DNA from: Gemmatimonadales bacterium
GTDB taxonomy: Bacteria > Gemmatimonadota > Gemmatimonadetes > Gemmatimonadales > GWC2-71-9
Assembly (NCBI GenBank): GCA_037189525.1
Contig: JBBCJC010000001.1
Location: forward strand, 365 to 64,364
Direction of reading: 5' to 3'
DNA: 64,000 nucleotides
Below, one piece after another: positions 1 through 64,000 of this stretch (the stretch's first letter is position 1; each line of letters opens with the position of its first letter). The position numbers were made by a program, and so were the translations under genes. The notes beneath the pieces are model-generated. The model searched no databases. It was not told where the DNA came from and saw nothing but the letters and a program-made list of their open reading frames with translations.

Positions 1-75
1 ATAATTCGCGAGGAGGTTGGAATCACGGATTACTCCGAGGATTCCCGCTTTGTCGAGGACATGGGCATCGACTAG
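1..75 (+). CDS. 3' end of a partial ORF, acyl-carrier-protein-like fragment (possibly decayed)
   Basis: Frame 1 reads IIREEVGITDYSEDSRFVEDMGID, then TAG at 73-75. This resembles the segment just before the DSL phosphopantetheine site of ACP/PCP domains, but it stops where the Ser would be. attC-like repeat copy 1 starts 20 nt downstream. Confidence 0.25.
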   Translation: MIREEVGITDYSEDSRFVEDMGID

Positions 76-94
76 CGATTCTCGATCGCGTGTC

Positions 95-234
95 GCCTAA
101 CAAGGTGTTGCAGCGGGCAGGCGCGCGGGGCTCCGGTTTGCCGAGTCGCGGCCGCGCCCCCATGTTAATTGGAGGATGGCGCGGCCGCTCGGCCCCGTGA
201 GCGCGCCTGCCGCTGAACACCAAAGGCGTTGGGC
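95..234 (+). repeat. integron attC-like recombination site, copy 1
   Basis: Starts GCCTAAC (RYYYAAC) and ends GTTGGGC (GTTRRRY). Outer stem CAGCGG(G)CAGGCGCGC pairs with GCGCGCCTGCCGCTG. Inner stem GCGGCCGCGCC pairs with GGCGCGGCCGC (11 bp, perfect) around the loop CCCATGTTAATTGGAGGAT. Confidence 0.7.
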
Positions 235-236
235 CG

Positions 237-666
237 ATGACACTGAAACTATCCCATAGCTGCGCATCGATGATCACGACTATAGTCGTCCTGGCCGCGC
301 TATGTCCGCCCGCGGGCGTTGCACAGACCCCAGCGGATACGGTCGGTCCTCCGCGGCGAGTTGAGGATCTAAGCCGCCCCGGCCCCCCCCCGTCTCCACA
401 TATGGACAACGACGCCCACGGACCAGCCAATTGATCGTGTCCGAGTTGTCCTTCTCGATGGGCCGTTCCGGGTGATTGCCGACTCCGATTCCACGGGAAA
501 CGTTGTGATTGACCCTGTTGCTGCCGGTCGATATGTCCTCCGGGTGCTCGCGATTGGCTATCGCCCGTACACGGATACTATGACCGTGCTCAACGACCGG
601 AAACTCCATATCGTCCTGCCATTAATGTTTCTTCACCTGCCCGGCTTTTGTGCCCGATGTGAGTAA
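237..666 (+). pseudogene. secreted carboxypeptidase-regulatory-like domain protein, apparently frameshifted at a C9 tract (cassette ORF)
   Basis: ORF 237-434 carries a signal-peptide-like segment MITTIVVLAALCPPAGVAQ. The +1 frame, open from 373 to 666, carries VRVVLLDG...ADSDSTGNVVIDPVAAGRYVLRVLAIGYRPYTDTMTV, which resembles the domain in the 8191-8874 protein. The two frames overlap at the run of nine C at 383-391. Removing one C fuses them into a protein of about 142 aa. Confidence 0.5.
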
Positions 667-755
667 CTCGCCACGGTGTAGGGAGTAGCCTGTTCGTATC
701 GGCCGCGCTGGTACGGCCTACTGAGGATCAATGGATGGTGTCGAGCCCCGTCCCG

Positions 756-894
756 GCCTAACAAGGGTTTGCAGCGGGCAGGCGCAGCGGGCTTCCTCTT
801 CCGGAGTCGCGGCCGCGCCCCCATGTTGGTTGAAGGGATGGCGCGGCCGCTCAGCTCCGTGAGCGCCTGCCGCTGAACGCCAGAGTCGTTAGGT
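756..894 (+). repeat. integron attC-like recombination site, copy 2
   Basis: Starts GCCTAAC and ends GTTAGGT. Same nested inverted repeats as copy 1 and the same central CATGTTGGTTGAAGGGATGGCGCGGCCGC. Confidence 0.7.
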
Positions 895-1026
895 GGCCGC
901 GAACATTTCAGCTAAGCGATGATCAACCGTGTCTCGCTCTCGTGCAAAAGACCCACTTACCGCCGCAACCACTACGCTCCTGCTCCCCGCAACCCACCCC
1001 CTAACCTCTGGCCCCTGCGCCCTGCC

Positions 1027-3525
1027 CTACGGCCATGGCAGCGGAATCACCGTAAAGCGCGACCGCTTGGCGGGATCGTCCTGCCCGTCGAAGTGCCGGT
1101 CGATCTCGCGTACGGCGGCACCCCGTAACGCGCGATCGGCGAGGGGGCCGTCGGTCGTCGCCTGCAGGCGACCCCGGAGCGCGTCGAGGTGGAACTCGGC
1201 GACCTGCCGCACGTCCGGGAGCGCACGCTGGTCTCCGGCGCGGTCCAAGAGGGTATTGAGCACGACACGCTGCACCGCGCGGCGCAGGGCCTGCTCGTTC
1301 GGATTGACGGGCGTCGGCGACCCCCACGTGCGATCCACCACCGCGCGCAACACCTCGTCGAGCGTCGGCAGTTGCGGATCCCGGGCGTGGAACAGCACCA
1401 CGCGGGCGAGGCGGTCGCGCTGCAACAGCCCCTCAATCACCTCCGTTGCCAGCCCCCCGGCCAGCGACACCTGGTCGAAGGCCGTGCCCGCCATCCCGAT
1501 CCACGCCAGCGACCCGTCGCCCCCCGGCGGGACCGGCGGGATCATGGCCATCACCCGCTCGGGCACGGCGAGCGCCGCGGGCTCCAGCGCATCGAGCGCC
1601 ATCGTGAGCGCCCGGCGCTGGTCGGCCGCCGGCACCACCTGCGTCGGCACCTGGCCGTCGCCCCGAATGGCATAGCGGAAGTCCATGCCACCGACGTACT
1701 TGATCAGCCCCTCCAGCGAATACCGGTGATGCAGGTACACGTGCGCGAACCGCATGCCGAGGAGGTACATGGGTTCGCCGGGCTTGATCGCGCGGTCGTC
1801 GAACCGATCCATCGCCATCTTGCGCACCGCCGTCGTGCGTTCGACGGCGTCGAACATCGTGCGCCCCTCCACCCAGCGCGTGACTTCCGGAATGGAGCCG
1901 TCGGGCCCGGCGTGCGCGTCGGCCACGAAGCGCAGGCCGCGCCGGAGGCCGTCCTGCACGATCCGCGCGAGCCCCGCCTCCTCCGTGCGCGCGTCGGCAT
2001 ACCACGTATAGCCGTAGCGGATGGCGAGCGAATCCCACCCGCCCGCCATCGGCGCGTAGGCGTTTCGCAGATCCAGATTGCCGCGCGCATCCACCGTGAT
2101 GAGCGGCACCGGGTAGTCCATCACGGACGCCCGGTCCTGCGACGAGGCAATGAAGTTGTGCGAGAGCCCGAGCGTGTGGCCGATCTCGTGGGCCGTGTGC
2201 TGGCGGCGGCGCGCCATCGCAAATGCCTCGGCGCTCACGTTGAGGCCGTTCGGCCCGGCGGCGGGAAGCAGCCCCGCATAGATGTTGTAGTCGATCAACG
2301 AGCGCCAGGAATCCATCCGCACCACCGTCCGGAGAATCTCCCCCGTGCGCGGGTCGGCGAACGACGGACCGACGGACGGGCCCGGACCGTTGCGGTGCAC
2401 CCAGTAAATCATTGAATAACGCGCATCCATCGGGTCGGCGCCGACCGGGAGGTCGCGGACCTGGAACGCGTTCCGGAATCCCGCAGCCTCGAACACCGTG
2501 TTCCACCACATCCCACCCTCGCGGAACGCCGTCTTGTACGGCTCCGGAATGCCGGGATCGAGATAGTACACGATCGGCGTCACCGGCTCCGTGAGCTGGC
2601 CCCGCTGGTAGGCCGCCGGATCGCGCGGCACGAGACGCCAGCGGTTGGCGAACCCGTCGCGGTAGGTGCCGTCGAACCCCTGCGCAAAATCGTTGAATGA
2701 CGTCCCAAAGTACCCGGCGCGCGGATCCGCGCGTCGCGGACGGAACCCTTGTTCGGCGGGGAGTGCCACCAGGGAGTGGTGCACCTCGAACACCGGCGCA
2801 GCCCCGTCGGCGGCAACGCGGCGCAGGGCGAAGCCCGCGTTGTCCACGGCGAACGTCAACACCGCGTGAATCTCCGTGTTCAGCGGAAAGGCCCTGGTGC
2901 GCGCGGTGTCGATCCAGCTCCGTGCCGCGTCCACGCGCGGATTCCCCTGCTGCGACCGCCGGATGGATTCGGCGATCCCATAGGTGTCGGAAAGGAAGAA
3001 GCCCGTCGCATCGACCACGAGCGTGCCGTCCGCCTCGGACTCGATCGGGAACGAGGCGATCACCGACCGGGGGAACGACTCGGCGGCGGCACGCTGCGCG
3101 GCGGCATCGCCTCCCTGGGCGCGCACCCCCCAGTTGTCCCGCACCAGCAGCACGCGACGCCCCTGGCGCTCGAAGCGTACCACGGCGCTCCCTCCGGTCT
3201 GGCCACGGTCGAGACCGAGTTGCCCGTTGCCCGCGCCCGTGGCCAGCACCGACTGATGCAGGAAGTCCCTGCCGAGGCGGTCGGGGGCGATTTCCAACAA
3301 CACCTTGTTGCGGTCCACGTCGACGCGCACCCCCACGAACCTCTCGTCTTGGGTCGTGGACGGGCGGTCCGGCGTGTCCGGACGCGAGATGGCGCGTGCG
3401 TCGGTGCCGGCGAACAGAAGGGCCGCGCCGGCAAGGGCGACGGTCAGCGAGCAATGTGAGAGCATCGGCGATCCCAGGCGAAAGAGGGTTCGAGCGGCGG
3501 TCACGACCACGAACGATGCCGCCAT
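1027..3525 (-). CDS. secreted zinc metalloprotease (HEXXHXXGXXH, metzincin-type signature)
   Basis: A long ORF containing HEIGHTLGLSHNF. The signal-peptide-like N-terminus is MAASFVVVTAARTLFRLGSPMLSHCSLTVALAGAALLFAGTDARA. Start chosen at ATG 3525; ATG 3465 is an alternative. The 998-aa track ORF extends to 4023, but codon-position GC does not support that frame between about 3552 and 3660. Confidence 0.8.
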   Translation of the reverse strand: MAASFVVVTAARTLFRLGSPMLSHCSLTVALAGAALLFAGTDARAISRPDTPDRPSTTQDERFVGVRVDVDRNKVLLEIAPDRLGRDFLHQSVLATGAGNGQLGLDRGQTGGSAVVRFERQGRRVLLVRDNWGVRAQGGDAAAQRAAAESFPRSVIASFPIESEADGTLVVDATGFFLSDTYGIAESIRRSQQGNPRVDAARSWIDTARTRAFPLNTEIHAVLTFAVDNAGFALRRVAADGAAPVFEVHHSLVALPAEQGFRPRRADPRAGYFGTSFNDFAQGFDGTYRDGFANRWRLVPRDPAAYQRGQLTEPVTPIVYYLDPGIPEPYKTAFREGGMWWNTVFEAAGFRNAFQVRDLPVGADPMDARYSMIYWVHRNGPGPSVGPSFADPRTGEILRTVVRMDSWRSLIDYNIYAGLLPAAGPNGLNVSAEAFAMARRRQHTAHEIGHTLGLSHNFIASSQDRASVMDYPVPLITVDARGNLDLRNAYAPMAGGWDSLAIRYGYTWYADARTEEAGLARIVQDGLRRGLRFVADAHAGPDGSIPEVTRWVEGRTMFDAVERTTAVRKMAMDRFDDRAIKPGEPMYLLGMRFAHVYLHHRYSLEGLIKYVGGMDFRYAIRGDGQVPTQVVPAADQRRALTMALDALEPAALAVPERVMAMIPPVPPGGDGSLAWIGMAGTAFDQVSLAGGLATEVIEGLLQRDRLARVVLFHARDPQLPTLDEVLRAVVDRTWGSPTPVNPNEQALRRAVQRVVLNTLLDRAGDQRALPDVRQVAEFHLDALRGRLQATTDGPLADRALRGAAVREIDRHFDGQDDPAKRSRFTVIPLPWP

Positions 3526-3548
3526 CCACGACCGGCGGCATGCCCCCC

Positions 3549-4023
3549 TCAGCCCACGGACATATGCTCCGTGCCGCCGAGGAAGGTCTCCGCCGGGGTC
3601 AGCAACGTGCCGGGCAGCGTGCCAAGCCAGAGCAGCAAGAGCAAGAGCACGAGCATCACGGTCACCGCCCGTTCGCGCAACGCCAGATCCGGCGCCAGCG
3701 ACGGGACGGCCTTCCCGAGGAAGATACGCGACCAACAGCGCGAAGGCCGCGGCGAGGCGCGGGAACGCCTGTACCCGCCCCCCGGGACCGGCGAGAAGGA
3801 CGGGACCGCTGCGCGCCTCGAGCGCGGAGACCATGATTCCCATCCCCCCCATTGCCGCCGCCGTCGTGATCATCACCATCAACGCGGCGGTCGCGTGGCC
3901 CCGCCCCGCCGCGCCGATTGCCGCGAAGATCATCCGCCGTGCATCACGGTGGCGCAGCGATTCGACATCCTGGCCCGCCACAACTGCGTCCGGCCACGAC
4001 GAACGCGCACGCGCTGGCAGCAT
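3549..4023 (-). pseudogene. possible small multi-pass membrane protein, apparently frameshifted
   Basis: The upstream part is in the frame of the 998-aa ORF (MIFAAIGAAG...ALMVMITTAAAMGGMGIMVSAL, AAAFALLVAY). Downstream, another minus frame reads IFLGKAVPSLAPDLALRERAVTVMLVLLLLLLWLGTLPGTLLTPAETFLGGTEHMSVG, with stop TGA at 3551-3549. A hand count of third-position G+C over 3571-3660 is nearly 100% in this second frame and about 47% in the first. Confidence 0.35.
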
Positions 4024-4090
4024 CCGGGCGCATCCTGAGAGCCACTCTCGCTTTCCCCAGGTAGCGCTACGGAGCCACCTGTGATGCGCC

Positions 4091-4227
4091 GGCTAACAAG
4101 GGTTTGCAGCGGGCAGCCGGGCAGACCTCCTCTTCCGAAGTCGCGGCCGCGCTCCCATGTTGGTTAGAGGATGGCGCGGCCGCTCAGTTCCTAGAGCGGC
4201 TGCCGCTGAAACCCAAAGTCGTTAGAA
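4091..4227 (+). repeat. integron attC-like recombination site, copy 3
   Basis: Starts GGCTAAC and ends GTTAGAA (6/7 on both ends). The outer stem CAGCGG(G)CAGCCG pairs with CGGCTGCCGCTG. This is a compensated G:C to C:G change relative to copy 1. Confidence 0.65.
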
Positions 4228-4380
4228 CGCCTCCGAAGCCTCCACCACGTGGCAGAGCACGATCTCCTACTGCCGGATTGCCGGCGCACTGAAACTTCCT
4301 CCATCGCGTAGCCGTATGAAACACCGATCAATTCTTGCGCTCCAGTTGCGACCTGTCCTGATCCGGGGAGTGGGTGTCCG

Positions 4381-5166
4381 ATGTCCCAATACCGTTCGAC
4401 AATCCTCTTCGGGCTCGCCTGCTGTGGGGTGCTATTCTCCGCGAATGTTGACCCTGAATCCGATAAACTAGCTGCGGCCGTCCGGGCGAAGGATGCCCAG
4501 TTCTGGAACGCCTATAATGCGTGTGACTTGACACGAATCCACGAGTTTTTCGCGTCGGATGTCGAGTTCTATCACGACAAGGGCGGTCCTACGATCGGTC
4601 GCGACGCCCTGATCGAGACATTCAAGGTCAACTTGTGTGGCAGCAGGGGCTCACGCCTGCGGCGAGTGGTCGTTCCCGAGACGGAAGCAATCTTCCCGCT
4701 GCGCAAAGGGAACGAGCTCTACGGTGCTATTCTGTCCGGTGAACATCTGTTTTACGTCTCGGAGCCGGGGAAAAAGGAGTATCTGGATGGACGCGCCAAC
4801 TTCACCCATCTGTGGTTGAAGCAGGGCGGCGAACTCAGAATGACACGTATCCTGAGCTTCCACCATCGACCCGCGGTCGAGTCGGTCGGACCGCAAGAGA
4901 TCGTACTGTCGCAACACGAGCTTGAGCAGGTCGCTGGCACGTACCGTTCGCCCCAGTTCGGGCGGGTGACGGTCACTCGAGCAGACGGTCATCTTGTGCT
5001 CCAGACTGAGCGGGGGCAGCTCCTTCTCTATCCGCGGACCCCCCACCTGTTCTTCGTCAAGGAGCGCGATCTCACCTTCGAGTTTCAGACTCAGAGTGGC
5101 AAATCTCTCGCGATGATCGTGCGGGAGCGGGGCACCGTCGTCGATACGGTTCCACGCGAGCAGTAA
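4381..5166 (+). CDS. secreted NTF2-like (SnoaL/DUF4440-like) protein with DUF3471-like C-terminal domain (cassette ORF)
   Basis: 261-aa ORF with GGGGAG 10 nt upstream of the ATG. N-terminal hydrophobic segment ILFGLACCGVLFSA. DAQFWNAYNACDL...FYHDKGG fits NTF2-like folds. The C-terminal VAGTYRSPQFGRVTVTRADGHLVLQ resembles the C-terminal modules of the 35103-37079 protein. Confidence 0.7.
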   Translation: MSQYRSTILFGLACCGVLFSANVDPESDKLAAAVRAKDAQFWNAYNACDLTRIHEFFASDVEFYHDKGGPTIGRDALIETFKVNLCGSRGSRLRRVVVPETEAIFPLRKGNELYGAILSGEHLFYVSEPGKKEYLDGRANFTHLWLKQGGELRMTRILSFHHRPAVESVGPQEIVLSQHELEQVAGTYRSPQFGRVTVTRADGHLVLQTERGQLLLYPRTPHLFFVKERDLTFEFQTQSGKSLAMIVRERGTVVDTVPREQ

Positions 5167-5242
5167 CGTCGACCTAGCTCCGCATCTGCAGCAGCTATGC
5201 GTCTCGACCGGGGAAGTGGTTCGAGTATCACTGAGCCCGGCG

Positions 5243-5379
5243 TTCTAACAAGGTGTTGCAGCGGGCAGGCGCGCGAGGTGCCGATTTGCGGCGTCGCGGC
5301 CGCGCCCCCATGTTGATCGGAGGATGCGCGGCCACTCGGCTCCGTGAGCGCCTGCCGCTGAATACCAGAGTCGATATGC
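5243..5379 (+). repeat. integron attC-like recombination site, copy 4 (degenerate ends)
   Basis: Starts TTCTAAC (6/7) and ends GATATGC (degenerate R'). The internal sequence is near-identical to copy 1. The inner stem carries a 1-nt deletion and one mismatch. Confidence 0.55.
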
Positions 5380-5485
5380 TGCGCCCCAGACTTCATATTA
5401 TGTTGGCTACCCGTTGGGCCTTCTGCTAGGACAGCAGAACTGAAGGTTGGGCTGGATCTTGGAACCATTCTTCAGGAGTATCTCC

Positions 5486-6958
5486 GTGCGATCGTGGCAA
5501 ACCCTTGCATTCCTTATTGCCATCGCGGCATGCGCAAGCGAGAGCGCGGTTGCGCCACCACCGGCTCCTCCACCACCGATATCCCCGCCGCCACCTCCTG
5601 CGAACCCCGCTCCTTCGCTCGTAGACATTAGTCCAACGAGTCGTCTACTTGGAGATACTGCGTTCACCTTGACTGCGACTGGAACGAACTTTGTTCAGGG
5701 TTCTGAGATATACTGGGGAGGCGTTACGACGCCAACCATCTATGTCTCGTCGACAGAACTCAGGGCGCAGATTGCTGCGTCAGCTTTAACGATTGCGGGC
5801 TCAGTGGGTGTGACGGTTGTAAGCCAACCTCCCGGAGGAGGTACGTCCGAACCTCGAGCTTTTACCGTCCTCGCAGCACCGCCAGGGTTGCACATTCTTT
5901 CGGGTACAGAGCAAGCAGTCCAGCCGGGAGTAGAGTACCCAGTTCTCCTCGAGGTCGTCCTCCGAGATGCGGACGGATGGCCTGCCCCTGACGTCGCCGT
6001 ACGATATCAGGGACCTGGAGCGTCGACGTGGTCTAGCTCGGGAGGGTGGCCACCGCGGACTGATTCGTTGGGACGAGTGGCTGTTCGATGGCAGGCTCCC
6101 ACCGATGGAACGAAGGACTTCATCGTAACCGCGATCGTCGAAGGCGCTGAAGGATTTTCTCCGAGCACAGTTCAGTTTTCCCTGTCAGTCCTTCCGGTAA
6201 CGTCACCAACCGGCTTGAGGATCGTTGCCGGCAACAACCAGGCGGTCCTTCCAGGTGAGGTCTATCCGATCTTGCTCCAAACCGAGCTCAGAGATGCGGC
6301 GGGAGTACCAGCGGCCAACATCACTGTTCGGTATCAAGGCTTGGGACTGGGCTCCTGGGAGGGGGAGAGTGGCTGGCCACCACGCACAGACTCGCAGGGC
6401 AGAGTAGCCGTTCGATGGTCTGCTCCCAGCGACGGCACAAGTGATTTTACCGTAACCGCCTTGGTCGAAGGCGCTACGGGATTTTCACCGAGTACAGCTC
6501 AGTTTTCACTTTCGGTTCTCCCGATCACGCCGCAGCCTGGCTTGAGGATCATTGCCGGCAATAATCAGATGGCTCTATCGGGTGAGACCTATCAGACCTT
6601 GCTCGTGACGGAACTCCGGGATGCAGCAGGTGTACCCGCCGCCAACGTCATTGTCCGATATCAAGGTCCAGGAACTGGCGCTTGGGTTGGGGGGAGCGGC
6701 TGGCCGCCGCGCACGGATTCACAGGGAAGAGTGGCCGTTCAATGGTGGGCTCCCACTGATGGAGCAGTAAGCTTTGTCGTTACCGCAACAGTCGAAGGGG
6801 CTGAGGGGTTCTCCCCCAGTTCGGCGGAGTTCCCCTTGCTGGTCGGGGTGCCGGGTTCTTCAAGCACTCCGACGCGAGCCCCAGCTACTGCCGAATCGGA
6901 TGTCAAGACCTCCTCGATAGACAAGAACCGGAGCATGCGCAGCATAACAAGGTATTAG
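5486..6958 (+). CDS. lipoprotein with IPT/TIG-like domain and three tandem 109-aa Ig-like repeats (cassette ORF)
   Basis: GTG at 5486 lies 7 nt after AGGAG (5474-5478). Lipobox-like LIAIAAC. A Pro-rich linker is followed by SPTSRLLGDTAFTLTATGTNF (IPT/TIG-like) and then 3 x 109-aa repeats. The track ORF begins at TTG 5447. Confidence 0.75.
   Translation: MRSWQTLAFLIAIAACASESAVAPPPAPPPPISPPPPPANPAPSLVDISPTSRLLGDTAFTLTATGTNFVQGSEIYWGGVTTPTIYVSSTELRAQIAASALTIAGSVGVTVVSQPPGGGTSEPRAFTVLAAPPGLHILSGTEQAVQPGVEYPVLLEVVLRDADGWPAPDVAVRYQGPGASTWSSSGGWPPRTDSLGRVAVRWQAPTDGTKDFIVTAIVEGAEGFSPSTVQFSLSVLPVTSPTGLRIVAGNNQAVLPGEVYPILLQTELRDAAGVPAANITVRYQGLGLGSWEGESGWPPRTDSQGRVAVRWSAPSDGTSDFTVTALVEGATGFSPSTAQFSLSVLPITPQPGLRIIAGNNQMALSGETYQTLLVTELRDAAGVPAANVIVRYQGPGTGAWVGGSGWPPRTDSQGRVAVQWWAPTDGAVSFVVTATVEGAEGFSPSSAEFPLLVGVPGSSSTPTRAPATAESDVKTSSIDKNRSMRSITRY
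5885..6865 (+). repeat. tandem in-frame coding repeat, 3 x 327 bp
   Basis: Units start at 5885 (GLHILSGTEQ), 6212 (GLRIVAGNNQ) and 6539 (GLRIIAGNNQ). Each contains RYQG.G...GWPPRTDS.GRVAV.W.AP.DG...F.VTA.VEGA.GFSPS. Confidence 0.85.
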
Positions 6959-6973
6959 ACCGCGACAGAGACA

Positions 6974-7717
6974 ATGGACTCGCGAACAGTTAACCGAGAA
7001 CTCCGAGCCGCGATCCGTCCGGTTCTACAGGTCCACGGATTTGTGGCATTCACCGAACGGACTGCGTGGCGATACCGGCCCGGGCGCATTGATGTGGCCA
7101 ACTTCCAGTCGTTCAACGACTATCTAGCCGGCGGGATCGGGTGTACCACGTACTCCTTCGCCCTGAATCTCGGGTCGTACCTTACTTGTGTGCCTGATGA
7201 CGACCAGCCTATCAAACACCGCCGTGGCCAACTCGCACCACAAGAGTTTGAGTGCCATCTGCGTTGCCATCCACACCGCACGATCTCTCAGTCGGAGCTT
7301 GGCCGCACGGATATCTGGTACGTTGACCCCGCTGGCGGCTATCTGTCAGACGTTATTCGCGACGCGCGGAAAGTACTCCTTGAGGTCGGCCTTCCCTGGT
7401 TTGACGAGGTTAGCGATGATGCCGCCCTGCTGGCCGATCTCAAGACACGCGACCGGTCCTCACCGGGGTCGACAGTGTTCCCGGGTGGTATCGGCTCGCC
7501 GGTGCGTGATCGAGTTGTCGGATACCTGAGCTGGGCTCTCGGTGACACGGCGGGGGCACTCGCGCACCTTAACCGGGCACTCATGCGTCGGCGGGCATCG
7601 GCAGCCACACTCGTCAGTCCGCGCTCGAAATGGCGACCGCCGCCGATGGCCAAGCTCGAGTCGGATGTTCAACGGCTACGCGAACTCCACCCGGACGCGG
7701 CCCAAGATCAAGTTTGA
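6974..7717 (+). CDS. hypothetical protein, DUF4304-like N-terminus
   Basis: 247-aa ORF. ELRAAIRPVLQVHGFVAFTERTAWRYRPGRIDVANFQS matches the DUF4304 pattern from memory. It starts 15 nt after the previous ORF, with no attC between them. Confidence 0.6.
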   Translation: MDSRTVNRELRAAIRPVLQVHGFVAFTERTAWRYRPGRIDVANFQSFNDYLAGGIGCTTYSFALNLGSYLTCVPDDDQPIKHRRGQLAPQEFECHLRCHPHRTISQSELGRTDIWYVDPAGGYLSDVIRDARKVLLEVGLPWFDEVSDDAALLADLKTRDRSSPGSTVFPGGIGSPVRDRVVGYLSWALGDTAGALAHLNRALMRRRASAATLVSPRSKWRPPPMAKLESDVQRLRELHPDAAQDQV

Positions 7718-7733
7718 AGTGCAACACTGACGC

Positions 7734-7990
7734 TTACCGCGCATAGCATTCCTCCGGGGTGTGATAGCCGAGCCGCTTGCGCGGCCGGCTGTTGGGCGAT
7801 CCGGTCACAGGCCCGCTGGGTCAGGTGCGCCATGCTCTGGCCCTTCGGGAGGTATTGGCGGAGCAAGCCGTTCGTGATTCTCGTTGGTGAAGCCGCTTTT
7901 CCGCTCCACCAGGGTGACGACACAGGGATCATCCGTGCCGCTTTCCTGCTGGCCGCAGGCCGCGGTACCCTGGTAGCTAGAGGCTGAGTC
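7734..7990 (-). mobile_element. IS30-family transposase remnant (C-terminal part, multiple frameshifts and an internal deletion)
   Basis: The minus strand reads TNEN-(+1 nt)-TNGLLRQYLPKGQSMAHLTQRACDRIAQQ, then in another frame LNSRPRKRLGYHTPEECYAR, with stop at 7736-7734. NENTNGLLRQY.PKG and LN.RPRK.LG..TP are hallmark IS30 DDE C-terminal motifs. An upstream LVERKSGF is fused abnormally close. No inverted repeats were identified. Confidence 0.7.
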
Positions 7991-8039
7991 GTCAGCGCAC
8001 GCATTGCACGGTGCCGATGGTGAGTATTGCGTAACTGCC

Positions 8040-8177
8040 GTCTAACAGGGTGTTGCAGCGGGCAGGCGCGCGGGGCTCTATTTGCGAAGTCGCGGCTGCG
8101 CCTTCATGTTTGGTTGGAGGATGGCGCAGCCGCTTAGCTCCTAGAGCGGCCGCTGCTGAAACTCAGAGTCGTTGGGC
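8040..8177 (+). repeat. integron attC-like recombination site, copy 5
   Basis: Starts GTCTAAC and ends GTTGGGC. The inner stem GCGGCTGCGCC pairs with GGCGCAGCCGC (perfect 11 bp), carrying a compensated C>T / G>A pair relative to copy 1. Confidence 0.7.
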
Positions 8178-8190
8178 GGACCGACATACA

Positions 8191-8874
8191 ATGCTGATCC
8201 GATTAGGTGTCATCTTCTCCCTGGGAATAGGGGCTGCTTGCTCCCCAAAGGGCGAGCAAGCCAAGCCGGTTCCGTCCCCACATCCCTTCACGGGCTCCGT
8301 CGTGAGCGGACAGGTGGTGGATTCAATCGGCAACCCGTTACCTGGCGTTCGCGTCACTCTCCTGGCACGATCCGGGATTTCTCGCGATCGGCGGACTGAT
8401 TGGCGAGGCGGCTTTCGGTTTGATTCCCTCGCTAGCGGGAAGTATACGCTGACTCTGAGGGCAATCGGCTATCACCGTCAATCGGATTCCATTACCCTCG
8501 GTCCCGCCGATCAGTGGTCGCAAACCTGGCCCCTTCAGATGATCCATTTTGATCTGGAGTACATCTGCACTCTTGAGGTTCGTCCCGCCGTCATTGTTGA
8601 TGTTCGCGATGCCGCAACTGGACAGAATCTGACGCCGACGGCTCGCACGTATGCAATATGGCAGGATGAATCTTCTCCGCGTTGGCCTGCGAGCGCCCCC
8701 CTGGAGCCGCCGTCTGAAGACATGACGGGGAGCGGTGGGCGAGCGGGCCGGTACCGCGTCTCCGTTGTACGGGCCGGCTACCACCCCTGGTTTGCGGACG
8801 TCGATGTACAGCGGGATGCTTGCCACGCAGTACCGTTCCGCGTCACAGCCCTGCTAACCGCAATTAAGGACTAG
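8191..8874 (+). CDS. lipoprotein with carboxypeptidase-regulatory-like domain (cassette ORF)
   Basis: ATG at 8191 gives MLIRLGVIFSLGIGAAC (lipobox). GQVVDSIGNPLPGVRVTLL...DWRGGFRFDSLASGKYTLTLRAIGY fits the CarboxypepD_reg fold pattern. The track ORF start at 8050 lies inside the attC repeat and is rejected. Confidence 0.75.
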   Translation: MLIRLGVIFSLGIGAACSPKGEQAKPVPSPHPFTGSVVSGQVVDSIGNPLPGVRVTLLARSGISRDRRTDWRGGFRFDSLASGKYTLTLRAIGYHRQSDSITLGPADQWSQTWPLQMIHFDLEYICTLEVRPAVIVDVRDAATGQNLTPTARTYAIWQDESSPRWPASAPLEPPSEDMTGSGGRAGRYRVSVVRAGYHPWFADVDVQRDACHAVPFRVTALLTAIKD

Positions 8875-8879
8875 CGGCC

Positions 8880-9018
8880 GCCCAACAGGGGTTTGCAGCG
8901 GGCAGCCGCACGGGTCTCCTCTTCCGGAGTCGCGGCCGCGCCCCCATGTTGGTGGGAGGATGGCGCGGCCGCTTGGCTCCGTGAGCGCGCTTGCCACTGA
9001 AACCCAACGGCGTTAGGC
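8880..9018 (+). repeat. integron attC-like recombination site, copy 6
   Basis: Starts GCCCAAC, 5 nt after the stop codon of the previous ORF, and ends GTTAGGC. Inner stem GCGGCCGCGCC pairs with GGCGCGGCCGC. Confidence 0.7.
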
Positions 9019-9028
9019 CGCATCAGAC

Positions 9029-9724
9029 ATGTTTCCTTCGATAGAGCATCGCGAAGTCCAAACAGCCGCAAAAGCTGTACTCGCGGACCTGGCGGCCTCC
9101 ATCCAGCCTCGTGACACCGAGCGCACCATTGTTGAACGGGCAGCGTCGCTGCTCGCGGCGCATGGACTCACGGAAACCTGGTACTACGACTGCCCTGCAC
9201 TTGTTCTGTTAGGTTCTCGCAGTTGCGTGTCACTGTCTGGCAAGGACTACTGGCCCAACGACGACCCGGTCGGTCACTTCAATGTGGTGACCGTTGACCT
9301 CAGTCCCATGCGTCGTGGTCTCTGGGGCGACTGCGCCAGAACCTTCCCAATCGAGAACGGACGCGTCACGTTCGAACCACTCGTCGACGAGTTCCGAGTT
9401 GGCCTGGAAGCTCAAGCACTACTTCATCATTCGATGCAGGACTTTGTCACCCCAACAACCACGTTTGGCGAACTGTTCTCCTTCAGCAATGCCCAGATCG
9501 CTCGCCTCGGCTTCGAGAATCTGGATTTCCTCGGGAATCTCGGCCACAGCATCGCCTCAACGCGTGGCGAACGATGCTACATTCAGGTCGGAAACGATTT
9601 GGCGTTGGGTGCAGTCCCGTTTTTCACATTCGAACCCCACGTCCGCCAAGTCAATGGACGATGGGGCTTCAAGCACGAAGAGATCTACTACTTCGCCTCG
9701 GATCGCAAGCTATCTGTACTCTAG
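9029..9724 (+). CDS. M24-family (creatinase/aminopeptidase fold) metallopeptidase-like protein (cassette ORF)
   Basis: 231-aa ORF. VTVDLSPMRRGLWGDCARTF, LGHSIA, FTFEPH and HEEIYYF align by eye with the Asp/Asp/His/Glu/Glu metal-ligand blocks of the pita-bread fold. The ATG lies 10 nt after attC copy 6. Confidence 0.65.
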   Translation: MFPSIEHREVQTAAKAVLADLAASIQPRDTERTIVERAASLLAAHGLTETWYYDCPALVLLGSRSCVSLSGKDYWPNDDPVGHFNVVTVDLSPMRRGLWGDCARTFPIENGRVTFEPLVDEFRVGLEAQALLHHSMQDFVTPTTTFGELFSFSNAQIARLGFENLDFLGNLGHSIASTRGERCYIQVGNDLALGAVPFFTFEPHVRQVNGRWGFKHEEIYYFASDRKLSVL

Positions 9725-9798
9725 CTCGCTGCCTCCTTGCCGAGATAGCACCGTCTCTTAGGAAGGTGCCTGCTCCAGGTTTGACTCCGGGTGCCGTT

Positions 9799-9937
9799 CG
9801 TTGACCCAGCGCGGCCTAGCGGGGCAGGCGTGCGCAGTTCCGGTTCACGAAGCCGCGGACGCGCCCCATATTGGTTGGAGGATGGCGCGGCCGCTCAGTT
9901 TCGTGACGACCGCCGCTGAAACCCAGAATCGTTAACT
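9799..9937 (+). repeat. integron attC-like recombination site, copy 7 (degenerate 5' end)
   Basis: The central and 3' parts match the consensus: AGCCGCGGACGCGCCCCATATTGGTTGGAGGATGGCGCGGCCGC...CGCCGCTGAAACCCAGAATC. It ends GTTAACT (5/7). The RYYYAAC box is not recognisable. Confidence 0.5.
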
Positions 9938-9952
9938 GGCACAACCGTACGT

Positions 9953-10693
9953 ATGCGCTGGCGTGATTACTTCGGTGTGATAGCTGGCATGTTTTTCTTT
10001 GGCTGGCTACGGACAGCTTGGTCCTCCAGTACCGGCATTGCCGCCGCGGTATTTGTCGCCATCGTTGCTATCGGTACCGTTATCCAGCGCGTTGTGCGCC
10101 GCCGTCGATTCCGAAAGCTGGCTGAGCTTGGTGACGAGGCGTTGCGAGTCGCAGTCGAGGCGCTGCCGGCGGCGGATGCGGCGCTCGGCCGAATGACCTT
10201 CGGGATAACCTTCGAGCCAGACCACCAAGGGCGGTTTCTCGGAACACGGACGTTTCCCTACCGTGCGGGGTCCCAATCCCTCAACACGTACTTCTTTTGG
10301 GTCTGTCTTGCTCTCTCCGTTCTGATGGCCTATCCAGTCGTGCTGGGCCGGGTGGAGGAGCCCGGCCAAATGCTTCCCTGGATCATCCTCGCCGGAATCA
10401 CGTTGCTGGCCGGCTTTGGTTACCGACTGCTGGGTCGGGAGATGAGCGCACAGGTGGTATTGAGCCCACGAGGGATCAGTATCGTAGGAGCCGAACTTGG
10501 AACTCGGTCGCTCGACTGGCTTGAGATCAAAACGTTCCGATGGCTTCGTGCACCAGGCGACCTATATCGCGGGATCGAGTTGTACTCTGGAACCGGGCAT
10601 CACCTACTACTGGACACCGAGATCCCGGACTACGATGAGATTATCGAGCAAGTCATTGGCCGATTGGTGTCGATACACCGTGCCACCGAATAA
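9953..10693 (+). CDS. hypothetical membrane protein (cassette ORF)
   Basis: 246-aa ORF with at least 4 hydrophobic segments: VIAGMFFFGWL, AAAVFVAIVAIGTVI, YFFWVCLALSVLMAYPVVL and WIILAGITLLAGFGY. The ATG lies 15 nt after attC copy 7. The stop TAA overlaps the start of copy 8. Confidence 0.65.
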   Translation: MRWRDYFGVIAGMFFFGWLRTAWSSSTGIAAAVFVAIVAIGTVIQRVVRRRRFRKLAELGDEALRVAVEALPAADAALGRMTFGITFEPDHQGRFLGTRTFPYRAGSQSLNTYFFWVCLALSVLMAYPVVLGRVEEPGQMLPWIILAGITLLAGFGYRLLGREMSAQVVLSPRGISIVGAELGTRSLDWLEIKTFRWLRAPGDLYRGIELYSGTGHHLLLDTEIPDYDEIIEQVIGRLVSIHRATE

Positions 10694-10811
10694 GGTGCGC
10701 AGCGGGCAGACGCGCGGGGCGCCGGTTTGCGGAGTCGCGACCGCGCCTCCATGTTGATTGGAGGCTGCCGGCTCCGCAAGTGCCTACTGCTTGACACCAG
10801 AGTCATTAGGC
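10685..10811 (+). repeat. integron attC-like recombination site, copy 8 (decayed)
   Basis: The left half matches the consensus: AAGGTGCGCAGCGGGCAGACGCGCGGGG...GTCGCGACCGCGCCTCCATGTTGATTGGAGG. The right inner arm is lost. It ends ATTAGGC (6/7). Confidence 0.5.
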
Positions 10812-11292
10812 CGCAACCGATCTCCTGTCGAGGGACGAATGGATACAGCCACTGAGGATGGTTCCAGCGGATATGAGGCAGTCGCGACATCTACATTGCG
10901 GGACGAGGTACCCGTTCCCGCGTCGGCGATTCGATCGGTGCCGTGGCCGTTAAGGCCTGGGCAAACGCTTTTCCTGACCGGGCGTCGGTCGCAATTCCCT
11001 CGGCGAGGACACCTATAAGCGATTGCTGCGCGATACGGGTCTGGCGTGGGTCGCCGACGCCAAGGACGAGGGCGAGAACTACTATTATTTTGCCGAAAAG
11101 GTGTAGGTCGGATTTCGAACGGACAGGTAAAACCCGGCCGAACCAACCTCCGGTACCTGCGCTGCATCGTCACGAGGCACCGCTGGAAACGTCAGCGCGG
11201 TTCGAGTTCGCCGTATTCGCAGAGCTCGCTCTCGCGGCCGAGCGCGAGCAGTTCCCCATGAAGCTTGACTACTAAAGTTCCTACTGGGTGCA

Positions 11293-11322
11293 GCCCAACA
11301 AGGTGCCGCGGCGGGCAGGGGA
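11293..11322 (+). repeat. truncated attC-like site, copy 9 (R''/L'' arm only)
   Basis: GCCCAACAAGGTGCCGCGGCGGGCAGGGG matches the first ~30 nt of the repeat consensus, and then similarity stops. The stop codon of the convergent gene lies 13 nt further on. Confidence 0.5.
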
Positions 11323-11334
11323 CGGATCACAGTT

Positions 11335-12504
11335 CTATCGACGAGTGACCTCCACGATACGCTGCGATTCGCCGTCATCGGTACCTACTCCCATTCGAAC
11401 AATACTACCTGCCGGGCCGCGAATCATTTCCATGACTCGACTCAACGGCATGCCTTCGATAACAATACCGTTGACCGAATAGATGATGAGGCCGGCAACC
11501 AGGCCGACACGCTCGGCCTCGCCACCCGGAATCACCGAGGCAATCCGGAACAGTCCGGACTCGGCCACCGCCTCGACATTGATTCCGACCAATCCAAACC
11601 CCTCCTTGATACAGTCGACCTTGCTGACATCGTCAGGGGAGGTCCAACGGAAGCCGGGCGCACATTGCCAGGTTCCCTCTTTGCCGCCATGCATCATGTC
11701 CGCCCGGAACGGATGCGGGAAGCCAGGCACCCATTGCCGCGGCGCCACGCCGACCGCGTCACTCTCGATCTGGAAATCGTAGATGATAGCGTCCAGGCAG
11801 GTGGCCGGATCGTCGATGCGCGGCGCGCCAGTCAATTCCAGCGTCTGCGGCGTGACACCGGGAGCTCTGCTGTCATCGAATGTCAGAGAAAATGTCGTCG
11901 GCGCCACCGCCCAGTACATGTCCGCCTGGCCAGGATCCACCGTTCGGACTTCACTTTTCCCGCCCCAGGACAGCCTGTAGCCAATCGGCAGCGTGGTGGG
12001 GTTGCTGACGCAGACAACGGCCAGTTCAGGGCGACGGCCGGACGATACCCTTCCCCGCGCCGGAGCCCCCCCTTTCGCCCCGGTATAGGCACGATTCAGC
12101 TCACCGAGCAGCGCGCCGAGGTCGGACATGGTCTGCCCGGGTTTGAAGAGGGTTCCGCTGTTACGTCCCCATCGAAGATTTTGTACCTTCCCATTTCGGA
12201 CCTCGATGACGAGCTCGGTCCAAAGCCGGCCTTCCAGAAAGCTGGTCCCATGTAACGTCAGCGCTGCATCATAGCCGCCCGAGGTTCGAACGATATTGCT
12301 TACGGCGACCCGTTCGTATTTGGCCGACGGCCACGCAAAAAAGAACAGCATCTCGCCCACGCTGTGGATGAAGCCACGGGCGTGCGAGTCGTCGGACGAT
12401 TGCTGGCCCCACGCAACGGTAAAGGGCACAACCGAAAGACTGAACAGCACCGCGAAGCAATGCGACCATCGTCGGGTCATTCGGGCCGGCAACCAGGCAA
12501 CCAT
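11335..12504 (-). CDS. secreted protein with C-terminal PDZ domain
   Basis: C-terminal GLFRIASVIPGGEAERVGLVAGLIIYSVNGIVIEGMPLSRVMEMIRGPAGSIV is PDZ-like. Signal-like MTRRWSHCFAVLFSLSVVPFTVAWG. Start taken at ATG 12504; ATG 12480 is an alternative. The track start 12642 overlaps the upstream regulator. Confidence 0.7.
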   Translation of the reverse strand: MVAWLPARMTRRWSHCFAVLFSLSVVPFTVAWGQQSSDDSHARGFIHSVGEMLFFFAWPSAKYERVAVSNIVRTSGGYDAALTLHGTSFLEGRLWTELVIEVRNGKVQNLRWGRNSGTLFKPGQTMSDLGALLGELNRAYTGAKGGAPARGRVSSGRRPELAVVCVSNPTTLPIGYRLSWGGKSEVRTVDPGQADMYWAVAPTTFSLTFDDSRAPGVTPQTLELTGAPRIDDPATCLDAIIYDFQIESDAVGVAPRQWVPGFPHPFRADMMHGGKEGTWQCAPGFRWTSPDDVSKVDCIKEGFGLVGINVEAVAESGLFRIASVIPGGEAERVGLVAGLIIYSVNGIVIEGMPLSRVMEMIRGPAGSIVRMGVGTDDGESQRIVEVTRR

Positions 12505-12538
12505 GATTTGTCGATCCCCAAAGAACGAACATGACAGG

Positions 12539-13195
12539 TTAGATGAGGCGCTCCCGCAGCGCTTTGGCCACTGCCCCGCCTCGGGATCTGACTTGCAGTT
12601 TTGCATAGATGTTCCGGAGGTGGGTGTCGACAGTATGGGCACTCAATCCCAGCTTGTCGGCAATCTGTTTCTGGGACAGCGCATCGACGACACATTGGAG
12701 CACCTCCCGCTCGCGCGCCGTCAATCCATACTCCTGATTGATCGGCGGACCCTGGACAAAGCCGTCGAGGACCTTGCGGGCAATGGCCGGGTTCATCGGC
12801 GAGCCGCCATCCATGGCGGCTCGTATGGCCGACACGATCTCGGCGCCGGTGGCCGACTTGAGGAGATAGCCGATCGCGCCGGCACGAAGCGCGTCGAAGA
12901 CGCGATCATCTTCATCGTGTACCGAGAGAACGATCGTGCGCACCGTGGGAGCCTGGGTACGGAGGCGCCGAATCCCGTCGACCCCGCTCATTCCCGGCAG
13001 CCCAAGATCCATCAGCACGACATTCGGAAGCGGGTCACGACCGAGTGCGTCCAACAGCTCCTCGCCGGTGGACGCAGCCAGGGCACACTTCACTCCGGGC
13101 TCCCGATCGAGCAGTTCGACAAGTGCTTTACGAAACCGGCCGTGATCCTCGACGAGCCAAACCACAACCGTCTCCGGCAATAGACCTTGATTCAC
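12539..13195 (-). CDS. NarL/LuxR-family response regulator (REC + LuxR-type HTH)
   Basis: VWLVEDH...VVLMDLGLPGMSG is a receiver domain. LTAREREVLQCVVDALSQKQIADKLGLSAHTVDTHLRNIYAKL is a LuxR HTH. GTG start with GAGGAGA upstream. Confidence 0.9.
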   Translation of the reverse strand: MNQGLLPETVVVWLVEDHGRFRKALVELLDREPGVKCALAASTGEELLDALGRDPLPNVVLMDLGLPGMSGVDGIRRLRTQAPTVRTIVLSVHDEDDRVFDALRAGAIGYLLKSATGAEIVSAIRAAMDGGSPMNPAIARKVLDGFVQGPPINQEYGLTAREREVLQCVVDALSQKQIADKLGLSAHTVDTHLRNIYAKLQVRSRGGAVAKALRERLI

Positions 13196-13247
13196 GAGAC
13201 TCTCCTCAGCTCGGCTGGATGTTGTCTCATCGGCGGGGCGCTGTCTA

Positions 13248-13264
13248 TCCCGTGTTTACGTGAT
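13248..13264. promoter_or_regulatory. 17-nt motif TCCCGTGTTTACGTGAT, candidate operator upstream of the response-regulator gene
   Basis: It recurs with one mismatch at 16399-16415. It contains the direct half-sites (C/A)CGTG-TTT-ACGTG. It lies 53-69 nt upstream of the regulator GTG and overlaps the kinase stop codon. Confidence 0.3.
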
Positions 13265-16200
13265 CGGCAGCGTTAGAACCACCCGAGTTCCCCTGCCCGT
13301 CGCGCTGCTGACCTGAACACCTCCGCCAAGTTCCTGCGCGCGCCTGCGCATATTTGGAAGGCCATATCCCGGGGAGGCACTGCCCTCATCGAACCCGACC
13401 CCATCATCGACGACGGTCAAGACCATCTGCCCACCGAGCACCTGGACATCGACGTGTACCTGCCTGGCAACCGCGTGCTTGGCGACATTGTGCAGCATCT
13501 CCTTGAAGAGGAGCAACACCTGCCGCATGAAGGCCATGCCGACCTGGCGATCGATCCCGGCAAGGTCGCCACTGAAGTGGACTTGGACGCCGGGAAGCTG
13601 ACGGGCCGCGATGTCCCGCATCCGCCGCGTCAGTTGGCGGAGGTCGCCATGGCGTGGGTCGACCAGCCAGATGGTATCACGAAGCGATGCACTGGTCTCC
13701 GAGGCGGCTTCGCGAATCCTGGAGAGATGATCGGATCGCGGACCCGCACCCGGCGATGCGTGCTCCAGCATTTCCGTCATCAGCGCGATCGCGCTCAGAT
13801 TGGCGCCGATATCATCGTGCAGGTCCGCTGCAATCCGGAGACGGACCCGTTCGATCTCGAGCAGACGGTTGACCCGGTACCGGTAGGCAGCAAAACCCAG
13901 CCCCATGATTCCGAGGACGACGAGTGTTCGAAACCACCAGCTCTGCACCACGGTGGGTTGGACCCGGATGACGACTCGACCCTCCGCCGTCTCATCCTCG
14001 GCAGTTCCCCCCTGCGAAACAACCCGGAAGACATACTCACCGGGTGAGAGGTTGGTGTAGGAGGCCCGACGACGATCCTGCGCATCGACCCAATCATCAT
14101 CATAGCCGTCGAGGCGATAGCGATAGCGCATCTGCGTCGGCATCAGAAACGAGAGCGCCGCGTAGTCGAGCCCGATCTGGCGGGTACCGGGTGGAATCAG
14201 GAAAGGTCCCGCGTCCTCCGATACGAGGGTATCGCCATCGGCCGTAACGGTCTCGACCAGCGTCCGGACACCCTCGCCCATGGTCCGGAGGCCGACAGGC
14301 TCGATCACGACGATCCCTTCCTGATTATTGAACAACAGCCGGCCGTCGCTCATCCGCCACGCCGCCGGCGAAGCACGGTTGCCCTCCTGCGAAGGCAAGC
14401 CATCGTGCTCGGAGAAAACCGCGCATTCGATCCGCTTGCCGGTAGGCTGGCTCGACATCTCGTCATCGGCTACGGCAACCAGACGGGTCAGTGCGGTCCG
14501 ACAGATTCCCCGGTCACTGGAAAGCCAAACGGAACCGAGCCCGTCCTCGACCATTGCCCAGATGCCATTCTCGTGAAGCCCCTCTCGTGTCGTGATCGAG
14601 ACAAATCTGCCGTCGCGATATCGATACAGGCCTTGATCGTAGCTACCGAACCAGAGCGAACCATCCGCCGTTTCCTGAATCATCTGGATCAGCCCGGTGG
14701 TCACGCCGAGCGCCGAGTCGATCTGAGCGGTCACCCCATCCCGGATCCGGTAGAGTCCGCGATCGGTACCTGCCCACACCGTACCGTCGGCGGACCGCCG
14801 CATCGCCCAGGTCTGCCGGGCAGCCAGCGGGTGCTTCCCGTCCTCCCGAACCACCCCGCCCCGATAGGTGGCCACGGTTTGATTGCCTGCCATCCAGATC
14901 GTTCCATCGAGTTCCTCGACAATGGCTCGGATCTCTCCAGAGAGGTTTCCTCGATCGACGATTCGGCTCCCGACCAACCGCGCGTAGCCCTTGTACATAC
15001 CAACCCAGAGCGAACCGTCGCGAGCCTCGTACAGGGACCGCACGTTGTCATGAGGCAGACCGCGGGCCCGGTTGAGATGGGCGGTGAGGCGGCCATTCGC
15101 GAAGCGATAGACCCCACCGCCCCATGTTCCAACCCAGACGGCTCCATCGCGGCTCTGCAGCACAGCCGTCGTGAGGGAAGTCGAAAGCCCCTGCTCCGCG
15201 CCGAGTACAAAGACGTGGCGAGGAACCAACTGGAGCAGACCCTGATCGGTGCCAACCCAGACGCTACCCTCACGATCTCCCAGAATCGCGGTCACTTCGC
15301 TGAATCGGAGGTGCCTCTGCAGCAGGATTCGCTCGGCCTGCTCACCGCGGATACGAATGATTTCGTTGGAACGCCCCCGCTCGCTCCGAAGGGAAACCCA
15401 GCGCTGTCCATCCGCCCCTTGGATACCCGCGTCCAGCGAGTAACCAACCGGAAACGAGTTGTCTCCCCGGGCAGACGGAACTGCAGAGCCCAGCGAAACC
15501 GACAGCAGCGTCGCTGCACGCGGGGCCCGCAGATCGGTACCCGGCAACGGAACCGCAGTCTCCGAATGAACTCGAGCGAGTTTCCCGGCGCGATAGCGCA
15601 GCGGGGGCCGGTTCGGATCGTCACGGACCCAGAGCTCATTCAGGTCGGCCCGCACGTTATAGCCGGGGGTCGTGAAGCCGAGTTGCCCCGGAGTGAGCCT
15701 GCCGAAGCGGATCCCGGATGAGGCAACCGAGTCCGCGAACACCGCAGCTATGCCGACGAACGTTACCGCGACCCGCTCGGTGCCCACGTCGAAAACGCCG
15801 CCGACGGAATCGCTGGGCAACCCATCGGCGGTCGTCAGGTAGGCAATGGAATCGGCGCCCGGCGCGATCCACGCCAAGCCATGAAATCCTCCCAGCCAGA
15901 TCGAGCCGTCGGCCGTCTCGGTAAACTCCCGCATCGGCGCCCGCAGGTCTCCCAGTACCCGCAATCGACCATTCCGGAAGTACGCGAGTTCATTCCCCGC
16001 CGTCCGGAGCCAGATCCGGTCGGCGCGATCGTGGTACATGGCGTCGATGATGGTACTTCGAAGGCCCTGCAGAGGAACCGCATTGAAGCGATGGCCGTTG
16101 AATCGATGGAGGCCCTGCCCGCCCACGTAGAGATAGCCGTCGGCGGTCTGGGCAAGGAACGTGATATGCCTGACCGGCAACCCTGCCTCCACGCCGAATC

Positions 16201-16402
16201 GTCGGACATGCACGTCGGCGAGCGAAGGAAGCGGCGACTGCGCGTTCGCCGTCCCGCCACTCAGCAGGGACGCGAGGAGACATTGCCGAGCCACGAGCGC
16301 CAGCCGAGTCACCGGGACCAGGCGCTGGTGGTTGGCATCTCGGATGGCCGGTTCATGGAACGCAAATATGGCACCCCGGTCAAACAGGTCTCCAGTCCTC
16401 AC
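13256..16402 (-). CDS. sensor histidine kinase with periplasmic beta-propeller/Y_Y_Y region, HisKA_3 and HATPase domains
   Basis: Repeated propeller-like W.GT..GL motifs. YRYRLDGYDDDWVDA...YTNLSPGEYVFRV is Y_Y_Y. TM segment WWFRTLVVLGIMGLGFAAY. RIAADLHDDIGANLSAI is the HisKA_3 H-box. DDGVGF...GYGLPNMRRRAQELGG is the ATPase. The GTG at 16402 has no room for an RBS, so the start is uncertain. Confidence 0.85.
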   Translation of the reverse strand: MRTGDLFDRGAIFAFHEPAIRDANHQRLVPVTRLALVARQCLLASLLSGGTANAQSPLPSLADVHVRRFGVEAGLPVRHITFLAQTADGYLYVGGQGLHRFNGHRFNAVPLQGLRSTIIDAMYHDRADRIWLRTAGNELAYFRNGRLRVLGDLRAPMREFTETADGSIWLGGFHGLAWIAPGADSIAYLTTADGLPSDSVGGVFDVGTERVAVTFVGIAAVFADSVASSGIRFGRLTPGQLGFTTPGYNVRADLNELWVRDDPNRPPLRYRAGKLARVHSETAVPLPGTDLRAPRAATLLSVSLGSAVPSARGDNSFPVGYSLDAGIQGADGQRWVSLRSERGRSNEIIRIRGEQAERILLQRHLRFSEVTAILGDREGSVWVGTDQGLLQLVPRHVFVLGAEQGLSTSLTTAVLQSRDGAVWVGTWGGGVYRFANGRLTAHLNRARGLPHDNVRSLYEARDGSLWVGMYKGYARLVGSRIVDRGNLSGEIRAIVEELDGTIWMAGNQTVATYRGGVVREDGKHPLAARQTWAMRRSADGTVWAGTDRGLYRIRDGVTAQIDSALGVTTGLIQMIQETADGSLWFGSYDQGLYRYRDGRFVSITTREGLHENGIWAMVEDGLGSVWLSSDRGICRTALTRLVAVADDEMSSQPTGKRIECAVFSEHDGLPSQEGNRASPAAWRMSDGRLLFNNQEGIVVIEPVGLRTMGEGVRTLVETVTADGDTLVSEDAGPFLIPPGTRQIGLDYAALSFLMPTQMRYRYRLDGYDDDWVDAQDRRRASYTNLSPGEYVFRVVSQGGTAEDETAEGRVVIRVQPTVVQSWWFRTLVVLGIMGLGFAAYRYRVNRLLEIERVRLRIAADLHDDIGANLSAIALMTEMLEHASPGAGPRSDHLSRIREAASETSASLRDTIWLVDPRHGDLRQLTRRMRDIAARQLPGVQVHFSGDLAGIDRQVGMAFMRQVLLLFKEMLHNVAKHAVARQVHVDVQVLGGQMVLTVVDDGVGFDEGSASPGYGLPNMRRRAQELGGGVQVSSATGRGTRVVLTLPIT

Positions 16403-16415
16403 GTGTTTACGTGAT
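16399..16415. promoter_or_regulatory. second copy of the 17-nt motif (TCACGTGTTTACGTGAT) in the divergent kinase / lipoprotein intergenic region
   Basis: 16/17 identical to 13248-13264. It abuts the annotated kinase start. Confidence 0.3.
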
Positions 16416-16459
16416 GCCGAGCGGACTTGCCTCCTGCTACTCTGAGGACTCCTCAGACC

Positions 16460-18067
16460 ATGACAATCATGCGCGCTACCTACCTGGCACTCTCCCTCGG
16501 GCTTCTCGTCGGCTGCTCATCAACCGAGACTTCGACGCCACCGGCGCCGCCACCGCCGCCGCCGCCCCCGCCACCACCCGCGGCGGCCCCCGCGTTCAGT
16601 TTGGGTGCCACACCGACCTCGATCTCCATCGCCGCCGGATCGAGCGGCACGGTCGCCCTGACCATTACCCGATCCGGCGGGTTCCAGGGTGAGGTGACTC
16701 TCGGCATCGAAGGCGTGCCGAGCGGGGTCACCGCAACCTTCGCTCCGAGTGTGATCGGACCGACGGCAACGACCAGTACGTTGACGGTTGCTCCATCCGC
16801 GGCAACTGCCGCGGCTACGATCCCATTGGTGATCAGAGCCAGTGGAACTGGCATCACCTCACAGACCGCGGGGGTATCCGCCGTCGTGACCGCTGCGCCG
16901 TCCAGTCCCGCTCAAGAATGGACGTTCTGCCGTCCAGACCGGCAACCCGTCTTCTTCGCGGTACGGGACGATCTGGATGGGCCATGGCGGCAGATCACCG
17001 CGTCAGGTGCGAGCACCTTCAATTTTACACTGCCGCGCAGCCCCGCTGCGGTTGCCTTCGTCTATTCGCAAGCTGGTCGATGGGTCACCATGAGCTACCA
17101 GGGCACCAGAGAGGAGCTTCGCGCATTCAGCACTCTCAACTGCCCTGCCGTGTCGAGACGCACCGTGTCGGGAACGGTTGCCGGGCTGGCCGGCAGCGAC
17201 GTCGGTCTGGTCACGATCGATGGTCTCACGAAGAACACCTCCTCGGGGCAACCGGCTTTCAGCCTCGCCGATGTCCCCAGCGGCCCGATCTCGGTGCTGG
17301 CTCAACGCCAGATATTCACGGGCACCGACGAGAACGAGCGGACCGCGGTGGATCGCGTCATCCTGCGCCGTAACATCGACCCCGGCACATCTCCGATGGC
17401 TGTGCTGGACTTCAACTCGTCCGAGGCGTTTGCCCCGGCGGCTGCCTCACTTACCGTCTCCAATGGTACTGTTGGTGCGTACGCCTTTCTCACCAACGTC
17501 ATCGGACGAGGCTACGCCAATGTAGGCGGCCTCCTCCCGGGCGGATTTTCGGATGGGCGGCCGCCGCATACCTATTATGCGATCCCAACCAACCGCCTGC
17601 TCGCCGACGACTGGCAAGGGCTCACGGTTTTCGCGCTCAATCCATTCACGGGTAGCGAACGTTCGATAACCACGATCTTTCGCACGGCGGTCGACCGGAC
17701 CATCGCATTGGGCGCCGAGTTGGCGCCGTACACGACGACCGTGGTAGAACAGGCTCCCCTCCTGCTCCGCGTTTCCGGCCCGATTCAACCCGACTATCCA
17801 GCGCAGTGGGACGTGACCTTTTCTCAAACCGGCGCCAACCCGGCCGTTTTGGTCATCTCCACCGCCGCGGCTCAAGCGAGTTCCAGCACCTATACCATCC
17901 AAGCACCCAACCTGCGCGGCCTTGCGGGCTACGACGCCGCCTGGGAGTTGCGAGCTGGTCTTCGGGTCGAGGTCAACGTGGCCGCGCGATCTCGCGCCGC
18001 CGACAGCACCCTCAGTGAAGGCCTGGTCATCCGGAACGCTCAGTCCACCAGCAACATTCGCCCCTGA
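16460..18067 (+). CDS. hypothetical lipoprotein with poly-proline linker
   Basis: ATG 16460 lies 11 nt after GAGGA. MTIMRATYLALSLGLLVGC is a lipobox, followed by PPAPPPPPPPPPPPAAAP. No recognisable catalytic motif. Confidence 0.7.
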   Translation: MTIMRATYLALSLGLLVGCSSTETSTPPAPPPPPPPPPPPAAAPAFSLGATPTSISIAAGSSGTVALTITRSGGFQGEVTLGIEGVPSGVTATFAPSVIGPTATTSTLTVAPSAATAAATIPLVIRASGTGITSQTAGVSAVVTAAPSSPAQEWTFCRPDRQPVFFAVRDDLDGPWRQITASGASTFNFTLPRSPAAVAFVYSQAGRWVTMSYQGTREELRAFSTLNCPAVSRRTVSGTVAGLAGSDVGLVTIDGLTKNTSSGQPAFSLADVPSGPISVLAQRQIFTGTDENERTAVDRVILRRNIDPGTSPMAVLDFNSSEAFAPAAASLTVSNGTVGAYAFLTNVIGRGYANVGGLLPGGFSDGRPPHTYYAIPTNRLLADDWQGLTVFALNPFTGSERSITTIFRTAVDRTIALGAELAPYTTTVVEQAPLLLRVSGPIQPDYPAQWDVTFSQTGANPAVLVISTAAAQASSSTYTIQAPNLRGLAGYDAAWELRAGLRVEVNVAARSRAADSTLSEGLVIRNAQSTSNIRP

Positions 18068-18224
18068 GTCAGCTGCGCACAACCGACCCAATGGTGGCGA
18101 GACGGGTTTTCCGCTCTCGCCACCGGCGGGGCGATCGGGAATGGCCGATGGCGGACCGTGGTGCCAGGTTCGGCGCCGTGGTAGGTTTTGGCCTGTGACT
18201 CGATCTCTGACAACGGAGGACCCG

Positions 18225-18815
18225 GTGAGCAACTTCCCTCTTCGCGCCGCCATGATCACCGCGCTCGCGGCCGTCCCCCACTTGGCTCGTGCTCAGCAGG
18301 CCGCCATTCCCCCGGCGGCTGAGCAGATCGCCGCGGCGGTGCTGGCAATGCCGCCGGAGATGCGGGCCGGCGCCAGGGTCATGGGCTACGATCAGGCGGG
18401 CCGGTTCGTGGTCTTGCGACAGGGCAAGGAGATGGTCTGTCTTGCCCAGTATCCCAAGGAGCAGCGGTTCCACGTGTCATGCTACCACGAATCGCTGGAG
18501 CCGTTCATGGCGCGGGGGCGCGAACTCCGGGCAGCCGGGACCGATGCCAATCAGATCGACACGGTCCGTTACGCCGAAGCGCGGAGCGGGAAGCTCAAGC
18601 TGCCGTCCGGGCCCGCGGCGCTCTGGCAGCTCTTCGGCGGCACCTTCGACCCCAAGGCTGCGAGTGTGACCGGGGCGCGCAAGCTGTATGTGGTCTACAT
18701 CCCCTATGCAACCGGCGCGTCGACCGGACTGCCGGAGCGCCCTCATGGCAGTGAACCCTGGCTGATGTCGCCGGGCACGCCGAAGGCGCACATCATGTTC
18801 GCGCCAACCATGTAG
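18225..18815 (+). CDS. hypothetical secreted protein
   Basis: GTG 18225 lies 5 nt after GGAGG (18215-18219). Signal-like VSNFPLRAAMITALAAVPHLARAQQ. A partial paralogous remnant lies at 42270-42405. Confidence 0.65.
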   Translation: MSNFPLRAAMITALAAVPHLARAQQAAIPPAAEQIAAAVLAMPPEMRAGARVMGYDQAGRFVVLRQGKEMVCLAQYPKEQRFHVSCYHESLEPFMARGRELRAAGTDANQIDTVRYAEARSGKLKLPSGPAALWQLFGGTFDPKAASVTGARKLYVVYIPYATGASTGLPERPHGSEPWLMSPGTPKAHIMFAPTM

Positions 18816-18836
18816 CCAACATGGCGATGGCGCCAG

Positions 18837-21293
18837 CTAGTCCTGCCGCAGCACGGAGGCCGGCTGCACGGCAATCGCGCGGCGGGTCGGAATCCAGAAC
18901 GCCACCACCGCGCCGAGCGCCACGAGGACAATCACAGCAACGAGGGTGATCGGATCGATCGGGCTCATGCCATAGAGAATCCGCCGGATCAGGAAGCCGC
19001 CCGCCAGAGCCAGCGCGAGCCCCACTGCCCCGCCGCCCACGATCGGCCCCACGCCCTGACGCACCACCAATCCCATCACTCGGCCGGGCGCCGCGCCGAG
19101 GGCGACACGAATGGCGATTTCGCGAGCGCGGCGACCGACGGCAAAGGCGATCACTCCGAACAGCCCGACCGTTGCGAGGATCAGCGCCAGCGCACCGAGC
19201 GCGGTGAGGGTGTAGGAGAGAATTCGCACCGGCAGGAGCGCCTGCTGGACATTCTGCTCGATGGTGCTGGTCTTGACCAGGAGGTTGGGGTCGATCTCCG
19301 CGGCGGCGCGACGGATCGCAGCAATGGTGGCAGCGTCATCGCCCTGGTGACGAACCTGAATGGTCGCCTCCATGTAACGGAGACCTTGGATCGGCCGGTA
19401 GTAGGTGGGCAGCTGGCGCCGACCCGGATCGAGCGAGCGGGTGCTGCTGACGACGCCGATGATCTCCAACACCTCTGATGGCCCGTCCCGGGTGTCGTTG
19501 AGCACCAGTCGCCGGCCGATGGCACGGCCCTGGAGCCGCTGGTCGGCAAAACGCTGGTCGACGATCGCGACCGCGTCGCCGCGTTTGACTTCTGCCTCGC
19601 TGAAGCTCCGGCCCGCGAGAACCCTGATTCCGGCCGCGGCAAAGTAGTCGGCGCCGATTTCGTCGAACGCCACCTGGAAAGACTCACTCGACGTACCCGC
19701 GCCGTCGTCGACCCGAATCACGTTGCTGGCCGAGGAGAGTTCGGGCTGGAGAAAACTGGTGCTGGCGGCGACCACGCCGGGCTCGTTCCGCACCCGTTCG
19801 GTCAGCCGCGCAAAGAACGCTTCAGCTGCGACCGAGTCGTACTGCTGCTGGCGCAGGTCGAAGGAGCCGATCACCAGTCGGTCGAGCGGCTTGCCGACGT
19901 CCATGGTCAGGGCGTGTCGCATGCTGCGCACGACGAGCCCGGCGTTGACCAGCAGCACTACGCAGGCGGCCACCTGCACGCCGACCAGCAGGTGCTGGAT
20001 CCGGAGCCTGGGGCGGCCCGGCGAGGCGAGTCCGTCGCTCTTCAGGCTGGGTGAGAGCTCGAAGCCGGTCGACTGGAGGGCCGGGAGGAATCCGAAGGCG
20101 ATTCCGGAAACGACCGACATCACCGCGGCAAAGGCGAGCACGGCGGGATCGGGGGAGAAGTCGAATTGGAGGTCCATCGAGGCCGGGATGACGAGATCGG
20201 CCAGCCGGGCCGCCCCGAAAGCGAGGGTCAGGCCGAGCGCGCCGCCCAGGAGGCCGAGCCAGGCGCTCTCGACCAGCAGCAGGCGGATGATGCCCTGCCG
20301 GTCGGCGCCGACCGCGCGGCGGATGGCGAATTCCCGCTGCCGCGCCAGGCCGCGGGCCATCAGCATGTTGGCGACGTTGGCGCAGGCGACGATCAGGATT
20401 AACCCGAAGGCAACCCAGAGGAGGGTGAGCGCCGGAACTGCGGTTCGCCGCGCCTTGGGCACGGCCAGGAATGCGGCCGGCACGACGGACGCGTTGATCC
20501 GGGCGCCGGTACCGGCATTAACGGCCCGCTCGGCGAGCAGTTGCAGTTCGGCGGCCATCTGCGCGTCGCCTGCCCCGCCCTTGGCGCGGGCAAAGACCTG
20601 GATCCAGGACACGTTCGTCTGATCGATCAGGAACTCGCCGGGCCGGGTGAGGCGTTGCATGGAGAGCGGAATCCAGAGGTCGGCACCCTGGATCAGAGGG
20701 CCGCGGGTCCGCTCGTCGGCGACGCCGATGACGGTGAACGGGGTGCGGTTCAAGGTCAGGACCGTGCCGAGTACGGCGGGGTCACCGCCCAGCTCGACGG
20801 TCCAGAACCGGTGGCTCAGCACCGCGACTGGGGCGCTGCCCGGGTGGGCGGTCTCGTCGGCGGTGAAGAAGCGGCCCAGGACCGGCCGGGCGCCGAGCAT
20901 GGGGAGAAGGTTGTCGGAGGCGAGTTGGGCCTCGAGGCTCTGGACGGTGCCCTTCTGCCAACTGAGCTGGACCGCGGCGACGCCGGCGAGGTCAGCGGTG
21001 GTCGAGGCGGAGCGGATGGCGGCCAGTTCCTGGAAGGAGAGGCCGCCGTTGGCGTTGAAGGAGGCGCGACCGCCGCCGCCGTGGATTTCGACGAAGAGGT
21101 TTCGCAGGGTCTCCGGCTCGGCCACCGGGAGGGGGCGGAAGAGCACGGCGTGCATGACGGAGAAGAGCGAGGTGTTGAAGCCCATGCCGAGTCCGACGGT
21201 CAGGACGGCGGTGGCCGTGAAGAGCGGGAACCGGGCGAAGGTCCGGAAGGCCAGACGGGTGTCGCGGCCGAGGGCGTCGAGGAGTCGGGTCAT
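18837..21293 (-). CDS. ABC-transporter permease, duplicated MacB-periplasmic/FtsX (ADOP-type), no cognate PadR gene upstream
   Basis: 818 aa. N-terminal LRLAFRTFARFPLFTATAVLTVGLGMGFNTSLFSVMHAVLFRPLPV. Two FtsX-like TM blocks: ACANVANMLMARGLARQREFAIRRAVGA, and the C-terminal REIAIRVALGA... Confidence 0.85.
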   Translation of the reverse strand: MTRLLDALGRDTRLAFRTFARFPLFTATAVLTVGLGMGFNTSLFSVMHAVLFRPLPVAEPETLRNLFVEIHGGGGRASFNANGGLSFQELAAIRSASTTADLAGVAAVQLSWQKGTVQSLEAQLASDNLLPMLGARPVLGRFFTADETAHPGSAPVAVLSHRFWTVELGGDPAVLGTVLTLNRTPFTVIGVADERTRGPLIQGADLWIPLSMQRLTRPGEFLIDQTNVSWIQVFARAKGGAGDAQMAAELQLLAERAVNAGTGARINASVVPAAFLAVPKARRTAVPALTLLWVAFGLILIVACANVANMLMARGLARQREFAIRRAVGADRQGIIRLLLVESAWLGLLGGALGLTLAFGAARLADLVIPASMDLQFDFSPDPAVLAFAAVMSVVSGIAFGFLPALQSTGFELSPSLKSDGLASPGRPRLRIQHLLVGVQVAACVVLLVNAGLVVRSMRHALTMDVGKPLDRLVIGSFDLRQQQYDSVAAEAFFARLTERVRNEPGVVAASTSFLQPELSSASNVIRVDDGAGTSSESFQVAFDEIGADYFAAAGIRVLAGRSFSEAEVKRGDAVAIVDQRFADQRLQGRAIGRRLVLNDTRDGPSEVLEIIGVVSSTRSLDPGRRQLPTYYRPIQGLRYMEATIQVRHQGDDAATIAAIRRAAAEIDPNLLVKTSTIEQNVQQALLPVRILSYTLTALGALALILATVGLFGVIAFAVGRRAREIAIRVALGAAPGRVMGLVVRQGVGPIVGGGAVGLALALAGGFLIRRILYGMSPIDPITLVAVIVLVALGAVVAFWIPTRRAIAVQPASVLRQD

Positions 21294-21602
21294 GATTTGC
21301 CAGGCGGGAGACGATGGCAGGACGTGCCAAGTCGCCCGGAGGTTTCAACCGGGCACGGGAGGATAGTTGGCGCAACAATCACCCCCTCGAAAGCCGGCAT
21401 GTCTTGGGCAGGAACGGGCGAACGAACGGGCATGCAAGACAGGGCAGACCATTGGAGCAAGCCCGGAAGAGGGATAGTAGGAGATGGCCCCTGTTCAACC
21501 GTGAAAAACGATCAGCTCCGATGCAAGGCTAGCGGCAATTACGAACAATGTGTAATCTGACATCTACGAGCCAGGACTAGTTAGGCGCATTGGGGAGATA
21601 CC

Positions 21603-22607
21603 GTGACACCAGAGCGGCTCATTTCCGACACATACGCATACTTCCTCGGTCATGGTTACTGGCCAATGGTCCGATATGTCCAGGGCGAGTATGGGCCGCG
21701 CATTAATGTTCGCGCGATAGCTGCTGAGCTAGGCCGCCACACAATCGTGTGCCAAGATGGAGCAGACGGACGATGCTTTCTCACCCTCGAAGGTCTTGCT
21801 CGGATACCTGAAGCAACGACCGACCTGAATAACCTAGCGCGTGCGGTTGCATTTATCGGCCAACAAATCGGGACCGAATCTCCTACTGAAATTGACTCCT
21901 CCCGCATTGGTACCGCCCTCGAGCTTGAGGGTGTTGCCCTAGCGCGGGTGGGCGCTCTACTCTATCAAGTTAGCCGGCTCTGGTCGGGAGGAAGCTGGCC
22001 GCCCGACAACGTAGGCTTCAAGATTACCCCGACGGAGCAGGCACTCTTTTTCAGAGATATACAGTCGTTCAAAGAGCTTGAGGAGGCTCGAGCGCAGGTA
22101 GAGCGTGATGATCGGCGGATCGGAGAGCTCCTTTCAAGGGCATACTCGCGAGCTCATGGAGCCTCGTCACCGTCTGTTGAGGGTGACGGTCCCTCGCGGT
22201 ACACACTTGCCAACTCCCGCTTGGACGTTGTTCTTCAAAGCGATCTTCTCGAACTGGCAACTGTCCGTTCACTTGGCGCGTGGAAATCTGCTGCAATCCT
22301 TGCTGGCACATGCGTCGAGGCACTCCTATTAGACCTCTGCCAGCGTCATCACGACATGTGTTCCGCTAGGTGGGGTGAAAACTGGGCCAGAAACGTCGGC
22401 ACTGACAAGATGGCGCGCTTTGCGAAAGAAAACGGTTGGATAACTACAGATCATCTGGAGCTGATTGGACCGATTCGACGCTGGCGAAACCTTGTGCATC
22501 CATTTAGCGCTGCGACGACTACGGAACCAACGAAGGAGCTTGCGGATGCGCTTATTGCGGTGCTTTACCTTCTAATGGCAGATTTGGTGCGAAGCGAGGC
22601 GGACTGA
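21603..22607 (+). CDS. hypothetical protein, C-terminal helical domain with a possible HEPN-like R-x5-H motif
   Basis: GTG lies 5 nt after GGGGAG. The region is AT-richer. C-terminal AAILAGTCVEALLLDLC ... IGPIRRWRNLVHPFS ... ALIAVLYLLMADL. The R-W-R-N-L-V-H spacing fits Rx4-6H only loosely. Confidence 0.6.
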   Translation: MTPERLISDTYAYFLGHGYWPMVRYVQGEYGPRINVRAIAAELGRHTIVCQDGADGRCFLTLEGLARIPEATTDLNNLARAVAFIGQQIGTESPTEIDSSRIGTALELEGVALARVGALLYQVSRLWSGGSWPPDNVGFKITPTEQALFFRDIQSFKELEEARAQVERDDRRIGELLSRAYSRAHGASSPSVEGDGPSRYTLANSRLDVVLQSDLLELATVRSLGAWKSAAILAGTCVEALLLDLCQRHHDMCSARWGENWARNVGTDKMARFAKENGWITTDHLELIGPIRRWRNLVHPFSAATTTEPTKELADALIAVLYLLMADLVRSEAD

Positions 22608-22787
22608 TGAGCATGCAGCCAAAGATGCGAGATTCCGGCTCCGGCGTCGCGACCGCGCCCGCGCCCGCGTGATAACCAAGGATCGCCCGACGTCCTGGCT
22701 CCCAATCTGCCGCCACAGAGAGGCAAGACCTCGGGTGCCCCAAAGCGACCAACACTCATCATTTCGCCGGCGACCGCATCTTCGGAC

Positions 22788-25058
22788 ATGAACACCTACA
22801 ATTTCGCAACACTAAACGACAAGGAATTCGAATCCCTAGCCATTGATCTCATTTCGGCAGAGCTTGGGACGCGGCTGGAACGGTTCAAAGCCGGCAAGGA
22901 CAAGGGCGTCGACGGGCGTTGGTTCGCCGGGCCAAATGAGGAAGTGGTTGTTCAGTGCAAACACTGGCTCGTCAGCGGGGTCGACCGCCTGATCGCATAC
23001 CTTGCTCAAACTGAGCGGGCGAAGGTCGAACGCCTCGCATGTACCCGGTATCTCCTTATTACGTCGCTGCCCCTTTCACGCAACGACAAGCAGCGCATCA
23101 CTGCCTCTATGGCGCCGCACTTGGCTTCCGCGAGTGATGTTTTCGGCGCCGAGGACCTAAATGACCTTCTAGGCCGCTATCCAGCTGTTGAGCGTCGTCA
23201 CTATAAGTTATGGCTATCGAGCACGAGCACAATCACGCTCCTCCTTAGCAATGCCATTATCGGTCGAAGCCGTGCCGAGCTAGAGCAAATCAACCACGAC
23301 TCCCCACTATTCGTCCGCACGGCTGACTACGACCGCGCTGCCCATCGGCTACAGGAGAAGCGTACTATCGTGCTAACTGGCGAGCCGGGAATTGGCAAAA
23401 CCACGCTCGCTCGCCAACTGGCCCTTGAACACGCCGCAGATGGATTCCAATTAGTTGTCATCGAGGAGAGCATCAGCGAAGCAGAGAGCGTCTACTCGCC
23501 TGACTCAAAGCAACTGTTCTATTTCGACGACTTTCTCGGCCGTACGTTTCTAGAAGCTCTCAAGGCGAAGCAAGACTCGCACCTCTTGCGATTCATCGAG
23601 CGTGTCGGGCGGGACCCAAGGAAGCGGTTCGTCCTCACCTCTCGCACAAACATTCTCAGCCAAGGCACTGGCTTGTCCGATCTATACAGTGACCGGAAAG
23701 TCCTCACGAGCACATACGAACTTCGCGTCAGCGCCGTTTCTGCCGTCGACAGAGCACGTATTCTGTACAACCACATCTGGCACAGCCAACTATCAGCCCC
23801 ATTTGTTGATGAGCTATACGCTCACAAGCGTTATCGCGAAATCGTGAAGCACCGCAACTTCAACCCACGGTTAGTTGCGTTCGTCGTGGACGCCGCCAAA
23901 GTCGCCGATCTCACCACTGAACGCTACTGGCCCTTCGTACGCCAGACATTCTCCAACCCATCTGACGTATGGTCACATTTCTTCTCGGCCCAACTCAGCC
24001 AAGACGACCGCGACCTGACCTTCCTAGTTGTCTTAGCCGGTGGCCGGATTGGCGAACCAGCCCTGCGAGATGCCTTCTTCGCGATTCCATCCGCTCAGCC
24101 AACCAACGAGGGCCTCAACGACAATCGCTTCTGGAAGGCCGTTCAGCACACGTCCGGGTCCGTCTTGAACCGCAGCCTGATCGATGACACGAGGGTCATC
24201 TACGAGCTATACAATCCTTCGATTACGGACTTTGTGCAATCGAGCCTATCCAGATCTAGGCTATGGCTTTACTACTACCGGCAGCTGCGAACTGTTAAGG
24301 CACTTGGGCGTCTTGAACAGATTCGCGAGCAGCCATTCCTGGGATTGACCGAGTATCGACGGATACTTAGGGGTCTGTACGAAGCTGATGCGAAACGTGG
24401 CCATCCGCGAGATGCGTATAGCTTACGACTGCTTCGCCTTATGATGGACGAAGACTCGGGCGACTCTGAGGCACTCGCCGGCCTCCAGAGCGCGTTGAGT
24501 ACTAGTTTAGACATTGGAGACGATGAACACGCAGTAGATTGCCTTCAACTCATCCTCCAGGCCGACGAGCGTATGGACAGAATCGTGCTGTCGGCGCGCG
24601 CCGATGAAGTCGCTAATTACTTCATGGATGGCTCGCTGCCGCTTGACAAGCCGGATGTCGTCAGCAGGCTACTGGAAACACTGAGACGCCTCGACCTCGA
24701 CTCCTCATGCGAGGACCTTCGCCGACGAGTTTTGCGAGACTGGACGAGAGAGGTAGATCAGCACTTGGCGGACAACAACATACTTGCCTCATATTGCTAT
24801 GAAGAGGAACTCGAGGATGCGACGTCAGAGCTTCGTTCGTTTGTAAACAGCCAGTTCGACGACCTCGGCATCGACCTCTCACAAGCCGAAATTGATGCCA
24901 TATGTGGCCGCGTCGACCTAGACGACATTCTAGCCGAAAACCGTGAAATGGCGGCGCGGGCAGATGATCAAGCAGACCGCTGGCGAGAAGCGCGTTCGTC
25001 GTCTGCACTTACTGACGATGCGGCCATTGACGATATTTTTGAGCGCCCCGAGCGATAG
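22788..25058 (+). CDS. Mrr-like restriction-endonuclease domain fused to a P-loop (STAND-like) NTPase with a helical C-terminal region
   Basis: N-terminal FESLAIDLISAELGTRLERFKAGKDKGVDGRW...VVVQCKHW matches the Mrr_cat pattern (GxD...QCK). Walker A is LTGEPGIGKTTLARQLA. Walker B-like is QLFYFDDFLG. About 400 aa of helical C-terminus follows. Confidence 0.75.
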   Translation: MNTYNFATLNDKEFESLAIDLISAELGTRLERFKAGKDKGVDGRWFAGPNEEVVVQCKHWLVSGVDRLIAYLAQTERAKVERLACTRYLLITSLPLSRNDKQRITASMAPHLASASDVFGAEDLNDLLGRYPAVERRHYKLWLSSTSTITLLLSNAIIGRSRAELEQINHDSPLFVRTADYDRAAHRLQEKRTIVLTGEPGIGKTTLARQLALEHAADGFQLVVIEESISEAESVYSPDSKQLFYFDDFLGRTFLEALKAKQDSHLLRFIERVGRDPRKRFVLTSRTNILSQGTGLSDLYSDRKVLTSTYELRVSAVSAVDRARILYNHIWHSQLSAPFVDELYAHKRYREIVKHRNFNPRLVAFVVDAAKVADLTTERYWPFVRQTFSNPSDVWSHFFSAQLSQDDRDLTFLVVLAGGRIGEPALRDAFFAIPSAQPTNEGLNDNRFWKAVQHTSGSVLNRSLIDDTRVIYELYNPSITDFVQSSLSRSRLWLYYYRQLRTVKALGRLEQIREQPFLGLTEYRRILRGLYEADAKRGHPRDAYSLRLLRLMMDEDSGDSEALAGLQSALSTSLDIGDDEHAVDCLQLILQADERMDRIVLSARADEVANYFMDGSLPLDKPDVVSRLLETLRRLDLDSSCEDLRRRVLRDWTREVDQHLADNNILASYCYEEELEDATSELRSFVNSQFDDLGIDLSQAEIDAICGRVDLDDILAENREMAARADDQADRWREARSSSALTDDAAIDDIFERPER

Positions 25059-25205
25059 TCCTACAAGCGACTCTGGATAAAGGCTGGCGCGGGCGCTCGG
25101 ATTCCTAGCCGCGGCCGCAATCAAATACGGTTGGCTTCTGAGAGCTTGTTTACCCACTGACTTCTCAATACGTTTGGAGGCCAAACAATACCCGGACCTC
25201 CCGAA

Positions 25206-26000
25206 ATGCCCCTCAGTCCGTCCGAGGTTGCAAGTCTTCCTGGCCTCGTAGAAGCGGTCCTTGCGATACACCGCACTTTGGAGCCGGGCCGCTTCCTATG
25301 GTACCGTGGAACCCCCTGCCAGCATTTCAGCTTACTCCCCAAGCTAATGCGTGATGGCAAGCCGCCCGAGGCTGTGTTCGAGCGTGAGTTAAGGCTTCTC
25401 ACCCGTTTTCGCCAGCGAGGGATGGCCTACTGGCCTGCCGGTTACCCTCAGAATGACTGGGAGCACCTTTTCGCCATGCAGCATTTCGGCCTTCCAACAC
25501 GCCTCCTCGACTGGTCAGAAAATCTCTTTGTTGCTACGCATTTTGCGCTCGGAGATCCGGCTCACAGGGAGGCTCACGAGGGGCAGTGCAGACCAACCGT
25601 TTGGTGCATCGACCCCATTGCGTGGAACAGATCAACTTCGGCTCTAGCAGACTACGGCGACGCGATTCACGTTTTAACAACTGCTGACGATGAGCTCGAG
25701 GCATACCGTCCGGTTACGAAACACCGACGCTCTCGTTCTCCGATTGCTATGTATGGCGCCCACAACTCAGCCCGCATCGTATCGCAAAAGGGGACCTTCA
25801 TGGTTTGGGGGAACGAGGTCGTTGGCTTAGAAGGTCTTGCGAGTACACAGATCGCTAGTCTATGGAAGATTGAGCTCACGGAGGAACGGAGTGAGCTGGC
25901 AAAATCTCTTCAGCAGCTCGGCTTTGACGAAACGATGGTGTTTCCGGAGTTGCCGTCCCTGGCGGTAGAACTCAGCCGTACGGAAGGGTGGAAGGCGTAG
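25206..26000 (+). CDS. FRG-domain protein
   Basis: LWYRGTPCQHFSLLPKLMR and FAMQHFGLPTRLLDWSENLFVATHFAL match the FRG-domain signature blocks (xRG ... QHyGlPTrLLDwT) from memory. Confidence 0.7.
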   Translation: MPLSPSEVASLPGLVEAVLAIHRTLEPGRFLWYRGTPCQHFSLLPKLMRDGKPPEAVFERELRLLTRFRQRGMAYWPAGYPQNDWEHLFAMQHFGLPTRLLDWSENLFVATHFALGDPAHREAHEGQCRPTVWCIDPIAWNRSTSALADYGDAIHVLTTADDELEAYRPVTKHRRSRSPIAMYGAHNSARIVSQKGTFMVWGNEVVGLEGLASTQIASLWKIELTEERSELAKSLQQLGFDETMVFPELPSLAVELSRTEGWKA

Positions 26001-27131
26001 ATGAAACCCGCAGACCTTGAGAAGGAGATTTCCGAAGCTCGGCGTTCCATCTCGTCCGATGGCTATGCGATGAGCATTGGCGAGATTACGAACCTCTATC
26101 GCGACGGCGAGCTCATAATTCGACCCGAGTTCCAAAGACTCTTCCGATGGACTTCATCGCAGAAATCTCGCCTCGTCGAGAGCCTCCTTCTCGGCATTCC
26201 GCTACCCTCCATCTTTGTGTCCCAGGCCGAGGCGGGGAACTGGGAGCTGGTTGATGGGCTGCAGCGCATCTCGACTATCCTGCAGCTCCAAGGAGAGCTC
26301 AAGGGCCAGTCCGGCGTCGTTTTGCCGGCGTTGGAGTTAGAGGCGACGAAATACCTACCAAGCCTCGCTGGGCGCACGTGGCACAACGACGACAAGGACA
26401 AGAGTCTCACTGAGGCTCAGCGATTGGACGTGAAGCGCTCGAAGATCGACGTCAAGATCATTAAGCGTGAATCATCCCCTGCCACAAAGTTCGACCTATT
26501 CCAAAGGCTGAACAGTTACGGGACTAGCCTGACACCTCAAGAACTCCGCTCCGCAATGCTTGTTGCAGTCTCTGGAGATTTTTTCAGTTGGCTTGAAGGC
26601 TTGACAAAGCTTAAGTCATTCGAGACGTGTGTCACCTTAAGCGAACGCTTGATGGACGAGCGATTCGACCTTGAGCTTGTGGTACGTTTTCTGGTTTTGC
26701 ACGACTGGCCAACCAAGCGTCTCAGTCTCTCAAATCTTAGGGACCTTCCAAAAATCCTTGACGACGAATCTGTCCAGCTCGCAACAAACTTCCCCATGCG
26801 TGCAGATGAGCTCGAGCAATCATTTCGCTCGACCTTCGACTTTATCGCAGCACGTGGCGGAGAGGACGTGTTCAGAAAATGGGACAGGGGACGTAGGATG
26901 TTCGTTGGTCCATTCTTAAGCACAGCCTTTGAGGTCTTTGCCTTGGGTATTGGCTACCAGTTTTCTCAGCGAGCGCAACCGCGAGACGACCTACTCGAGA
27001 TCGTGAAGGAGTTTTGGTCCAAGCCAGAGATGAGCGGAGGTTTCGCGACAGGTAAGTCAACGGAGCGTCGCTTGGTAGATTATATACCTGTGGGTCGGGC
27101 GATAACCGCGAGCGCGCCACATCAAGCATGA
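26001..27131 (+). CDS. DUF262 (ParB-like / GmrSD N-terminal-type) domain protein without a DUF1524 nuclease domain
   Basis: IRPEFQRLFRW and WELVDGLQRISTI match the DUF262 FQR and DGQQR blocks. At 376 aa, no HNH/His-Me C-terminal motif is seen. The ATG directly follows the TAG of the FRG gene (25998-26000). Confidence 0.75.
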   Translation: MKPADLEKEISEARRSISSDGYAMSIGEITNLYRDGELIIRPEFQRLFRWTSSQKSRLVESLLLGIPLPSIFVSQAEAGNWELVDGLQRISTILQLQGELKGQSGVVLPALELEATKYLPSLAGRTWHNDDKDKSLTEAQRLDVKRSKIDVKIIKRESSPATKFDLFQRLNSYGTSLTPQELRSAMLVAVSGDFFSWLEGLTKLKSFETCVTLSERLMDERFDLELVVRFLVLHDWPTKRLSLSNLRDLPKILDDESVQLATNFPMRADELEQSFRSTFDFIAARGGEDVFRKWDRGRRMFVGPFLSTAFEVFALGIGYQFSQRAQPRDDLLEIVKEFWSKPEMSGGFATGKSTERRLVDYIPVGRAITASAPHQA

Positions 27132-27690
27132 CATCGGGATCCCGAGAGAATGGACAAGTCACGCATCTGTGATCGGCTCAGGCTTCAGCTCATTGGGGAT
27201 TCTGCTTGATTCGGCGTCTCGTGGAACTAGCGGCCGTAAGTGCGTGGTCAACCCCGTAAGCCGTGGCGGAGGGACCATGGAACAGACCAGCCACACGGCG
27301 GCTTTGAGTAGCATATGACGCACCCTCGCTAGCACCACGTTATTGTAGATTTCGCCACGGTCGCGGCCCCACTCCGTTTCCGCACGGAGGCCATGTCGCT
27401 TTCTCCAGGACCAGCATCAGGACAACCTTCGCTGGACCGTCGATTCGTCCCCGCATGTGTCCGAATACCTCGATGTGGTTCGGATAGATACGAAGAGGTC
27501 TCGACACATCGTTGACCGAACCTGATTTGGACGTTGATATGCCCTCAATTGCTGGCCATCAAGTTATCTTGGCCCTGCTGCGGGATACATTCGAAACCGA
27601 GGCCAGCTGCTGGATCGGCCTGGTAATCGAGCATGACCGGAGTTCGAATACCTCCTGTCTCAGCATGGCCCCGACAAAGGCGAGACTGCG

Positions 27691-29457
27691 ATGAGAAGCA
27701 CTCCTGTATCACGAGCGCGAGGGCTCACCCTAACAGCCGGCGCCCTGCTTGCAATCGGCTGCACTCGCCCAGCACCGCCGTCGACAGCTTCGCCACTAGC
27801 AGGTAAGCGGGCGGAAGGGCGAGCAGGCATGGTGTCAGCTTCGCAGCCGGAAGCCACGCTCGTCGGCGTCTCGGTACTGCGCGCAGGCGGCAACGCCGTG
27901 GACGCGGCCGTCGCCACCGCCTTCGCCCTCTCCGTGACCGACCCTTCCCAGACCGGGATCGGCGGCGGTGGCGCAGCAACCGTCTGGATGCCAGCCACCC
28001 AGCGCACCGACCACCTGTCGTTCTACGGCCGAGCCGGCGAACGACCCGAGTGGGGCACCGTCGACACCGACTCCCGCGCACCGGGCCGAGGCGCCGCCAC
28101 GCCAGGCATGGTGAGCGGCCTCCTCACCCTCCACGAGAAGTACGGTCGCCTGCCCCGTGCGCAGGTCATGGCACCCGCGATCGCGCTCGCCCGCGACGGC
28201 TTCACGGTGTCGCCCCTGCTCGCCCGCACCATCACGTCCTCGCGCGCGCGCGTGCTCGAGGAACCCGGCGCCGCCGCGCGGTTCATGCCCGACGGAGAGC
28301 CCCTCCGCCCCGGCGACCGGCTCGTGCAGCCGGAACTCGCCGCCGTGCTCGAACGGATCGCCGCGGTCGGACCCGACGGGTTCTATCGCGGCCCGTTCGC
28401 CGAGCGGCTCGCGCAACACGTCCAGTCCCGCGGCGGCCTCATCACCGTGCGCGACATGGCCTCGTACCGCAGCACCTGGATGCGCCCCCTGTGCACCCCG
28501 TGGCACGGCCTCACCGTGCTCGGCGCGCCGCCACCGATGGGCGGCGCCGTGGTGCTGCAGATGCTCCACCTTGCGGAGCAGTCGGGACTCACCCGCTCGG
28601 CAGGCTACACCGAGTCGCCAGCAACCGCCACGTCGTTTGCGCAGCTGATCCGAATCGCGCAGGTCGACGGACAGCGCTGGCGGGGCGACCCGGCCGCCGT
28701 CGCGGTACCGGCGCGGGGCCTGGCCAGCGCGAGCTTCGCCGCCGCCCGCGCCAGTGAGCTGACCGCGCCGATGCGCGACAGCCTCTCCTCCGGCGATCCG
28801 TGGAATGCCGACGCCGAGTCGCCGAGCGGCGCCTGCGCAGGGCTCGATCCGTATCCTGCGGCGCAGCGCTCAGCGAGCTCGGCGTCCGACGCAGCCGCTG
28901 CCGAATCGGGCGGGGCTGACAGCAGCTTCACCTCGCACCTGAGCGTGGTGGACCGGGACGGCAACGCGGTGTCGATGACCACCACCGTGGGCGTGCTCTT
29001 CGGTTCCGGCGTCTGGGTCGACGGCGTCTGGCTCAACTCGATCGGCCGCAACTTCGACGCGCGCACCCGAGGCACCGATCGCTACACTAACTCCACCATG
29101 TCGCCCACGATCGTGCTCGACGGGCGGAACGTGCGGCTCGTGGTGGGTGCGGCCGGGTCGCAGTACATCCAGCCGGCCATCGCGCAGGTGAGCGTGCGGA
29201 TGCTCGCGTTCGGGGAAGATCCCGCCATGGCGCTCGCTGCGCCGCGCCTCCATCCGAACTGGAATTCGCTGGAGGTGGAGGTCGAGCCCGGGTTTGGGCC
29301 TGACGTGTACAGCGCCCTGGTGGCGCGCGGGTTCCGGCCGCGGTCTCGCGTGGGTGATATCATGTTCGGCGGGGTGCACGCGGTGTACGTGACGCCGGAC
29401 GGGCGGCGGATCGGCGCGGCAGATCCGCGGCGGGACGGCTACGCGGCGGCCCAATAG
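27691..29457 (+). CDS. ggt: gamma-glutamyltransferase
   Basis: GMVSASQPEATLVGVSVLRAGGNAVDAAVATAFALSVTDP and the autoprocessing/nucleophile block TSHLSVVDRDGNAVSMTTTVG are typical of GGT. Confidence 0.85.
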   Translation: MRSTPVSRARGLTLTAGALLAIGCTRPAPPSTASPLAGKRAEGRAGMVSASQPEATLVGVSVLRAGGNAVDAAVATAFALSVTDPSQTGIGGGGAATVWMPATQRTDHLSFYGRAGERPEWGTVDTDSRAPGRGAATPGMVSGLLTLHEKYGRLPRAQVMAPAIALARDGFTVSPLLARTITSSRARVLEEPGAAARFMPDGEPLRPGDRLVQPELAAVLERIAAVGPDGFYRGPFAERLAQHVQSRGGLITVRDMASYRSTWMRPLCTPWHGLTVLGAPPPMGGAVVLQMLHLAEQSGLTRSAGYTESPATATSFAQLIRIAQVDGQRWRGDPAAVAVPARGLASASFAAARASELTAPMRDSLSSGDPWNADAESPSGACAGLDPYPAAQRSASSASDAAAAESGGADSSFTSHLSVVDRDGNAVSMTTTVGVLFGSGVWVDGVWLNSIGRNFDARTRGTDRYTNSTMSPTIVLDGRNVRLVVGAAGSQYIQPAIAQVSVRMLAFGEDPAMALAAPRLHPNWNSLEVEVEPGFGPDVYSALVARGFRPRSRVGDIMFGGVHAVYVTPDGRRIGAADPRRDGYAAAQ

Positions 29458-29535
29458 GTCTCGAGCGCGCACGGACAAGCGATGGGATCGATGCGAAGCT
29501 ATCTATCTCGACTACGGATTCGGCACGGACAAACG

Positions 29536-30033
29536 ATGCGCCATACATTCCGCCTCCGATCTCTCACCCTTGCCGGGCTCGTGCTCGGGATGCCCCTGCC
29601 GATGGCCCCGTCGGTCGTTGCAGCGCCGCCGCGCGACTACGCTGAGCGCCCTGTACGGGAGTTCCTCAAAATCCACTTCGCGGGGTCACGCGATTTTACG
29701 GCACGCGGGCTCGACCGGAAGGAACGGTTTCTCTCCCGGCGTTTCCGCCGCGGCATCTACAGCTTCTTTGAGCGGGTTGCGAAGACGGACTCCGCACCTC
29801 CGCTCGTGACCGACCCGTTCACGGGAAGCCAGGGCGCGGCGACCTATGCGATCGGTGACGCGCGAGTACGGGTCGAGAAGGCCTGGGTACCGGTTCGGTT
29901 CAGCGACGGGACGAACGAGTGGACGCTGACGTACCTGCTCCGCAACGACTTGGAGCGGAACGATGAGCGGTGGTACATCGACGACATCGAGGATCGGCGC
30001 GGGATGCTGCTGTCTCGGATCCTCCGCAAATAG
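29536..30033 (+). CDS. hypothetical secreted protein (DUF3828-like)
   Basis: ATG 29536 gives MRHTFRLRSLTLAGLVLGMPLPMAPSVVAAP (signal). The C-terminal WTLTYLLRNDLERNDERWYIDDI resembles DUF3828-type proteins, a weak call. Confidence 0.55.
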   Translation: MRHTFRLRSLTLAGLVLGMPLPMAPSVVAAPPRDYAERPVREFLKIHFAGSRDFTARGLDRKERFLSRRFRRGIYSFFERVAKTDSAPPLVTDPFTGSQGAATYAIGDARVRVEKAWVPVRFSDGTNEWTLTYLLRNDLERNDERWYIDDIEDRRGMLLSRILRK

Positions 30034-30066
30034 GTCGGCGCCTGGGCTACTCGGCTGGCAAGCCGG

Positions 30067-30810
30067 GTGACCGGGCCAATACGCACCCCGAAACTGAAGG
30101 GCCGATCAGTGAAGCGCTTTCTCGTTGCGATTCCGACCACTGATGGCGGCGGCGTTGAAGTCCATCCGATGAAAGAGTGGCTTCGCCAGAACCCGTCCGA
30201 AGTACCCCCGGGATCGCACCCGACAACCGACACATCTCACCGACTTCGCGATGCACTTCGGAAAGCCGGCTGGGTTGTACAGGAGAATGAACACGAAGTC
30301 AGACTGGTTCGCACCACGGATTCGTCGACGCTATCCCAAATTTCGCAGGTTTTGGGCGACGAGTCAGAAGACGGGGAGGACACGGACGACGCCGGAGATC
30401 CCAGCTTTGGACTCGAGTATCAGTTGCGTGATTTTCTGGCTCAGAATATCGAGCGCTTCCCCATTGATGGGACAACGCTCAAGCTGTATGTCGACCCGAC
30501 GGGCCGCGACGGCGTGGAATATCCCACCGATGTCGGACCCATCGATATCCTGGCGGTCGACCCCATGGACAACTTCGTCGTCTTTGAGTTGAAGCGTGCA
30601 CGAGTAGCCGACAGGGCCGTAGGACAATTAGCACGGTATATGGGCTGGGTCAAGCACACGATTGGCCGCGATCGCAACGTTAAGGGAGTGATCGTCGCAA
30701 AGACTATTGATAAACGGCTTAGATACGCGGCGACCGTAGTGCCATGCGTCACGCTGCTCGAGTATACCGTTGAGTTCCACCTTCACCCTGCTCACGACAT
30801 TGGAACATAG
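30067..30810 (+). CDS. NucS-like PD-(D/E)xK nuclease-family protein
   Basis: The C-terminal block GPIDILAVDPMDNFVVFELKRARVADRAVGQLARYMGW fits the D...(D/E)xK...QxxxY pattern of the NucS/DUF91 catalytic domain. The local sequence is AT-richer. Start uncertain: GTG 30067, GTG 30109 or ATG 30169. Confidence 0.6.
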   Translation: MTGPIRTPKLKGRSVKRFLVAIPTTDGGGVEVHPMKEWLRQNPSEVPPGSHPTTDTSHRLRDALRKAGWVVQENEHEVRLVRTTDSSTLSQISQVLGDESEDGEDTDDAGDPSFGLEYQLRDFLAQNIERFPIDGTTLKLYVDPTGRDGVEYPTDVGPIDILAVDPMDNFVVFELKRARVADRAVGQLARYMGWVKHTIGRDRNVKGVIVAKTIDKRLRYAATVVPCVTLLEYTVEFHLHPAHDIGT

Positions 30811-30918
30811 CGCGATCTTGCCGGCGCTGTCCGGACTTGCCCTCGGGCAAATCGTAGCGGAACTTCTCTGACCATCGAAGGTTCAGTCTCGCCCTAGCCG
30901 GACCGGAGGTAACGAATA

Positions 30919-31944
30919 GTGCGTCACCTTTTCGGGGATGCAGTTCAGAGCCTACGTAGAACACCCCTGATCACCGCTGCCATCGTCCTTACCCTGGCAA
31001 TCGCAATTGGGGCGAATACCGCGATCTACTCGGCAATCCACGCTGTCCTGGTTCGGGACCTTCCCTACCCCGGTCCAGACCGGATCGTCCGGGTCGCCGC
31101 CACGTTCCACCCGTCGGTTCGGCTCCCGGGATTTTCGGGTGCTGGGGGCCAAGACGGCGAAGCTCACTTCTCTGATGCCGGGTACTGGCACTTCGTCCGA
31201 ACCAACCGCTCGTTCGCCGAGATGGGGGCTTACCGCCCGGGCCACCAGTCAACGCCGCTGGCAGGTAACGGCATTCCCAACCCGCTCCAAGTCTCGATGG
31301 CCCAGCTGTCCGCCAGCGCGTTCCGAGTGCTGGGCGTTCATCCAGTGGTTGGCCGGCTACCGACCGCCGAGGAGGATCTGCCGACAGGACCACGGGTAGC
31401 GCTGCTGAGCCACCGACTCTGGGCCAGCCAGTTTGGGTCGGACCCGGCAATCCTCGGCCGCACCATCCAGCTCTGGGGAACGGCGACCGAGGTGATCGGG
31501 GTGATGCCGGCCAGCTACACTTTTCCCTTCCCAGAAACCGATGTGTGGATTCCGCTTCGCCTCAACCCTGCAAGCCAACTCCTAGGCCATAACATCGCGG
31601 CCATCGCTCGACTCCTCCCGAATGCCACGACGACCTCAGCAACCGCTGATGCGAAGCAATTGATCGCTCAGTTTGATAGAATCGGGTATCCGGCGCGGTG
31701 GCTCACGACCGTCTTCGACGGAAACGCCAGGGTCTGGACGCTCAAAGAAGACATCGTCGGTAACGTTCGCCGGCCTATGCTGCTGGTCTTTGGTACCGTG
31801 GACTTCGTACTTCTCATCGCCTGCGGCAACGTTGCCAACCTGATGCTCGTCCGTGCTGAGCAGAGGCACCGGGAGTATGCAGTACGGCAGGCGTTGGGAG
31901 CCGGCAGAGGGTGCTCGTTCAGATCCGCGGGCTTCGGCGTATGA
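30919..31944 (+). pseudogene. truncated ADOP-type ABC permease (N-terminal ~330 aa only)
   Basis: GTG lies 8 nt after GGAGGT. The N-terminus and MacB-like periplasmic domain are typical. Similarity ends after CGNVANLMLVRAEQRHREYAVRQALGAGRG, with stop at 31944. The intact paralogues in this window are 818 and 895 aa. Confidence 0.65.
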
Positions 31945-31978
31945 ACTAAGTTGCCCCTGGAGTCGACGGACCGTACCT

Positions 31979-33046
31979 ATGCCAGTTCCGATTCAGTTCG
32001 TCACCACCAGTGATGGGGTCCGTATCGCCTTCGGCACGGTGGGCGAAGGGTCTGCAATCGTCTTTGCCTCGAACATCTTTGGCGACCTGGGTTCCTATCT
32101 CGCGGGGTGGCCAGGTACGGCCGCCCTGATCAATCACCTCGCCGCCGTGGGCTGGCGCGTCGTCATCTACGACGTGCGGGGGATGGGAGCTTCCGATCGC
32201 GATGTGGACGCGCTCGACCTCGCCGCCCGCGTCCGCGACCTCACGGCGGTGGTGGAGGCGCTCGGCCTCGATCGCTTCGCCCTGGGAGCATACGACATCG
32301 GGGCCGCAACGGCCGTCGCCTACGCAACCGACCATCCCGAGCGTGTCGCTCGGCTCCTCCTCATCAGTCCCTGGGCATCCGGCGCAAAGTACCTCCAACT
32401 TCCCAAGCTGCGCGCCGCCTATGCGTCCGAGCCGGTTGTCGACCGAGACATGACGCTGTTCGCCAGGATTCTCGGAAGCGTCGCGACGTCGTTTGAGGAC
32501 ATCGACCTGGTGCAACTCCTGACGAATCGAATTGTGAAGGACTCATCACCCGCCGGCCTCGCCGCCTACAACGATGCGAACCGAGATATCGAGATCGGCC
32601 ACCTGTTACCGGACGTTCGGATGCCCACGCTCGTCGTGCATGAGCCGGCCTTTCCGTTCGGATCGTTCGACCTCTGCCAGGAGGTGGCAGCCGGAATACC
32701 GGGAGCACGTCTGGTCGTCGCCCACGGCAATTCCCTCGCCGGCCGTGACCACCAGGGACTCATCCAGGCCGTCACGGGATTTCTACCCGGCCAAACACCG
32801 CCCGTTTCCACGCAGTTGCGCAGGGGCGTCCCATCCGCAGCGAGCGACCTGACGGAACGGGAGCTCGAAGTGCTGCGACATCTCGCTTCCGGGGCAACCA
32901 ATAAGGAGATTGCCGCGGGCCTTCGGATTGCCGTAACGACCGTGGAACGACATCTCGCCAACCTCTATCGCAAGATCGGCGCGCGGGGGCGTGCCGATGC
33001 GATTGCGTACGTGTTCCGCCACCTGCGTCCAGACGGGTCAGACTAG
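31979..33046 (+). CDS. alpha/beta-hydrolase domain fused to a C-terminal LuxR-type HTH
   Basis: ATG 31979. The N-terminal TSDGVRIAFGTVGEGSAIVFASN...VVIYDVRGMGASDR is alpha/beta-hydrolase-fold-like, and no clear GxSxG nucleophile is seen. The C-terminal LTERELEVLRHLASGATNKEIAAGLRIAVTTVERHLANLYRKIG is a LuxR HTH. Confidence 0.7.
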   Translation: MPVPIQFVTTSDGVRIAFGTVGEGSAIVFASNIFGDLGSYLAGWPGTAALINHLAAVGWRVVIYDVRGMGASDRDVDALDLAARVRDLTAVVEALGLDRFALGAYDIGAATAVAYATDHPERVARLLLISPWASGAKYLQLPKLRAAYASEPVVDRDMTLFARILGSVATSFEDIDLVQLLTNRIVKDSSPAGLAAYNDANRDIEIGHLLPDVRMPTLVVHEPAFPFGSFDLCQEVAAGIPGARLVVAHGNSLAGRDHQGLIQAVTGFLPGQTPPVSTQLRRGVPSAASDLTERELEVLRHLASGATNKEIAAGLRIAVTTVERHLANLYRKIGARGRADAIAYVFRHLRPDGSD

Positions 33047-33057
33047 CTGCCACCTGC

Positions 33058-33870
33058 ATGTTTCGTCTCATCGGCGACTACATGGTTGCCAGGATGCACG
33101 AATTCCCGGCGTCACGTACTCTTGCGAGCATGAGCGACGAGGTCGCCGTTCCCGGAACATCCGTCGAGAGCCGAGCCGTCCATCGATCGTGGCGGATATC
33201 GTGGCGACGGCACTTCTTTTCGTGGTTCGCGATCGCGTGTGCAATCGTCGTCTTTGCCGGCTTTGCGCCGACGTACTTCCTCCGGGCCGCATCCGACCAG
33301 CCACCGCTCTCCGCGCCGGTTCACCTGCACGGCGCGCTCAATACCGCCTGGATCCTCCTGCTCATCGTACAAACCCGGCTGGTCGCCGCCAGACGCATCG
33401 CGATGCACCGCGCCCTCGGCGTCGGGGGCGCGGTGCTCGCAGGCTCGATGCTCATCGTCGGCTACCAGGTCGCGATCGACTTCGGTCGACGGACGGCGGA
33501 TACGCCGATCGCGAAATTCCTGATCATTCCGATGGGAGGGCTGCTCGTCTTCGCAGTGCTGGTCGGCGCCGGCTTGCTACTACGACGGCGGGCCGAGAGT
33601 CACAAGCGCCTGATGGCCCTGGCAACGATCGAGTTGCTGAATGCCGCGGTCGACCGACTGCCCGGCGTGATGGCGGCAGGACTGGCGCCATTTTACTACG
33701 GGACCGACCTGCTCCTGCTGGCGCTCGTCGCTCACGATGTCATTACCCTCCGCCGGATTCACCCGGCAACGGTTTGGGGAGGCGGGTTCCTCGTCTTGTC
33801 ACAAGTCCTGCGAGTGCAGCTGCTGGATAGCCCGCAAGGGCTGGCGATTGCGCAGTGGCTTACGAGGTAA
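33058..33870 (+). CDS. hypothetical integral membrane protein
   Basis: 270-aa ORF with several hydrophobic helices: FFSWFAIACAIVVFAGF, WILLLIVQTRLV, LGVGGAVLAGSMLIVGY and LIIPMGGLLVFAVLVGAGLLL. Start uncertain. Confidence 0.55.
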   Translation: MFRLIGDYMVARMHEFPASRTLASMSDEVAVPGTSVESRAVHRSWRISWRRHFFSWFAIACAIVVFAGFAPTYFLRAASDQPPLSAPVHLHGALNTAWILLLIVQTRLVAARRIAMHRALGVGGAVLAGSMLIVGYQVAIDFGRRTADTPIAKFLIIPMGGLLVFAVLVGAGLLLRRRAESHKRLMALATIELLNAAVDRLPGVMAAGLAPFYYGTDLLLLALVAHDVITLRRIHPATVWGGGFLVLSQVLRVQLLDSPQGLAIAQWLTR

Positions 33871-34052
33871 CCGAGCGCCACGCCATCGACCCAGCGCTCG
33901 CCGTCATCGAAACACGATCTTCGGGATGCCCTCCCATCCACCGGTCCCATTGGCGACCACCTCGTCGCCCGGCAATGACATCTCGGAGCAGTTCCCCTGC
34001 CAAGTGTGCGTTACCTCACAGCCCGGAGTTGCTACCAGGGTTAGGTTGGATC

Positions 34053-34976
34053 ATGCGCCGAACGACCGCCACCCTCCTCACCGCCGCCCTGTTTGGCTGC
34101 GGGAGCGAGCCGCTGCCCCCCGAGCCGCCAGTCGCGGCAGACCCCGCTGGCCTGCGTGTCAGCCTCGGAGGTCCCGATCACCTGCTGCTGGGCAGGACCA
34201 CCCGGGTCCAGGTTGGCGCCTACCGGCAGAGCGGCACCCCGGTGGAGATCGACGGCAGGATCTCCTTCCGCTCGACCGTGCCTCAGGCGCTGACCGTCGA
34301 CACCGCTGGACTGGTGACCGTAGCTGACTCGGGCAGCGGATACATCGTAGCAAGCGCGGAAGTTGGCGGCCGGACCCTGGCCGACTCGGTGCGCATCGTC
34401 GGGGTCGATCCGGGATTCCAGCTCCGCATTGCGCAGCCGGGGCATCCTCACCACTACAACGTTCCGCAAACCGGACCGATCGTCGTCACGGCACTCAGCC
34501 GACACGGCGATACTATTCCATCTCCGCTGCCCGTCACCGTCCGGTCGTCTGACACCTCGGTCTACCGTGTCAACGCGGATGGCACCATCTCCGCGATCTA
34601 CCCTGGCGAGGCCTACATCATCGCTTCGGCCATGACGCCCTACGGCGAGGTGGCCGATTCGCTCAGGATGCTGGCGGTCTGTGTCGGCATCCAGATGGAT
34701 CTGGCCGAGCGCCCGGCAAACCCGTTCCGCGTAGGCATGTCGTTTCCGATGGAAGCCACGATTCGGATCTGTAATCAGGCGATCGAGATCCGTCCCCCAA
34801 CCAGTTGGCAATCCTCGAACCCCGAGATCGTCGAGATCGATTCCGTCAACCGGAAAGTGCGCGCAGTAGCCCCGGGTCATGCCACGATCGTGGTGACCGC
34901 ATTTCACAATGGTTCGGCAATCCAGTTGAACCACATCCCCCTCACGGTCGAGCCGGCGATCGACGACCCGGAGTAA
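34053..34976 (+). CDS. lipoprotein with bacterial Ig-like (Big_2-type) domains
   Basis: ATG 34053 gives MRRTTATLLTAALFGC (lipobox). Repeated blocks are LTVDTAGLVTVADSGSGYIVASA, VYRVNADGTISAIYPGEAYIIASA and IVEIDSVNRKVRAVAPGHATIVVTA. Confidence 0.75.
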   Translation: MRRTTATLLTAALFGCGSEPLPPEPPVAADPAGLRVSLGGPDHLLLGRTTRVQVGAYRQSGTPVEIDGRISFRSTVPQALTVDTAGLVTVADSGSGYIVASAEVGGRTLADSVRIVGVDPGFQLRIAQPGHPHHYNVPQTGPIVVTALSRHGDTIPSPLPVTVRSSDTSVYRVNADGTISAIYPGEAYIIASAMTPYGEVADSLRMLAVCVGIQMDLAERPANPFRVGMSFPMEATIRICNQAIEIRPPTSWQSSNPEIVEIDSVNRKVRAVAPGHATIVVTAFHNGSAIQLNHIPLTVEPAIDDPE

Positions 34977-35102
34977 GGGCCGCCCCCCGCGCGCATTGCC
35001 GCAGCCGGGTGTCGTAGTTGCGCTACCGGAAATTGTATCTCACATTGTATACAATAACCGGACCTCCCCGTCCCTCCGACAACCGTCTCCCGAGGACCCA
35101 TC

Positions 35103-37079
35103 ATGAAAGCCTGCATCACGGGCTGCGTCGCGCTCATTCTCTTCTCTGCCGGCGGCGTTCACGCCCAGCAAACCCGGCTGCAGGTCGGGAAGCCCGTGTC
35201 TGCGACGCTGGCAGCGAACGATACGCTCCGGTATGAACTCGACTTGCCGGCGCGCCATTTTGTCGCCGGTCGCGTGGATCAGGACGGCGTGGACGCCACG
35301 GTGACGGTTACCGGACCGGCGGGCACCCGTGGGTTTCGAGGCGCCCGCGTCGGACGGGGCGGCCCTGAGGCGTTTGCCTTCGTGACGGATAGTGTTGCCG
35401 GCCGGTACACCATCGCGATTGCGCCCGCGACGGCCGGCAGCAGCGGCGCCGTGCGGGTGCAGCTGACCCGATCCGAGCCTGCGGCAACGACGCCGGCAGG
35501 CAAGGTGGACCAGGCTGCCGCCCAGTTGTACAAAGACACGCCAGGCGCCGTCGTAGGCGTGATCCAGGGCGGCAAGCTGACGTTTGTGAAAGGCTATGGC
35601 GCCGCGGACCTGACCAACGGTCTGCCGTTTACGGCCGAGACGCCGACCAACATCGGTTCCACCTCGAAGCAGTTCACCGGATTCGCGCTCGCCCTGCTGG
35701 CGTCACAGGGCAAGCTGTCCCTCGACGACGACGTGCGGAAGCATATTCCCGAGCTCAAGGATTTCGGCACGAAGATCACCCTGCGGCATCTGCTGACGCA
35801 TACCACCGGCTACCGCGAGTTCATCAACACCTTGCTCATCGAAGGACGGCAGGTGATGGAGGGGGACTACATCGCGCCGGATGAAGTCATCAAGGTGCTC
35901 AACCGGCAACCCACCCTGCAGAACGTCCCCGGCGCGGAGTTCAACTACAATAACTCCGCATTCAGCCTGGCGACGATCGTGGTGGAACGGGTCACCGGCC
36001 GCCCGTTCGCCGAATGGATGCGCGACGAAGTGTTCCTGCCGCTGGGCATGACGAAGACCTGGGTTCGCGCGAGCCCGGGCCAGATCATCCCCAACCGAAC
36101 GGTTGGCTATCAGGCGGGAGCGTTCGGCTTCCGAGAGGTGCGCGATCTCCACGGATCGGCGGGCGCGGGCGGCATCTATACGACACCCGGAGACGCCGCC
36201 AAGTGGATGCACAATTTCAAGACCGGAGCGTTAGGCGGACCGGCCGTCATCAAGGAGATGACGACGTCGTTCGTGCTCAACGATGGTAAGCCCGCAAACT
36301 ACGGATACGGCCTGTTTCTCGGCACGACCCGCGGCCTGAAGCAATGGCAGCACGGCGGTAATGATATCGCCCACAGCTCGACCTTCGTGTACTACCCCGA
36401 CCTCGACGCCGGGTACGTCGTGTTCAGCAACTACCAGGGCGTTCCGGGAGGTATTGCCGGTGTCGTGGCCGAGTCGTTCTTCGGCCAGCACATGACGGCG
36501 GCGCCGCAGCGCCCGAGCGCAACCGCGGCGGCGGGCGTCGAGGTGCCTGGTGCGACGTTGCGCCGCTATGCGGGCAAATATCAGATGACGACGCTCGGCG
36601 ACATGGTTCTGACCGTGGAATTGCAGGGCGGCCAGCTGCGTCTCCAGTTGCCGGGCCAGCCGGCGCTGCCGCTCCGGGCCACCTCTGCGACCTCCTTCGA
36701 CGGGGTCGGCGCACCGGTCAAGATCACCTTCAACACGGCTGAGGACGGACCGGCCCAGGGCATTACCCTGGAGCAGAATGGTGAGCACATCGGCAAGCGC
36801 GTCGAAGCGCAGACAGTGGACCTCAACAGCTTCGCAGGTCGTTACTTCAGCGAGGAGCTCGAGACCTTCTACGACCTGAGCGTGGAGAAGGACCAACTCG
36901 TCATTCGGCATCGCCGATTCGGACCCGCCCCGCTGACGCACACCAATGGGGACAACTTCACCGGGACGTTGCCGGTGAGCCAGGTTGCCTTCCGCCGCGA
37001 TGCGCAGGGCAAGGTGACCGGCTTCGAGGCCGGGAACGGCCGGGCCCGCGGGATCCTGTTCGAACGCGTCGGGCGCTAG
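35103..37079 (+). CDS. serine hydrolase, beta-lactamase/PBP4-type family, with DUF3471-like C-terminal modules
   Basis: Signal peptide. SxxK motif STSKQF. YNNS (YxN). The C-terminal LRRYAGKYQMTT...LTVELQGGQLRLQ and FAGRYFSEELETFYDLSVEKDQLVI are repeated beta-sandwich-like modules. Confidence 0.85.
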   Translation: MKACITGCVALILFSAGGVHAQQTRLQVGKPVSATLAANDTLRYELDLPARHFVAGRVDQDGVDATVTVTGPAGTRGFRGARVGRGGPEAFAFVTDSVAGRYTIAIAPATAGSSGAVRVQLTRSEPAATTPAGKVDQAAAQLYKDTPGAVVGVIQGGKLTFVKGYGAADLTNGLPFTAETPTNIGSTSKQFTGFALALLASQGKLSLDDDVRKHIPELKDFGTKITLRHLLTHTTGYREFINTLLIEGRQVMEGDYIAPDEVIKVLNRQPTLQNVPGAEFNYNNSAFSLATIVVERVTGRPFAEWMRDEVFLPLGMTKTWVRASPGQIIPNRTVGYQAGAFGFREVRDLHGSAGAGGIYTTPGDAAKWMHNFKTGALGGPAVIKEMTTSFVLNDGKPANYGYGLFLGTTRGLKQWQHGGNDIAHSSTFVYYPDLDAGYVVFSNYQGVPGGIAGVVAESFFGQHMTAAPQRPSATAAAGVEVPGATLRRYAGKYQMTTLGDMVLTVELQGGQLRLQLPGQPALPLRATSATSFDGVGAPVKITFNTAEDGPAQGITLEQNGEHIGKRVEAQTVDLNSFAGRYFSEELETFYDLSVEKDQLVIRHRRFGPAPLTHTNGDNFTGTLPVSQVAFRRDAQGKVTGFEAGNGRARGILFERVGR

Positions 37080-37107
37080 CGTCGAACATGCTGTTTGCCA
37101 GCGGCAA

Positions 37108-37141
37108 CCCGCGCTTCCTCGTGTGCATCGGGAAGCGCGGG
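37108..37141 (+). terminator. stem-loop downstream of the serine hydrolase gene
   Basis: CCCGCGCTTCC (37108-37118) pairs with GGAAGCGCGGG (37131-37141) around a 12-nt loop. There is no T-tract. Confidence 0.4.
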
Positions 37142-37310
37142 CGCTGGTCAACCTGAACCGATCCGTCGGCGCGGCCAATGTCGTCCGCGCCGACGCGGCT
37201 TGACGGAAGCAAGTCCACCACGACATCATCCGCACGCGGCCGTGGCCCTGCCCGGCACACCCGTTGGCGACGATCGCCCCCTCGCCCCCACCTTACGATT
37301 GGCAAGACCG

Positions 37311-40300
37311 ATGCGGCTCCACTTCCAGCTCTCCCGTTGTTCATGCATCACCGTCCCGGCGCTGTTCGCCCTCACGGTCTGGGCATCCGCTCCGCTCGCC
37401 GCGCAAACGGACTCGATCGCTCGGCGGCCGAGCGGGGCGCTGCCCCTCAGCCCCACGCGCACGGTGTCGTTCACGACGACGGAAGGGACCTGGATGTCGC
37501 TCGACGTCTCGCCCGACGGCCGGACCATCATCTTCGACCTGCTGGGCGATCTCTATACGCTCCCGATCACCGGCGGTGAAGCGACGCGCCTGACCGACGG
37601 TCCGGCCATGGACGGGCAGCCGCGCTACTCGCCGGACGGACGCCAGATCGTGTTCACGAGCGACCGCAACGGCGGTGAGCAGGTCTGGCTGATGGACAGC
37701 GACGGCCGGAACGCTCGGCCCATCACTCGAGGTGACAACGGGCACTATGTCTCGCCGGACTGGACACCCGATGGCCGTTACATCGTGGCGTCACGCAATG
37801 TCTCACAGACGGCCGCCTTCGGCGACGCGTATGACCTCTATCTCTATCATGTCCAGGGCGGATCGGGCATTCGGTTGACCGGCGCCGTCACCGCGGGCAG
37901 CGGGCCTGGCGGCGGGATTCAGAACGCCGTGGGCGCGGCGTTTGGTCCGGATGGGCGCCACCTGTACTTTGCCCGCAAGAGCGGAGGCTGGGGGTACAAC
38001 CTCCAGCTGCCCGGCTGGCAGATCGCAGCGCTCGATCGGGAGACGGGGCGGACGGCGGCGCTCACCAACATGCAGGGGAGCGCGATGCGGCCGGCCGTCA
38101 GTCCCGATGGTCGCTGGTTGGCCTATGCCACGCGGATCGATACCACGACGGTGCTCCGCCTTCGCGAGATCGAGACCGGCGATGAGGTCACCCTGGCGCC
38201 GCGGATCCAGCGCGACGACCAGGAATCGCGCTGGACCCGCGACCTCGTGCCGGGCTATGCGTTTACGCCGGACAGTCGCGCGATCGTGTTCACGCGCGAC
38301 GGCCGGTTCTGGCGGGTGGAGGTGCCGTCGGGGCGCGAAACCGCGATCCCGTTCGAGGCGCGCATCGAGCAGCGTCTCGGGCCGCTGGTTCGGTTCCCGC
38401 TTCGTGAGAACGACTCCGTGCTCACCGTGCGGCAGATTCGCAGCCCGCGCCCCTCGCCCGACGGGAAGCGTCTGGCCTTCTCGGCGCTCGACCGGATCTG
38501 GGTGATGGATCTGCCGAACGGTCCCCCCCGTCGCTTGACCGCAGCAACCGTGGGCGAGTTCGACCCCGCGTGGTCGCCGGACGGACAGTTCATCGCCTAC
38601 GTGACCTGGTCGGACGAACGCGGAGGCGACGTGTTCCGGGCTCGGAGCGACGGTCGGGGCGCGCCCGAACGGCTCACGCAGCGGCCGGCGCTCTACCAGC
38701 GGCTCGCCTACACACCCGACGGTACCAGGCTGGTCACGATCCGTGGTCCGCATCAGGCGCGTCTCGAGGATCGGCGCAGCGTGTTCGGTGGCGACGAGCT
38801 GGTCTGGCTTCCCTCGGGCGGCGGGGTCGCAACGGTGATCGCGCCGGTAAGCGGGGCGCACGATCCGCACTTCGTCTCGGGAAGCGACCGGGTCTACCTG
38901 TTCGACGGCGGTGTCCTCAAATCGATGGCGCTCGACGGCTCCGCCGTACGCGAGCATGTCCGAGTCACGGGGTATGCGCAGCAGACGTCTGGACAGCCGC
39001 GTCCGCCGGCGCAGGCGTCGGAAGTACTGATGGCGCCGGACGGCGAACACGTGATCGCCACGGTGACGAACAACGTCTACCACTTCCCGGTGCCGCTGAC
39101 CGGCACGGAGGCACCCCCGACCGTGTCGGTTGCCAATCCGGCGTCGGCACCGCTGCCGGTACGCCGGCTGACGCGCGTCGGCGGCGACTTCATCAGCTGG
39201 GCTCGGGACGGCCGCTCGTTCCACTACGCGCTCGGCAACGCCTTCTTCACCTACGACCTCGGAGCCTCCGCCGAACCGGCGCGAGATTCGACAACGCCGT
39301 ACGAAGCTGCCCGCATCGACGTCGTCATCACGGTACCGCGCGACCGCCCGTCGGGCACCGTGGCGCTCGTCGGGGCGCGCATCATCCCGGTCGCGGGCAA
39401 TGTGATCGAACGTGGAACCGTGCTCGTGCGTGGTAATCGCATCGCGGCAGTAGGCGCGGTCGACGCCGTGACGATTCCCGCAGATGCACGGCGGATCGAC
39501 GTGACAGGCAAGACGATCCTCCCGGGATGGGTCGACATCCACTCCCACATGGGCGCGCCGAGCGGCGTCCATCGCACCAACGTGTGGGCCTACCGCGCCA
39601 ACCTCGCCTACGGGGTCACCACGACACGCAATCCGCAGACGGGGACGACCGATATCCTGTCGTACGGCGACCTGGTGGAGACGGGCGCCATCCTCGGTCC
39701 ACGGCTCTACTCGACCGGCCCCGGCGTTTTCGCGCAGGAGAACATCCGGAGCCTCGACGACGCCCGGGATGTGCTGCGGCGCTACGCGGAGTTCTATCGG
39801 ACCCATACGATCAAACAGTACGAGACGGGGCAGCGCAACGTGAGGCAGTGGATCATCATGGCCGCACGGGAGCTCGGCCTGATGCCGACGACGGAAGGAA
39901 GCCTGGATCTCGAGATGAATATCACCGAGCTCCTCGACGGGTACTCCGGACACGAGCACAACTTCCCGATCACGCCGCTGTTCGAGGATGTCGTCCAGCT
40001 TACCGCACAAAGCGGCACGACCTATACGCCCACGCTCCTCGTGGTCTATGGCGGTCCCTGGACTGAGAACTACTGGTACGAACGGTACGACATCCGCGCC
40101 GACGCCAAGATGCGGCGCTTCGTACCGCCGGACGATCTCGATCAGCGCGCGCTCCGCAGGCCGCAGTGGTTCAGCGAGAGCCAGTACATGCATCCGCAGA
40201 TGGCGGCACAAGCCAAGAAAATCCTCGATGCGGGCGGAAAGGTAGCCCTGGGAAGCCACGGCCAGCTGCAGGGGCTGGGCGCGCACTGGGAACTCTGGTC

Positions 40301-40571
40301 GCTGGCGTCGGGCGGGATTCCACCGCTCGACGTGATCCGGATCGGAACCCTGCTTGGTGCCGAGGGAATCGGTCTGGCCGACGACCTTGGCTCCCTCGAG
40401 CCTGGTAAGCTGGCGGATCTGCAGGTGCTGGATGCGAACCCGCTCGACGACATTCGCAACACCAATACCATCCGCTACGTGATGAAGAACGGCCGCCTCT
40501 ACGACGGCGACACGCTGGCGGAAGTCTGGCCGCGCGTCACGACGCCGGACGCGCCCCGGTGGTTGCGGTGA
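37311..40571 (+). CDS. TolB-like beta-propeller (PD40 repeats) fused to an amidohydrolase domain
   Basis: ATG 37311 with signal ALFALTVWASAPLAAQ. PD40-like repeats: YSPDGRQIVFTSDRNG, WTPDGRYIV, VSPDGRWLAYA, PSPDGKRLAF and WSPDGQFIAY. The C-terminal ILPGWVDIHSHMG is an amidohydrolase metal site. Confidence 0.85.
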   Translation: MRLHFQLSRCSCITVPALFALTVWASAPLAAQTDSIARRPSGALPLSPTRTVSFTTTEGTWMSLDVSPDGRTIIFDLLGDLYTLPITGGEATRLTDGPAMDGQPRYSPDGRQIVFTSDRNGGEQVWLMDSDGRNARPITRGDNGHYVSPDWTPDGRYIVASRNVSQTAAFGDAYDLYLYHVQGGSGIRLTGAVTAGSGPGGGIQNAVGAAFGPDGRHLYFARKSGGWGYNLQLPGWQIAALDRETGRTAALTNMQGSAMRPAVSPDGRWLAYATRIDTTTVLRLREIETGDEVTLAPRIQRDDQESRWTRDLVPGYAFTPDSRAIVFTRDGRFWRVEVPSGRETAIPFEARIEQRLGPLVRFPLRENDSVLTVRQIRSPRPSPDGKRLAFSALDRIWVMDLPNGPPRRLTAATVGEFDPAWSPDGQFIAYVTWSDERGGDVFRARSDGRGAPERLTQRPALYQRLAYTPDGTRLVTIRGPHQARLEDRRSVFGGDELVWLPSGGGVATVIAPVSGAHDPHFVSGSDRVYLFDGGVLKSMALDGSAVREHVRVTGYAQQTSGQPRPPAQASEVLMAPDGEHVIATVTNNVYHFPVPLTGTEAPPTVSVANPASAPLPVRRLTRVGGDFISWARDGRSFHYALGNAFFTYDLGASAEPARDSTTPYEAARIDVVITVPRDRPSGTVALVGARIIPVAGNVIERGTVLVRGNRIAAVGAVDAVTIPADARRIDVTGKTILPGWVDIHSHMGAPSGVHRTNVWAYRANLAYGVTTTRNPQTGTTDILSYGDLVETGAILGPRLYSTGPGVFAQENIRSLDDARDVLRRYAEFYRTHTIKQYETGQRNVRQWIIMAARELGLMPTTEGSLDLEMNITELLDGYSGHEHNFPITPLFEDVVQLTAQSGTTYTPTLLVVYGGPWTENYWYERYDIRADAKMRRFVPPDDLDQRALRRPQWFSESQYMHPQMAAQAKKILDAGGKVALGSHGQLQGLGAHWELWSLASGGIPPLDVIRIGTLLGAEGIGLADDLGSLEPGKLADLQVLDANPLDDIRNTNTIRYVMKNGRLYDGDTLAEVWPRVTTPDAPRWLR

Positions 40572-40646
40572 GCGCCCCCGCCGCAGGGTGGGACGCAGCG
40601 GGGTAGCAGCGGAAACGCCATACCGCCCGGCCACGAGCCGGCGGAA

Positions 40647-42173
40647 TCATGCGGCGGCCGGGCCTGAGATTGCCGCGGCCGCCCGCTCGCCCGATCGGAT
40701 TGCCCCTTCGATGAAGGTGGGCCACTCCGGCGATGTCTCGGTGCCGGCCCAATGGAACGGGCCCACCGGATCGCGCACGGCGGACTTGAACAGGGCCGTC
40801 GCGCCCGGTGCGAGATAGCCCCCATAACAGCCGCGCGTCCACACCTGGGTGGACCAATTCATCTCGATGATCCGATCCGGCGTGAGCGCCTGATCCCCGA
40901 ACCGCGCCGCCATCTCGGCCAGGATTTTCTGACGCCGCTCCTGCGCGGGTAGCAGCGACGCGGCACGCGCCTGATCGGTGTAGATGAAGCCGGTCAGCAC
41001 CCCGGCAGTGCCGTGTCCTTGCGGTGCGCTGCTGTCGGCCGTTTCCGACACCATCGCGGAGTAGTCCAGCGAACCGCCGCTCAAGCCCTGTTCGCGCCAG
41101 AACGGGCTGCCGTAGACCATACCGACCTTGATGACGAGCCCTTGCGGCCAATGCTGCGTGATCTGCGCGCGCGCCACCGGAAGCGACGGCGCGAACTCGA
41201 TAGCGCCCATCAACGACGGAGGACCCGCGAAGATGACGTGACGCGCCTTGACATCGACCGAATCGGTACTGACCGTGGCCTCGGTGTCATTCCATCGCAC
41301 ACGCCGCACCGGACTCTTGAGCCGGATGTTACCTGCGCCCAGCAGGTCCGCCATGCCGATCGCGACAGGCTGCACCCCTCCTACGACGCGATCCTGCTGC
41401 GCAGCGCCTTCGTACCCGTTCAGCTTGTCGAAGCTGACGCACTGCTTTACCAGCGAGAGAAACGACAACACGGAGATCTGTTCAGGGCTCGCGCATGCAT
41501 ACGACATGTCACCCACCAGAAAGTCGCGGATGTTTGGCTCCTTGACGTTCTGAGCGAGCCACTGCGCCATCGTGATGCCATCCCATGCGCGCGCCTCCGG
41601 ATGCGACCACGGAGCGGCAGGATCCAGCGAATCCGCCATCTTCTGCAGTCTGGACTTGATAGCCTCTACGCGGGCGTATCCGGGCAAAACGGACCAGTCG
41701 TCACCGACGCGCTGATGTTTCTTGAGCGCCGGGCCGAAGACGATCGCGTCACCAAAGTTCGGACTGGGATAGGTCGTCTTCCCCGTCGCCTTGATCCAGT
41801 GATAAAACCGGTCATGACCGGCCCCCGCCCACTGACCGCCTTCGTCGACCCAGCCTCCGTCGGGAAGCGGAATGGTCAACGTCCGTCCACCGACTCGATC
41901 ACGCGCCTCGAGAACGAGTACCGTTTTGCCCGCTGCCTTGACCGCGTGTGCCGCGGCAAGGCCGGCAAACCCCGCTCCAACGACGCAAACATCGACCGAT
42001 ATCGGCGCGCCACGCGGGCCGGCGGTATCGTCCGTCGAGGCGACGGCGCCGGCAGCGTTTGGGGGCGTGTTGCACGCGGTACCCACGAGGCCCGCGGCGG
42101 CGGCAACACCGGTGACTTTCAGGAATTCACGTCTCGAGACATCGGCTGGCGAAGACGAGTCAGGGTCGCTCAT
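40647..42173 (-). CDS. FAD-dependent amine oxidase (flavin monoamine oxidase family) with Tat-type signal
   Basis: SRREFLKVTGVAAAAGLVG is Tat-like. VCVVGAGFAGLAAAHAVKAAGKTVLVLEARDRVGGR is the dinucleotide-binding plus amine-oxidase signature. AAGGA lies 5 nt upstream of the ATG. Confidence 0.85.
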   Translation of the reverse strand: MSDPDSSSPADVSRREFLKVTGVAAAAGLVGTACNTPPNAAGAVASTDDTAGPRGAPISVDVCVVGAGFAGLAAAHAVKAAGKTVLVLEARDRVGGRTLTIPLPDGGWVDEGGQWAGAGHDRFYHWIKATGKTTYPSPNFGDAIVFGPALKKHQRVGDDWSVLPGYARVEAIKSRLQKMADSLDPAAPWSHPEARAWDGITMAQWLAQNVKEPNIRDFLVGDMSYACASPEQISVLSFLSLVKQCVSFDKLNGYEGAAQQDRVVGGVQPVAIGMADLLGAGNIRLKSPVRRVRWNDTEATVSTDSVDVKARHVIFAGPPSLMGAIEFAPSLPVARAQITQHWPQGLVIKVGMVYGSPFWREQGLSGGSLDYSAMVSETADSSAPQGHGTAGVLTGFIYTDQARAASLLPAQERRQKILAEMAARFGDQALTPDRIIEMNWSTQVWTRGCYGGYLAPGATALFKSAVRDPVGPFHWAGTETSPEWPTFIEGAIRSGERAAAAISGPAAA

Positions 42174-42269
42174 AGGATCCTTGGAGAAGGCGCAGGAGGT
42201 GAAGAGAAGCTGCCATCACGCACAATGACGATACCCTTCCCGGCCCGGATGGGAAGCTCCTTCACCCAA

Positions 42270-42405
42270 CCGTGGTGCCCGGTTCGGTGCCGTGGTAGGT
42301 TCCAACCGTGAGGCCCGGGTTCGTGGTCCTGCGGCCGGGCAAGAGGATGATCTGCTTGGCTCAGTACCCGAAGGAACAGCGCTTCCATGTCTCGTGCTAC
42401 CACGA
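42270..42405 (+). pseudogene. remnant of a paralogue of the 18225-18815 gene (upstream block plus ~30 codons, ~200-nt internal deletion)
   Basis: 42270-42301 is 30/32 identical to 18156-18187. 42312-42405 encodes GFVVLRPGKRMICLAQYPKEQRFHVSCYHD, compared with GRFVVLRQGKEMVCLAQYPKEQRFHVSCYHE at 18398-18490. Confidence 0.7.
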
Positions 42406-42467
42406 CGCTAGGTGCGCTCGCACGGACGCTTGCCTGGCCGATACCTGCTCGCACTGGGAGAACGAAG

Positions 42468-42845
42468 ATGGGTAACTCGGGCGACCACGACGAACGTATT
42501 CGCAAGATGATCTTTGCGTCAGTGTATCCGCACTACCTGACCAAGGTCGAGAAGAAAGGACGAACCAGGGAGGAACTCCATCAGGTCATCACCTGGTTGA
42601 CCGGCTTCAGCGAAGCGAAGCTGCAGCAGCAGATCAAAGACAGGGTGACCTTCGAGGAGTTTTTTCGAGCCGCGACGTTGAACCCCAACGCGCATCTGAT
42701 CACGGGCATGATCTGCGGCTATCGGATCGAGGACATCGAGAACCCGCTCACGCAAAAGGCCAGGTACCTGGACAAGCTGGTCGATGAGCTTGCCAAGGGG
42801 CGCAAGATCGAGAAGATCCTGCGGAACGCGGCAGACCGGAAATGA
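42468..42845 (+). CDS. DUF2200-family protein
   Basis: ATG 42468 lies 7 nt after GGGAGA. IFASVYPHYLTKVEKKGRTREELHQVITWLTGF...NPNAHLITGMICGYRIEDIENPLTQKARYLDKLVDELAKGRKIEKILR matches the DUF2200 pattern from memory. Confidence 0.75.
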   Translation: MGNSGDHDERIRKMIFASVYPHYLTKVEKKGRTREELHQVITWLTGFSEAKLQQQIKDRVTFEEFFRAATLNPNAHLITGMICGYRIEDIENPLTQKARYLDKLVDELAKGRKIEKILRNAADRK

Positions 42846-42864
42846 CGGCATACCGGAGGGAGAG

Positions 42865-43296
42865 ATGGAGCACGCCGTAAAGAAGCTGTTCGAGCGATAT
42901 GAGCGCTTCTTCAATCGATCCCTGAGCGGGGATAAGGACATGGAAGAGACCGCGTCGCTCTATGCCGCCGAGTTCATAGGCGCGACACCCGCCGGAGTCA
43001 TGACTGGCAAGAACGACGATCAGTTCAAGCACGTCATGGAGCAAGGTTATGCGCATTATCGGGCAATCGGCACCAAGGAAATGCGGATACGTCATATTCG
43101 CCTCTCCCCGATAGATGAGCACCATTGCGTGGCCCATGTCGCATGGTCCGCGCTCTATGCCCGCAAGGATCAGCCGGATATCACGATCGATTTCGAGGTC
43201 CACTACCTCGTTCAGCAGTTGGAAGGAGAGCCGAAGGTCTTCGGGTGGGTATCCGGCGACGAACAGGCCCTTCTCAGGGAGCACGGTATTATCTGA
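42865..43296 (+). CDS. NTF2-like (SnoaL/DUF4440-type) protein
   Basis: ATG 42865 follows GGAGGG. 143 aa. LFERYERFFNRSL...YAAEFIGATPAGV...HCVAHVAWSALY fits the fold pattern. Confidence 0.65.
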   Translation: MEHAVKKLFERYERFFNRSLSGDKDMEETASLYAAEFIGATPAGVMTGKNDDQFKHVMEQGYAHYRAIGTKEMRIRHIRLSPIDEHHCVAHVAWSALYARKDQPDITIDFEVHYLVQQLEGEPKVFGWVSGDEQALLREHGII

Positions 43297-43428
43297 GGTC
43301 GGGCGGTGGCGCGCCCCCTCCCTAGCGCAAACTCGGTTTTCGGCGCATCGTCTTACGACGGCACGTCTCTTGGCATACCCGGGTTTGCCTCTCCTCGGGT
43401 GGGCCTTCCCCTCTTTGCGGAGTTCGTC

Positions 43429-43692
43429 ATGGACCTCTCCACGATTCTGATTCAGGTCATCAGCGGCGCAGTTGGCGGCAACCTCGCCGGGTTCCTCAAC
43501 AAGGCCAAGAGCCTGGGCCCGCTCTTGAACACGATTCTGGGGGCAGTCGGTGGAGTTGGTGGGGGCCAATTGCTTGGCGGTCAGCTGACGGATCTCCTGG
43601 GTAACGCCACCGCCGGAACTGCGACTGCGTCCGGCCTGGTCGGTCTCGTCTTGCCGTTGGTCGCGGGCCTCCTGAAGAAGAAAGCTGCATGA
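43429..43692 (+). CDS. small glycine-rich membrane protein
   Basis: ATG 43429. 87 aa. MDLSTILIQVISGAVGGNLAGFL...ILGAVGGVGGGQLLGG...GLVGLVLPLVAGLLKKK. Confidence 0.55.
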   Translation: MDLSTILIQVISGAVGGNLAGFLNKAKSLGPLLNTILGAVGGVGGGQLLGGQLTDLLGNATAGTATASGLVGLVLPLVAGLLKKKAA

Positions 43693-43701
43693 AACTGCGA
43701 T

Positions 43702-43743
43702 GCCCGGCCTAACGACCGCATGAAGCGGAGCGTTAGGCCGGGC
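43702..43743 (+). terminator. strong stem-loop downstream of the small membrane-protein gene
   Basis: GCCCGGCCTAACG (43702-43714) pairs perfectly with CGTTAGGCCGGGC (43731-43743) around a 16-nt loop. There is no T-tract. The arms contain GCCTAAC/GTTAGGC. Confidence 0.5.
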
Positions 43744-43801
43744 CTCGACCATTCCGGTCAGCGATCTCATGAACGAATCGTGGAGCCATTGAAGGTGTGA
43801 C

Positions 43802-44362
43802 ATGGCAGCGACGCTGATCCAATTGGACGTGCGGACACGAAGAGAGTGGCGGAACTGGCTTGCGAAGCATCATGCATCCAGCCCTGGCATATGGCTGATC
43901 CGTCACAAGCCGCACGCCGGCGTCACCTCGATGTCCTACGAAGACCTCGTGCGGGAAGCACTTTGCTTCGGATGGATCGACAGCCTGATCAAGCGCCTGG
44001 ACGAGAACCGATACGCCATCAAGGTCACCCCACGCAAGCCAACGAGTAAATGGTCTGATCTCAACCGGAAGCGCTGGAAGGAACTGCGCGCTGAGGGCTT
44101 GCTCGCGGCAGCAGGTGTCGCGGCGGCTCCCACTGCCAACCGTTATGCGTCGAAACCGGCGATTCCCGACCTTCCTGGGTACATCGGCAAGGCGTTCAAG
44201 GCGGCCCCCAAGGCCTGGGCCTTCTTTGAGACGCTCTCGGCCAGGAACCGACGTGATTTCGTGGTCTGGATTCACACGGCCAAGCGTCCCGAGACGCGAG
44301 GCAGGCGCATTCGCGAGTCGATCGCGCTACTCGCCGCAGGACGGAAGCTTGGCCTGAAGTGA
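43802..44362 (+). CDS. YdeI/OmpD-associated family protein
   Basis: EWRNWLAKHHASSPGIWL...SYEDLVREALCFGWIDSLIKRLDENRYAIKVTPRKPTSKWS and the C-terminal RRDFVVWIHTAKRPETRGRRI are typical of this family. Confidence 0.75.
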   Translation: MAATLIQLDVRTRREWRNWLAKHHASSPGIWLIRHKPHAGVTSMSYEDLVREALCFGWIDSLIKRLDENRYAIKVTPRKPTSKWSDLNRKRWKELRAEGLLAAAGVAAAPTANRYASKPAIPDLPGYIGKAFKAAPKAWAFFETLSARNRRDFVVWIHTAKRPETRGRRIRESIALLAAGRKLGLK

Positions 44363-44557
44363 GACCTCTATTTCTACGGCGCCCCGCTTACCGGCCCGCT
44401 GGATGAGCCGGGACGTTAGGCAGTCCCGAGATCGTTCCGGCAGGCACGGTACCTTGACATCGACCACCACCGACTGAAGCTTTCTGATCGAATCCGGGCT
44501 ACCGGATCAGAAGACTATCAGGCACTCCTGAGCCACCTCCGCAAGATACGGAAGATC

Positions 44558-45937
44558 GTGCCTGACTCGCTCCCTCCGCAGAACCTTTCCGAGAACCAGG
44601 ATACGCCCCGCCGCGTGATCGCGGACCGGTACGGGGTCCTCTCCATGATCGGACAGGGGTCGGCGGCCCGCACGCTGCTTTGTTCCGACCTGCGGGCAGA
44701 CCGGCGCGTCGTCGTCAAAGAGCTGCACTTCGCCCACTTATCCGACTGGAAACACCTGGAGCTTTTCGAGCGGGAAGCGAAGATGCTCGGCAAGCTCGAG
44801 CACCCGAGTATCCCCCGAGTCTTCGACTACTTTCAAGGCGACGGCGAGTCGGCAACCTTCTACATCGTACAGGAGTACATCGAGGCTCCGTCACTCCTCC
44901 AGCGGCTGGAATCCGGCCCGATGCTTGGCCAAGAGGAGGTCCACGAAATTGCGGTCGGATTGCTCGACGTGCTGGACTATCTGCACGGTCGCGCGCCACC
45001 AGTAATTCACCGCGACATCAAGCCTTCGAACGTGCTTCTGCGCGCCGACGGCACGCCGGCGCTGATCGATTTCGGCGGAGTCCGCGTCGGATGGCATCCG
45101 GGAGGAACTACCGGGGCGACGGTCGTCGGCACGTTCGGATACATGGCGCCAGAACAGTTCGCGGGGCAGTCCGGGCCGAAGTCGGACCTCTATGCGCTCG
45201 GCGCCACCCTGCTCCACCTCGTTACCGGGCGCCCTCCCGGCGACTTTCCGTTCGACACGGGACGAATCGAGGTGCCTGACGATCTTCCCACAGACAAGCC
45301 GCTCACCGGTTTGATCGAGGCCCTGCTACGCCCCGCGCCGCGCGATCGGCCGAGTACGGCCAAAGCCGCCCGCGACCTGCTGACTAACCCCGCACCTCGC
45401 GAAACGGCGCAGGCATTGATTCCGCGGGCGATGCCGCCAACGGCCGTCACCGCACCGCGTAAGTCCGTCTTCGGAGAGAGCGGCGAACCTCGTTTCGTGC
45501 ACATGGGAAATCCTCCCCGCGATCCGAAGGGCGAGTTCAGGGACGTGTATCGGAACCTGATGCACCCGCTGTTCCCTGCACGCCGCGCCTGGTCAGATAT
45601 GGAACATTTGCTCTGGGTCGGATTCGCCGGCTTCGCCTCCATCGTGACACTCGGCGGGGCTCCCGCAGGCTACGCCTGGATGCTCTACAGACGCCGGAAG
45701 ACATATGATGATCTCTTCCGGCGCGGGGCGTTCACCACGGGGACTATCCGGGCCATCCCTGGAGCGGATATCGGCATGTCCACTACGGTCAAATACGACT
45801 TCGAAGTCGGCGGAACTTCCTATCGGGGTTACATGCGGCAGCCAGGGGAGATGGCGCGGTACTGGAGCGAGTCAGACCTCGTCCCAATCCTGTATGACCC
45901 CGAAGATCCGACCCGATCCTGTATCGTGTACAGGTAG
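44558..45937 (+). CDS. Ser/Thr protein kinase with C-terminal membrane-anchored DUF3592-like domain
   Basis: GQGSAARTLL, HRDIKPSNVLL, DFGG and GTFGYMAPEQ are Hanks-type motifs. The C-terminal TM segment LLWVGFAGFASIVTLGGAP is followed by a small beta domain (TTVKYDFEVGGTSYRG). Confidence 0.85.
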   Translation: MPDSLPPQNLSENQDTPRRVIADRYGVLSMIGQGSAARTLLCSDLRADRRVVVKELHFAHLSDWKHLELFEREAKMLGKLEHPSIPRVFDYFQGDGESATFYIVQEYIEAPSLLQRLESGPMLGQEEVHEIAVGLLDVLDYLHGRAPPVIHRDIKPSNVLLRADGTPALIDFGGVRVGWHPGGTTGATVVGTFGYMAPEQFAGQSGPKSDLYALGATLLHLVTGRPPGDFPFDTGRIEVPDDLPTDKPLTGLIEALLRPAPRDRPSTAKAARDLLTNPAPRETAQALIPRAMPPTAVTAPRKSVFGESGEPRFVHMGNPPRDPKGEFRDVYRNLMHPLFPARRAWSDMEHLLWVGFAGFASIVTLGGAPAGYAWMLYRRRKTYDDLFRRGAFTTGTIRAIPGADIGMSTTVKYDFEVGGTSYRGYMRQPGEMARYWSESDLVPILYDPEDPTRSCIVYR

Positions 45938-45953
45938 CGGCATATGTGAGACA

Positions 45954-46694
45954 ATGATGGGTATACCCGTTGCGACCACACGCCCTTCCCTGGCTGCGAC
46001 CCTGCTGTTCACGGGTGCGCCCGTTGGCATGCTTGCTGCGCTCTTTGTCACGCCACCGAACGAATACGGTCCCCTCCGGATCGCATTCACGGGGATCCTG
46101 ACAACGATCCTTGCCGGAAGTGGCCCCGCTCTTGTACTCTGGCTATCCCGTTCCGGCCGTGCACCAGGGACCCTCATCCTGGCCCTGCTCGCCAGCATGT
46201 TCAGCAGCGTAGCAGCCGCGGTCGTCGCTCGAGTCATCTACCCTGCCACACCTTGGCGCGCACTCCCGCCTCCTCCCGCGACCGCCTTGTCCCTTGCCGG
46301 CCCGACCTGCTACGACCACGATCGAACCGTCGTCTTCATCCTAACGGAGCGGCACGACGCCTACACCTACAACCCCAGGATTCCTACCGCCGAGTGGCTA
46401 CCGGTAGACTCCGTACCGACTGCGGCGATGGGACTTCTCTGTCCTGAGACGTCGCCCGAGCCTCCGAACCACCCAGCGCCCCTTCGCTCGATGACGGTAT
46501 CGGAGGAAGGAGCGCACTGCTCGAGTACCGTTCACTTTCGTTTGACAGGCAGTGGCATCGTCGAATGGTCGGTGCGCAACGGGTGCCAGCATTCGATCCT
46601 GGCTGCAGCATTGATCGGCGGGCCGATCTCGCTGGTACTCGTTCTGCTGACCTGGCTGGTACGTCCGCGTGCTCGGACGCGGCAAGAGCTCTAA
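45954..46694 (+). CDS. hypothetical membrane protein
   Basis: ATG 45954 lies 16 nt after the kinase stop. TM segments are LAATLLFTGAPVGMLAALFV, ILTTILAGSGPALVLWL, LILALLASMFSSVAAAVVA and the C-terminal ILAAALIGGPISLVLVLLTWLV. Confidence 0.6.
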   Translation: MMGIPVATTRPSLAATLLFTGAPVGMLAALFVTPPNEYGPLRIAFTGILTTILAGSGPALVLWLSRSGRAPGTLILALLASMFSSVAAAVVARVIYPATPWRALPPPPATALSLAGPTCYDHDRTVVFILTERHDAYTYNPRIPTAEWLPVDSVPTAAMGLLCPETSPEPPNHPAPLRSMTVSEEGAHCSSTVHFRLTGSGIVEWSVRNGCQHSILAAALIGGPISLVLVLLTWLVRPRARTRQEL

Positions 46695-46868
46695 AGCGCA
46701 CGCGGACGTTTATCGCATATCACCACAGACTACCCAACCCTACATTTCACCGAAACATCATTGAACGGGATGGACTTCATTGCCGGCATCCCATCCAGAT
46801 CGGGAATCATTCGGCTGATACCCGTCTCGTCCATCGCCACGGTGGAGCGTCAGAGCGCGCTGCCAAGC

Positions 46869-47615
46869 TCAGCGTCTGGCGGCAGCCAGCCGGTCCATCA
46901 ATCCTTCTCCCGGTGCCGGCGCGCCGAACACCGCGACCAGCCCGCGGATCAGATTCATCGGCGCCACCGTCGTATGGCTCTCGTCAGGGAACACCCGCGA
47001 CGAAATCTGGAGTGACGGATACTTCCTGGCCCGGAGTTCCCGCTCGAACCGGAGCGTGTTGGTCACCATCCGGCTCGCAGCCGCTGCCGGCAGCTCCTCG
47101 AGGCCACCCACGCCCAGAAAAACCGTCGCTGCAAGGTCCGTGTGCGTCTTCGCGTACTCCTCGACCAGCTTGAAGGTGCTCTCTCCACCCCACCAGAGCG
47201 ACGGACTGCCGATGATGTACCGGTTGAAGGTGTCCGGCGCGGTCAACAGAGCATAACAACCGAAGAGCCCACCGAGCGAATCACCGAAGTAGGCTCGGTC
47301 CTTGGGGTCGGTAGGATACTTCGCATCGATGAACGGAATCAGTTCGTTACGGATGAAAGCGAGGAACTTGTCCGCCCCCCCCGATGCAACCTTCGGCATG
47401 AGCTTTCCCTCGACCGGAATGCCCACCCCGTTCCAGCTCGGCACCAATACCGGCGTAAGGTCGCGGGTCCGGATCTCCAGAGCCTGATAGATCCCGTTCG
47501 CACCGGCGTTGCCGATCCCGACCGCGATGAACCGAGGCACGTCTCCCATTTCAGATGTGAGTTCTCGATCCGTTACAACGGAAGATAGGCCTTCTATCGA
47601 TCCACGCGACCTCAC
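46869..47615 (-). CDS. esterase-family alpha/beta hydrolase (putative-esterase/enterochelin-esterase-like), possibly N-terminally short
   Basis: FGDSLGGLFGCYALL is the GxSxG nucleophile elbow. IIGSPSLWWG. The GTG start overlaps the stop of the upstream CGNR gene (GTGA). The usual N-terminal strand region of this family seems to be missing. Confidence 0.65.
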   Translation of the reverse strand: MRSRGSIEGLSSVVTDRELTSEMGDVPRFIAVGIGNAGANGIYQALEIRTRDLTPVLVPSWNGVGIPVEGKLMPKVASGGADKFLAFIRNELIPFIDAKYPTDPKDRAYFGDSLGGLFGCYALLTAPDTFNRYIIGSPSLWWGGESTFKLVEEYAKTHTDLAATVFLGVGGLEELPAAAASRMVTNTLRFERELRARKYPSLQISSRVFPDESHTTVAPMNLIRGLVAVFGAPAPGEGLMDRLAAARR

Positions 47616-48229
47616 GTGACGGAGGCCGCCAGCTTACGCCGACGCGACTTTTCCCGAGTGCCGCAGGATTCCATTCGGCACCATCGCCGGAGCCCGTTCC
47701 GGCTGCGATCGATGTAGTACCAGCCGCAATCATCGCCGGGACACCGACGGAGCCGGCCGAGTTCATCCGAGCCAAGGAGCGTGGCAGCGGCCCAGACGAC
47801 GGGATGGATCACCGATCGGAGATCACGGCCGAGATCGTCGAAGGTCCAGACCCACCGATTGCCGGCGGGGTCGGGTCGGAGCCGGAGGTGGGCCGCGGCC
47901 TCGGATATCAGGACATCGAGCGGGGCCGTCACGAATCGGCCGCGCTCTCCGCGAGTCAGCTTCCGCAGCGTCTGCTCCAGAGTCTCGCGGGTCCGCCGCG
48001 CCTGGACCAGCGCCGCCATCGCCTGCCTTGGACGCTTGCCGGCAACCGACCGGAGCCTGGCTGCATCGGCCCGACCGATGATCCCCGCCTCCACGGCCCA
48101 GTCGACCAGCCGGCGATAGTCGAGCAGCCGCTCGTTGACGGGCTCGGAGAGGGCCCAGTCGATGGTATTGACGAAGTCGACGGCGGGGTCGCCACCGATG
48201 AACCGGAACGGCGGAGGTCGGTCGGCCAT
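47612..48229 (-). CDS. CGNR zinc-finger (ABATE-domain) protein
   Basis: ATG 48229. FIGGDPAVDFVNT is the ABATE N-terminus. RRCPGDDCGWYYIDRSRNGLRRWCRMESCGTREKSRR is the CGNR zinc finger. The 389-aa track ORF extension runs antisense into the EamA gene and is rejected. Confidence 0.85.
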   Translation of the reverse strand: MADRPPPFRFIGGDPAVDFVNTIDWALSEPVNERLLDYRRLVDWAVEAGIIGRADAARLRSVAGKRPRQAMAALVQARRTRETLEQTLRKLTRGERGRFVTAPLDVLISEAAAHLRLRPDPAGNRWVWTFDDLGRDLRSVIHPVVWAAATLLGSDELGRLRRCPGDDCGWYYIDRSRNGLRRWCRMESCGTREKSRRRKLAASVT

Positions 48230-48340
48230 GGGCGCAATATAGCACCGGTATTTGCCGATTGACCGGTGCAGCACCGGGCGATAGGTTGCACCAGTATAGC
48301 GGCGATTACAGGTGCAGTCACAGCGAGCTCGGAGACAACA

Positions 48341-49243
48341 ATGCCTATCGAACGTTCCCGATCCCACTCGCTTCAGCTGTTCGGAGCGTTCGCGGCCGTG
48401 TACCTCCTCTGGGGCGCCACCTTCCTCGCGATCCGCTACGCCGTCGCCGAAGTCCCGCCGCTCGCGACGATCGCGATTCGCTGCGCCGGCGGTGCGCTGA
48501 TCCTCTTCCTCTGGCTCCTCGCGCGCGGCAAGCTGGAGCGCACGACGCGGGCGCAATGGCTCACGGCCTCGGTCGCCGGAACGTTTCTGTTCCTCGGCTG
48601 CCACGCCATCCTCGCCAGCGCGGAACAGCGGGTCTCCTCCGGCCAGGCTGCCCTCCTGATGACGTCGATTCCCTTTTCGCTCGTCGTCCTGGGCGCGCTC
48701 GAGAGCCGGCGGCTTCCTTCGCTTCCGGTCATCGCTGGGCTCGTGGTGGGAATCGTCGGTATCGCCCTGCTTGCCGGGCACGATCCGTCCGGCGCCATCG
48801 GCGACCGGGTGGCGGTTGGCTTCGGCGGTGTGCTCTGGGCCGTCGGATCGAAGGTGGGCCGAGACGGCGCGCGGCCGAAATCGGCAATCCAGGCGAGCGC
48901 GATGCAGCTCGCGGCCGGCGCCGGCGTCGTCACGATCGTCAGCTTGGCATATGGCGAATCGGCGGACTGGCTCACCGCGGGGATCTCCACCCGGGCGTCG
49001 CTCGCGCTGGTGTTCCTGGTGATCTGTGGCACTGTGATCGGATTCGCGGCCTACACCTGGCTCCTCACCGTGACCACGCCCGCGGCCGCGGGGAGCTATG
49101 CCTTCGTCAATCCGATCGTCGCGCTGATCCTGGCCTGGATCGCGGGCGATGAATCCCCCAGCATCCGGACCGCCGTCGCGGCCGTCCTGGTGATCGGTGC
49201 CGTGATCCTGACGCGCGACCGTGGAGTCCGGCTCCGCACCTGA
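48341..49243 (+). CDS. EamA/DMT-family transporter
   Basis: ATG 48341 follows GGAGA. FAAVYLLWGATFLAIRYAV... 10 TM-like segments. It is divergent from the CGNR gene, which is the common arrangement. Confidence 0.85.
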   Translation: MPIERSRSHSLQLFGAFAAVYLLWGATFLAIRYAVAEVPPLATIAIRCAGGALILFLWLLARGKLERTTRAQWLTASVAGTFLFLGCHAILASAEQRVSSGQAALLMTSIPFSLVVLGALESRRLPSLPVIAGLVVGIVGIALLAGHDPSGAIGDRVAVGFGGVLWAVGSKVGRDGARPKSAIQASAMQLAAGAGVVTIVSLAYGESADWLTAGISTRASLALVFLVICGTVIGFAAYTWLLTVTTPAAAGSYAFVNPIVALILAWIAGDESPSIRTAVAAVLVIGAVILTRDRGVRLRT

Positions 49244-49495
49244 GAGGATCTCCCGGGCAACTACGGGAACGCTTCCCAGTGGCAGGGGGTGGCGGACTCG
49301 TCTTCACCCACCCGGACGCACCGCTCCCCCGGCCCTCCACGGTCGACGAGATCGATCACCGCAGTCCCACGGGTCACCCCGTAAGCGGTATAGCCACCCC
49401 TGGACGCGGCATTCTTCCGCAGCAACCGGCGCTAGACAGCCCGCGGAAATCGCCTCTGAGCGCTCGGCCCGGGAACAAATCGTCTTTGGGCTCGC

Positions 49496-51337
49496 CTACC
49501 GAATCACCGGCAGTTCGATGCGTGAGGGATGGGACGCGGTGTGATAAACGCGTTGGGTAGCGGAGCGGAAATCGGACTCGACTGCGTTATAGATGTCAAC
49601 GAATGTTTGCGGATTGCGATCGACGAGTGGAAACCAGCTGCTCTGCACGTGCACCATGATCCGGTGGCCTTTCCTGAACGTGTGCAGTACATCGTCCGAG
49701 TTGAAGGCGACCTGCGCGACCGTGCCGGGTACGAACGGCTCAGGCCGCGAGTAGCTGTTCCGAAACTTGCCGCGCATCACGTCCCCGCGCACCATCTCCT
49801 GAAACCCCGCGGACTGGCCCGACGTCGAATCGGGGTGGACGTCGATCAACTTCACCACCCAGTCGCTATCGGTCCCGCTCGTCGACACGAACAGCGTGGG
49901 CCGGATCGATCCAGCGACGGTAACCTCCTCGGTGAGCGGATCGCTCACATAGACCAGCACGTCGGGACGCGCGGAGCTGAAGCGCTGATCGAGCGCCATG
50001 TAGTCCGACTTCATTCCCGTAGAGCGCCCGGCGAGAAACGGAACGGGCTTGGCGGGATCACTCTGGTATTCTCGGTACGCCGGCGACTCGGCGCCAGAGG
50101 GCGCCGTAAAGGAAAGCTTACCCCCAGCGTGCAGGTACAGAGACCGCGTGGTCACGGTCTTGGGCGGCCACGCATCGAAGGTACGCCAGCGATTCATCCC
50201 GGTCTCGAAGACCGTGGCCGTGGGAAGTTGGACCTTACCGTCGCCGTAGAGATGAGATTCGAAGAACGAGTACTCGAGGGTGTCGCGAAAGAAGGGACCG
50301 GTGGGCACCCCGAAGCGAAGATCGCCGATCGCGTCGCCAGGCCCGCCACGGCGCCACTGGCCGTGCGACCATGGACCCAGCACGATCCGATTCGAAGTCG
50401 ACGGACTCTGCCGCGCGATGGCCTCGTGAACGCGCAACGCCCCATGCAGGTTGTTCGCGTCGTACCACCCTCCCACGGCGAGCACGGCGGGCTTGATGTT
50501 ACGAAGCCTGGGCGCCAGCTGTCGCGCTTTCCAGAAGTCGTCCAGGGTCCCGTGCGCCATCATGTCGTTCCAGAACGGCGCGGACCCCTTCAGGTATAGC
50601 CGGTCGGCATTCGAGAGCGGCCCCATCGCCAGGAAAAACTCGTAGCCATCCTCGGTTCCGAACTGGAATCGCGGCCACGGTTCAGCACCAGGACTCGGCC
50701 GAGCTCGGCCGCTCGAGATGAAAAAGTTGAACGCGCTGGCCAGGAAAAACGCGCCGTGGTGATGGACGTCGTCGCCCATGAACCAATCCGCCTGCGGGGC
50801 TTGCGGTGACGCGGCCTTGAGGGCCGGATGTGCGTCGATCAGCGCAGCGGCGGTGAAGTACCCGGGGTATGAGGTGCCCCACATACCCACGTGCTCGTTG
50901 TTGTGCGGGAGGTTCTTGATCAGCCAGTCGATGGTGTCATATGCGTCGGTACTCTCATCGGTCACCCGCGCACCTGTCGTGCCGCGCCACGGGGTCATGT
51001 GGACGAAGTCGCCCTCGGACATCGAACGGCCGCGCACGTCCTGGTAGACGAAGATGAAGCCACGATCGAGGAATCGGGGCGAGATCAGCCTGAGCGCCGG
51101 CGTGTACGACGTCGTCCCGTACGGACCCACACCATATGGCGTGCGGGCAAGCATGATCGCATAACGCTGCGTGGTATCACGAGGCGAATAGACGGCGGTG
51201 AAGAGACGCGTCCCGTCCCGCATCGGGATGCGGTATTCCGTCTTCACATAGCGGCTTTCGATGCCCGAGGCGTCTTGCGCTCCGCTGTCCGCCACGGGAG
51301 CCAGCCAGAGCGCACACAAGACAAAGATCGTTTTCAT
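49496..51337 (-). CDS. CocE/NonD-family (S15 X-Pro dipeptidyl-peptidase-like) hydrolase, paralogue 1
   Basis: ATG 51337 gives MKTIFVLCALWLAPVADSGAQ (signal). LARTPYGVGPY, GTSYPGYF and the C-terminal GHRIMVHVQSSWFP. Confidence 0.85.
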   Translation of the reverse strand: MKTIFVLCALWLAPVADSGAQDASGIESRYVKTEYRIPMRDGTRLFTAVYSPRDTTQRYAIMLARTPYGVGPYGTTSYTPALRLISPRFLDRGFIFVYQDVRGRSMSEGDFVHMTPWRGTTGARVTDESTDAYDTIDWLIKNLPHNNEHVGMWGTSYPGYFTAAALIDAHPALKAASPQAPQADWFMGDDVHHHGAFFLASAFNFFISSGRARPSPGAEPWPRFQFGTEDGYEFFLAMGPLSNADRLYLKGSAPFWNDMMAHGTLDDFWKARQLAPRLRNIKPAVLAVGGWYDANNLHGALRVHEAIARQSPSTSNRIVLGPWSHGQWRRGGPGDAIGDLRFGVPTGPFFRDTLEYSFFESHLYGDGKVQLPTATVFETGMNRWRTFDAWPPKTVTTRSLYLHAGGKLSFTAPSGAESPAYREYQSDPAKPVPFLAGRSTGMKSDYMALDQRFSSARPDVLVYVSDPLTEEVTVAGSIRPTLFVSTSGTDSDWVVKLIDVHPDSTSGQSAGFQEMVRGDVMRGKFRNSYSRPEPFVPGTVAQVAFNSDDVLHTFRKGHRIMVHVQSSWFPLVDRNPQTFVDIYNAVESDFRSATQRVYHTASHPSRIELPVIR

Positions 51338-51462
51338 GGGAGTCCGGGCGTTGGGATCGCTGCGTCCCGACCACCCTGCACGGGACCATGATCGAGACCA
51401 CAATGGTATACTACGAATCCGGGTGATCCGCAACGCAGGTGTCGTCCCGCCCCCGAAACGCC

Positions 51463-54150
51463 TTACTCTCCCCGGATCGTCACCAACGGATCCGCCCGCG
51501 CCGCGCGACGCGCGGGAATCCAGCTCGCGAGCAGCGCCACCAGGCCCAGCACCACCGGCACTCCGATGAAGGTCGCGGGATCGGTCGCCCGCACCCCGAA
51601 CAGCAGATTCTCCAACCAGCGGCTGGCGACGAACGCGACCACCCAGCCGATCGCAATGCCGAGCCCGGCCAGCATTACCCCCTGACTGAGCACCAGCCGG
51701 GAGAGGTCGCTGGTGGTAGCACCAATGGCGGCGCGAATGCCCAGTTCCCGGCTTCGCTGCGCAACGGTGGACGACACCACCCCGTAGATCCCGAGCGCAG
51801 CAAGCACCAGCGCCATCGTCGCGAAGAGGCCGACAACCTGACCCTGGAGCCGCTGGCGCCAGAAGGACCGCAAAACCGTCCGCTCGAACGTGTCTACCTC
51901 GTAAAGCGGTACCTCCGCATCCATCGCTCGTACCACCCGTCGCACTTCGGGCGCCAGGGCAGTCGGATCGTCGAGCGATGTCCGGATTGCGAGCGCCTGG
52001 TTCCGGCCCGGCTCGGCAAAGAAGGGGAAGTAGATCGCGGGTCCCATCACCGTCGGAAGACGATAGTGTTGGAACTCGCCGACGACGCCCACGATGGTAA
52101 CCCAGGGCTCATCCGATGCGTGGTCACCAAACTTGATCCGCTTGCCCACCGGATCCTGGCCGGGCAACTCCCGGCGGGCCAGCACCTCGTTGACGATCGC
52201 GACGCGCCCCCGCGGCTGCCAGGACCCGGTGTCGCCGATGACGTCGATGTCGTTCGCGTCGAACCATCGGCCTCGAAGCAGCGGAACCCCGATGGTGCGG
52301 AAGTACTCGGGCGAGACCGTCTGGAAATGGACATCGAGCGGATCGTGCGGAGGGCGCGGCGGCCTGCCTTCGACGGACATCTCCGCCTTCACGTCCCAGC
52401 CGCTGAACGGCAGGCCCTGAGCCGATCCCACGGCTTCGACCCCCGGCAGCGTCGCCAACCGCTCCAGCAACGTAGCGAAAAACGCGCTCCGCTCGGCCGG
52501 CGACTGGTATCGAGAATCCGGCAGGGTGACGCGAGCCGCGAGCAACCCATGCTGATCGAAGCCGAGGTTGGTAGTGGTGTAGACGCGATAGGATTTGAGC
52601 AGGAGCGTGGCGCCGATCACCAGCATGGCCGAGAGACCCACTTCGGCCACCACGAGCGCGGCCCGCAGCCGTCCGGCGCGCTTTGAGCGCAGCGACGCGC
52701 CGGCTTGCTCACGGAACGCGCCCGCCAGATCGAGGTCGGTGGCCCGGAGCGCAGGGATGACCCCCACCACGAGCCCGGTGAGCAGCGTGATGCCCGCCGT
52801 GATGGCAACGCTCGCCGGCTCGAGATCGAGCCTGAGATCGAAGGGCAGGCCCGCGGGAAACGCGCGCGCGAAGAGCCGGATCCCGCCGGCCGCGATGATG
52901 AGGCCCAGAGCCCCGCCTAACGTCGCGAGGGCCAGGCTCTCCACCACCAACTGGCGTACCAGGCGACGCCGGCCGGCGCCGATCGCCGCCCGCACTGCAA
53001 GTTCGCGCTCCCGAGCCGCGCCGCGCACCAGCAGCAGGTTGGCGATATTGGCGCACACGATGAGCAGCACGCAGCCGACCGCCGCGAGAAACACCTGTAG
53101 CGGGCGGCGGAGATCGCCCACCCGATCGTCGTGAAGCGACATCACGTCGGCGCGCCAACCCAGATTCTGCTTGGGATCCTCGCGCTCGAGCCCCTGCATG
53201 ATCACATCCAGATCGCCCTGAGCTGCTGCCACGGTGACACCGGGTCGCAGTCGTCCGACTGCGCCGGCATTGCTCCGGTTGCCGTGCCATTCGGTCGGCG
53301 CCGGGACGAACGGAACCCATGCCCGCTCCCGATCCGGAAAGGCGAAGCCCCTCGGCATGACCCCCACGACGACATGCGGAACGCCGTCGATCTGGATTGC
53401 CCGGCCCACGATGCTCGAATCCCCGCCGAACCGCTGAGTCCAGAGCCCGTGGCCGAGCAGCACTACGCGCTCCGCACCGAAACGCTCCTCGTCCGGTGTG
53501 AATGTGCGACCGAGCATGGGGCGGGCGCCGAGCAGGGGGAAGAGATTAGCGGTGACCGCCGCAGCGTCGACCCGCTCCGCATCGCCCGCGCCGTCGGTAA
53601 ACGCGAGCGTCCACCAGGTGTACATCCCCAGCGCCGCGAAGCTGCGGTTCTGATCCCGCCAGTCGACGTAGTCGGCGTACGAGATGTTCGAGGCCTTGAT
53701 ACCGCGCTCCGGCACCTTGGAGTAGACCGCGACCAGCTCTTCCGGCTGCTGGTACGGCAGCGGACGCACCAGAATGGCATGGGTGACACTCGCGATCGCC
53801 GCGGTGACGCCGATTCCGAGCCCCATGCAGGCGACCGCGAGCACCGTGAAGCCCGGGCTCCTGCGCAGCAGCCGGAATGCGAAACGCACGTCGGCCAGGA
53901 GGTCGCCGACCCGCTCACGACGCCGTCGGCGGCGCTGCTGCGCCCCGTCGATCGCGATGCAATTCGCCCGAACCTCACCCACTGATCCGAACCGGCGGAG
54001 CGCTTCGGTTCGAGCCTGCTCAGCTGGCACGCCGTGGGCCTCCAGCTCCCGTGCCAGCTCCTCGACATGAAACTGGAGCTCAGTGTCGACCTCGGCGGGG
54101 AGATCGGGCCGGAGGACGCGCCGCAGCCGGCGCCAGCCGTCGCTGGTCAT
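51463..54150 (-). CDS. ADOP-type ABC permease (MacB-periplasmic/FtsX x2)
   Basis: ATG 54150 overlaps the PadR stop (ATGA). LLADVRFAFRLLRRSPGFTVLAVACMGLGIGVTAA. Two FtsX blocks: CANIANLLLVRGAARERELAVRAAIGA and SRELGIRAAIGA. Confidence 0.9.
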   Translation of the reverse strand: MTSDGWRRLRRVLRPDLPAEVDTELQFHVEELARELEAHGVPAEQARTEALRRFGSVGEVRANCIAIDGAQQRRRRRRERVGDLLADVRFAFRLLRRSPGFTVLAVACMGLGIGVTAAIASVTHAILVRPLPYQQPEELVAVYSKVPERGIKASNISYADYVDWRDQNRSFAALGMYTWWTLAFTDGAGDAERVDAAAVTANLFPLLGARPMLGRTFTPDEERFGAERVVLLGHGLWTQRFGGDSSIVGRAIQIDGVPHVVVGVMPRGFAFPDRERAWVPFVPAPTEWHGNRSNAGAVGRLRPGVTVAAAQGDLDVIMQGLEREDPKQNLGWRADVMSLHDDRVGDLRRPLQVFLAAVGCVLLIVCANIANLLLVRGAARERELAVRAAIGAGRRRLVRQLVVESLALATLGGALGLIIAAGGIRLFARAFPAGLPFDLRLDLEPASVAITAGITLLTGLVVGVIPALRATDLDLAGAFREQAGASLRSKRAGRLRAALVVAEVGLSAMLVIGATLLLKSYRVYTTTNLGFDQHGLLAARVTLPDSRYQSPAERSAFFATLLERLATLPGVEAVGSAQGLPFSGWDVKAEMSVEGRPPRPPHDPLDVHFQTVSPEYFRTIGVPLLRGRWFDANDIDVIGDTGSWQPRGRVAIVNEVLARRELPGQDPVGKRIKFGDHASDEPWVTIVGVVGEFQHYRLPTVMGPAIYFPFFAEPGRNQALAIRTSLDDPTALAPEVRRVVRAMDAEVPLYEVDTFERTVLRSFWRQRLQGQVVGLFATMALVLAALGIYGVVSSTVAQRSRELGIRAAIGATTSDLSRLVLSQGVMLAGLGIAIGWVVAFVASRWLENLLFGVRATDPATFIGVPVVLGLVALLASWIPARRAARADPLVTIRGE

Positions 54151-54485
54151 GAGGCCGGTTGCTGGTTGGCCCGGAGCACCTTGCTCACCGCGCTCACGAA
54201 TCCGGACCATTCCGCGGACTCCTCACGCAGCGCCTTACGACCCCGGGCGGTGAGCCGGTAGAAGCGGGCCTTGCGGTTGCGCTCCGAGATCCGCCATTCG
54301 GACGCAATGGCACCGCGAGCCTCGAGCCGGTGCAAGGCCGGGTAGAGCGAGCCTTCGCCGACGGTGAGGGCCTGATCGGTGAGTTGCTCGATCCAGCGGG
54401 CGACGGCGTAACCGTGGGCAGGCCCCCAGCTCAACGCCTTGAGGATGAGGAGATCGAGGGTGCCCTGGAGCAAGTCGAGAGGCAT
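54147..54485 (-). CDS. PadR-family transcriptional regulator (ADOP-associated type)
   Basis: LQGTLDLLILKALSWGPAHGYAVARWIEQLT...GSLYPALHRLEARGAIASEWRISERNRKARFYRLTARG. Confidence 0.9.
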   Translation of the reverse strand: MPLDLLQGTLDLLILKALSWGPAHGYAVARWIEQLTDQALTVGEGSLYPALHRLEARGAIASEWRISERNRKARFYRLTARGRKALREESAEWSGFVSAVSKVLRANQQPAS

Positions 54486-54544
54486 GAGTGCGACGACCGA
54501 TCGATGGATCAGTGGACGAGGATGGCGAGGGACAGCTCGCCGTG

Positions 54545-54595
54545 TCGTCTATACAATGAAGAGCGATGCATCGAATGTCAATGTAAATGCCATGC
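54545..54595. promoter_or_regulatory. AT-richer patch with palindromes in the divergent PadR / CocE intergenic region (candidate PadR operator/promoters)
   Basis: TCGTCTATACAATGAAGAGCGATGCATCGAATGTCAATGTAAATGCCATGC. It contains the perfect palindrome CGATGCATCG (54564-54573), GCAT-N15-ATGC and repeated AATGT. Confidence 0.3.
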
Positions 54596-54724
54596 GTGCC
54601 CCCGGTGGGCGGCGGACCACCGCATTGCCCCATCCCGCAACGAGCCGGCGCGGATCGCGCCCTACTCTCGGCCGGCGCGACTACCTAGACTTCCGCAGCC
54701 CCCGATCCATCACGAGGCAATACC

Positions 54725-56479
54725 GTGGCACCGCATCCCGTCACCGTTGTGGCACTTTGTCTCGGCCTGATCGGCGCCGTTCCGCCGATCAGTTCAGCGC
54801 CGATCGTCGTCGATTACGACCACCCGGTCCAGCTCTCGGACGGGGTCCGCCTCTCGGTCGACATCTACCGCCCCGACTCCGCCGGGCGCTTTCCCGTCAT
54901 CGTCTCCCGGACACCCTACGACAACGCCCGCGACCCGAACGGCCGATACTTCGCCGAGCGCGGGTATGTGTACGTGGCGGTCGACGTCCGCGGCCGTTAC
55001 GACTCCGAAGGGAGTTTCACGCCGTACGCCACGGAAGGGCGCGACGGTTACGACGTGGTCCAATGGGCGGCCGCGCAACCCTGGTCCGACGGCCGAGTGG
55101 GGACGACCGGCGCATCGTACCTGGGGTTCTCACAGTGGCTCACCGCGCGGGAGCGACCGCCCGCGCTCAAGGCCATGGTGGTGATGGTCTCACCGGTCGA
55201 CTACTACGACAGCCCGGTCCACACCGGCGGCGCCTTCAACCTGGGTGGTCGGCTTCCCTGGGCCGCGCTGGTGAGCGCGCGGACCAACCAGGCGATCGAC
55301 GCCCACGACTGGGAGCGCGCCCTCCGTCACCTTCCGCTCGAAACCGCGGACCGGGTCATCGGACGCCACCTGCCCGCCTATCGCGACTGGGTGACGAATC
55401 CCGACCGGAACGACTACTGGGCCCGCTTCTCGCTCGAGGGGCGTTGGGGTGACATCGGTGTGCCGATCTATCACGTAGGTGGCTGGTACGACGAGTTTCA
55501 CCGGGGGACCCTGCGAGGCTTCACCCAGATGCGCCGGCACGCCGCGACGTCGGAGGCCCGGACGAACCAACAGCTCCTGATCGGCCCCTGGACCCATGCG
55601 ATCAGCACGACCCGGAAGGTCGGCGTGGTCGACTTCGGAGCGGAATCGCTGCTCGACCTGCGCGCTGAGCAGCTGCGCTGGTTCGACCGGCATCTGAAGG
55701 GCAAAGCCGAGGTGAATGTGCCCAGCAAGCGAGTCCGGGTCTTCGACTTAGGCGCCAGGGCGTGGCGATCTTTCGATGACTGGCCCGCACCCGCGGCAAT
55801 CGAGACCCGCTGGTACCTGAGCGGCCCCGGCACGGCGAAAGGCGCGGCGGGCGGTCGAGTCGATTCCATTCTACCAGGCGCCGAGCCGCCCGATCGGTAC
55901 CGGTACGACCCCGCCGATCCGACCCCGTCGTCGGGTGGCGCCACGTGTTGTGTCGTGCCGGGGCTGTATCCCGAGATCATGCAGTGGGGACCACAGGACC
56001 AGCGTACGGTCGAACAGCGAAGCGATGTCCTCGTATATACGAGCGCGCCGCTCACGCGAGACCTGACCGTGGCCGGGCCAGTGACGGTCCGGCTCTACGC
56101 CTCGACCTCGGCCCGCGACACCGACTTCACCGCCAAGCTGGTCGATGTGCTTCCCGACGGGACGGCCATCAATCTCGCGGACGGGATCATCCGGGGGCGG
56201 TACCGGGAATCCACGACCACGCCCACCTTACTCGAGCCTGGCCGGGTCTATCCATTCGAGATCGACCTCGGCGCGACCGCGAACACGTTTCGCACCGGGC
56301 ATCGGATCAGGATCGAGATCGCGAGCGCCAACTTCCCGTGGTACGACCGGAACCTCAACACCGGCGGCGACCTCGCGCGCGAAACCCGGATGCAGGTGGC
56401 CGATCAGACGGTCTATCACGACGCAACCCGTGCGTCATACGTCTCACTGTTCGTCCTCCCGGCGACGGGGGCGAGATAG
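54725..56479 (+). CDS. CocE/NonD-family hydrolase, paralogue 2
   Basis: VIVSRTPYDN, GASYLGFSQW and the C-terminal GHRIRIEIASANFPWYDRN. Confidence 0.85.
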   Translation: MAPHPVTVVALCLGLIGAVPPISSAPIVVDYDHPVQLSDGVRLSVDIYRPDSAGRFPVIVSRTPYDNARDPNGRYFAERGYVYVAVDVRGRYDSEGSFTPYATEGRDGYDVVQWAAAQPWSDGRVGTTGASYLGFSQWLTARERPPALKAMVVMVSPVDYYDSPVHTGGAFNLGGRLPWAALVSARTNQAIDAHDWERALRHLPLETADRVIGRHLPAYRDWVTNPDRNDYWARFSLEGRWGDIGVPIYHVGGWYDEFHRGTLRGFTQMRRHAATSEARTNQQLLIGPWTHAISTTRKVGVVDFGAESLLDLRAEQLRWFDRHLKGKAEVNVPSKRVRVFDLGARAWRSFDDWPAPAAIETRWYLSGPGTAKGAAGGRVDSILPGAEPPDRYRYDPADPTPSSGGATCCVVPGLYPEIMQWGPQDQRTVEQRSDVLVYTSAPLTRDLTVAGPVTVRLYASTSARDTDFTAKLVDVLPDGTAINLADGIIRGRYRESTTTPTLLEPGRVYPFEIDLGATANTFRTGHRIRIEIASANFPWYDRNLNTGGDLARETRMQVADQTVYHDATRASYVSLFVLPATGAR

Positions 56480-56649
56480 CAGGCGCAGCGCATGTACTAC
56501 GCGTACGCGAGTATCCCAGGCAGACTCGTCTGTCTCATGGCTGTTGCAGCCGCGGCGCAGGCGTGTCGCGAGGGGAGTGAGGCCCTGCCGTCCTGGAGCG
56601 CTGTTGCCTACAATGCGTTCGTCACGTGTAAGGAGTGCGAGTCCGAAAA

Positions 56650-57585
56650 ATGGAACGACGACCTTTTCTGAAGCTCGCTCTCCTGGCAGGAGCATCTGCG
56701 GCATCGGGCGGCATTCGCAGCATCGCTGCGCAGGACGAAGCGCCGAGTGTCGCGTTGACGTTCGACGACTTCAACATCTTCGATGTGCCGGCGCTTTCCG
56801 GAGCAGCGCGGAACCGGTCGATACTGGATGCTCTCCAGGCGAGCAATCTACGGAGTGCCGTCTTCGTGACCGCACGGAACGTCGAAAGCGCCGCGTCGAT
56901 GCGACTGCTCGAGTCCTGGAACGAGGCCGGCCACCTCATCGGCAACCATACCTACACCCATCCCCGATACAGCCGAACTCCGTTCGATGATTTTGCTGCG
57001 GACTTTCTTCGATGTGATGGGGTCTTGCGCCGCCTATCACAGTTTCAGAAATGGTTTCGCTTTCCGTATCTCGATGAGGGCACCACGGCCGAACAGCGAG
57101 ACCGCATGCGGGCCTTCCTCGCGGCGGAGGACTACCGCAACGGCCATGTCACGATCGACGCATCAGACTGGTATGTCGATGGCCGGCTGCGAACGAGACT
57201 TGCCGCGCAGCCGAACACGGATGTGTCGCCCTACCGTCAATTCTACCTCGATCACATCTGGGAGCGGGCGCAGTTCTACGACGACCTGTCACGACAGGTC
57301 CTCGGCCGGAGTGTCCGGCACGTTCTCCTCCTCCATCATAACGTCCTGAATGGCATGTTCCTGACAAATCTGATCCAGATGTTCAAGGCCAAGGGGTGGA
57401 AGGTCATCGACGCCCAGGAGGCCTTCACGGACTCCGTGTTCACAGCGGTGCCCGACGTGCTGCCGGCCGGCCAGAGCCTGGTATGGTCGCTCGCCAAGCA
57501 GACGGGACGCTTCGATGATGTTTTGCGTTATCCTGGAGAAGACGGCACGTACGAGGCCGCCAAGATGGATGCGCTGGGACTCTGA
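56650..57585 (+). CDS. polysaccharide deacetylase (NodB-homology) family protein with Tat signal
   Basis: ATG 56650 gives MERRPFLKLALLAGASAASG (RRxFLK). VALTFDDF and GNHTYTHP are NodB motifs. The track start at GTG 56635 overlaps the AGGAG. Confidence 0.8.
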   Translation: MERRPFLKLALLAGASAASGGIRSIAAQDEAPSVALTFDDFNIFDVPALSGAARNRSILDALQASNLRSAVFVTARNVESAASMRLLESWNEAGHLIGNHTYTHPRYSRTPFDDFAADFLRCDGVLRRLSQFQKWFRFPYLDEGTTAEQRDRMRAFLAAEDYRNGHVTIDASDWYVDGRLRTRLAAQPNTDVSPYRQFYLDHIWERAQFYDDLSRQVLGRSVRHVLLLHHNVLNGMFLTNLIQMFKAKGWKVIDAQEAFTDSVFTAVPDVLPAGQSLVWSLAKQTGRFDDVLRYPGEDGTYEAAKMDALGL

Positions 57586-57631
57586 CCAGCGTCCAAACCG
57601 AGACCCTTCTCATTGCTGACTGGGTACCCCG

Positions 57632-58090
57632 ATGCGCTTCGCTACCATCATCGCCTCCGTTCTGGTGATCACCATCGCGGGTGAACTACGAGCGCAAGCC
57701 GCACCCGCATTGCTTCCATCGATCACACTATCGCCGGAGCTCGACCGGGTACTCCGTGACTATGAAACGGCCTGGCGCCGCGGCGATCCGGTAGCGCTGG
57801 CTGCGCTCTTCGCCGAGGATGGCTTCATCCTGCAAGGCGGCCGCGCACCCGTCCGCGGACGAGGCGCGATCCAGACGGCCTACACGGGCCAGGGCGGCGG
57901 GCCACTCCGCCTGCGAGCGCTCGCGGCAGCGACCGCGGACACGGTGGGCTACATCATCGGTGCGTACGGCTACGGCGACGCGCCAGGTGACCAGGGCAAG
58001 TTCACCCTGACGCTCCGCCGAGGAGCCGACGGGCGGTGGCTCATCTTTTCGGACATGGACAACCCGAGCCAACCGCCGCAAGGCCGTTAG
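57632..58090 (+). CDS. secreted NTF2-like (SnoaL/DUF4440-type) protein
   Basis: Signal IIASVLVITIAGELRAQA. YETAWRRGDPVALAALFAEDGF...FTLTLRRGADGRWLIFSDM. Confidence 0.7.
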   Translation: MRFATIIASVLVITIAGELRAQAAPALLPSITLSPELDRVLRDYETAWRRGDPVALAALFAEDGFILQGGRAPVRGRGAIQTAYTGQGGGPLRLRALAAATADTVGYIIGAYGYGDAPGDQGKFTLTLRRGADGRWLIFSDMDNPSQPPQGR

Positions 58091-58102
58091 GCGGTCTCAC
58101 GC

Positions 58103-59935
58103 ATGATCACACGAATCGGCATCGCGCTCCGGCAACGGAGATTCTTCCCCGCCCTGATCCTGGCCTTGGCCATAACACCGGCAGCCGCACAGAAACCCGA
58201 CCCCGGGGCGTACTCCCCGGGCACGCACATGGTTCGGGAAATCCGTAATCGGATGGTCTCGATGCGGGATGGCGTTCGGGTCTCGGTCGACCTCTATCTC
58301 CCCGACTCGGTCGACCGCGCCGCGACACTCGTCTCCATGACGCCGTACGACAACAGCAGCCCCGGTGCACGAAACAACGGTCGCTGGTGGGCGCAGCACG
58401 GATACGCAGTGGTGATTGCCGATGTGCGCGGCCGCTTCGATTCGGAGGGTACTTCGGACCCCTTTGCGGCGACGCTCAAACACGACGGCTACGATCTGGT
58501 CGAATGGGCCGCGCGCCAGCCCTTCAGCAACGGTCGCGTCGGAATGATCGGCGCATCCTACGGCGGGTGGACGCAGTGGTGGACTGCGAGTCTCGCGCCG
58601 CCCTCGCTCAAGGCGATCGCTCCTCTGGTCGCCCCTCCCGATCCCTTCGAGAATGCTCCCTATCAGCATGGTCTGCTGGTCGGCTGGGTCATGGATTGGG
58701 CGACAGGACTGGCGGGGCGAACGTTGCAGGTCACCGACACCGGCGCCTACTGGGGCTGGAACGCATCGCGACGGGCCGCTCTCATGCGAGCTCCGTATCT
58801 CGATCTGCTGACCAACCGCGGCGTCGAGAACGCCCCGTGGTTTGCCACCTGGATTCGGGACAACCTTGCTACCAGCCCCTACTGGCAGGCGGTCAGCTAT
58901 CAGGGCGCCGAGTCGTGTGCGCGGATGACAGTCCCGTCGATCAACGTGACCGGGTGGTTCGATGCCAACCATCCGGGCGCGCCGGCCAACTTCCGGTGCA
59001 TGGCCGACCACGGCGGCTCCACAGCGGCGCGGCACCCGGCACTGATCATCGGCCCGTGGACCCACGCGACCAACGCCCGGACCGAAGACGGCCGCGACTA
59101 TGGCGGCGACGCGCTGATCGATCTGAACGGATATCTCGCGCGCTGGTTCGACTACCATCTCAAGGGAATCGACAACGGGGTGACTAACGACCCGCGCGTC
59201 TACCTCTTCGTGATGGGCGAGAACCGCTGGCGCCGAGCGTCGGACTGGCCGTTGCCGGAGACGCAGTGGACCAAGTACTACCTGACGAGCGGCGGCCGAG
59301 CCAATTCGGACCGGGGCGATGGCCAGCTCAGCATCCGCCTGCCCACCCGCGACGGCACCGATCGCTATCGCTACGACCCCGCCGACCCGACTCCCTCGGC
59401 CGGTACCGAGAATGGGCATATCACGGGGGCCGCAGATGTGCGCAGTTCATCGGGCCGTGCGGATGTACTGGTGTACCAGACCCCTGCCCTCACCGAGCCG
59501 GTCACCATGATCGGCCCGATCGAAGCGGTGCTCTACGCCGCGACGTCCGCGCGCGACACCGACCGGACGGTCCGGCTCGTGGATGTCCATCCCGATGGCT
59601 ACGCAGCGCTGCTTGCGGACGGTGTCATCCGGGCGCGGAGCCGGGATCCCGGAAACGAAGGGCGGTTCACGGCGACAGCGCTGTCGACGATCGTGCCCGA
59701 CAGCACCTATCGGTACACGATCCGGTTCTGGCGCGGGGTGGCGAACGTGTTCAAGCCGGGGCACCGGATTCGGGTGGAGATTTCGAGCAGCTGGTTCCCC
59801 TATTATCTGCGGAACCTGAATTCCGGGGCGGACAACGTCGGGCTGGTGCGGGAGGACGAAGCGGTCGTGGCCGAGCAGCGCATCAGGCACGGAGGGCGGC
59901 ATCCGTCCCATCTGTTCTTTCCGATCGTTCCCTAG
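58103..59935 (+). CDS. CocE/NonD-family hydrolase, paralogue 3
   Basis: LVSMTPYDN, GASYGGWTQW and the C-terminal GHRIRVEISSSWFPYYLRN. Confidence 0.85.
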   Translation: MITRIGIALRQRRFFPALILALAITPAAAQKPDPGAYSPGTHMVREIRNRMVSMRDGVRVSVDLYLPDSVDRAATLVSMTPYDNSSPGARNNGRWWAQHGYAVVIADVRGRFDSEGTSDPFAATLKHDGYDLVEWAARQPFSNGRVGMIGASYGGWTQWWTASLAPPSLKAIAPLVAPPDPFENAPYQHGLLVGWVMDWATGLAGRTLQVTDTGAYWGWNASRRAALMRAPYLDLLTNRGVENAPWFATWIRDNLATSPYWQAVSYQGAESCARMTVPSINVTGWFDANHPGAPANFRCMADHGGSTAARHPALIIGPWTHATNARTEDGRDYGGDALIDLNGYLARWFDYHLKGIDNGVTNDPRVYLFVMGENRWRRASDWPLPETQWTKYYLTSGGRANSDRGDGQLSIRLPTRDGTDRYRYDPADPTPSAGTENGHITGAADVRSSSGRADVLVYQTPALTEPVTMIGPIEAVLYAATSARDTDRTVRLVDVHPDGYAALLADGVIRARSRDPGNEGRFTATALSTIVPDSTYRYTIRFWRGVANVFKPGHRIRVEISSSWFPYYLRNLNSGADNVGLVREDEAVVAEQRIRHGGRHPSHLFFPIVP

Positions 59936-59983
59936 CCCCCATACCGAGGCCCGGCAGCAGGGTGCCCGATGCGCACACGAACC

Positions 59984-60808
59984 CTATTCATAGTATCGCG
60001 CTGTCCGGTCGATCCGCGCCGAGAACTCGGCATCGTGACCAATCCAGAGCTGCGCCTCATGCTCTGCCAGCAACTGCGCCACCCGATCCATCGATGCCCG
60101 CGACTGTTCCACGTCGAAATTGAAGGACGGCACGGCCCGGTTCTCCCACATGTACTGGAAGTGCACCAGGTCACCGGAGAGGATGACCGGCCCCGTCCGC
60201 GGCAACCGGACCAGCAGCGACTGATGCCCCGGTGTGTGCCCCGGGGTCGAGAGAATGACGACGCTGCCGTCGCCGAAGACATCGAGGTCACCCTCGAGCA
60301 GTTCCAGTACCTGCCGCGGATGGATCATCCCGGGAGACGTCCGTTGCACCAGTTCGTGCTCCGGGCGTTGGATCAGCAGGCGAGCCGTGGGAAACATCGT
60401 CACGTTGCCGACGTGATCGCCGTGCGTGTGCGAGAACGCGAGATAGGTGATCGCAGCCGTCGAGACACCAAGGGCCTCGAGTTGCGCCTCCAGCGTTCGA
60501 TCGCGAAACCAGGTGATGACCCGGGTCGGGGCCAGGATCCCATCCGGATGAGCGGCCACGGAGTCCGGCACGCCCGTCTCCCAGAGCAGGGTACCGTTGG
60601 CGTGCTCGATCAGATAACAGTTGTTGGAGAGCGGGAGCGCCTGCCCCACGTTGACGCCCGGCGTCCAGCGCGACTGATCGTGCGCAACGAGGCGTCCACA
60701 GTCCAGGACGGTCATGTGTCGCAAACCGTCGGCTCCGGCGCTGCGGCAACCACCGAGCGCGCACAGGATCGGGATCCCGATGGCGGCCAGGCTCGATCGA
60801 ACGTTCAC
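59984..60808 (-). CDS. MBL-fold metallo-hydrolase (N-acyl-homoserine-lactonase-like), probable lipoprotein
   Basis: AFSHTHGDHVGN (HxHxDH), STPGHTPGHQS and HD near the C-terminus. GTG 60808 gives VNVRSSLAAIGIPILCALGGC (lipobox). Alternative starts are 60883 and 60715. Confidence 0.75.
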   Translation of the reverse strand: MNVRSSLAAIGIPILCALGGCRSAGADGLRHMTVLDCGRLVAHDQSRWTPGVNVGQALPLSNNCYLIEHANGTLLWETGVPDSVAAHPDGILAPTRVITWFRDRTLEAQLEALGVSTAAITYLAFSHTHGDHVGNVTMFPTARLLIQRPEHELVQRTSPGMIHPRQVLELLEGDLDVFGDGSVVILSTPGHTPGHQSLLVRLPRTGPVILSGDLVHFQYMWENRAVPSFNFDVEQSRASMDRVAQLLAEHEAQLWIGHDAEFSARIDRTARYYE

Positions 60809-61035
60809 AGATGGCAGCTCCGCTGGGGTCTCCACACAAGCTACCGGTATTCCGCCGGCGAATACACCAGGGGAATCCCCCAAGTCGCCGGAAACCTGGC
60901 CGGCGGTTCATCCGTCAGGAGATTGATCCCCACGCTGATCCGCCGTCCTCGGATATCGTCACTATTTTGGGACCGGGTCGAGTGCGGGTATAGCGTTCCG
61001 CGCCCTGGGCCAACCCAACCGAAGACGATCTCCAC

Positions 61036-63681
61036 GTGATCCGACGAATCGATATTCGCGTGCTCCTGTTGACGGGCACCCTTGCCGCCGGCCTGCCCGC
61101 GCTGGCAGCCGCTCAGGCCTCGCCCAAGTCCGCCCGCGCGGTTCGGCTGACCGGTCCCGGTCCTCACATCGACGGCGACCTGCGCGACCCGGCCTGGGAA
61201 ACGGCCGCGCCGATCGGGGATTTCGTCGAGAAGATTCCGGTCGAAGGGGCCCAGCCGAGTCTCAGGACCGAGGTTCGGATCCTGTTCGACGAGGACGCCA
61301 TCTACGTCGGCGCCCGCCTCTTCCGGCCCGACCCGCACAACATTCCGGTCGCCGTGACTCGGCGCGATGCCGCGAGCAACGCGGAATCGCTGGTGCTGTC
61401 CTTCGACACCTATCTGGACCGGCGCACCTCGTACAGCTTCGCCATCTCATCCGGCGGTGTGCGCAGCGACTATTACCATGGCCAGGATCTTCAATCCAAT
61501 CGCCAATACGAGTTCGATCCGATCTGGACCGCCAAAGCCCGAGTCGACAGCCTGGGGTGGACGGCCGAGATGCGGATTCCGTTTTCACAACTGCGGTTCA
61601 GCGCGGGCGCCGAGCAGACGTGGGGGCTGCAGATCCAGCGCCTGATTCCGGATCGGAACATGGACCTCTACTGGGTCCTGATCCCCCGAGCTAACGAGAT
61701 GTCGGGATGGTCCTCCTACTTCGGGCAACTGACCGGCATCGAGGGAATCCGGGGCGGACGCGGCATCGAAGTGGTACCCTACACCGCCGGCGACCTCACG
61801 CTGCGCGGCAACCGCGACCCGCGCAACCCGTTCGATCAGACCTTCCTCGGTCGTGCGGGCGCCGACATCAAGGCGGGACTCGGTGCCAGCCTGACGCTCG
61901 ACGCCACGGTCAATCCCGACTTCGGACAGGTCGAGGCCGACCCGGCAGAGGTGAATCTCACCGCGTTCGAGACCGTGTTCGAAGAAAAACGACCGTTCTT
62001 CATCGAGGGGCACGAAATCCTGACTGGACGCGCCCAGAGCTATCTCGGCCGGCCGACCTACTTCTACACCCGGCGGATCGGGGCCAGTCCGCGCGGCGCC
62101 ATCGGGGGCGATTTCACCGACCAGCCTCGCAATAGTACGATCATCGGCGCCACCAAGGTGACGGGGCGTCTGCCCTCGGGGCTTTCGGTGGGCATGCTGA
62201 CCTCGCTGACGGCGCGCGAGTGGGGCCGCGGCTACGACACCACCACCGGGATGTACTCCCGCGCGGCGGTCGAGCCGGGCACGGGGTTCGGCGTGCTGAG
62301 ACTTCAGCAGGAGGTCGGACGGAGCCGCTCGACGTTAGGCATGGTCCTGACCGGCGTGCGTCGCGACCTGGGTGAGACCGGCGGCCTCGACACCCTGCTC
62401 AGCCGAGACGCCGTCACCGGCGGCGTGGATTGGCGGCTTCGGTTCGAGCAGGGCAAATACGAAGTCACCGGCTGGGCCGGCTTCAGCCGAGTCGCCGGCG
62501 ACGCCGCAAGTATCGATCGGATCCAACGGGCCAGCGCGCACTACTTCCAGCGCCCCGACGCCGACTATCTCGACTACGATGCGCTCAGGCGCTCACTTTC
62601 GGGATACACGGCCTCGGTGCGCGCCGACAAAAATGCCGGGCGACACACGCTCTGGGGCATTCAGGTCGGTGTCAAATCGCCGGGGTTCGAGATCAATGAC
62701 ATCGGGCAAATGGCGCGAGCGGACGCGATCGACTTCAACGCCGACATCCAGCTGCGTGAGACCCAGCCGAACCGCTACTTCCGCTTCTTCAACATCGGCC
62801 ATTCGGTGGTGGGCCAGTGGGATTTCGGAATGGAGCGCCAGCTGCTCCGGCTGAACCAGAGTACCAGCTTCGTCTTCAACAACTTCTGGAGCACCTCGTT
62901 CAGGGTCACGTACGCCCATAACGCGATGAGCAATACGCTGACGCGCGGCGGGCCCTACATGGAGACCCCGCACAACTGGACCTTCCAGGCGTCGCTGGCC
63001 GGCAACCCCTCCTCGAAAACGACCTGGTCGACCTCGCTGACACATCAGCGCGACGGGCTGGGCGGCACCGGCTGGAGCACCAGCGGCAGCATCACGACTC
63101 GGCCCAGCGCCAGGTGGGAAGCCTCGGTGACCCCGCGGTATTCACGACTGACCAATCCGCGGCAGTATATCACCCGCGCTGCCGGCGGCAGCACGAGCAC
63201 CTACGGATCGCGCTATCTTTTCTCCTTCATCGACCAGAGCACGATTGCCGCGCAATTCCGGCTCAACTACGCCTTCACTCCGAACCTGACGATCCAGGGT
63301 TACGCCGAGCCGTTTGCTTCGAGCGGCCGGTACTATGACTTCGGTGAGCTGGCCGCGGCCCGAACCTCCGACCTGCGCACCTACGGGTCGACAGCCGGCA
63401 CCACCATTTCGGCCGGCGCGGATGGCCGCTATACCGTCACCGACGGCGGAACCAGCTTCGCGTTCTCGCGACCCGACTTCAATGTGCTGTCCTTCCGCTC
63501 CAACCTGGTGATCCGCTGGGAATGGATGGCAGGCAGCACCTTCTTCCTGATCTGGCAGCAGAACCGCGGCAATCTGCTCGACGCCGGCGACTTCGTCCGG
63601 GTCCGGTCGCTCTGGGACGCGGTCAACGCACCTGGGGACAATTTCCTCGCGGCCAAACTGAGTTACTGGTTCAAGGTCTGA
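61036..63681 (+). CDS. CBM9-like / DUF5916-family outer-membrane-associated protein
   Basis: Signal VLLLTGTLAAGLPALAAAQA. IDGDLRDPAWETAAPIGDFVEKIPVEGAQPSLRTEVRILFDEDAIYVGARL is typical of the CBM9-like N-terminus of DUF5916 proteins. The C-terminal YWF suggests a beta-barrel-like end. Confidence 0.75.
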   Translation: MIRRIDIRVLLLTGTLAAGLPALAAAQASPKSARAVRLTGPGPHIDGDLRDPAWETAAPIGDFVEKIPVEGAQPSLRTEVRILFDEDAIYVGARLFRPDPHNIPVAVTRRDAASNAESLVLSFDTYLDRRTSYSFAISSGGVRSDYYHGQDLQSNRQYEFDPIWTAKARVDSLGWTAEMRIPFSQLRFSAGAEQTWGLQIQRLIPDRNMDLYWVLIPRANEMSGWSSYFGQLTGIEGIRGGRGIEVVPYTAGDLTLRGNRDPRNPFDQTFLGRAGADIKAGLGASLTLDATVNPDFGQVEADPAEVNLTAFETVFEEKRPFFIEGHEILTGRAQSYLGRPTYFYTRRIGASPRGAIGGDFTDQPRNSTIIGATKVTGRLPSGLSVGMLTSLTAREWGRGYDTTTGMYSRAAVEPGTGFGVLRLQQEVGRSRSTLGMVLTGVRRDLGETGGLDTLLSRDAVTGGVDWRLRFEQGKYEVTGWAGFSRVAGDAASIDRIQRASAHYFQRPDADYLDYDALRRSLSGYTASVRADKNAGRHTLWGIQVGVKSPGFEINDIGQMARADAIDFNADIQLRETQPNRYFRFFNIGHSVVGQWDFGMERQLLRLNQSTSFVFNNFWSTSFRVTYAHNAMSNTLTRGGPYMETPHNWTFQASLAGNPSSKTTWSTSLTHQRDGLGGTGWSTSGSITTRPSARWEASVTPRYSRLTNPRQYITRAAGGSTSTYGSRYLFSFIDQSTIAAQFRLNYAFTPNLTIQGYAEPFASSGRYYDFGELAAARTSDLRTYGSTAGTTISAGADGRYTVTDGGTSFAFSRPDFNVLSFRSNLVIRWEWMAGSTFFLIWQQNRGNLLDAGDFVRVRSLWDAVNAPGDNFLAAKLSYWFKV

Positions 63682-63688
63682 CCGATCC

Positions 63689-63723
63689 GCAGCCCTCTCC
63701 TTGACGGGATAGGAGAGGGCTGC
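63689..63723 (+). terminator. stem-loop downstream of the DUF5916 gene
   Basis: GCAGCCCTCTCCT (63689-63701) pairs with AGGAGAGGGCTGC (63711-63723) around a 9-nt loop. Confidence 0.5.
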
Positions 63724-63730
63724 CACTATT

Positions 63731-63749
63731 CTCCTATGCACCATAGGAG
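63731..63749. promoter_or_regulatory. perfect palindrome CTCCTATG-CAC-CATAGGAG upstream of a PadR gene (candidate autoregulatory operator)
   Basis: 8-bp arms with a 3-nt spacer. It ends 6 nt before the PadR ATG and overlaps its AGGAGA Shine-Dalgarno sequence. Confidence 0.35.
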
Positions 63750-63755
63750 AGTAGC

Positions 63756-64000
63756 ATGACCCGTCAGGCCGACCTGCTTCCCGGCAACCTCGATCTCGTG
63801 ATCCTCAAGGCGGTGTCGCTCGGTGAGGTGCACGGATATGGGGTGCTGCTCCGGATCGAGGCGATTTCCCAGGGCGCCATCCTGGTCCAGCAGGGCGCCC
63901 TGTATCCCGCGCTCTATCGGCTGGAGCACCAGGGTCTGCTCGCGAGCAAGTGGGGCACCTCGGACAATAACCGCCGCGCCAAGTACTACCGGCTGACTCC
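63756..64000 (+). CDS. PadR-family transcriptional regulator, 5' partial (runs off the window)
   Basis: ATG 63756 follows AGGAGA. MTRQADLLPGNLDLVILKAVSLGEVHGYGVLLRIEAISQGAILVQQGALYPALYRLEHQGLLASKWGTSDNNRRAKYYRLT. It is absent from the ORF track because no stop falls within the window. Confidence 0.85.
   Translation, partial: MTRQADLLPGNLDLVILKAVSLGEVHGYGVLLRIEAISQGAILVQQGALYPALYRLEHQGLLASKWGTSDNNRRAKYYRLT

Follow-up and report, generated by a model that had tools for sequence, protein, structure and literature searches.

A probable integron gene-cassette array with near-identical attC sites on a Gemmatimonas-like chromosome

A single-orientation family of attC-like repeats

Positions 1-11319 of a 64,000-nt stretch of DNA from Gemmatimonadales bacterium (GCA_037189525.1, JBBCJC010000001.1:365-64364; hereafter the window) very probably form the promoter-distal end of an integron gene-cassette array on a Gemmatimonas-like chromosome. 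Within positions 95-11319, a repeat search and a covariance model of the repeat family (the family model; 94-150 bits, E 1e-20 to 1e-34) found eight full copies of a 127-140 nt element and a fragment, all on the + strand, in agreement with the one-orientation, attC-like repeats described in the initial annotation. Seven full copies lie where that annotation had put them, while c7 begins at 9804 rather than at about 9799 and the terminal fragment spans 11288-11319 rather than 11293-11322; the segment lengths that it gave are exactly the start-to-start spacings of the copies (660, 3333, 1152, 2798, 841, 919 and 874 nt), so that 3333 nt is the largest gap between neighbouring attCs. Neither the repeat search nor the family model found a further copy elsewhere in the window (11.4-64 kb, 52.7 kb). 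In a related metagenome-assembled genome (MAG) and in metagenome contigs, every copy likewise lies inside a single-orientation array, with spacings of 0.6-1.8 kb, and the repeat is thus not scattered in the manner of REP or MITE elements. An Rfam search of the window returned no match; Rfam is not known to have an attC family. The copies are listed below with their scores under the family model and, where detected, under a stand-in attC covariance model whose training set was confined to 13 attCs of class 1 integrons from clinical plasmids, with no Gemmatimonas sequence (the class 1 model).

95-234, + strand: attC c1, R'' GCCTAAC, R' GTTGGGC, cut point G228/T229; family model 143.9 bits; class 1 model 30.2 bits, E 4.5e-6; DNA fold z -6.1; 9 of 9 L-box pairs
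756-894, + strand: attC c2, GCCTAAC ... GTTAGGT; family model 149.7 bits; class 1 model 19.4 bits, E 0.005
4091-4227, + strand: attC c3, GGCTAAC ... GTTAGAA; family model 136 bits; class 1 model 19.6 bits, E 0.005
5243-5379, + strand: attC c4, TTCTAAC ... GATATGC; family model 134.9 bits; class 1 model 15.4 bits, E 0.07
8040-8177, + strand: attC c5, GTCTAAC ... GTTGGGC; family model 130.7 bits; class 1 model 23.4 bits, E 4e-4
8880-9018, + strand: attC c6, GCCCAAC ... GTTAGGC; family model 136.4 bits; class 1 model 12.6 bits, E 0.47
9804-9937, + strand: attC c7, 5' end degenerate, ACCCAGC ... GTTAACT; family model 99.7 bits; missed by the class 1 model; 5 of 9 L-box pairs
10685-10811, + strand: attC c8, degenerate, ACCGAAT ... 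ATTAGGC, with an internal 10-nt deletion; family model 94.3 bits
11288-11319, + strand: attC remnant c9 (GCCCAACAAGGTGCCGCGGCGGGCAGG), R''-L'' arm alone left, 81% match to the 5' arm; full model 6 bits

The remnant c9 agrees with the consensus at 23 of 27 bases, its alignment diverges past the first ~30 nt, and with it the array ends on the right, at a distance of 16 nt from a PDZ-domain gene's stop codon. A possible hidden attC in cassette 4 (7532-7664; 10 bits, E 0.8) was dropped since its sequence is unlike an attC.

attC architecture and box integrity

Canonical attCs carry extrahelical bases on one arm, opposite 5'-AAC-3', the first at 16 and the last at 23/24 with a 6-bp stem between (PMC5027507). 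The window copies show this standard layout: a 7-nt R box is followed by a 5-nt spacer on the 5' arm, as in canonical sites, and by an L box; one extrahelical base stands at 16 in the L box and another at 23, with a 6-bp stem between them. Copies c1-c6 share with 16 plasmid class 1 attCs the order of a 7-nt R'', a spacer of 5, 3 bp, a bulge at 16, 6 bp and a bulge at 23, and 8-9 of their 9 L-box pairs are formed, with the bulges at top-strand positions 16 and 23. The nested inverted repeats with unpaired bases on the left arm only, which the initial annotation had reported, are borne out: the sequence does contain the two unequal arms, TGTT[G]CAGCGG[G]CAGG and CCTGCCGCTGAACA, and in DNA folds of the minus strand both single-base bulges fall on its 3' arm. 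On the + strand it is the 5' arm that carries both extrahelical bases, so the minus strand would be the recombined bottom strand and intI would be expected on the left, a polarity that agrees with the layout in the relatives described below. The bulged bases are G in 28/29 and 27/29 family members. A bulged C on the recombined strand was considered as an oddity and this was wrong, as the estX, cmlA1 and dfrA17 attCs also have a top-strand G at 16.

The boxes of the copies differ in their state of preservation. The RYYYAAC and GTTRRRY boxes quoted in the initial annotation are present, but c3 begins with a GGCTAAC that is not strict, c4 ends in GATATGC, c7 starts with ACCCAGC and c8 has AAT...ATT. 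Both 7-mers are matched perfectly by four copies, and the AAC and GTT triplets are both intact in five of the eight (c1, c2, c3, c5 and c6), with mutated triplets in c4 (GAT), c7 (AGC) and c8 (AAT/ATT). Since its cleavage triplet reads GAT instead of GTT, c4 is predicted to be probably inactive; in c8, a C-G pair has become T-A, so that R-box pairing is kept and the AAC/GTT triplets are lost. We consider that c4, c7, c8 and the c9 stub look decayed.

In an alignment of 29 family members, drawn from the window, a MAG and metagenomes, pairing is seen in 91.8% of cells; the AAC/GTT columns are paired in 25-27 of the 28 informative sequences. Compensatory change occurs at 14 pairs, compared with 6.7 +/- 1.4 in shuffles (0 of 500 reach 14) and 2-6 in slid controls, in an alignment that was itself fitted to the model; from genome to genome, the inner stem-loop hardly varies. 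Copy lengths of 127-140 nt lie inside the published attC range of 57-141 nt. The L'-R' spacer on the 3' arm is 9 nt (10 in c8), of which 2-3 nt can pair with the 5' spacer, whereas published spacers are usually 5-6 nt ('usually' being the source paper's word); we treat this as a deviation from the attC layout and not as a failure of it. DNA folds give z -2.5 to -6.1 for 7/8 copies, and the fold energies are about equal for top and bottom strands. The GC skew of the top strand is slightly positive. In mobile-integron attCs the bottom strand is purine-rich, unlike the skew of the window copies.

Detection by a model trained on class 1 attCs

The class 1 model found six of the eight window copies (c1, c5, c3, c2, c4 and c6, from 30.2 down to 12.6 bits, E 4.5e-6 to 0.47) with the boundaries of each copy reproduced exactly and every one of these hits on the + strand. 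The window's four best hits are among them; four copies score at E < 0.01 and all six at E < 1, while c7 and c8 were missed, and a single off-target match was returned in the window (44897-44977, minus strand, E 0.013). The same model detected 9 of the 11 attCs in locus L019 of a relative, the attC of L003, five in L017 and class 1 attCs outside its training set. The attC-model check proposed in the initial annotation thus supports the repeats as attCs, with this model as stand-in. A mini-attC model of 50 positions, in which a GAAA loop connects the two arms taken from 16 class 1 attCs, was run with no long-site control and found no window copy, most likely because a 50-position model is unable to span a 137-nt site; the class 1 model, which is longer and was trained on long attCs, does find the copies. 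We regard the mini-model result as uninformative rather than negative.

Cassettes and their genes

Each array unit comprises the following:

1-94, + strand: 3' part of the cassette before c1, truncated at the window edge; the ORF in it runs to ...IIREEVGITDYSEDSRFVEDMGID, with the stop at position 75
229-888, + strand: cassette 1, 660 nt; signal peptide and CarboxypepD_reg/PEGA domain
889-4221, + strand: cassette 2, 3333 nt; a single 998-aa ORF at 1027-4023 on the minus strand, Met-zincin DUF4953 and DUF5117 (Pfam)
4222-5373, + strand: cassette 3, 1152 nt; ORF 4381-5166, DUF4440/SnoaL and DUF3471 (Pfam)
5374-8171, + strand: cassette 4, 2798 nt; ORFs 5447-6958 (Big_1/TIG Ig-like repeats) and 6974-7717 (weak DUF4304)
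8172-9012, + strand: cassette 5, 841 nt; CarboxypepD_reg-domain ORF ending at 8874 (Pfam), whose listed start at 8050 lies inside c5
9013-9931, + strand: cassette 6, 919 nt; ORF 9029-9724, Peptidase_M24-like (Pfam; Logan gene call)
9932-10805, + strand: cassette 7, 874 nt; ORF 9953-10693, 246 aa, no Pfam match
10806-11292, + strand: last array unit, ~490 nt; only a doubtful 110-aa ORF at 10943-11275, no Pfam match

The expectation that most segments hold one ORF in the direction of the repeat is largely realized, with + strand ORFs in 7/8 units, but the ORF of cassette 2 is reversed. A nine-C run at ~381-390 breaks the coding sequence of cassette 1 into two frames (237-434 and 472-666); cassette 2 has a G+C content of 68-72%, compared with about 60% in the other cassettes; and the minus strand of cassette 4 bears, at ~7730-7930, the frameshifted remnant of an IS30-like transposase (translation; 85% match to locus L009). 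The ORFs do look promoterless, as previously described: scans of the + strand found no sigma-70-like promoter match and no terminator. Cassette products are predicted from sequence to be mostly secreted or periplasmic (peptidases, Ig-like and carboxypeptidase-regulatory domains) and not resistance genes. The largest known cassettes are quoted as ~2 kb (PMC4889954), a maximum exceeded by the cassettes of 3333 and 2798 nt. No cassette common to the window and its relatives was found. Logan contigs of run SRR27999909 that match window proteins are short and broken at attCs, and the ORF of cassette 3 recurs on a 1077-nt Logan contig whose ends fall inside the flanking attCs. Neither an exact-match search with the 998-aa protein of cassette 2 nor a scan of metagenomes for an exact 48-mer gave a hit.

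Flank of the array and integrase-linked arrays in relatives

On the left the array continues beyond position 1; on the right it is degraded (degenerate attCs, IS30 remnant). Outside the array on the right lie three genes:

11335-12504, minus strand: PDZ-domain protein (Pfam)
12539-13195: GerE response regulator, beyond the PDZ gene
13256-16402: Y_Y_Y/HisKA_3 histidine kinase, beyond the GerE gene

A 435-aa ORF beside the array end was considered as an integrase and rejected, because it is the PDZ protein (Pfam). No relative has a close orthologue of the flanking PDZ protein or of the histidine kinase (next-best 42% and 45% identity). The initial annotation found no tyrosine recombinase in the window, and none came to light in the whole 64 kb when three IntI proteins served as tblastn queries (best E 0.04) and about 40 ORFs were searched against Pfam; neither attI nor Pc is in the window. 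With intI, attI and Pc all missing from it, the segment alone cannot be filed as a complete integron, in which intI lies within 4 kb of the attC cluster and attI and Pc adjoin intI.

In related Gemmatimonas genomes, by contrast with the window itself, intI adjoins arrays of the same repeat family (loci L003, L019 and L017). The 337-aa tyrosine recombinase of L003 matches the TIGR02249 'integron integrase' model with 386 bits (cut-off 265), and its full-length alignment with VchIntIA (PDB 2A3V; E 7e-77) covers the IntI-specific insertion as well. The initial annotation had named the lack of any intI homologue in the genome or in related genomes as a refuting condition, and in the relatives such a homologue is present. 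On the 4.4-Mb contig of L019, intI is followed within 10 kb by at least 11 attCs of the window's family on the same strand. In 8 loci, a conserved stretch of about 80 nt follows the intI stop codon and closes with GTTAG (cut G/TTAG), a stretch of which L017 carries a variant; the attI motif in the relatives is CAGGTCCATACAnnAGTTAG. After this conserved attI the sequences diverge into at least 3 different first cassettes, all at the G/TT junction, and in three genome lineages the repeats start directly after the integron integrase and conserved attI. The Peptidase_M1-intI neighbourhood is fixed in L003, L019 and L025. The related MAG has an intI-linked array and, in addition, arrays of this family whose loci, as retrieved, contain no intI (L001, L002, L004, L005 and L006), and another relative has intI fragments only, of 82 and 164 aa. 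The window array may likewise be linked to an integrase in its own genome.

Alternative explanations

An alternative interpretation, to which we give somewhat less than an even chance, is that the window array is a CALIN, that is, an attC cluster not contiguous with an integrase, which would have arisen through rearrangement, loss of intI or the action of IntI in trans at a secondary site, and which might be a decaying relic that exchanges no cassettes. The criterion for a CALIN is at least 2 attCs on one strand, <4 kb apart, with no intI nearby (PMC4889954); the window's attCs cluster in this manner with no intI in the 52.7 kb to their right, but the array is open on the left, so intI could sit just beyond the window edge, on the very side where polarity places it and where it lies in L003, L019 and L017. 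In favour of a CALIN are the CALIN-type arrays of the related MAG and the intI fragments of the other relative. Among the best 120 of 8000 IntI homologues, moreover, none is on a contig with the length of the window's NCBI contig (905,749 bp, with PDZ and kinase proteins identical to those of the right flank), although each protein in that list appears under its longest contig only. The decay of c4, c7, c8 and the c9 stub, together with the IS30 remnant, is consistent with a relic, whereas five intact attCs argue against one. CALINs average about 5-6 attCs (PMC4889954, IntegronFinder 2 preprint), and the window array, with 8 or more, is larger.

Two other readings would detach the repeats from integrons altogether. 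That they are REP- or MITE-like intergenic palindromes unrelated to integrons, perhaps acting as terminators or mRNA stabilizers, is very unlikely and in our view largely refuted: the copies are indeed G+C-rich, imperfect, intergenic palindromes whose strands fold about equally and that match nothing in Rfam, but they keep one orientation per array and are absent from the rest of the window, occur in the MAG only in arrays with cassette-scale spacing, begin right after the integrase and attI in three genome lineages, and are detected strand-specifically by a class 1-trained model, and the + strand terminator scan was empty. Less likely still is that they are structured RNA elements (riboregulators or processing sites of polycistronic transcripts) rather than DNA recombination sites. 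Conserved structure with covariation and a nearly invariant inner stem-loop could be taken in favour of an RNA; however, no Rfam family matched, the covarying parts are the attC R and L boxes at their canonical positions, variation at the G/TT junction beside intI is a signature of DNA recombination, and conservation over the whole attC length is normal in sedentary integrons (PMC4889954).

Comparison with known integrons

On the integron reading, the known systems close to the window array include sedentary chromosomal integrons such as the Vibrio cholerae superintegron with its VCR sites and the Xanthomonas integrons, which are likewise chromosomal multi-cassette arrays with long (~130 nt) attCs highly alike among themselves. 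The near-identity of the window sites, for which the initial annotation had drawn the same parallel, sets them apart from the heterogeneous attCs of mobile integrons. As in the relatives studied here, cassette content in sedentary integrons is wholly different between related strains and intI holds a fixed chromosomal position. Unlike the Vibrio and Xanthomonas systems, the host is a member of the Gemmatimonadota and not of the Gammaproteobacteria, intI of the relatives is transcribed towards the cassettes and not away from them, and the window array is short (8 units) with no integrase in view. An atypical layout with intI transcribed towards attI has been described for Treponema (PMC3607928), and as in Treponema denticola, L003, L019 and L017 have intI, the top strands of the attCs and the majority of cassette ORFs on a single strand; the phylum differs, and the window itself is without intI.

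Long class 1 attCs (dfrA17, dfrA7 and blaIMP; 131-133 nt) have the box layout, the bulges at 16 and 23 and approximately the length of the window copies, and the L boxes of the dfrA17 attC are the window's GTT[G]CAGC / GCTGAAC. Cross-recognition by the class 1 model adds to this likeness, whereas the central part of the window copies is unrelated, and the second bulged top-strand base is G in the window copies and A in aadA-type sites.

Proposed mechanism

The steps proposed here follow the established integron mechanism. Each unit would consist of one gene or small gene group followed by an attC of 127-140 nt, with all attC top strands on the + strand. The minus (bottom) strand of an attC would fold into a hairpin with an R box containing the 5'-AAC-3' cleavage triplet, an unpaired spacer and an L box, and with two extrahelical bases opposite the triplet, at 16 and 23, separated by a 6-bp stem. 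IntI, encoded outside the window, would bind this hairpin and cut at G/TT. Recombination between two attCs would then excise a cassette as a circle, and recombination between attC and attI would reinsert it beside intI, where it would be transcribed; cassettes as far from attI as those in the window are probably a silent stock. The different first cassettes at one attI G/TT in the relatives lend indirect support to the predicted bottom-strand recombination by IntI, and we infer that the window's genome has an active IntI and that its cassettes are still mobile.

We consider it improbable that Gemmatimonas-type integrons are a functionally distinct, uncharacterised subclass, in which intI would be co-transcribed with the cassettes, the ~137-nt attCs would combine a 9-nt L'-R' spacer and bulged C/C on the recombined strand with a near-invariant inner stem-loop of possible second role (insulator or host-factor site), cassettes of >3 kb would include reversed, self-expressed genes, and the window array would be a CALIN maintained in trans.

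Significance

Integrons have already been recorded in Gemmatimonadota (PMC8618304), and the window array therefore adds to a known kind; it is a further example of a known gene-capture system with no departure from it, and the current picture of integron function is unchanged by it. For a phylum whose integrons are listed but scarcely described, it does contribute one documented array of cassettes and an attC family that is well defined, and the relatives provide a clean natural example of different first cassettes at one conserved attI. The attC model, together with the attI sequence and cognate IntI from the relatives, could be used to pick Gemmatimonas-type cassettes from soil and water metagenomes.

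Repeat copies and their fold

A direct-repeat search over positions 1-14000 recovered the repeat family as eight full copies (c1-c8: 95-234, 756-894, 4091-4227, 5243-5379, 8040-8177, 8880-9018, 9804-9937 and 10685-10811), whose 3' boxes are spaced by 660, 3333, 1152, 2798, 841, 919 and 874 nt, exactly the segment lengths that the initial annotation had proposed. A covariance model trained on these copies (R1) scored all eight at 94-150 bits, every one on the plus strand, confirming their single orientation, and found nothing comparable in the remaining 52.7 kb of the window; a left-arm 13-mer occurs 8 times in 95-11319 versus 3.5 expected across the whole window. The supposed ninth copy is present at 11288-11319, but only as the element's first ~30 nt (the c9 stub), beyond which the sequence passes into a minus-strand PDZ gene at its 3' end. 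Exceptions to the box motifs ascribed to the family are the start of c3 (GGCTAAC), the end of c4 (GATATGC), the start of c7 (ACCCAGC) and c8 (AAT...ATT). In c8 the inner R-box pair has gone from C-G to T-A, turning AAC...GTT into AAT...ATT with both bases within the same cassette; this is a compensatory change, by which pairing is kept and the cleavage triplet is lost.

Single-stranded DNA folding gave seven of the eight copies a stability above that of shuffled sequences (z -2.5 to -6.1). The minus-strand fold runs from a 7-nt terminal box through an internal loop and a long stem to an inner GC-rich stem-loop (GCGGCCGCGC), and the long stem carries two single-base bulges, both on its 3' arm, in line with the one-sided arm asymmetry first noticed. 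In the published description (PMC5027507), an attC spans 57-141 nt and is bounded by R boxes of the form RYYYAAC / GTTRRRY; a spacer, most often 5-6 nt long, separates these from an L box whose first extrahelical base is at position 16, and a 6-bp stem then leads to the last one, at 23/24. One script measured the window copies alongside 16 attCs taken from class 1 integrons on seven clinical plasmids; the layout 7-5-3-[16]-6 was fitted by all 16 and also by c1-c6 (8-9 of 9 pairs, bulges at 16 and 23), and the L boxes of c1-c6 are identical to those of the dfrA17 attC (GTT[G]CAGC...GCTGAAC). The sole departure from this layout is the L'-R' spacer, which is 9 nt in the window copies instead of the usual 5-6. 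The top strand has G at the bulges, and the recombined strand C; this was rejected as an unusual trait because the attCs of estX, cmlA1 and dfrA17 also have a top-strand G at position 16. On the plus strand it is the 5' arm that carries the bulges, so plus is the top strand and minus the recombined strand; the integron integrase gene (intI) and its adjoining integration site (attI) would then lie left of the window.

Covariation and an independent attC model

The covariation test used 29 sequences of the family, drawn from the window, a related uncultured Gemmatimonas MAG and JGI metagenome contigs. In this alignment, which was itself fitted to the model, pairing holds in 91.8% of cells and changes on both sides are seen at 14 pairs, versus 6.7 +/- 1.4 after shuffling (none of 500 shuffles gets to 14) and 2-6 in slid controls; the changes cluster in the R box and at the stem's L-box end.

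As a stand-in for IntegronFinder's attC model, a model of 13 full-length class 1 attCs and nothing else (R3) was run unfiltered over the whole window. Its top four matches were c1 (30.2 bits, E 4.5e-6), c5, c3 and c2, with c4 (E 0.07) and c6 (E 0.47) next; in this form the covariance-model check suggested earlier thus recovered six copies, all on the plus strand and with exact element ends, while the degenerate c7 and c8 were not recovered in the scan. R3 also recovers class 1 attCs outside its training set (psp, qacL and a gcu cassette) and, in relatives, 9 of 11 sites of array L019, the one site of MAG locus L003 and five in the more distant array L017. A lone off-target match on the minus strand at 44897-44977 (18 bits, E 0.013), within a Ser/Thr protein kinase gene (44558-45937), is single and outside the repeat family and is probably due to chance. 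An isolated intergenic palindrome, GCCTAAC-N18-GTTAGGC, lies at 43707-43738 with the extended stem CCCGGCCTAACG...CGTTAGGCCGGG; it has perfect attC-like R boxes and is far below attC length, and both R3 and a mini model of class 1 attC arms (R2) match it at E 0.2-1.5, on both strands.

Cassettes and other contents of the window

Features of the array and of a low-G+C island
229-888, cassette 1: CarboxypepD_reg/PEGA protein, frameshifted
889-4221, cassette 2: 998-aa Met-zincin (DUF4953 + DUF5117), opposite strand; G+C about 70%
4222-5373, cassette 3: DUF4440/SnoaL protein
5374-8171, cassette 4: Big_1/TIG protein, DUF4304-like ORF and IS30-like transposase remnant
8172-9012, cassette 5: CarboxypepD_reg protein
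9013-9931, cassette 6: Peptidase_M24-like protein
9932-10805, cassette 7: 246-aa ORF, no Pfam match
10806-11292, last unit: just a doubtful 110-aa ORF, no Pfam match
22788-25058, island: Mrr_cat + nSTAND3 NTPase
25206-26000, island: FRG-domain protein
26001-27131, island: GmrSD_N/DUF262 protein

A promoter scan, itself weak evidence, gave no sigma-70-like match on the plus strand of the array. The cassette 1 ORF (237-666; signal peptide plus CarboxypepD_reg/PEGA domain) is split between two frames at a nine-C run at ~381-390, reflecting either a pseudogene or an assembly indel. The transposase remnant in cassette 4 (7730-7930, minus strand), which from its motifs we take to be of the IS30 family, is frameshifted and internally deleted, its pieces ...VVTLVERKSGF..., ...NGLLRQYLPKG... 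and ...RPRKRLGYHTPEECYAR* each lying in a different one of three frames; an 85%-identical stretch occurs on a metagenome contig (L009, 34-233).

Ordinary chromosomal genes lie to the right of the array. The low-G+C island at 21603-27131 (54-57% versus about 65%) resembles an anti-phage defence island of acquired origin. Three paralogous S15 X-Pro dipeptidyl-peptidase genes fall within 10 kb (49496-51433, 54725-56479 and 58103-59935) and adjoin two MacB/FtsX permease genes (18837-21293 and 51463-54210).

Integrase, attI and arrays in relatives

A pattern derived from the repeat matches one genome in the species-representative collection, the Gemmatimonas MAG, and seven metagenome contigs. The MAG copies lie on five contigs, always as arrays of one orientation, which argues against a dispersed REP/MITE family. 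An intI homologue is present among the relatives: L003 encodes a 337-aa recombinase on the same strand as, and upstream of, the repeat and one cassette. It scores 386 bits against TIGR02249 'integron integrase' (cut-off 265) and aligns end to end with VchIntIA (PDB 2A3V; E 7e-77), spanning the IntI-specific insertion; the catalytic R, K, HxxR, H and Y motifs, read by eye from that alignment, are present. A 4.4-Mb contig (L019) encodes an IntI with 89% identity to that of L003, and at least 11 attCs of the window's family lie downstream of its gene within 10 kb, on the same strand; the L017 genome is arranged likewise, its IntI being 72% identical and its attCs more diverse (75-129 nt). The same Peptidase_M1 gene is the neighbour on the other side of intI in L003, L019 and a third locus (L025), a constant position that matches what a sedentary chromosomal integron shows. 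Eight loci share a conserved stretch of about 80 nt just 3' of the intI stop codon, ending ...CCATACACTAGTTAG; past it they split into at least three unrelated first cassettes, which is the trace that attI x attC insertion at G|TT leaves behind.

The intI-linked arrays (L019 11949-20937, L017 11081-20302) hold toxin-antitoxin cassettes (ParE/Unstab_antitox; BrnT/BrnA), a TIR_2 protein, a REase-ARP protein and a large N6_N4 methyltransferase, and that of L017 has an IS110 transposase inside. A relative on a 1,415,449-bp NCBI contig has this integron integrase only as 82-aa and 164-aa fragments (P0129 and P0131, in the cluster of P0001), which suggests that intI is pseudogenised in that lineage. 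The window's DUF5916 gene (61036-63681) has 84% DNA identity to its MAG orthologue (L005 3-1451), which is followed a few kb downstream by an attC array; the locus as fetched contains no integrase. Just past position 64000 of the window there might accordingly be a second array.

Distal integron part or CALIN

Within the window, three IntI queries by tblastn gave a best E of 0.04, in agreement with the claim that it holds no tyrosine recombinase, and a Pfam scan of about 40 ORFs found no Phage_integrase domain. We see about an even chance that the array is the distal part of a chromosomal integron, as the arrangement in L003, L019 and L017 and an attI position to the left would have it. That it is instead a CALIN, a cluster of attC sites without an integron integrase, is a serious possibility falling a little short of even. 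This IntegronFinder category was made for exactly such a situation (PMC4889954), and the MAG also has arrays whose fetched locus lacks intI. Because close orthologues of the right-flank genes are missing from the relatives, synteny is no guide between the two, and Logan contigs of the window's sequencing run break at each attC.

Proposed mechanism and relation to known integrons

By analogy with the established integron mechanism, the array would be a standard cassette array acted on by an IntI encoded elsewhere, which would bind the folded minus-strand hairpins and cut at G|TT; attC x attC recombination would excise cassettes as circles, to be reinserted at attI. Units distant from attI would for the most part be stored without expression; exceptions would be genes that have a promoter of their own, perhaps the reversed zincin among them. 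Judged by their sequences, c1, c2, c3, c5 and c6 look competent, whereas c4, c7, c8 and the c9 stub look decayed; this decay, together with the IS remnant, fits an old, distal region.

Sedentary chromosomal integrons of the Vibrio/Xanthomonas kind are among the closest known systems, sharing long, homogeneous attCs and strain-specific cassette sets, while at the level of the site the closest are the long class 1 attCs of dfrA17/dfrA7. The L003, L019 and L017 lineages share with Treponema-type integrons, also among the nearest systems, an intI directed towards the cassettes, an atypical orientation described for Treponema (PMC3607928). Departures from known integrons are minor: the 9-nt spacer, cassettes that exceed ~2 kb, the largest size quoted for known ones, and an ORF in reverse orientation. 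The reading as an integron cassette array holds and is well supported. Gemmatimonadota are already listed among the phyla with integrons (PMC8618304), so the system itself is known, in this phylum as elsewhere, and the window array is a further example of it.

Follow-up and report, generated by a model that had tools for sequence, protein, structure and literature searches.

ParB-like DUF262 NTPases serve as sensors in GmrSD, SspE, Menshen and PD-T4-2 (PMC12065111, PMC10952713), and the domain is marked by three motifs, QRxxxW, DGxQR and FxxxN (PMC12065111). The partners of this domain differ between systems. In GmrSD, BrxU and SspE, an N-terminal DUF262 NTPase is fused to a DUF1524 HNH nuclease, while in Menshen (NsnABC; Millman et al. 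2022; PMC12065111) the DUF262 protein NsnA acts alongside the ABC ATPase NsnB and NsnC. PD-T4-2 combines a DUF262 protein with a HEPN protein (PF18735), according to the summary of Vassallo et al. 2022 given in PMC10952713. Frg has been described as a predicted antiviral effector of the ART superfamily (PMC9503650). Avs proteins, in turn, consist of an N-terminal effector, a central STAND NTPase and a variable C-terminal region. Avs4 carries an Mrr-like nuclease, and the experimentally studied Avs5 joins SIR2 to an nSTAND3 NTPase (10.1101/2025.07.08.663546).

Here, we describe 6.4 kb of DNA of foreign appearance from a soil bacterium of the Gemmatimonas group, located at positions 21294-27690 of the window, the whole 64-kb stretch of DNA that was analyzed. 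It contains four co-oriented genes, as originally predicted (Table 1). The island was probably acquired horizontally and is best read as three autonomous candidate antiviral modules, consisting of gene 1 (module A), gene 2 (module B) and genes 3 and 4 (module C). Neither PADLOC 2.0 nor the literature searched contains the FRG-DUF262 gene pair or the modular HEPN-like protein encoded by gene 1 as such, whereas gene 2 belongs to an already catalogued candidate.

Table 1. Island features, with positions given relative to the 64-kb window.
Feature	Position	Strand	Evidence or property
Left non-coding boundary	21294..21602		309 nt, 57% G+C; G+C drops from about 69% to about 50% across the boundary
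Gene 1, 334 aa, modular: sensor-like N-domain and HEPN-like C-domain	21603..22607	+	GC3 0.54
Gene 1 N-terminal domain, aa 1 to ~195, winged-helix-like	21603..22187	+	AF2 model and weak Foldseek matches
Gene 1 C-terminal domain, aa ~200-334, all-helical, HEPN-like	22200..22607	+	Foldseek and invariant R295, H299, P300
Gene 2, 756 aa, single-gene Mrr nuclease/nSTAND3 NTPase	22788..25058	+	PDC-S73 match
Gene 2 Mrr-type PD-(D/E)xK nuclease domain, aa ~8-164	22809..23279	+	Pfam Mrr_cat 4.8e-07
Gene 2 nSTAND3 P-loop NTPase domain, aa 175-332	23310..23783	+	Pfam nSTAND3 4e-46
Gene 2 C-terminal region, aa ~333-756	23784..25058	+	No Pfam domain
Gene 3, 264 aa, FRG-domain protein, first of cassette	25206..26000	+	Pfam FRG 1e-19
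Gene 4, 376 aa, ParB-like DUF262 NTPase with NsnA-type C-terminal region, second of cassette	26001..27131	+	Pfam GmrSD_N 3.2e-25
Right non-coding boundary	27132..27690		559 nt, 57% G+C; short ORFs only, no recognizable gene remnant

Composition and borders of the island

The island has a G+C content of 55.9%, compared to 64.8% for the rest of the window. None of the 449 other windows of this size has so low a value (minimum, 60.0%; mean, 64.3%; standard deviation, 1.9%), making the island the strongest compositional outlier. In 500-nt windows, the G+C content equals 51 to 59% within 21.3-27.7 kb and 65 to 75% in the flanks. The sharp drop reported in the original prediction therefore stands, but the 43 to 47% quoted for its interior does not: 60-nt lines across 22.8-27.1 kb average 55.3% (standard deviation, 5.5%), and only 7% of them reach 47% or less. 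The values given for the flanks (65 to 82%) were about right, with 60 to 78% found. At third codon positions, the G+C content (GC3) of the four genes ranges from 0.54 to 0.62, in contrast to 0.87 for the adjoining MacB-type permease gene and 0.85 for the adjoining GGT gene.

Non-coding stretches border the island on both sides, although unusual length, also part of the original prediction, holds for the right one only. In a crude distribution of intergenic lengths across the window (median, 72 nt; 90th percentile, approximately 480 nt), the right stretch falls in the top decile and the left one does not, and several longer stretches occur in the window. The right boundary showed no match by blastx or blastn to all ORFs and the DNA of 80 related loci, and the homology of the GGT genes of relatives to the window begins at 27738-27744. 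As predicted, the borders lack an integrase, a tRNA and obvious direct repeats: scans returned no tRNA or Rfam family in the island, no convincing repeat at its borders and no integrase-like ORF within or adjoining it. Promoter and terminator scans of the island remained at chance level. A fifth defence-type gene, which is PDC-S02-like, lies just past the native GGT gene.

The FRG-DUF262 cassette

Pfam confirms the predicted FRG-domain and DUF262 proteins, the former scoring 71.7 bits (cut-off, 25). The two had been listed as separate items; genes 3 and 4 instead form one conserved, translationally coupled cassette, in which the TAG stop codon of gene 3 is directly followed by the ATG of gene 4. 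In PADLOC, gene 3 matches PDC-S15 (2.5e-36), and gene 4 matches NsnA over almost its whole length (2.8e-50) as well as PD-T4-2_A (3e-23). The invariant residues of gene 3 include W32, R34, G35, R63, T66-R67-F68-R69-Q70, Q92-H93, T98-R99-L100-L101-D102-W103, N187, R190 and Q194. In gene 4, all three DUF262 motifs are invariant (Q45-R46...W50, D85-G86-x-Q88-R89 and F167...N171). No solved structural relative of gene 3 was found by sequence, and its single-sequence structure model has a pLDDT of 32.

The pairing is obligate, the two proteins co-evolve, and the FRG partner is exchanged for a HEPN nuclease partner in a mutually exclusive manner. An FRG gene lies directly upstream in 22 of the 62 loci that carry a gene 4 relative with room upstream, including every one in which gene 4 identity reaches 57% or more, and the identities of the FRG and DUF262 proteins follow each other across loci. 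In 43 to 44 other loci, a RiboL-PSP/MAE_28990 HEPN gene is located directly downstream of the DUF262 gene; no locus has both. The cassette is conserved in several phyla and also occurs on plasmids and in conjugative elements. Annotated copies of the pair are present on a Hymenobacter plasmid and in a Ralstonia megaplasmid segment flanked by IS5, and in another locus the pair has a relaxase on one side and a T4SS coupling protein on the other.

By these sequence comparisons, the cassette is a sibling of the PD-T4-2-like DUF262 and HEPN pairs in which the effector has been swapped. In addition to the PD-T4-2_A match of gene 4, its closest sibling clade combines DUF262 with the RiboL-PSP/MAE_28990 HEPN protein, which is the domain composition (PF18735) listed for PD-T4-2 in the summary cited above. 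The PADLOC PD-T4-2_B model misses even the HEPN partners of this clade. The locus differs in its FRG partner, encoded upstream rather than as a HEPN gene downstream. Similarly, gene 4 is NsnA-like, as in Menshen, but it is followed by non-coding DNA instead of NsnB and NsnC, and preceded by the FRG gene. It shares the N-terminal NTPase with GmrSD, BrxU and SspE; however, Pfam detected no DUF1524 or HNH domain in gene 4, and the presumed effector is the separate FRG protein. Gene 4 would be a DNA sensor or switch that recognizes foreign, possibly modified, DNA through the DUF262 NTPase with its NsnA-type C-terminal domain. It may then license the putative gene 3 effector, for which the literature predicts an NADase or ADP-ribosylating chemistry.

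The Mrr-nSTAND3 and HEPN-like proteins

The predicted fusion of an Mrr-like nuclease to a STAND-like NTPase in gene 2 was borne out by Pfam. The protein matches PADLOC candidate PDC-S73 end to end (E value of 6.3e-233; residues 1-753 aligned with positions 1-751 of the 752-position model), and it has more than 2,124 homologues of conserved length (approximately 750 amino acids). By sequence, it is a plain full-length member of this computational candidate family, whose length it shares and whose genes likewise stand alone in differing surroundings, with no structural difference. PDC-S73 itself was not mentioned in the literature searched. Across 19 homologues, the catalytic motifs are intact: D42 and Q56-x-K58 of the nuclease domain are invariant, as are Walker A (G198-x2-G201-x-G203-K204-T205) and Walker B (D247-D248). 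The Mrr region is also similar to the N-terminal REase domain of proteins associated with pAgo (PADLOC, 1.7e-39). The C-terminal region is conserved up to approximately residue 480 and poorly beyond, with invariant columns up to N476-P477-D481 and L509, and the next ones only at F751 and R753.

The order of domains in gene 2 is that of Avs proteins. It has the nuclease type of Avs4 and the nSTAND3 of Avs5, with Mrr in place of SIR2. In contrast to Avs, gene 2 matches none of the PADLOC Avs models, and Pfam detected no TPR or other repeat family at its C terminus. Typical Avs proteins are about twice as long. By analogy with characterized Avs proteins, module B may be a single-protein STAND switch in which the variable C-terminal region would bind a phage-derived ligand, nSTAND3 would oligomerize, and the N-terminal Mrr-type nuclease would be switched on to cut DNA.

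Gene 1 has no match in Pfam, PADLOC or NCBIfam. A word-indexed search returned three relatives, compared to 2,451 representatives in an exhaustive profile search, among which the two halves of the protein also occur separately. The AF2 model of the N-domain contains H-H-H-beta-beta units, with weak MarR/wHTH matches only in Foldseek. Among 30 relatives, the N-domain is joined at its C-terminal side to Hypoth_Ymh (7), Pkinase (5), CAP12/Pycsar TIR (2), Abi_C (2) or GGDEF (1). Of these partners, the kinases match defence model PD-T4-6 and the TIR domains match PDC-S35. This family combines a common N-domain with swappable effectors, several of them classic defence effectors.

The HEPN-like nature of gene 1, raised as a possibility in the original prediction, is backed by the predicted fold and an invariant motif but not by sequence profiles. 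In Foldseek, the C-domain matches the solved HEPN proteins 2hsb (probability, 0.99; TMt, 0.70; rmsd, 3.6), 1wol (0.98) and 1o3u (0.97), while E values for the whole model, at 0.1 to 0.5, are not significant. R295, H299 and P300 (R-x3-H-P) are invariant in 26 sequences. The model hints at a divergent HEPN-like domain, with a weak assignment at the sequence level: DUF4145 is weakly matched in 3 of 35 distant relatives, and hhalign gave a probability of 0.1 against the bona fide RiboL-PSP HEPN family. In its predicted helical fold, the C-domain resembles HEPN abortive-infection proteins (Abi_C, Hypoth_Ymh, DUF4145), and in relatives with the common N-domain, Abi_C and Hypoth_Ymh occupy its position. 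However, it differs from these families in lacking a HEPN Pfam match, in its spacing of R-x3-H instead of the canonical R-x4-6-H and in the negative RiboL-PSP comparison. In module A, the winged-helix-like N-domain may act as a sensor, adaptor or nucleic-acid-binding module that controls the C-domain, a putative RNase effector that, upon an as yet presumed trigger, would cut RNA following an abortive-infection logic.

Role and origin of the island

Three of the four proteins match known or candidate PADLOC defence models (PDC-S73, PDC-S15 and NsnA/PD-T4-2_A), although PDC-S73 and PDC-S15 have the status of computational candidates. The gene 1 family is in no defence catalogue searched. Neither Pfam nor NCBIfam assigned any of the four proteins to a housekeeping family. 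The claim that all four genes carry defence-linked domains holds at the Pfam level for Mrr/nSTAND3, FRG and DUF262, and for gene 1 by predicted fold only. What remains of the proposed antiphage island is a horizontally acquired defence-type cluster with modules that are PADLOC candidates or uncatalogued, for which we infer an antiphage role from homology and context.

The same genes could instead be selfish addiction or competition modules of a decayed mobile element and not primarily antiphage, with toxin-like nucleases and NADases that stabilize the element or exclude rival plasmids. We consider this unlikely. The cassettes are indeed carried by plasmids, IS-flanked segments and conjugative elements, and HEPN, PD-(D/E)xK and ART effectors also occur in toxin-antitoxin and polymorphic-toxin systems. 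Mobile carriage is typical of defence genes too, however, and context therefore does not discriminate between the two readings. Moreover, we see no small partner gene resembling an antitoxin or immunity gene, and the modules have sensor-switch-effector architectures, namely, a STAND NTPase and a DUF262 pair with the antiphage-active relatives PD-T4-2, Menshen and GmrSD (PMC10952713, PMC12065111).

The four-gene unit implied by the original prediction did not hold up; the island consists of three modules that are independent of each other and do not occur together elsewhere. In five loci, gene 2 relatives have neighborhoods that are unrelated to each other and without the other island genes, a gene 1 homologue adjoins a Mu-type transposase with no STAND neighbor, and gene 1 and gene 2 relatives are absent from all 80 loci in which a gene 4 relative occurs. 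It is thus very improbable that the genes constitute one integrated system, e.g., with the HEPN-like protein and STAND nuclease cooperating with FRG-DUF262, even though they are co-oriented, contiguous and similar in G+C and GC3, and sensor, NTPase and effector genes are often combined in defence systems. Gaps of 180 nt and 147 nt also set genes 1, 2 and 3 apart, and only genes 3 and 4 abut.

Because no integrase, tRNA, direct repeats or, among the relatives' loci examined, clean empty site was found, we infer horizontal acquisition from composition and phyletic pattern only. These same absences would suit a native, vertically inherited region of housekeeping or regulatory genes with its G+C lowered by local constraints, but that reading is the least credible of all given a GC3 25 to 30 points below that of adjoining genes, the lack of housekeeping matches and the distribution of relatives. 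Alpha-, Beta- and Gammaproteobacteria have proteins with 60 to 70% identity to gene 4, the nearest relative of gene 2 (78%) occupies a different locus in another Gemmatimonadetes genome, and all four genes are missing from each of 23 related GGT loci. At 90% identity, each of the four proteins is a singleton. A synteny breakpoint lies directly next to the island. In every host checked, the G+C content of the cassettes is below that of their surroundings.

Modular make-up of the defence-type island

Three defence-type modules occupy 5.5 kb inside the island (window 21294-27690), and a nuclease gene resembling PDC-S02 follows 3 kb further on; names beginning with PDC-S or PD-T4 refer to PADLOC models throughout. 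The original prediction of a candidate antiphage island holds in kind but not in structure. Its four genes are not four separate items but make up three autonomous modules, of which one is a two-gene cassette. A single integrated four-gene system is likewise rejected, because the modules co-occur in none of the relative loci compared.

Features of the island and its neighbourhood (positions in the window)
Feature	Position	Strand	Description
Gene left of permease	16427-18067	+	longest ORF, 546 aa; L001 gene call, 535 aa
Gene left of permease	18225-18815	+	196 aa as called in L001, within a longer 297-aa ORF
Duplicated MacB/FtsX permease gene	18837-21293		818 aa
Gene 1	21603-22607	+	334 aa; winged-helix-like N-domain, putative HEPN-like C-domain
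Gene 2	22788-25058	+	756 aa; Mrr_cat and nSTAND3 domains (Pfam)
Genes 3 and 4	25206-27131	+	FRG-DUF262 cassette
Gamma-glutamyltranspeptidase (GGT) gene	27691-29457
PDC-S02-like PD-(D/E)xK nuclease gene	30067-30810	+	NucS_C/PD-(D/E)xK domain (Pfam, 4.8e-11); PDC-S02, 2.1e-32
341-aa ORF	30919-31944	+	MacB_PCD domain; FtsX domain represented by its first part only

The island, made up of defence-type genes, is a genuine compositional feature and ordinary as a class. The sources searched (PADLOC 2.0 and a library of papers) do not describe two of its modules as such. We tentatively propose that it holds two immune systems uncatalogued in these sources, namely the FRG-DUF262 pair and the single-protein family typified by gene 1, a reading that we consider credible but somewhat short of probable. 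We infer a defence role for the island; PDC-S73 and PDC-S15, matched by genes 2 and 3, are computational candidates, and the gene 1 family is uncatalogued. At 1.0, 2.3, and 1.9 kb, the modules are small enough for direct synthesis and testing.

The FRG-DUF262 cassette

Gene 3 encodes an FRG-domain protein (Pfam, 1e-19, 71.7 bits against a gathering cutoff of 25; PDC-S15, 2.5e-36). Its (F/Y)RG motif reads W32-Y33-R34-G35, in which W, R, and G are invariant. Gene 4 encodes a DUF262/GmrSD_N protein that matches NsnA (2.8e-50, residues 15-343) and, more weakly, PD-T4-2_A (3e-23, residues 26-235). The DUF262 motifs QRxxxW, DGxQR, and FxxxN, as defined in PMC12065111, are all invariant. The ATG of gene 4 directly follows the TAG of gene 3. 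Neither protein gave a meaningful sequence match to solved structures, and a single-sequence structure model of gene 3 (pLDDT, 31.7) is unusable for fold search.

Relatives of gene 4 at 60 to 70% identity occur in Alpha-, Beta-, and Gammaproteobacteria. When 80 metagenomic loci encoding gene 4 relatives were compared, a gene 3 relative lay 10 to 25 nt upstream in every locus with a gene 4 identity of at least 57% and room upstream, and FRG identity falls alongside DUF262 identity, from 64% to 34%. An iterated HMM recovered an FRG partner in 22 of the 62 loci with room. In 43 to 44 other loci, a conserved ORF of ~215 to 270 aa directly downstream of the DUF262 gene encodes a RiboL-PSP/MAE_28990 HEPN protein (Pfam, 1e-27 to 1e-40; motif RRNTIAHG). 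FRG and HEPN partners occur together in none of the loci compared. Such sibling DUF262-HEPN pairs are common (L046, L050, L057, L063-L066, and L070-L113, 43 to 44 loci; also L114 and L115). The PADLOC PD-T4-2_B model misses their HEPN partners, and their DUF262 proteins score higher against NsnA than against PD-T4-2_A. Current defence annotation may under-detect these pairs.

The pair is also annotated, in the same FRG-then-DUF262 order, on a plasmid of Hymenobacter (Bacteroidota). In the Ralstonia solanacearum megaplasmid CP052129.1 (91155-93075, L117), the cassette has IS5 transposase genes on both sides, which suggests a composite-transposon-like vehicle. In one metagenomic locus, a MobA/MobL relaxase gene lies on one side of the pair and the gene for a TrwB-type coupling protein on the other. 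Sibling DUF262-HEPN pairs reside on two Corynebacterium plasmids, in one case adjoining a type II R-M system. The G+C content of the cassettes was below that of the neighbouring DNA in all hosts checked. Their association elsewhere with plasmids, IS elements, and conjugative elements suggests that a mobile element brought them here and that its own genes have since been lost. The island documents defence-gene traffic into Gemmatimonadota.

Assignment of genes 3 and 4 to PD-T4-2, Menshen, or GmrSD was rejected, as none of the partner genes or domains that define these systems is present. DUF262 with a PF18735 HEPN protein is the domain composition of PD-T4-2 (PMC10952713), and its DUF262 A subunit is also represented by gene 4; however, the defining adjacent HEPN (PF18735) B subunit is absent beside gene 4 in the window. 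Menshen (NsnABC) shares with gene 4 an NsnA-type DUF262 protein with a ParBDB-type C-domain, but the NsnB ABC ATPase (with DUF3696) and NsnC are absent. Neither gene is called in L001 or L033, the Logan contig of SRR27999909, and the 559 nt downstream of gene 4 hold short ORFs only; lacking NsnB and NsnC, with nothing coding downstream, the pair is not Menshen. GmrSD is dismissed since its DUF1524 HNH domain is absent from all island proteins, its only counterpart being the GmrSD_N domain of gene 4.

Because the sibling loci have the PD-T4-2 composition, the FRG-DUF262 cassette of the window is best read as their effector-swapped sibling. In the proposed mechanism, a ParB-like NTPase would act as DNA sensor and control an effector of the ADP-ribosyltransferase (ART) superfamily, either NAD-consuming or ADP-ribosylating, and the system would have arisen from PD-T4-2-like DUF262-HEPN pairs through an exchange of effector. 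The ART-superfamily effector role of gene 3 is predicted from PMC9503650, which assigns Frg to this superfamily and predicts an antiviral effector role, possibly as an NADase. FRG is mentioned together with DUF262 nowhere in the literature searched, and the cassette would give the FRG domain its first functional context. It is discrete, mobile, and co-evolving, and forms a natural effector-swap counterpart of the DUF262-HEPN pairs. Comparison of the two offers a clean handle on DUF262 sensor-to-effector signalling, a step called unresolved in the Menshen analysis (PMC12065111).

The two single-gene modules

The PDC-S73 model spans gene 2 end to end (E value, 6.3e-233; 773.8 bits; residues 1-753 against model positions 1-751 of 752). 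Relatives of gene 2 number more than 2,100, are ~750 aa long, and are spread over many phyla. In 19 diverse relatives, D42 and Q56-x-K58 of the nuclease core are invariant, as are Walker A (G198, K204-T205) and Walker B (D247-D248). The C-terminal region is poorly conserved, with almost no invariant positions past approximately residue 510, and no Pfam repeat family was found past residue 332. The neighbours of five relatives (at L005, L006, L008, and two further loci) are mutually unrelated and do not include genes 1, 3, or 4. The full-length PDC-S73 match and these unrelated neighbourhoods identify gene 2 as a self-contained single-gene module. One relative, 78% identical, lies next to the dcw cluster in another Gemmatimonadetes MAG, and the relatives at these loci are lower in G+C than their own surroundings.

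Judged from its sequence, gene 2 appears to follow an Avs-like logic. As in Avs/AVAST proteins, an N-terminal effector is combined with a STAND NTPase whose Walker A and Walker B motifs are intact; in contrast to them, no Avs1-5 profile is among the 10 PADLOC families matched at an E value of ≤0.1. PDC-S73 is a computational candidate family that is mentioned nowhere in the literature searched, and the gene 2 sequence gave no meaningful match to solved structures. In L008, a Hypoth_Ymh protein is encoded beside the PDC-S73 relative (10531-11433, minus strand). Hypoth_Ymh is also the domain most often joined to the gene 1 N-domain in relatives of gene 1, and its position in L008 may be a coincidence or a loose HEPN-STAND association.

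Gene 1 matches no Pfam, PADLOC, or NCBIfam model. A word-indexed search yielded three relatives, and an exhaustive profile search yielded 2,451 cluster representatives, 58 of them at an E value of ≤1e-30; no relatives were found in viral contigs, plasmids, or phages. A 55%-identical homologue adjoins a Mu-type transposase, without a STAND gene. The N-terminal half (~1-195) and the C-terminal half (~200-335) of the protein occur separately among relatives. A set of 30 relatives has only the N-domain in common with gene 1; the partners at the C terminus include Hypoth_Ymh (7), Ser/Thr kinase (5), CAP12/Pycsar-type TIR (2), Abi_C (2), and GGDEF (1) domains. The kinase parts match PD-T4-6 and the TIR parts PDC-S35, while the N-domain matches nothing.

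The proposal that gene 1 encodes a possible HEPN-like protein is upheld at the level of predicted fold by Foldseek, but not by Pfam and hhalign profile similarity to HEPN families. In an AF2 model (mean pLDDT, 76), the N-domain contains winged-helix-like units and the C-domain is all-helical. Foldseek aligned the C-domain to the solved HEPN proteins 2hsb (probability, 0.99; TMt, 0.70), 1wol (0.98; 0.64), and 1o3u (0.97; 0.62), at E values of 0.36 to 0.45, and the N-domain weakly to MarR-type proteins only. Across 26 sequences, R295, H299, and P300 do not vary. The resulting spacing, R295-x3-H299, is one residue shorter than the canonical HEPN motif R-x4-6-H; an R-x6-H spacing would require R292, whose invariance is limited to the four closest sequences, and the motif loop is modelled at a pLDDT below 50. 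DUF4145 matched weakly, below the cutoff, in 3 of 35 distant relatives, and hhalign of the gene 1 family against RiboL-PSP HEPN returned a probability of 0.1.

We read gene 1 as an independent single-protein module that combines a sensor and a swappable effector, the output here being divergent and HEPN-like; no other assignment is as uncertain. Across the family of ~2,450 cluster representatives, a winged-helix-like sensor domain, new to the sources searched, would be coupled to exchangeable effectors of the kinase, TIR, GGDEF, or HEPN type. Gene 1 thus brings to light a modular family, as yet uncatalogued, in which one N-domain is found with kinase, TIR, GGDEF, and HEPN-type outputs. Families with a shared N-domain and varied outputs have repeatedly proved to be new immune sensors.

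Composition, borders, and flanking genes

ORF calls agree with the four ORFs originally described, and both sliding-window G+C and third-codon G+C (GC3) bear out the sharp compositional fall ascribed to them. The overall G+C of the window is ~64 to 65%, and that of the island 55.9%, versus 64.8% in the rest of the window. Across ~21.3 to 27.7 kb, 500-nt windows have 51 to 59% G+C, compared with 65 to 71% in the left flank and 72 to 75% in the right flank, and all 449 other windows of island length are higher in G+C (minimum, 60.0%; mean, 64.3%; standard deviation, 1.9%). The signal is strongest at third codon positions, with GC3 values of 0.54, 0.62, 0.61, and 0.62 for genes 1 to 4, versus 0.87 for the left permease gene and 0.85 for GGT. 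The hand-counted 43 to 47% G+C was too low, as 60-nt lines in 22.8 to 27.1 kb average 55.3% and only 7% of them are at or below 47%. Milder depressions (~59 to 61% in 2-kb windows) are present at window positions 4000-12000 and 42000-44000.

Both bounding non-coding stretches had been considered unusually long, which applies to the 559-nt one (top decile for the window, by a crude gene call) but not to the 309-nt one. Blastx and blastn searches of the 559-nt tail against all ORFs and DNA of 80 loci were negative for a gene remnant, such as the HEPN partner of sibling loci. Searches of the island and its borders also concur with the reported lack of an integrase, tRNA, or border repeats: no integrase-like ORF was called in or next to the island, a tRNA scan and an Rfam search of the region gave no match, and border repeats are limited to short chance-level matches. 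Promoter and terminator counts did not exceed shuffle expectation in a scan that is uninformative for this phylum.

The exact island proteins are present in one 905,749-bp NCBI contig and one Logan assembly of SRR27999909. The Logan contig (L001/L033) ends inside GGT, at approximately window position 28563, ~870 nt past the island; this assembly break could reflect strain heterogeneity or a repeat there. As an empty-site test, the GGT gene was queried against 185,579 species genomes, and orthologues of 76 to 89% identity were found in Gemmatimonas or Gemmatimonadales MAGs, which places the host in the Gemmatimonas group. Island genes are absent from all 23 related GGT loci (23/23), the flanks of which are also non-syntenic with the window. 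Since the GGT coding sequence (27740-29458) is the sole sequence common to the window and the related loci, the test does not define the island borders. Upstream of GGT, L010, L012, and L015 share ~7 kb of synteny among themselves that is missing from the window and L011; downstream, nothing is common to any of the five. With homology confined to GGT and upstream synteny that differs between loci, the island abuts a synteny breakpoint without a clean empty site, and in this Gemmatimonas group GGT marks a site of recurrent rearrangement.

The PDC-S02-like nuclease gene, ~3 kb past the island and beyond the native-composition GGT, has a G+C content of 56.9% and a GC3 of 0.63. Given this low-G+C defence-type gene, the variable region may exceed the interval of the original prediction, and the variable or defence region may extend to ~30.9 kb with GGT embedded in it. 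The 341-aa ORF that follows looks truncated next to the 818-aa permease and may be a pseudogene or split gene. The two genes left of the permease gene have no Pfam or PADLOC match, and the one at 16427-18067 is near-native in composition (GC3, 0.72).

Follow-up and report, generated by a model that had tools for sequence, protein, structure and literature searches.

The 64-kb stretch of DNA analysed here, called the window in the following, carries two adjacent, co-oriented and translationally coupled genes on the forward strand. The first (25206-26000, + strand) encodes an FRG-domain protein of 264 amino acids, the proposed effector, and the second (26001-27131, + strand) a DUF262 protein of 376 amino acids, in which a ParB-DUF262 domain is followed by a helical ParBDB-like C-terminal domain and which is the proposed NTPase/DNA sensor. 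The reading frames confirm the junction described in the original prediction: the TAG stop codon of the FRG gene (25998-26000) directly precedes the ATG of the DUF262 gene at 26001, giving a TAG|ATG junction (25998-26003, + strand) with a spacing of 0 nt and translational coupling. A purine-rich, Shine-Dalgarno-like stretch, GGAAGGGTGGAAGG (25982-25995, + strand), ends 5 nt upstream of this ATG and sits within the final codons of the FRG gene, where it encodes the conserved C-terminal EGW[KR]. An equivalent of this stretch, GGNTGGA[AG], is found right before the downstream start in most intact homologous junctions, and a diverged form, CGCTGGAGAG, is present at locus L007. The junctions themselves are 4-nt overlaps (ATGA or GTGA) at L001, L002, L004, L005 and L006, TAATG at L003 and a 2-nt gap at L007; in L100-L104 the genes overlap by 1-4 nt or are separated by 2 nt, and in L099 the gene calls overlap by 13 nt.

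The DUF262 protein has a GmrSD_N/DUF262 domain (PF03235, E 3e-25) at amino acids 28-187 and the three motifs defined for this family (PMC12065111): QRxxxW (Q45 R46 ... W50; 26133-26150, + strand), DGxQR (D85 G86 L87 Q88 R89; 26253-26267, + strand), the predicted nucleotide-binding/hydrolysis centre, and FxxxN (F167 ... N171; 26499-26513, + strand). All 117 homologues keep DGxQR, FxxxN, Q45 and R46 unchanged, and at least 90% keep W50. Mutations of Q and R in the DGxQR-type motif of the GmrSD-like protein HEC-06 abolish defence (bioRxiv 10.1101/2024.01.29.577857). The peptides quoted in the original prediction, IRPEFQRLFRW (aa 40-50) and VDGLQRISTI (aa 84-93) of the DUF262 protein and YRG (aa 33-35) of the FRG protein, are indeed present. 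A DUF1524 domain was not found in the DUF262 protein by Pfam (E <= 0.1). The C-terminal half of its AF2 model (pLDDT 87) is almost all-helical, and Foldseek returned BrxU (7p9k, prob 0.97) as the best match, followed by ParB CTPase domains, with no match of the C-terminal half to a nuclease fold. A hidden nuclease in the C-terminal half is ruled out by these three analyses, which bear out the predicted absence of DUF1524 or another nuclease. Less well founded was the view that a stand-alone DUF262 is unusual: PD-T4-2, Menshen and Dazbog are established examples of split DUF262 systems that lack DUF1524 (PMC12065111, PMC10952713), and the FRG-DUF262 design is therefore a variant and not a new principle. 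A 500-aa protein (P0134) considered as a Rosetta-stone fusion of FRG and DUF262 turned out to be a DUF262 protein with a C-terminal extension and was rejected.

The FRG domain (PF08867, E 1e-19) covers amino acids 31-121 of the first protein. When PADLOC HMMs were searched and matches taken by E value (E <= 0.1), not by PADLOC's own score thresholds or system rules, the FRG protein was matched by 14 models of the candidate PDC-S15 (best PDLC04938, E 2.5e-36, aa 22-258) and the DUF262 protein by NsnA of Menshen (E 2.8e-50, aa 15-343), which fits better than PD-T4-2_A (E 3e-23, aa 26-235). Neither Pfam nor PADLOC gave a match to PD-T4-2_B or HEPN in the FRG protein. Homologues of the FRG protein are numerous (n=709); the 120 listed share 57-71% identity and have a length of about 260-265 amino acids, and the FRG family as a whole comprises about 20,000 clusters at 50% identity. 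The family signature YRG (Y33 R34 G35; 25302-25310, + strand) is part of a beta-strand (aa 32-36) predicted by the AF2 model (pLDDT 81, pTM 0.81). W32, R34 and G35 are invariant across 106 diverse FRG proteins (27-50% identity), and invariant or near-invariant polar residues across the family are R34, H93, R99, D102, E105, N187, R190 and Q194. In addition, there is a conserved arginine-rich helix with R60, R63, R67, R69 and R71.

FRG had been described as a domain of unknown function. This has to be qualified, since the Aravind laboratory predicted it to be an NADase effector of the ART superfamily (PMC9503650), and an ART-like NADase effector is also stated in bioRxiv 10.1101/2024.07.30.605764. 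The prediction was not reproduced by our fold and profile searches: Foldseek of the confident FRG model against PDB and BFVD gave no significant match and no ART fold, and narrow as well as diverse FRG HMM profiles searched against PDB sequences gave nothing significant and no ART. The invariant polar residues could not be mapped onto an ART active site (R-S-E or H-Y-E triad), and in the literature we found neither experimental defence by, nor characterization of, any FRG protein.

Inspection of other genomes revealed that a DUF262 gene lies immediately downstream of the FRG gene in 18 out of 18 testable places found by starting from FRG, covering at least six phyla (Beta-, Gamma- and Alphaproteobacteria, Cyanobacteria, Bdellovibrionales, Actinomycetota and others). 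The coupling foreseen in the original prediction is thus conserved across phyla, contrary to a lack of adjacency elsewhere, which had been named there as an argument against it. The two proteins also co-diverge (r = 0.917, Mantel p <= 2e-4, 17 pairs). Because all 18 places agree, the stop/start overlaps are kept and the partners co-diverge, the adjacency is far beyond chance, and chance as an explanation was rejected; FRG and DUF262 are inherited as a unit. Even in the pairs on a Ralstonia megaplasmid and a Hymenobacter plasmid, which share 36% (FRG) and no more than 25% (DUF262) identity with the proteins of the window, the arrangement is retained, and in this subfamily, as in that of the window, a coupled DUF262 gene consistently comes after FRG. 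FRG proteins that are more distantly related are found without a DUF262 partner; plasmid FRGs that have no partner match the best PDC-S15 model better (7e-53) than the FRG of the window does.

The DUF262 side gives a complementary picture. Relatives of the window's DUF262 with 35-55% identity have a HEPN partner of the PD-T4-2 type immediately downstream. Among 91 loci found by starting from DUF262, HEPN was downstream in 61 and FRG upstream in 19, and not a single locus had both. The HEPN partners are of the RiboL-PSP/MAE_28990 type (PF18735/PF18737), and in the sister DUF262-HEPN pairs that were scanned, the HEPN protein had no match among the PADLOC models. The FRG-linked DUF262s are nested within the HEPN-linked ones. 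FRG and a HEPN RNase thus exclude each other as partners in this DUF262 family, and this exclusivity lends independent support to the originally proposed idea that FRG may supply the effector activity.

In the window, the pair is part of a low-GC island (21400-27600; GC 0.53-0.59 versus about 0.63-0.75 in the flanks, according to the composition profile) with four genes on the + strand: a 334-aa protein of unknown function, an Mrr_cat-nSTAND3 protein (22788-25058, + strand; PADLOC PDC-S73), FRG and DUF262. The first two were absent from the ten homologous loci compared (L001-L010) in tblastn searches, and no flanking gene is common to the loci; therefore, both genes are placed outside the cassette, and a larger operon including them was rejected. 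A third conserved gene beside the pair was not found in the ten loci, nor was a conserved co-oriented ORF after position 27131. We therefore regard two genes as the extent of the cassette.

Altogether, we lean towards the view that the two genes form an autonomous cassette that moves horizontally, is built like PD-T4-2 and Menshen and most likely serves in defence against phages or other mobile elements, with DUF262 as sensor and FRG as effector. A defence function is plausible, and the division of labour between a sensing DUF262 and an executing FRG is moderately supported. Could the roles be reversed, with FRG as sensor or regulator and DUF262 as the enzyme that depletes (d)NTPs or clamps or nicks DNA via its ParB-like domain? 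DUF262 domains are listed as (d)NTPases in a review table (PMC10952713) and all nucleotide motifs are intact in the protein of the window; moreover, FRG is without a confirmed catalytic fold, and its arginine-rich helix could bind nucleic acid. However, the partner of DUF262 at the sister loci is HEPN, a typical effector, and FRG fills the alternative slot. Sensing or regulation is the task of the DUF262 module wherever such a system has been characterized (PMC12065111), and FRG alone is found in some defence contexts, as expected for effectors or single-gene systems. We thus consider a reversal of roles unlikely.

The surroundings of the pair bear on a second alternative, a toxin-antitoxin-like addiction module in which FRG would be the toxin and DUF262 the antitoxin and which would stabilize mobile elements or genomic islands without a dedicated antiviral role. 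The operon is compact, its genes overlap and it has moved across phyla; copies lie on plasmids and beside IS elements and integrases (the Ralstonia copy is flanked by IS5, and that at L104 has integrases as neighbours). In Bradyrhizobium, the pair sits after uvrA and looks fixed and not patchy. Other neighbours speak for a defence or mobile context: the Mrr_cat-nSTAND3 gene (PDC-S73) in the low-GC island of the window, a NACHT-like protein together with Mrr (L100), Cas1 (L101) and a prophage tape-measure gene (L103); distant FRGs adjoin Drt2 and CBASS. Against defence count the plain housekeeping neighbourhoods of L094, L097 and L102 and the fixed state in Bradyrhizobium. The cassette or close relatives of it were likewise not found in viral contigs of IMG/VR, and GenBank phages gave two weak matches only. 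Against an addiction module speak a gene order and gene sizes that are atypical of classical type II systems, since the putative antitoxin is the larger, downstream protein and looks like an enzyme with conserved NTPase motifs, and the origin of its homologues NsnA and PD-T4-2_A from validated defence systems. Toxin-antitoxin function and defence by abortive infection are in any case not mutually exclusive. An addiction module appears distinctly improbable.

It is very improbable that two independent single-gene functions merely travel together, FRG acting alone as PDC-S15 and DUF262 as a separate DNA-binding NTPase. PADLOC does treat FRG as a single-gene candidate and distant FRG proteins lack DUF262, but the 18/18 adjacency with its translational overlap, the co-divergence (r = 0.92), the strict exclusivity of FRG and HEPN and the persistence of the pairing down to 25% identity of DUF262 argue against it. 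Finally, a housekeeping role or one linked to DNA repair or modification, for example as a DndB-like regulator with an accessory enzyme, would agree with recurrent repair genes nearby (uvrA, a UvrD-like helicase in Aeromonas, UvrD/PDDEXK in Ramlibacter, Lhr at L104) and with the ParB/DUF262-type nature of DndB itself (PMC12065111), but is hardly credible given the patchy distribution with 57-71% identity of the listed FRG homologues across unrelated phyla, the low-GC island in the window, the IS elements or integrases flanking other copies and the lack of modification genes conserved beside the pair.

How could a defence cassette of FRG and DUF262 work? DUF262 is known to act as a sensor in SspE and GmrSD, and the same was proposed for NsnA (PMC12065111). 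By analogy, the DUF262/ParBDB protein would bind DNA and probably recognize a phage-specific feature of it, as in GmrSD, SspE and Dazbog. Binding or hydrolysis of NTP would then switch the conformation of the protein, and FRG, the effector, would be released or activated as a result. Following the ART prediction from the literature, FRG might consume NAD+ or ADP-ribosylate a target, and its activity may stop phage replication directly or through abortive infection. Chemistry related to NAD+ is the weakest step of this model. It is tempting to speculate further that the pair represents a distinct and widespread immune system in which a ParB-like NTPase senses foreign DNA and licenses an FRG enzyme with NAD+-consuming, ADP-ribosylating or entirely new chemistry; we regard this as possible but doubtful. 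If true, it would give the FRG family its first biochemical function and would make DUF262 sensors interchangeable front-ends for RNases, DNases and NAD+-directed effectors.

A general role in sensing foreign or modified DNA is emerging for DUF262 modules (GmrSD, BrxU, SspE, Menshen, Dazbog, PD-T4-2). The cassette exemplifies a split DUF262 with a different partner; it is minimal, easy to clone and highly conserved. The FRG- and HEPN-partnered sisters are a natural experiment on sensor-effector coupling. The pair also places the FRG domain in a concrete setting in which its function can be tested; the FRG family is very large and has a confidently predicted structure and no detectable relatives of solved structure. 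At present, annotation tools would report half of the pair only, as PDC-S15. The original prediction could not match the pair to a named system: indeed, we found no name for it and, among the papers searched, none in which FRG and DUF262 appear together, but the FRG component alone is already listed by PADLOC.

With GmrSD, BrxU and SspE, the DUF262 protein shares the N-terminal NTPase module and the DGxQR-type motif, and BrxU is its best structural match. In contrast to these enzymes, it has no fused DUF1524 His-Me nuclease, so that the effector, if any, would be the separate FRG protein; accordingly, it is shorter (376 aa, compared to 580 aa in BrxU and about 750-770 positions in SspE profiles). 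Dazbog (DzbAB; Millman et al. 2022) likewise consists of two genes and has a DUF262 without DUF1524 (PMC12065111, PMC10952713); its models matched neither protein of the window (PADLOC, E <= 0.1). The FRG protein matches the PDC-S15 models over nearly its full length, but PDC-S15 is defined as a single gene, whereas FRG of the type in the window always has a coupled DUF262 (18/18). Menshen (NsnABC; Millman et al. 2022; Li et al. 2025) is closer: the DUF262 protein has the architecture of NsnA, ParB-DUF262 plus a helical ParBDB-like domain, its motifs QRxxxW, DGxQR and FxxxN, and the same proposed role as sensor. However, Menshen has three genes instead of two, and FRG is located upstream. NsnB, an ABC-type ATPase (AAA_15 + DUF3696), and NsnC, the inPIN + toxin effector, were not found beside the pair in the window or as conserved neighbours in L001-L010, nor directly adjacent to it in L094-L104, and a true Menshen system was rejected on the grounds of their absence. 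Like the cassette, PD-T4-2 (Vassallo et al. 2022; E. coli ECOR65), which is experimentally validated (PMC9519451), consists of two genes; its component A is a DUF262 without DUF1524 (PD-T4-2_A) and its second component a PF18735 HEPN (PMC10952713). The cassette is not a true PD-T4-2, since the HEPN partner is absent: where PD-T4-2 has HEPN downstream, the pair of the window has FRG upstream, and the chemistry of the effector is presumably different. The pair therefore looks like a PD-T4-2 with FRG in place of the usual RNase.

The FRG gene (25206-26000) encodes a protein of 264 aa with a match to Pfam PF08867 (E 1e-19), and the DUF262 gene (26001-27131) encodes one of 376 aa whose N-terminal half (aa 28-187) matches GmrSD_N/DUF262, PF03235 (E 3e-25); both ORFs are on the forward strand. 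As the original prediction had it, the TAG of FRG (25998-26000) directly abuts the ATG of DUF262 at 26001, and the peptide blocks IRPEFQRLFRW, VDGLQRISTI and YRG were all found in the proteins of the window. A Shine-Dalgarno-like, purine-rich stretch, GGAAGGGTGGAAGG, lies on the same strand within the final FRG codons (25982-25995) and ends 5 nt ahead of the DUF262 start. No terminator-like site was found between the two genes.

The DUF262 protein indeed lacks a DUF1524 domain, Pfam giving GmrSD_N only. It is matched by the PADLOC models NsnA (E 2.8e-50, aa 15-343) and PD-T4-2_A (E 3e-23). The three ParB-DUF262 motifs as defined in the Menshen study (PMC12065111), QRxxxW (Q45 to W50), DGxQR (D85 to R89) and FxxxN (F167 to N171), are kept in 117 homologues; W50 is conserved in at least 90% of them, and every other named residue is invariant. 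In the AF2 model (pLDDT 87) the N-domain is alpha/beta and the C-terminal half almost entirely helical; the best Foldseek match was BrxU (prob 0.97), followed by ParB CTPase domains, Noc, KorB and sulfiredoxin, with no nuclease among the matches. Such a structure agrees with an architecture of ParB-DUF262 plus ParBDB, the proposed DNA-sensing NTPase of Menshen, a role shown for SspE and GmrSD (PMC12065111). One close metagenomic homologue of DUF262 (P0134, 500 aa, 67% identity) is longer by about 125 aa at its C-terminus; this stretch has no Pfam match and may be an additional fused domain or an artefact of gene calling.

Scanning metagenome contigs with the DUF262 protein yielded 80 relatives (35-67% identity), whose immediate neighbours were sorted by profile searches and clustering into two classes. 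FRG lies directly upstream of DUF262 in 10 loci, and a conserved ORF, mostly of about 212-247 aa where complete, lies directly downstream in 52. This ORF is a HEPN protein (PF18737 HEPN_MAE_28990 and PF18735 HEPN_RiboL-PSP, E 1e-26 to 1e-35). The partner tally, covering 91 DUF262 loci, gave HEPN downstream in 61, FRG upstream in 19, both in none and neither in 11, nine of which end within about 210 bp of the DUF262 gene on at least one unchecked side. To the same partner-less class belong L018, where neighbour clustering revealed a short FRG fragment at the 5' end, and L010, a frameshifted locus found via its FRG homologue. In a quick neighbour-joining tree the HEPN-linked DUF262 proteins enclose a sub-clade of FRG-linked ones, in which the HEPN-linked L019 and L023 are interspersed; either partners were swapped more than once or the tree is in error.

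PD-T4-2, which was validated against T4 in K-12 as well as in ECOR65, its native strain (PMC9519451), is entered twice in a review table (PMC10952713), as DUF262 and as PF18735 HEPN. Since HEPN is the prevailing partner in our tally and PD-T4-2 has this same composition, most relatives of the DUF262 protein have the PD-T4-2 architecture, and FRG fills the partner slot in the clade of the window. It is mainly because FRG occupies the slot of HEPN that we call it the effector, independent of its assumed biochemistry. Pairs of DUF262 and RiboL-PSP/MAE_28990 HEPN are abundant (L019, L023, L026, L034, L038, L089 and about 55 more metagenome loci); none of the five HEPN components scanned matched PADLOC v2 at E <= 0.01, and DUF262-HEPN systems would therefore probably escape current HMM sets.

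It is rather probable that the overall architecture is that of a DUF262/ParBDB DNA sensor with an FRG effector that blocks infection. The coupled genes would make both proteins together; the DUF262/ParBDB protein would bind DNA and recognise a phage-specific feature, with NTP binding or hydrolysis as the switch, and this switch would activate or free the FRG effector, by which infection would be blocked.

The FRG family comprises 20,319 clusters at E <= 1e-3, and its best matches are nearly all single-domain proteins of about 255-300 aa. Among 106 diverse members W32, R34, G35, H93, R99, L101, F113, G196 and F198 are invariant, and R49, E61, R71, Q92, T98, D102, E105, N141, N187, R190 and Q194 are at least 90% conserved. 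An arginine-rich helix at aa 54-75 (about 25365-25430), ERExRLLTRFRQR (R60, R63, R67, R69, R71), is strongly conserved in close homologues and suggests a polyanionic ligand of FRG, be it nucleic acid or a nucleotide diphosphate. An exchange of roles between FRG and DUF262 is nevertheless unlikely. For the FRG effector, the Aravind laboratory placed the family in the ADP-ribosyltransferase (ART) superfamily and predicted an NADase effector (PMC9503650); bioRxiv 10.1101/2024.07.30.605764 cites this assignment too. The leading guess for the chemistry of FRG, a tentative one taken solely from the assignment, is NAD+ depletion or ADP-ribosylation. The assignment is not reproduced by our fold and profile searches: Foldseek gave nothing significant for the confident FRG model (pLDDT 81, pTM 0.81) in either PDB or BFVD, and neither narrow nor diverse FRG profiles found an ART among PDB sequences.

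A search at E <= 1e-5 gave 709 homologues of the FRG protein; among them, the 120 listed are 57-71% identical, about 260-265 aa long, and span Ramlibacter, Microcystis, Bdellovibrionales, Bradyrhizobium, Azospirillum, Aeromonas, Mesorhizobium and Deltaproteobacteria. The homology search with DUF262 gave a parallel picture, many of its matches lying on contigs equal in length to those of the FRG matches. Reference genomes scanned with the FRG alignment contained 10 loci, and all nine with downstream sequence have a DUF262 orthologue immediately 3' of FRG; of the homologous junctions, five are 4-nt overlaps (ATGA or GTGA), one is TAATG and one leaves a gap of 2 nt. GmrSD_N also directly follows FRG in nine of nine further places, reached by looking up individual FRG homologues. 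Overall, the expected adjacency in other genomes was found in 18 of 18 testable places located via FRG, in a sampling that was pattern-based, not exhaustive. Two of the loci located via FRG, L008 (Acidimicrobiales MAG) and L010 (Alphaproteobacteria MAG), have frameshifts in FRG and DUF262 genes alike; either both genes of the cassette have decayed together or the indels are errors of long-read MAG assembly.

An all-against-all comparison of flanking ORFs revealed no third conserved gene. Pairwise identities of FRG and DUF262 correlate (r = 0.917, Mantel p <= 2e-4, 17 non-redundant pairs), and the pairing is kept in a distant branch, on a Ralstonia solanacearum megaplasmid, with IS5 elements on both sides of the pair, and on a Hymenobacter plasmid, where FRG is about 36% identical to that of the window and the adjacent DUF262, just 25% identical, is still NsnA-like. 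Because of the constant adjacency, the lack of a third gene, the co-divergence and the pairing in the distant branch, the cassette is a real, autonomous two-gene unit. That this unit is an addiction module is quite unlikely, and two independent single-gene functions are very unlikely. A DUF262 partner is absent from FRG proteins that are more distant (25-32% identity). One such FRG, on a Serratia IncF plasmid (L013, inspected), is 2.6 kb from a CBASS operon and recurs on 53 Klebsiella plasmid records; another, of 460 aa on a Rhizobium plasmid (L105), directly follows the antiviral reverse transcriptase Drt2.

In the window the pair belongs to an island of low GC, about 6.2 kb long (GC 0.53-0.59 versus about 0.63-0.75 in the flanks). 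Its first gene (21603-22607, forward strand) encodes 334 aa with no match in Pfam, NCBIfam, PADLOC or PHROGs; the C-terminal region has ...IRRWRNLVHP..., a candidate Rx4-6H HEPN-type motif by resemblance. Directly upstream of the pair, on the same strand, a gene (22788-25058) encodes a protein of 756 aa that combines an nSTAND3 NTPase with an Mrr_cat restriction-endonuclease domain at the N-terminus (full-length PADLOC PDC-S73, E 6e-233). Neither gene had a tblastn match in the FRG-DUF262 loci tested (L001-L010). Further downstream, a protein of 247 aa (30067-30810, forward strand) has a NucS_C-like PDDEXK nuclease domain (Pfam E 5e-11; PADLOC PDC-S02 E 2e-32); its gene falls in a second patch of low GC (about 0.57) and may thus be one more acquired defence gene.

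Elsewhere a NACHT-like protein and an Mrr nuclease are encoded close to the pair (L100), or Cas1 is about 8 kb away (L101), and the pair adjoins a prophage tape-measure gene with an integrase fragment (L103) or two tyrosine recombinases (L104). L094 and L102 are ordinary housekeeping neighbourhoods, and L099 has housekeeping genes upstream and small ORFs without Pfam match downstream. DNA-repair neighbours recur: in Bradyrhizobium (L097) the pair directly follows uvrA, the same protein occurring in 103 collection blocks (24 contigs read), in Aeromonas (L094) it is next to a UvrD-like helicase, in Ramlibacter (L099) a UvrD/PDDEXK protein is 6 kb off and in L104 Lhr is 4 kb off. Such neighbours may be fortuitous, may mark a hot spot of insertion or may point to a functional link; that the pair serves housekeeping in connection with DNA repair or modification is the least likely reading.

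The original prediction could match the pair to no named system. The pair indeed has no name in the PADLOC HMM set, although the FRG half is already listed there as single-gene candidate PDC-S15. The Menshen comparative study, which enumerates DUF262 systems, does not mention the pair, and our literature search found no paper naming both FRG and DUF262. The cassette is a minimal, widespread and easily tested two-gene system that would help to explain how DUF262 sensors are coupled to separate effectors, and it could give the FRG family a function. Membership is ruled out in PD-T4-2 by the lack of a HEPN partner, in Menshen by the lack of NsnB or NsnC, in the GmrSD family by the lack of DUF1524 and in Dazbog by the lack of model matches; in its proposed way of working, the pair is closest to PD-T4-2 and Menshen.
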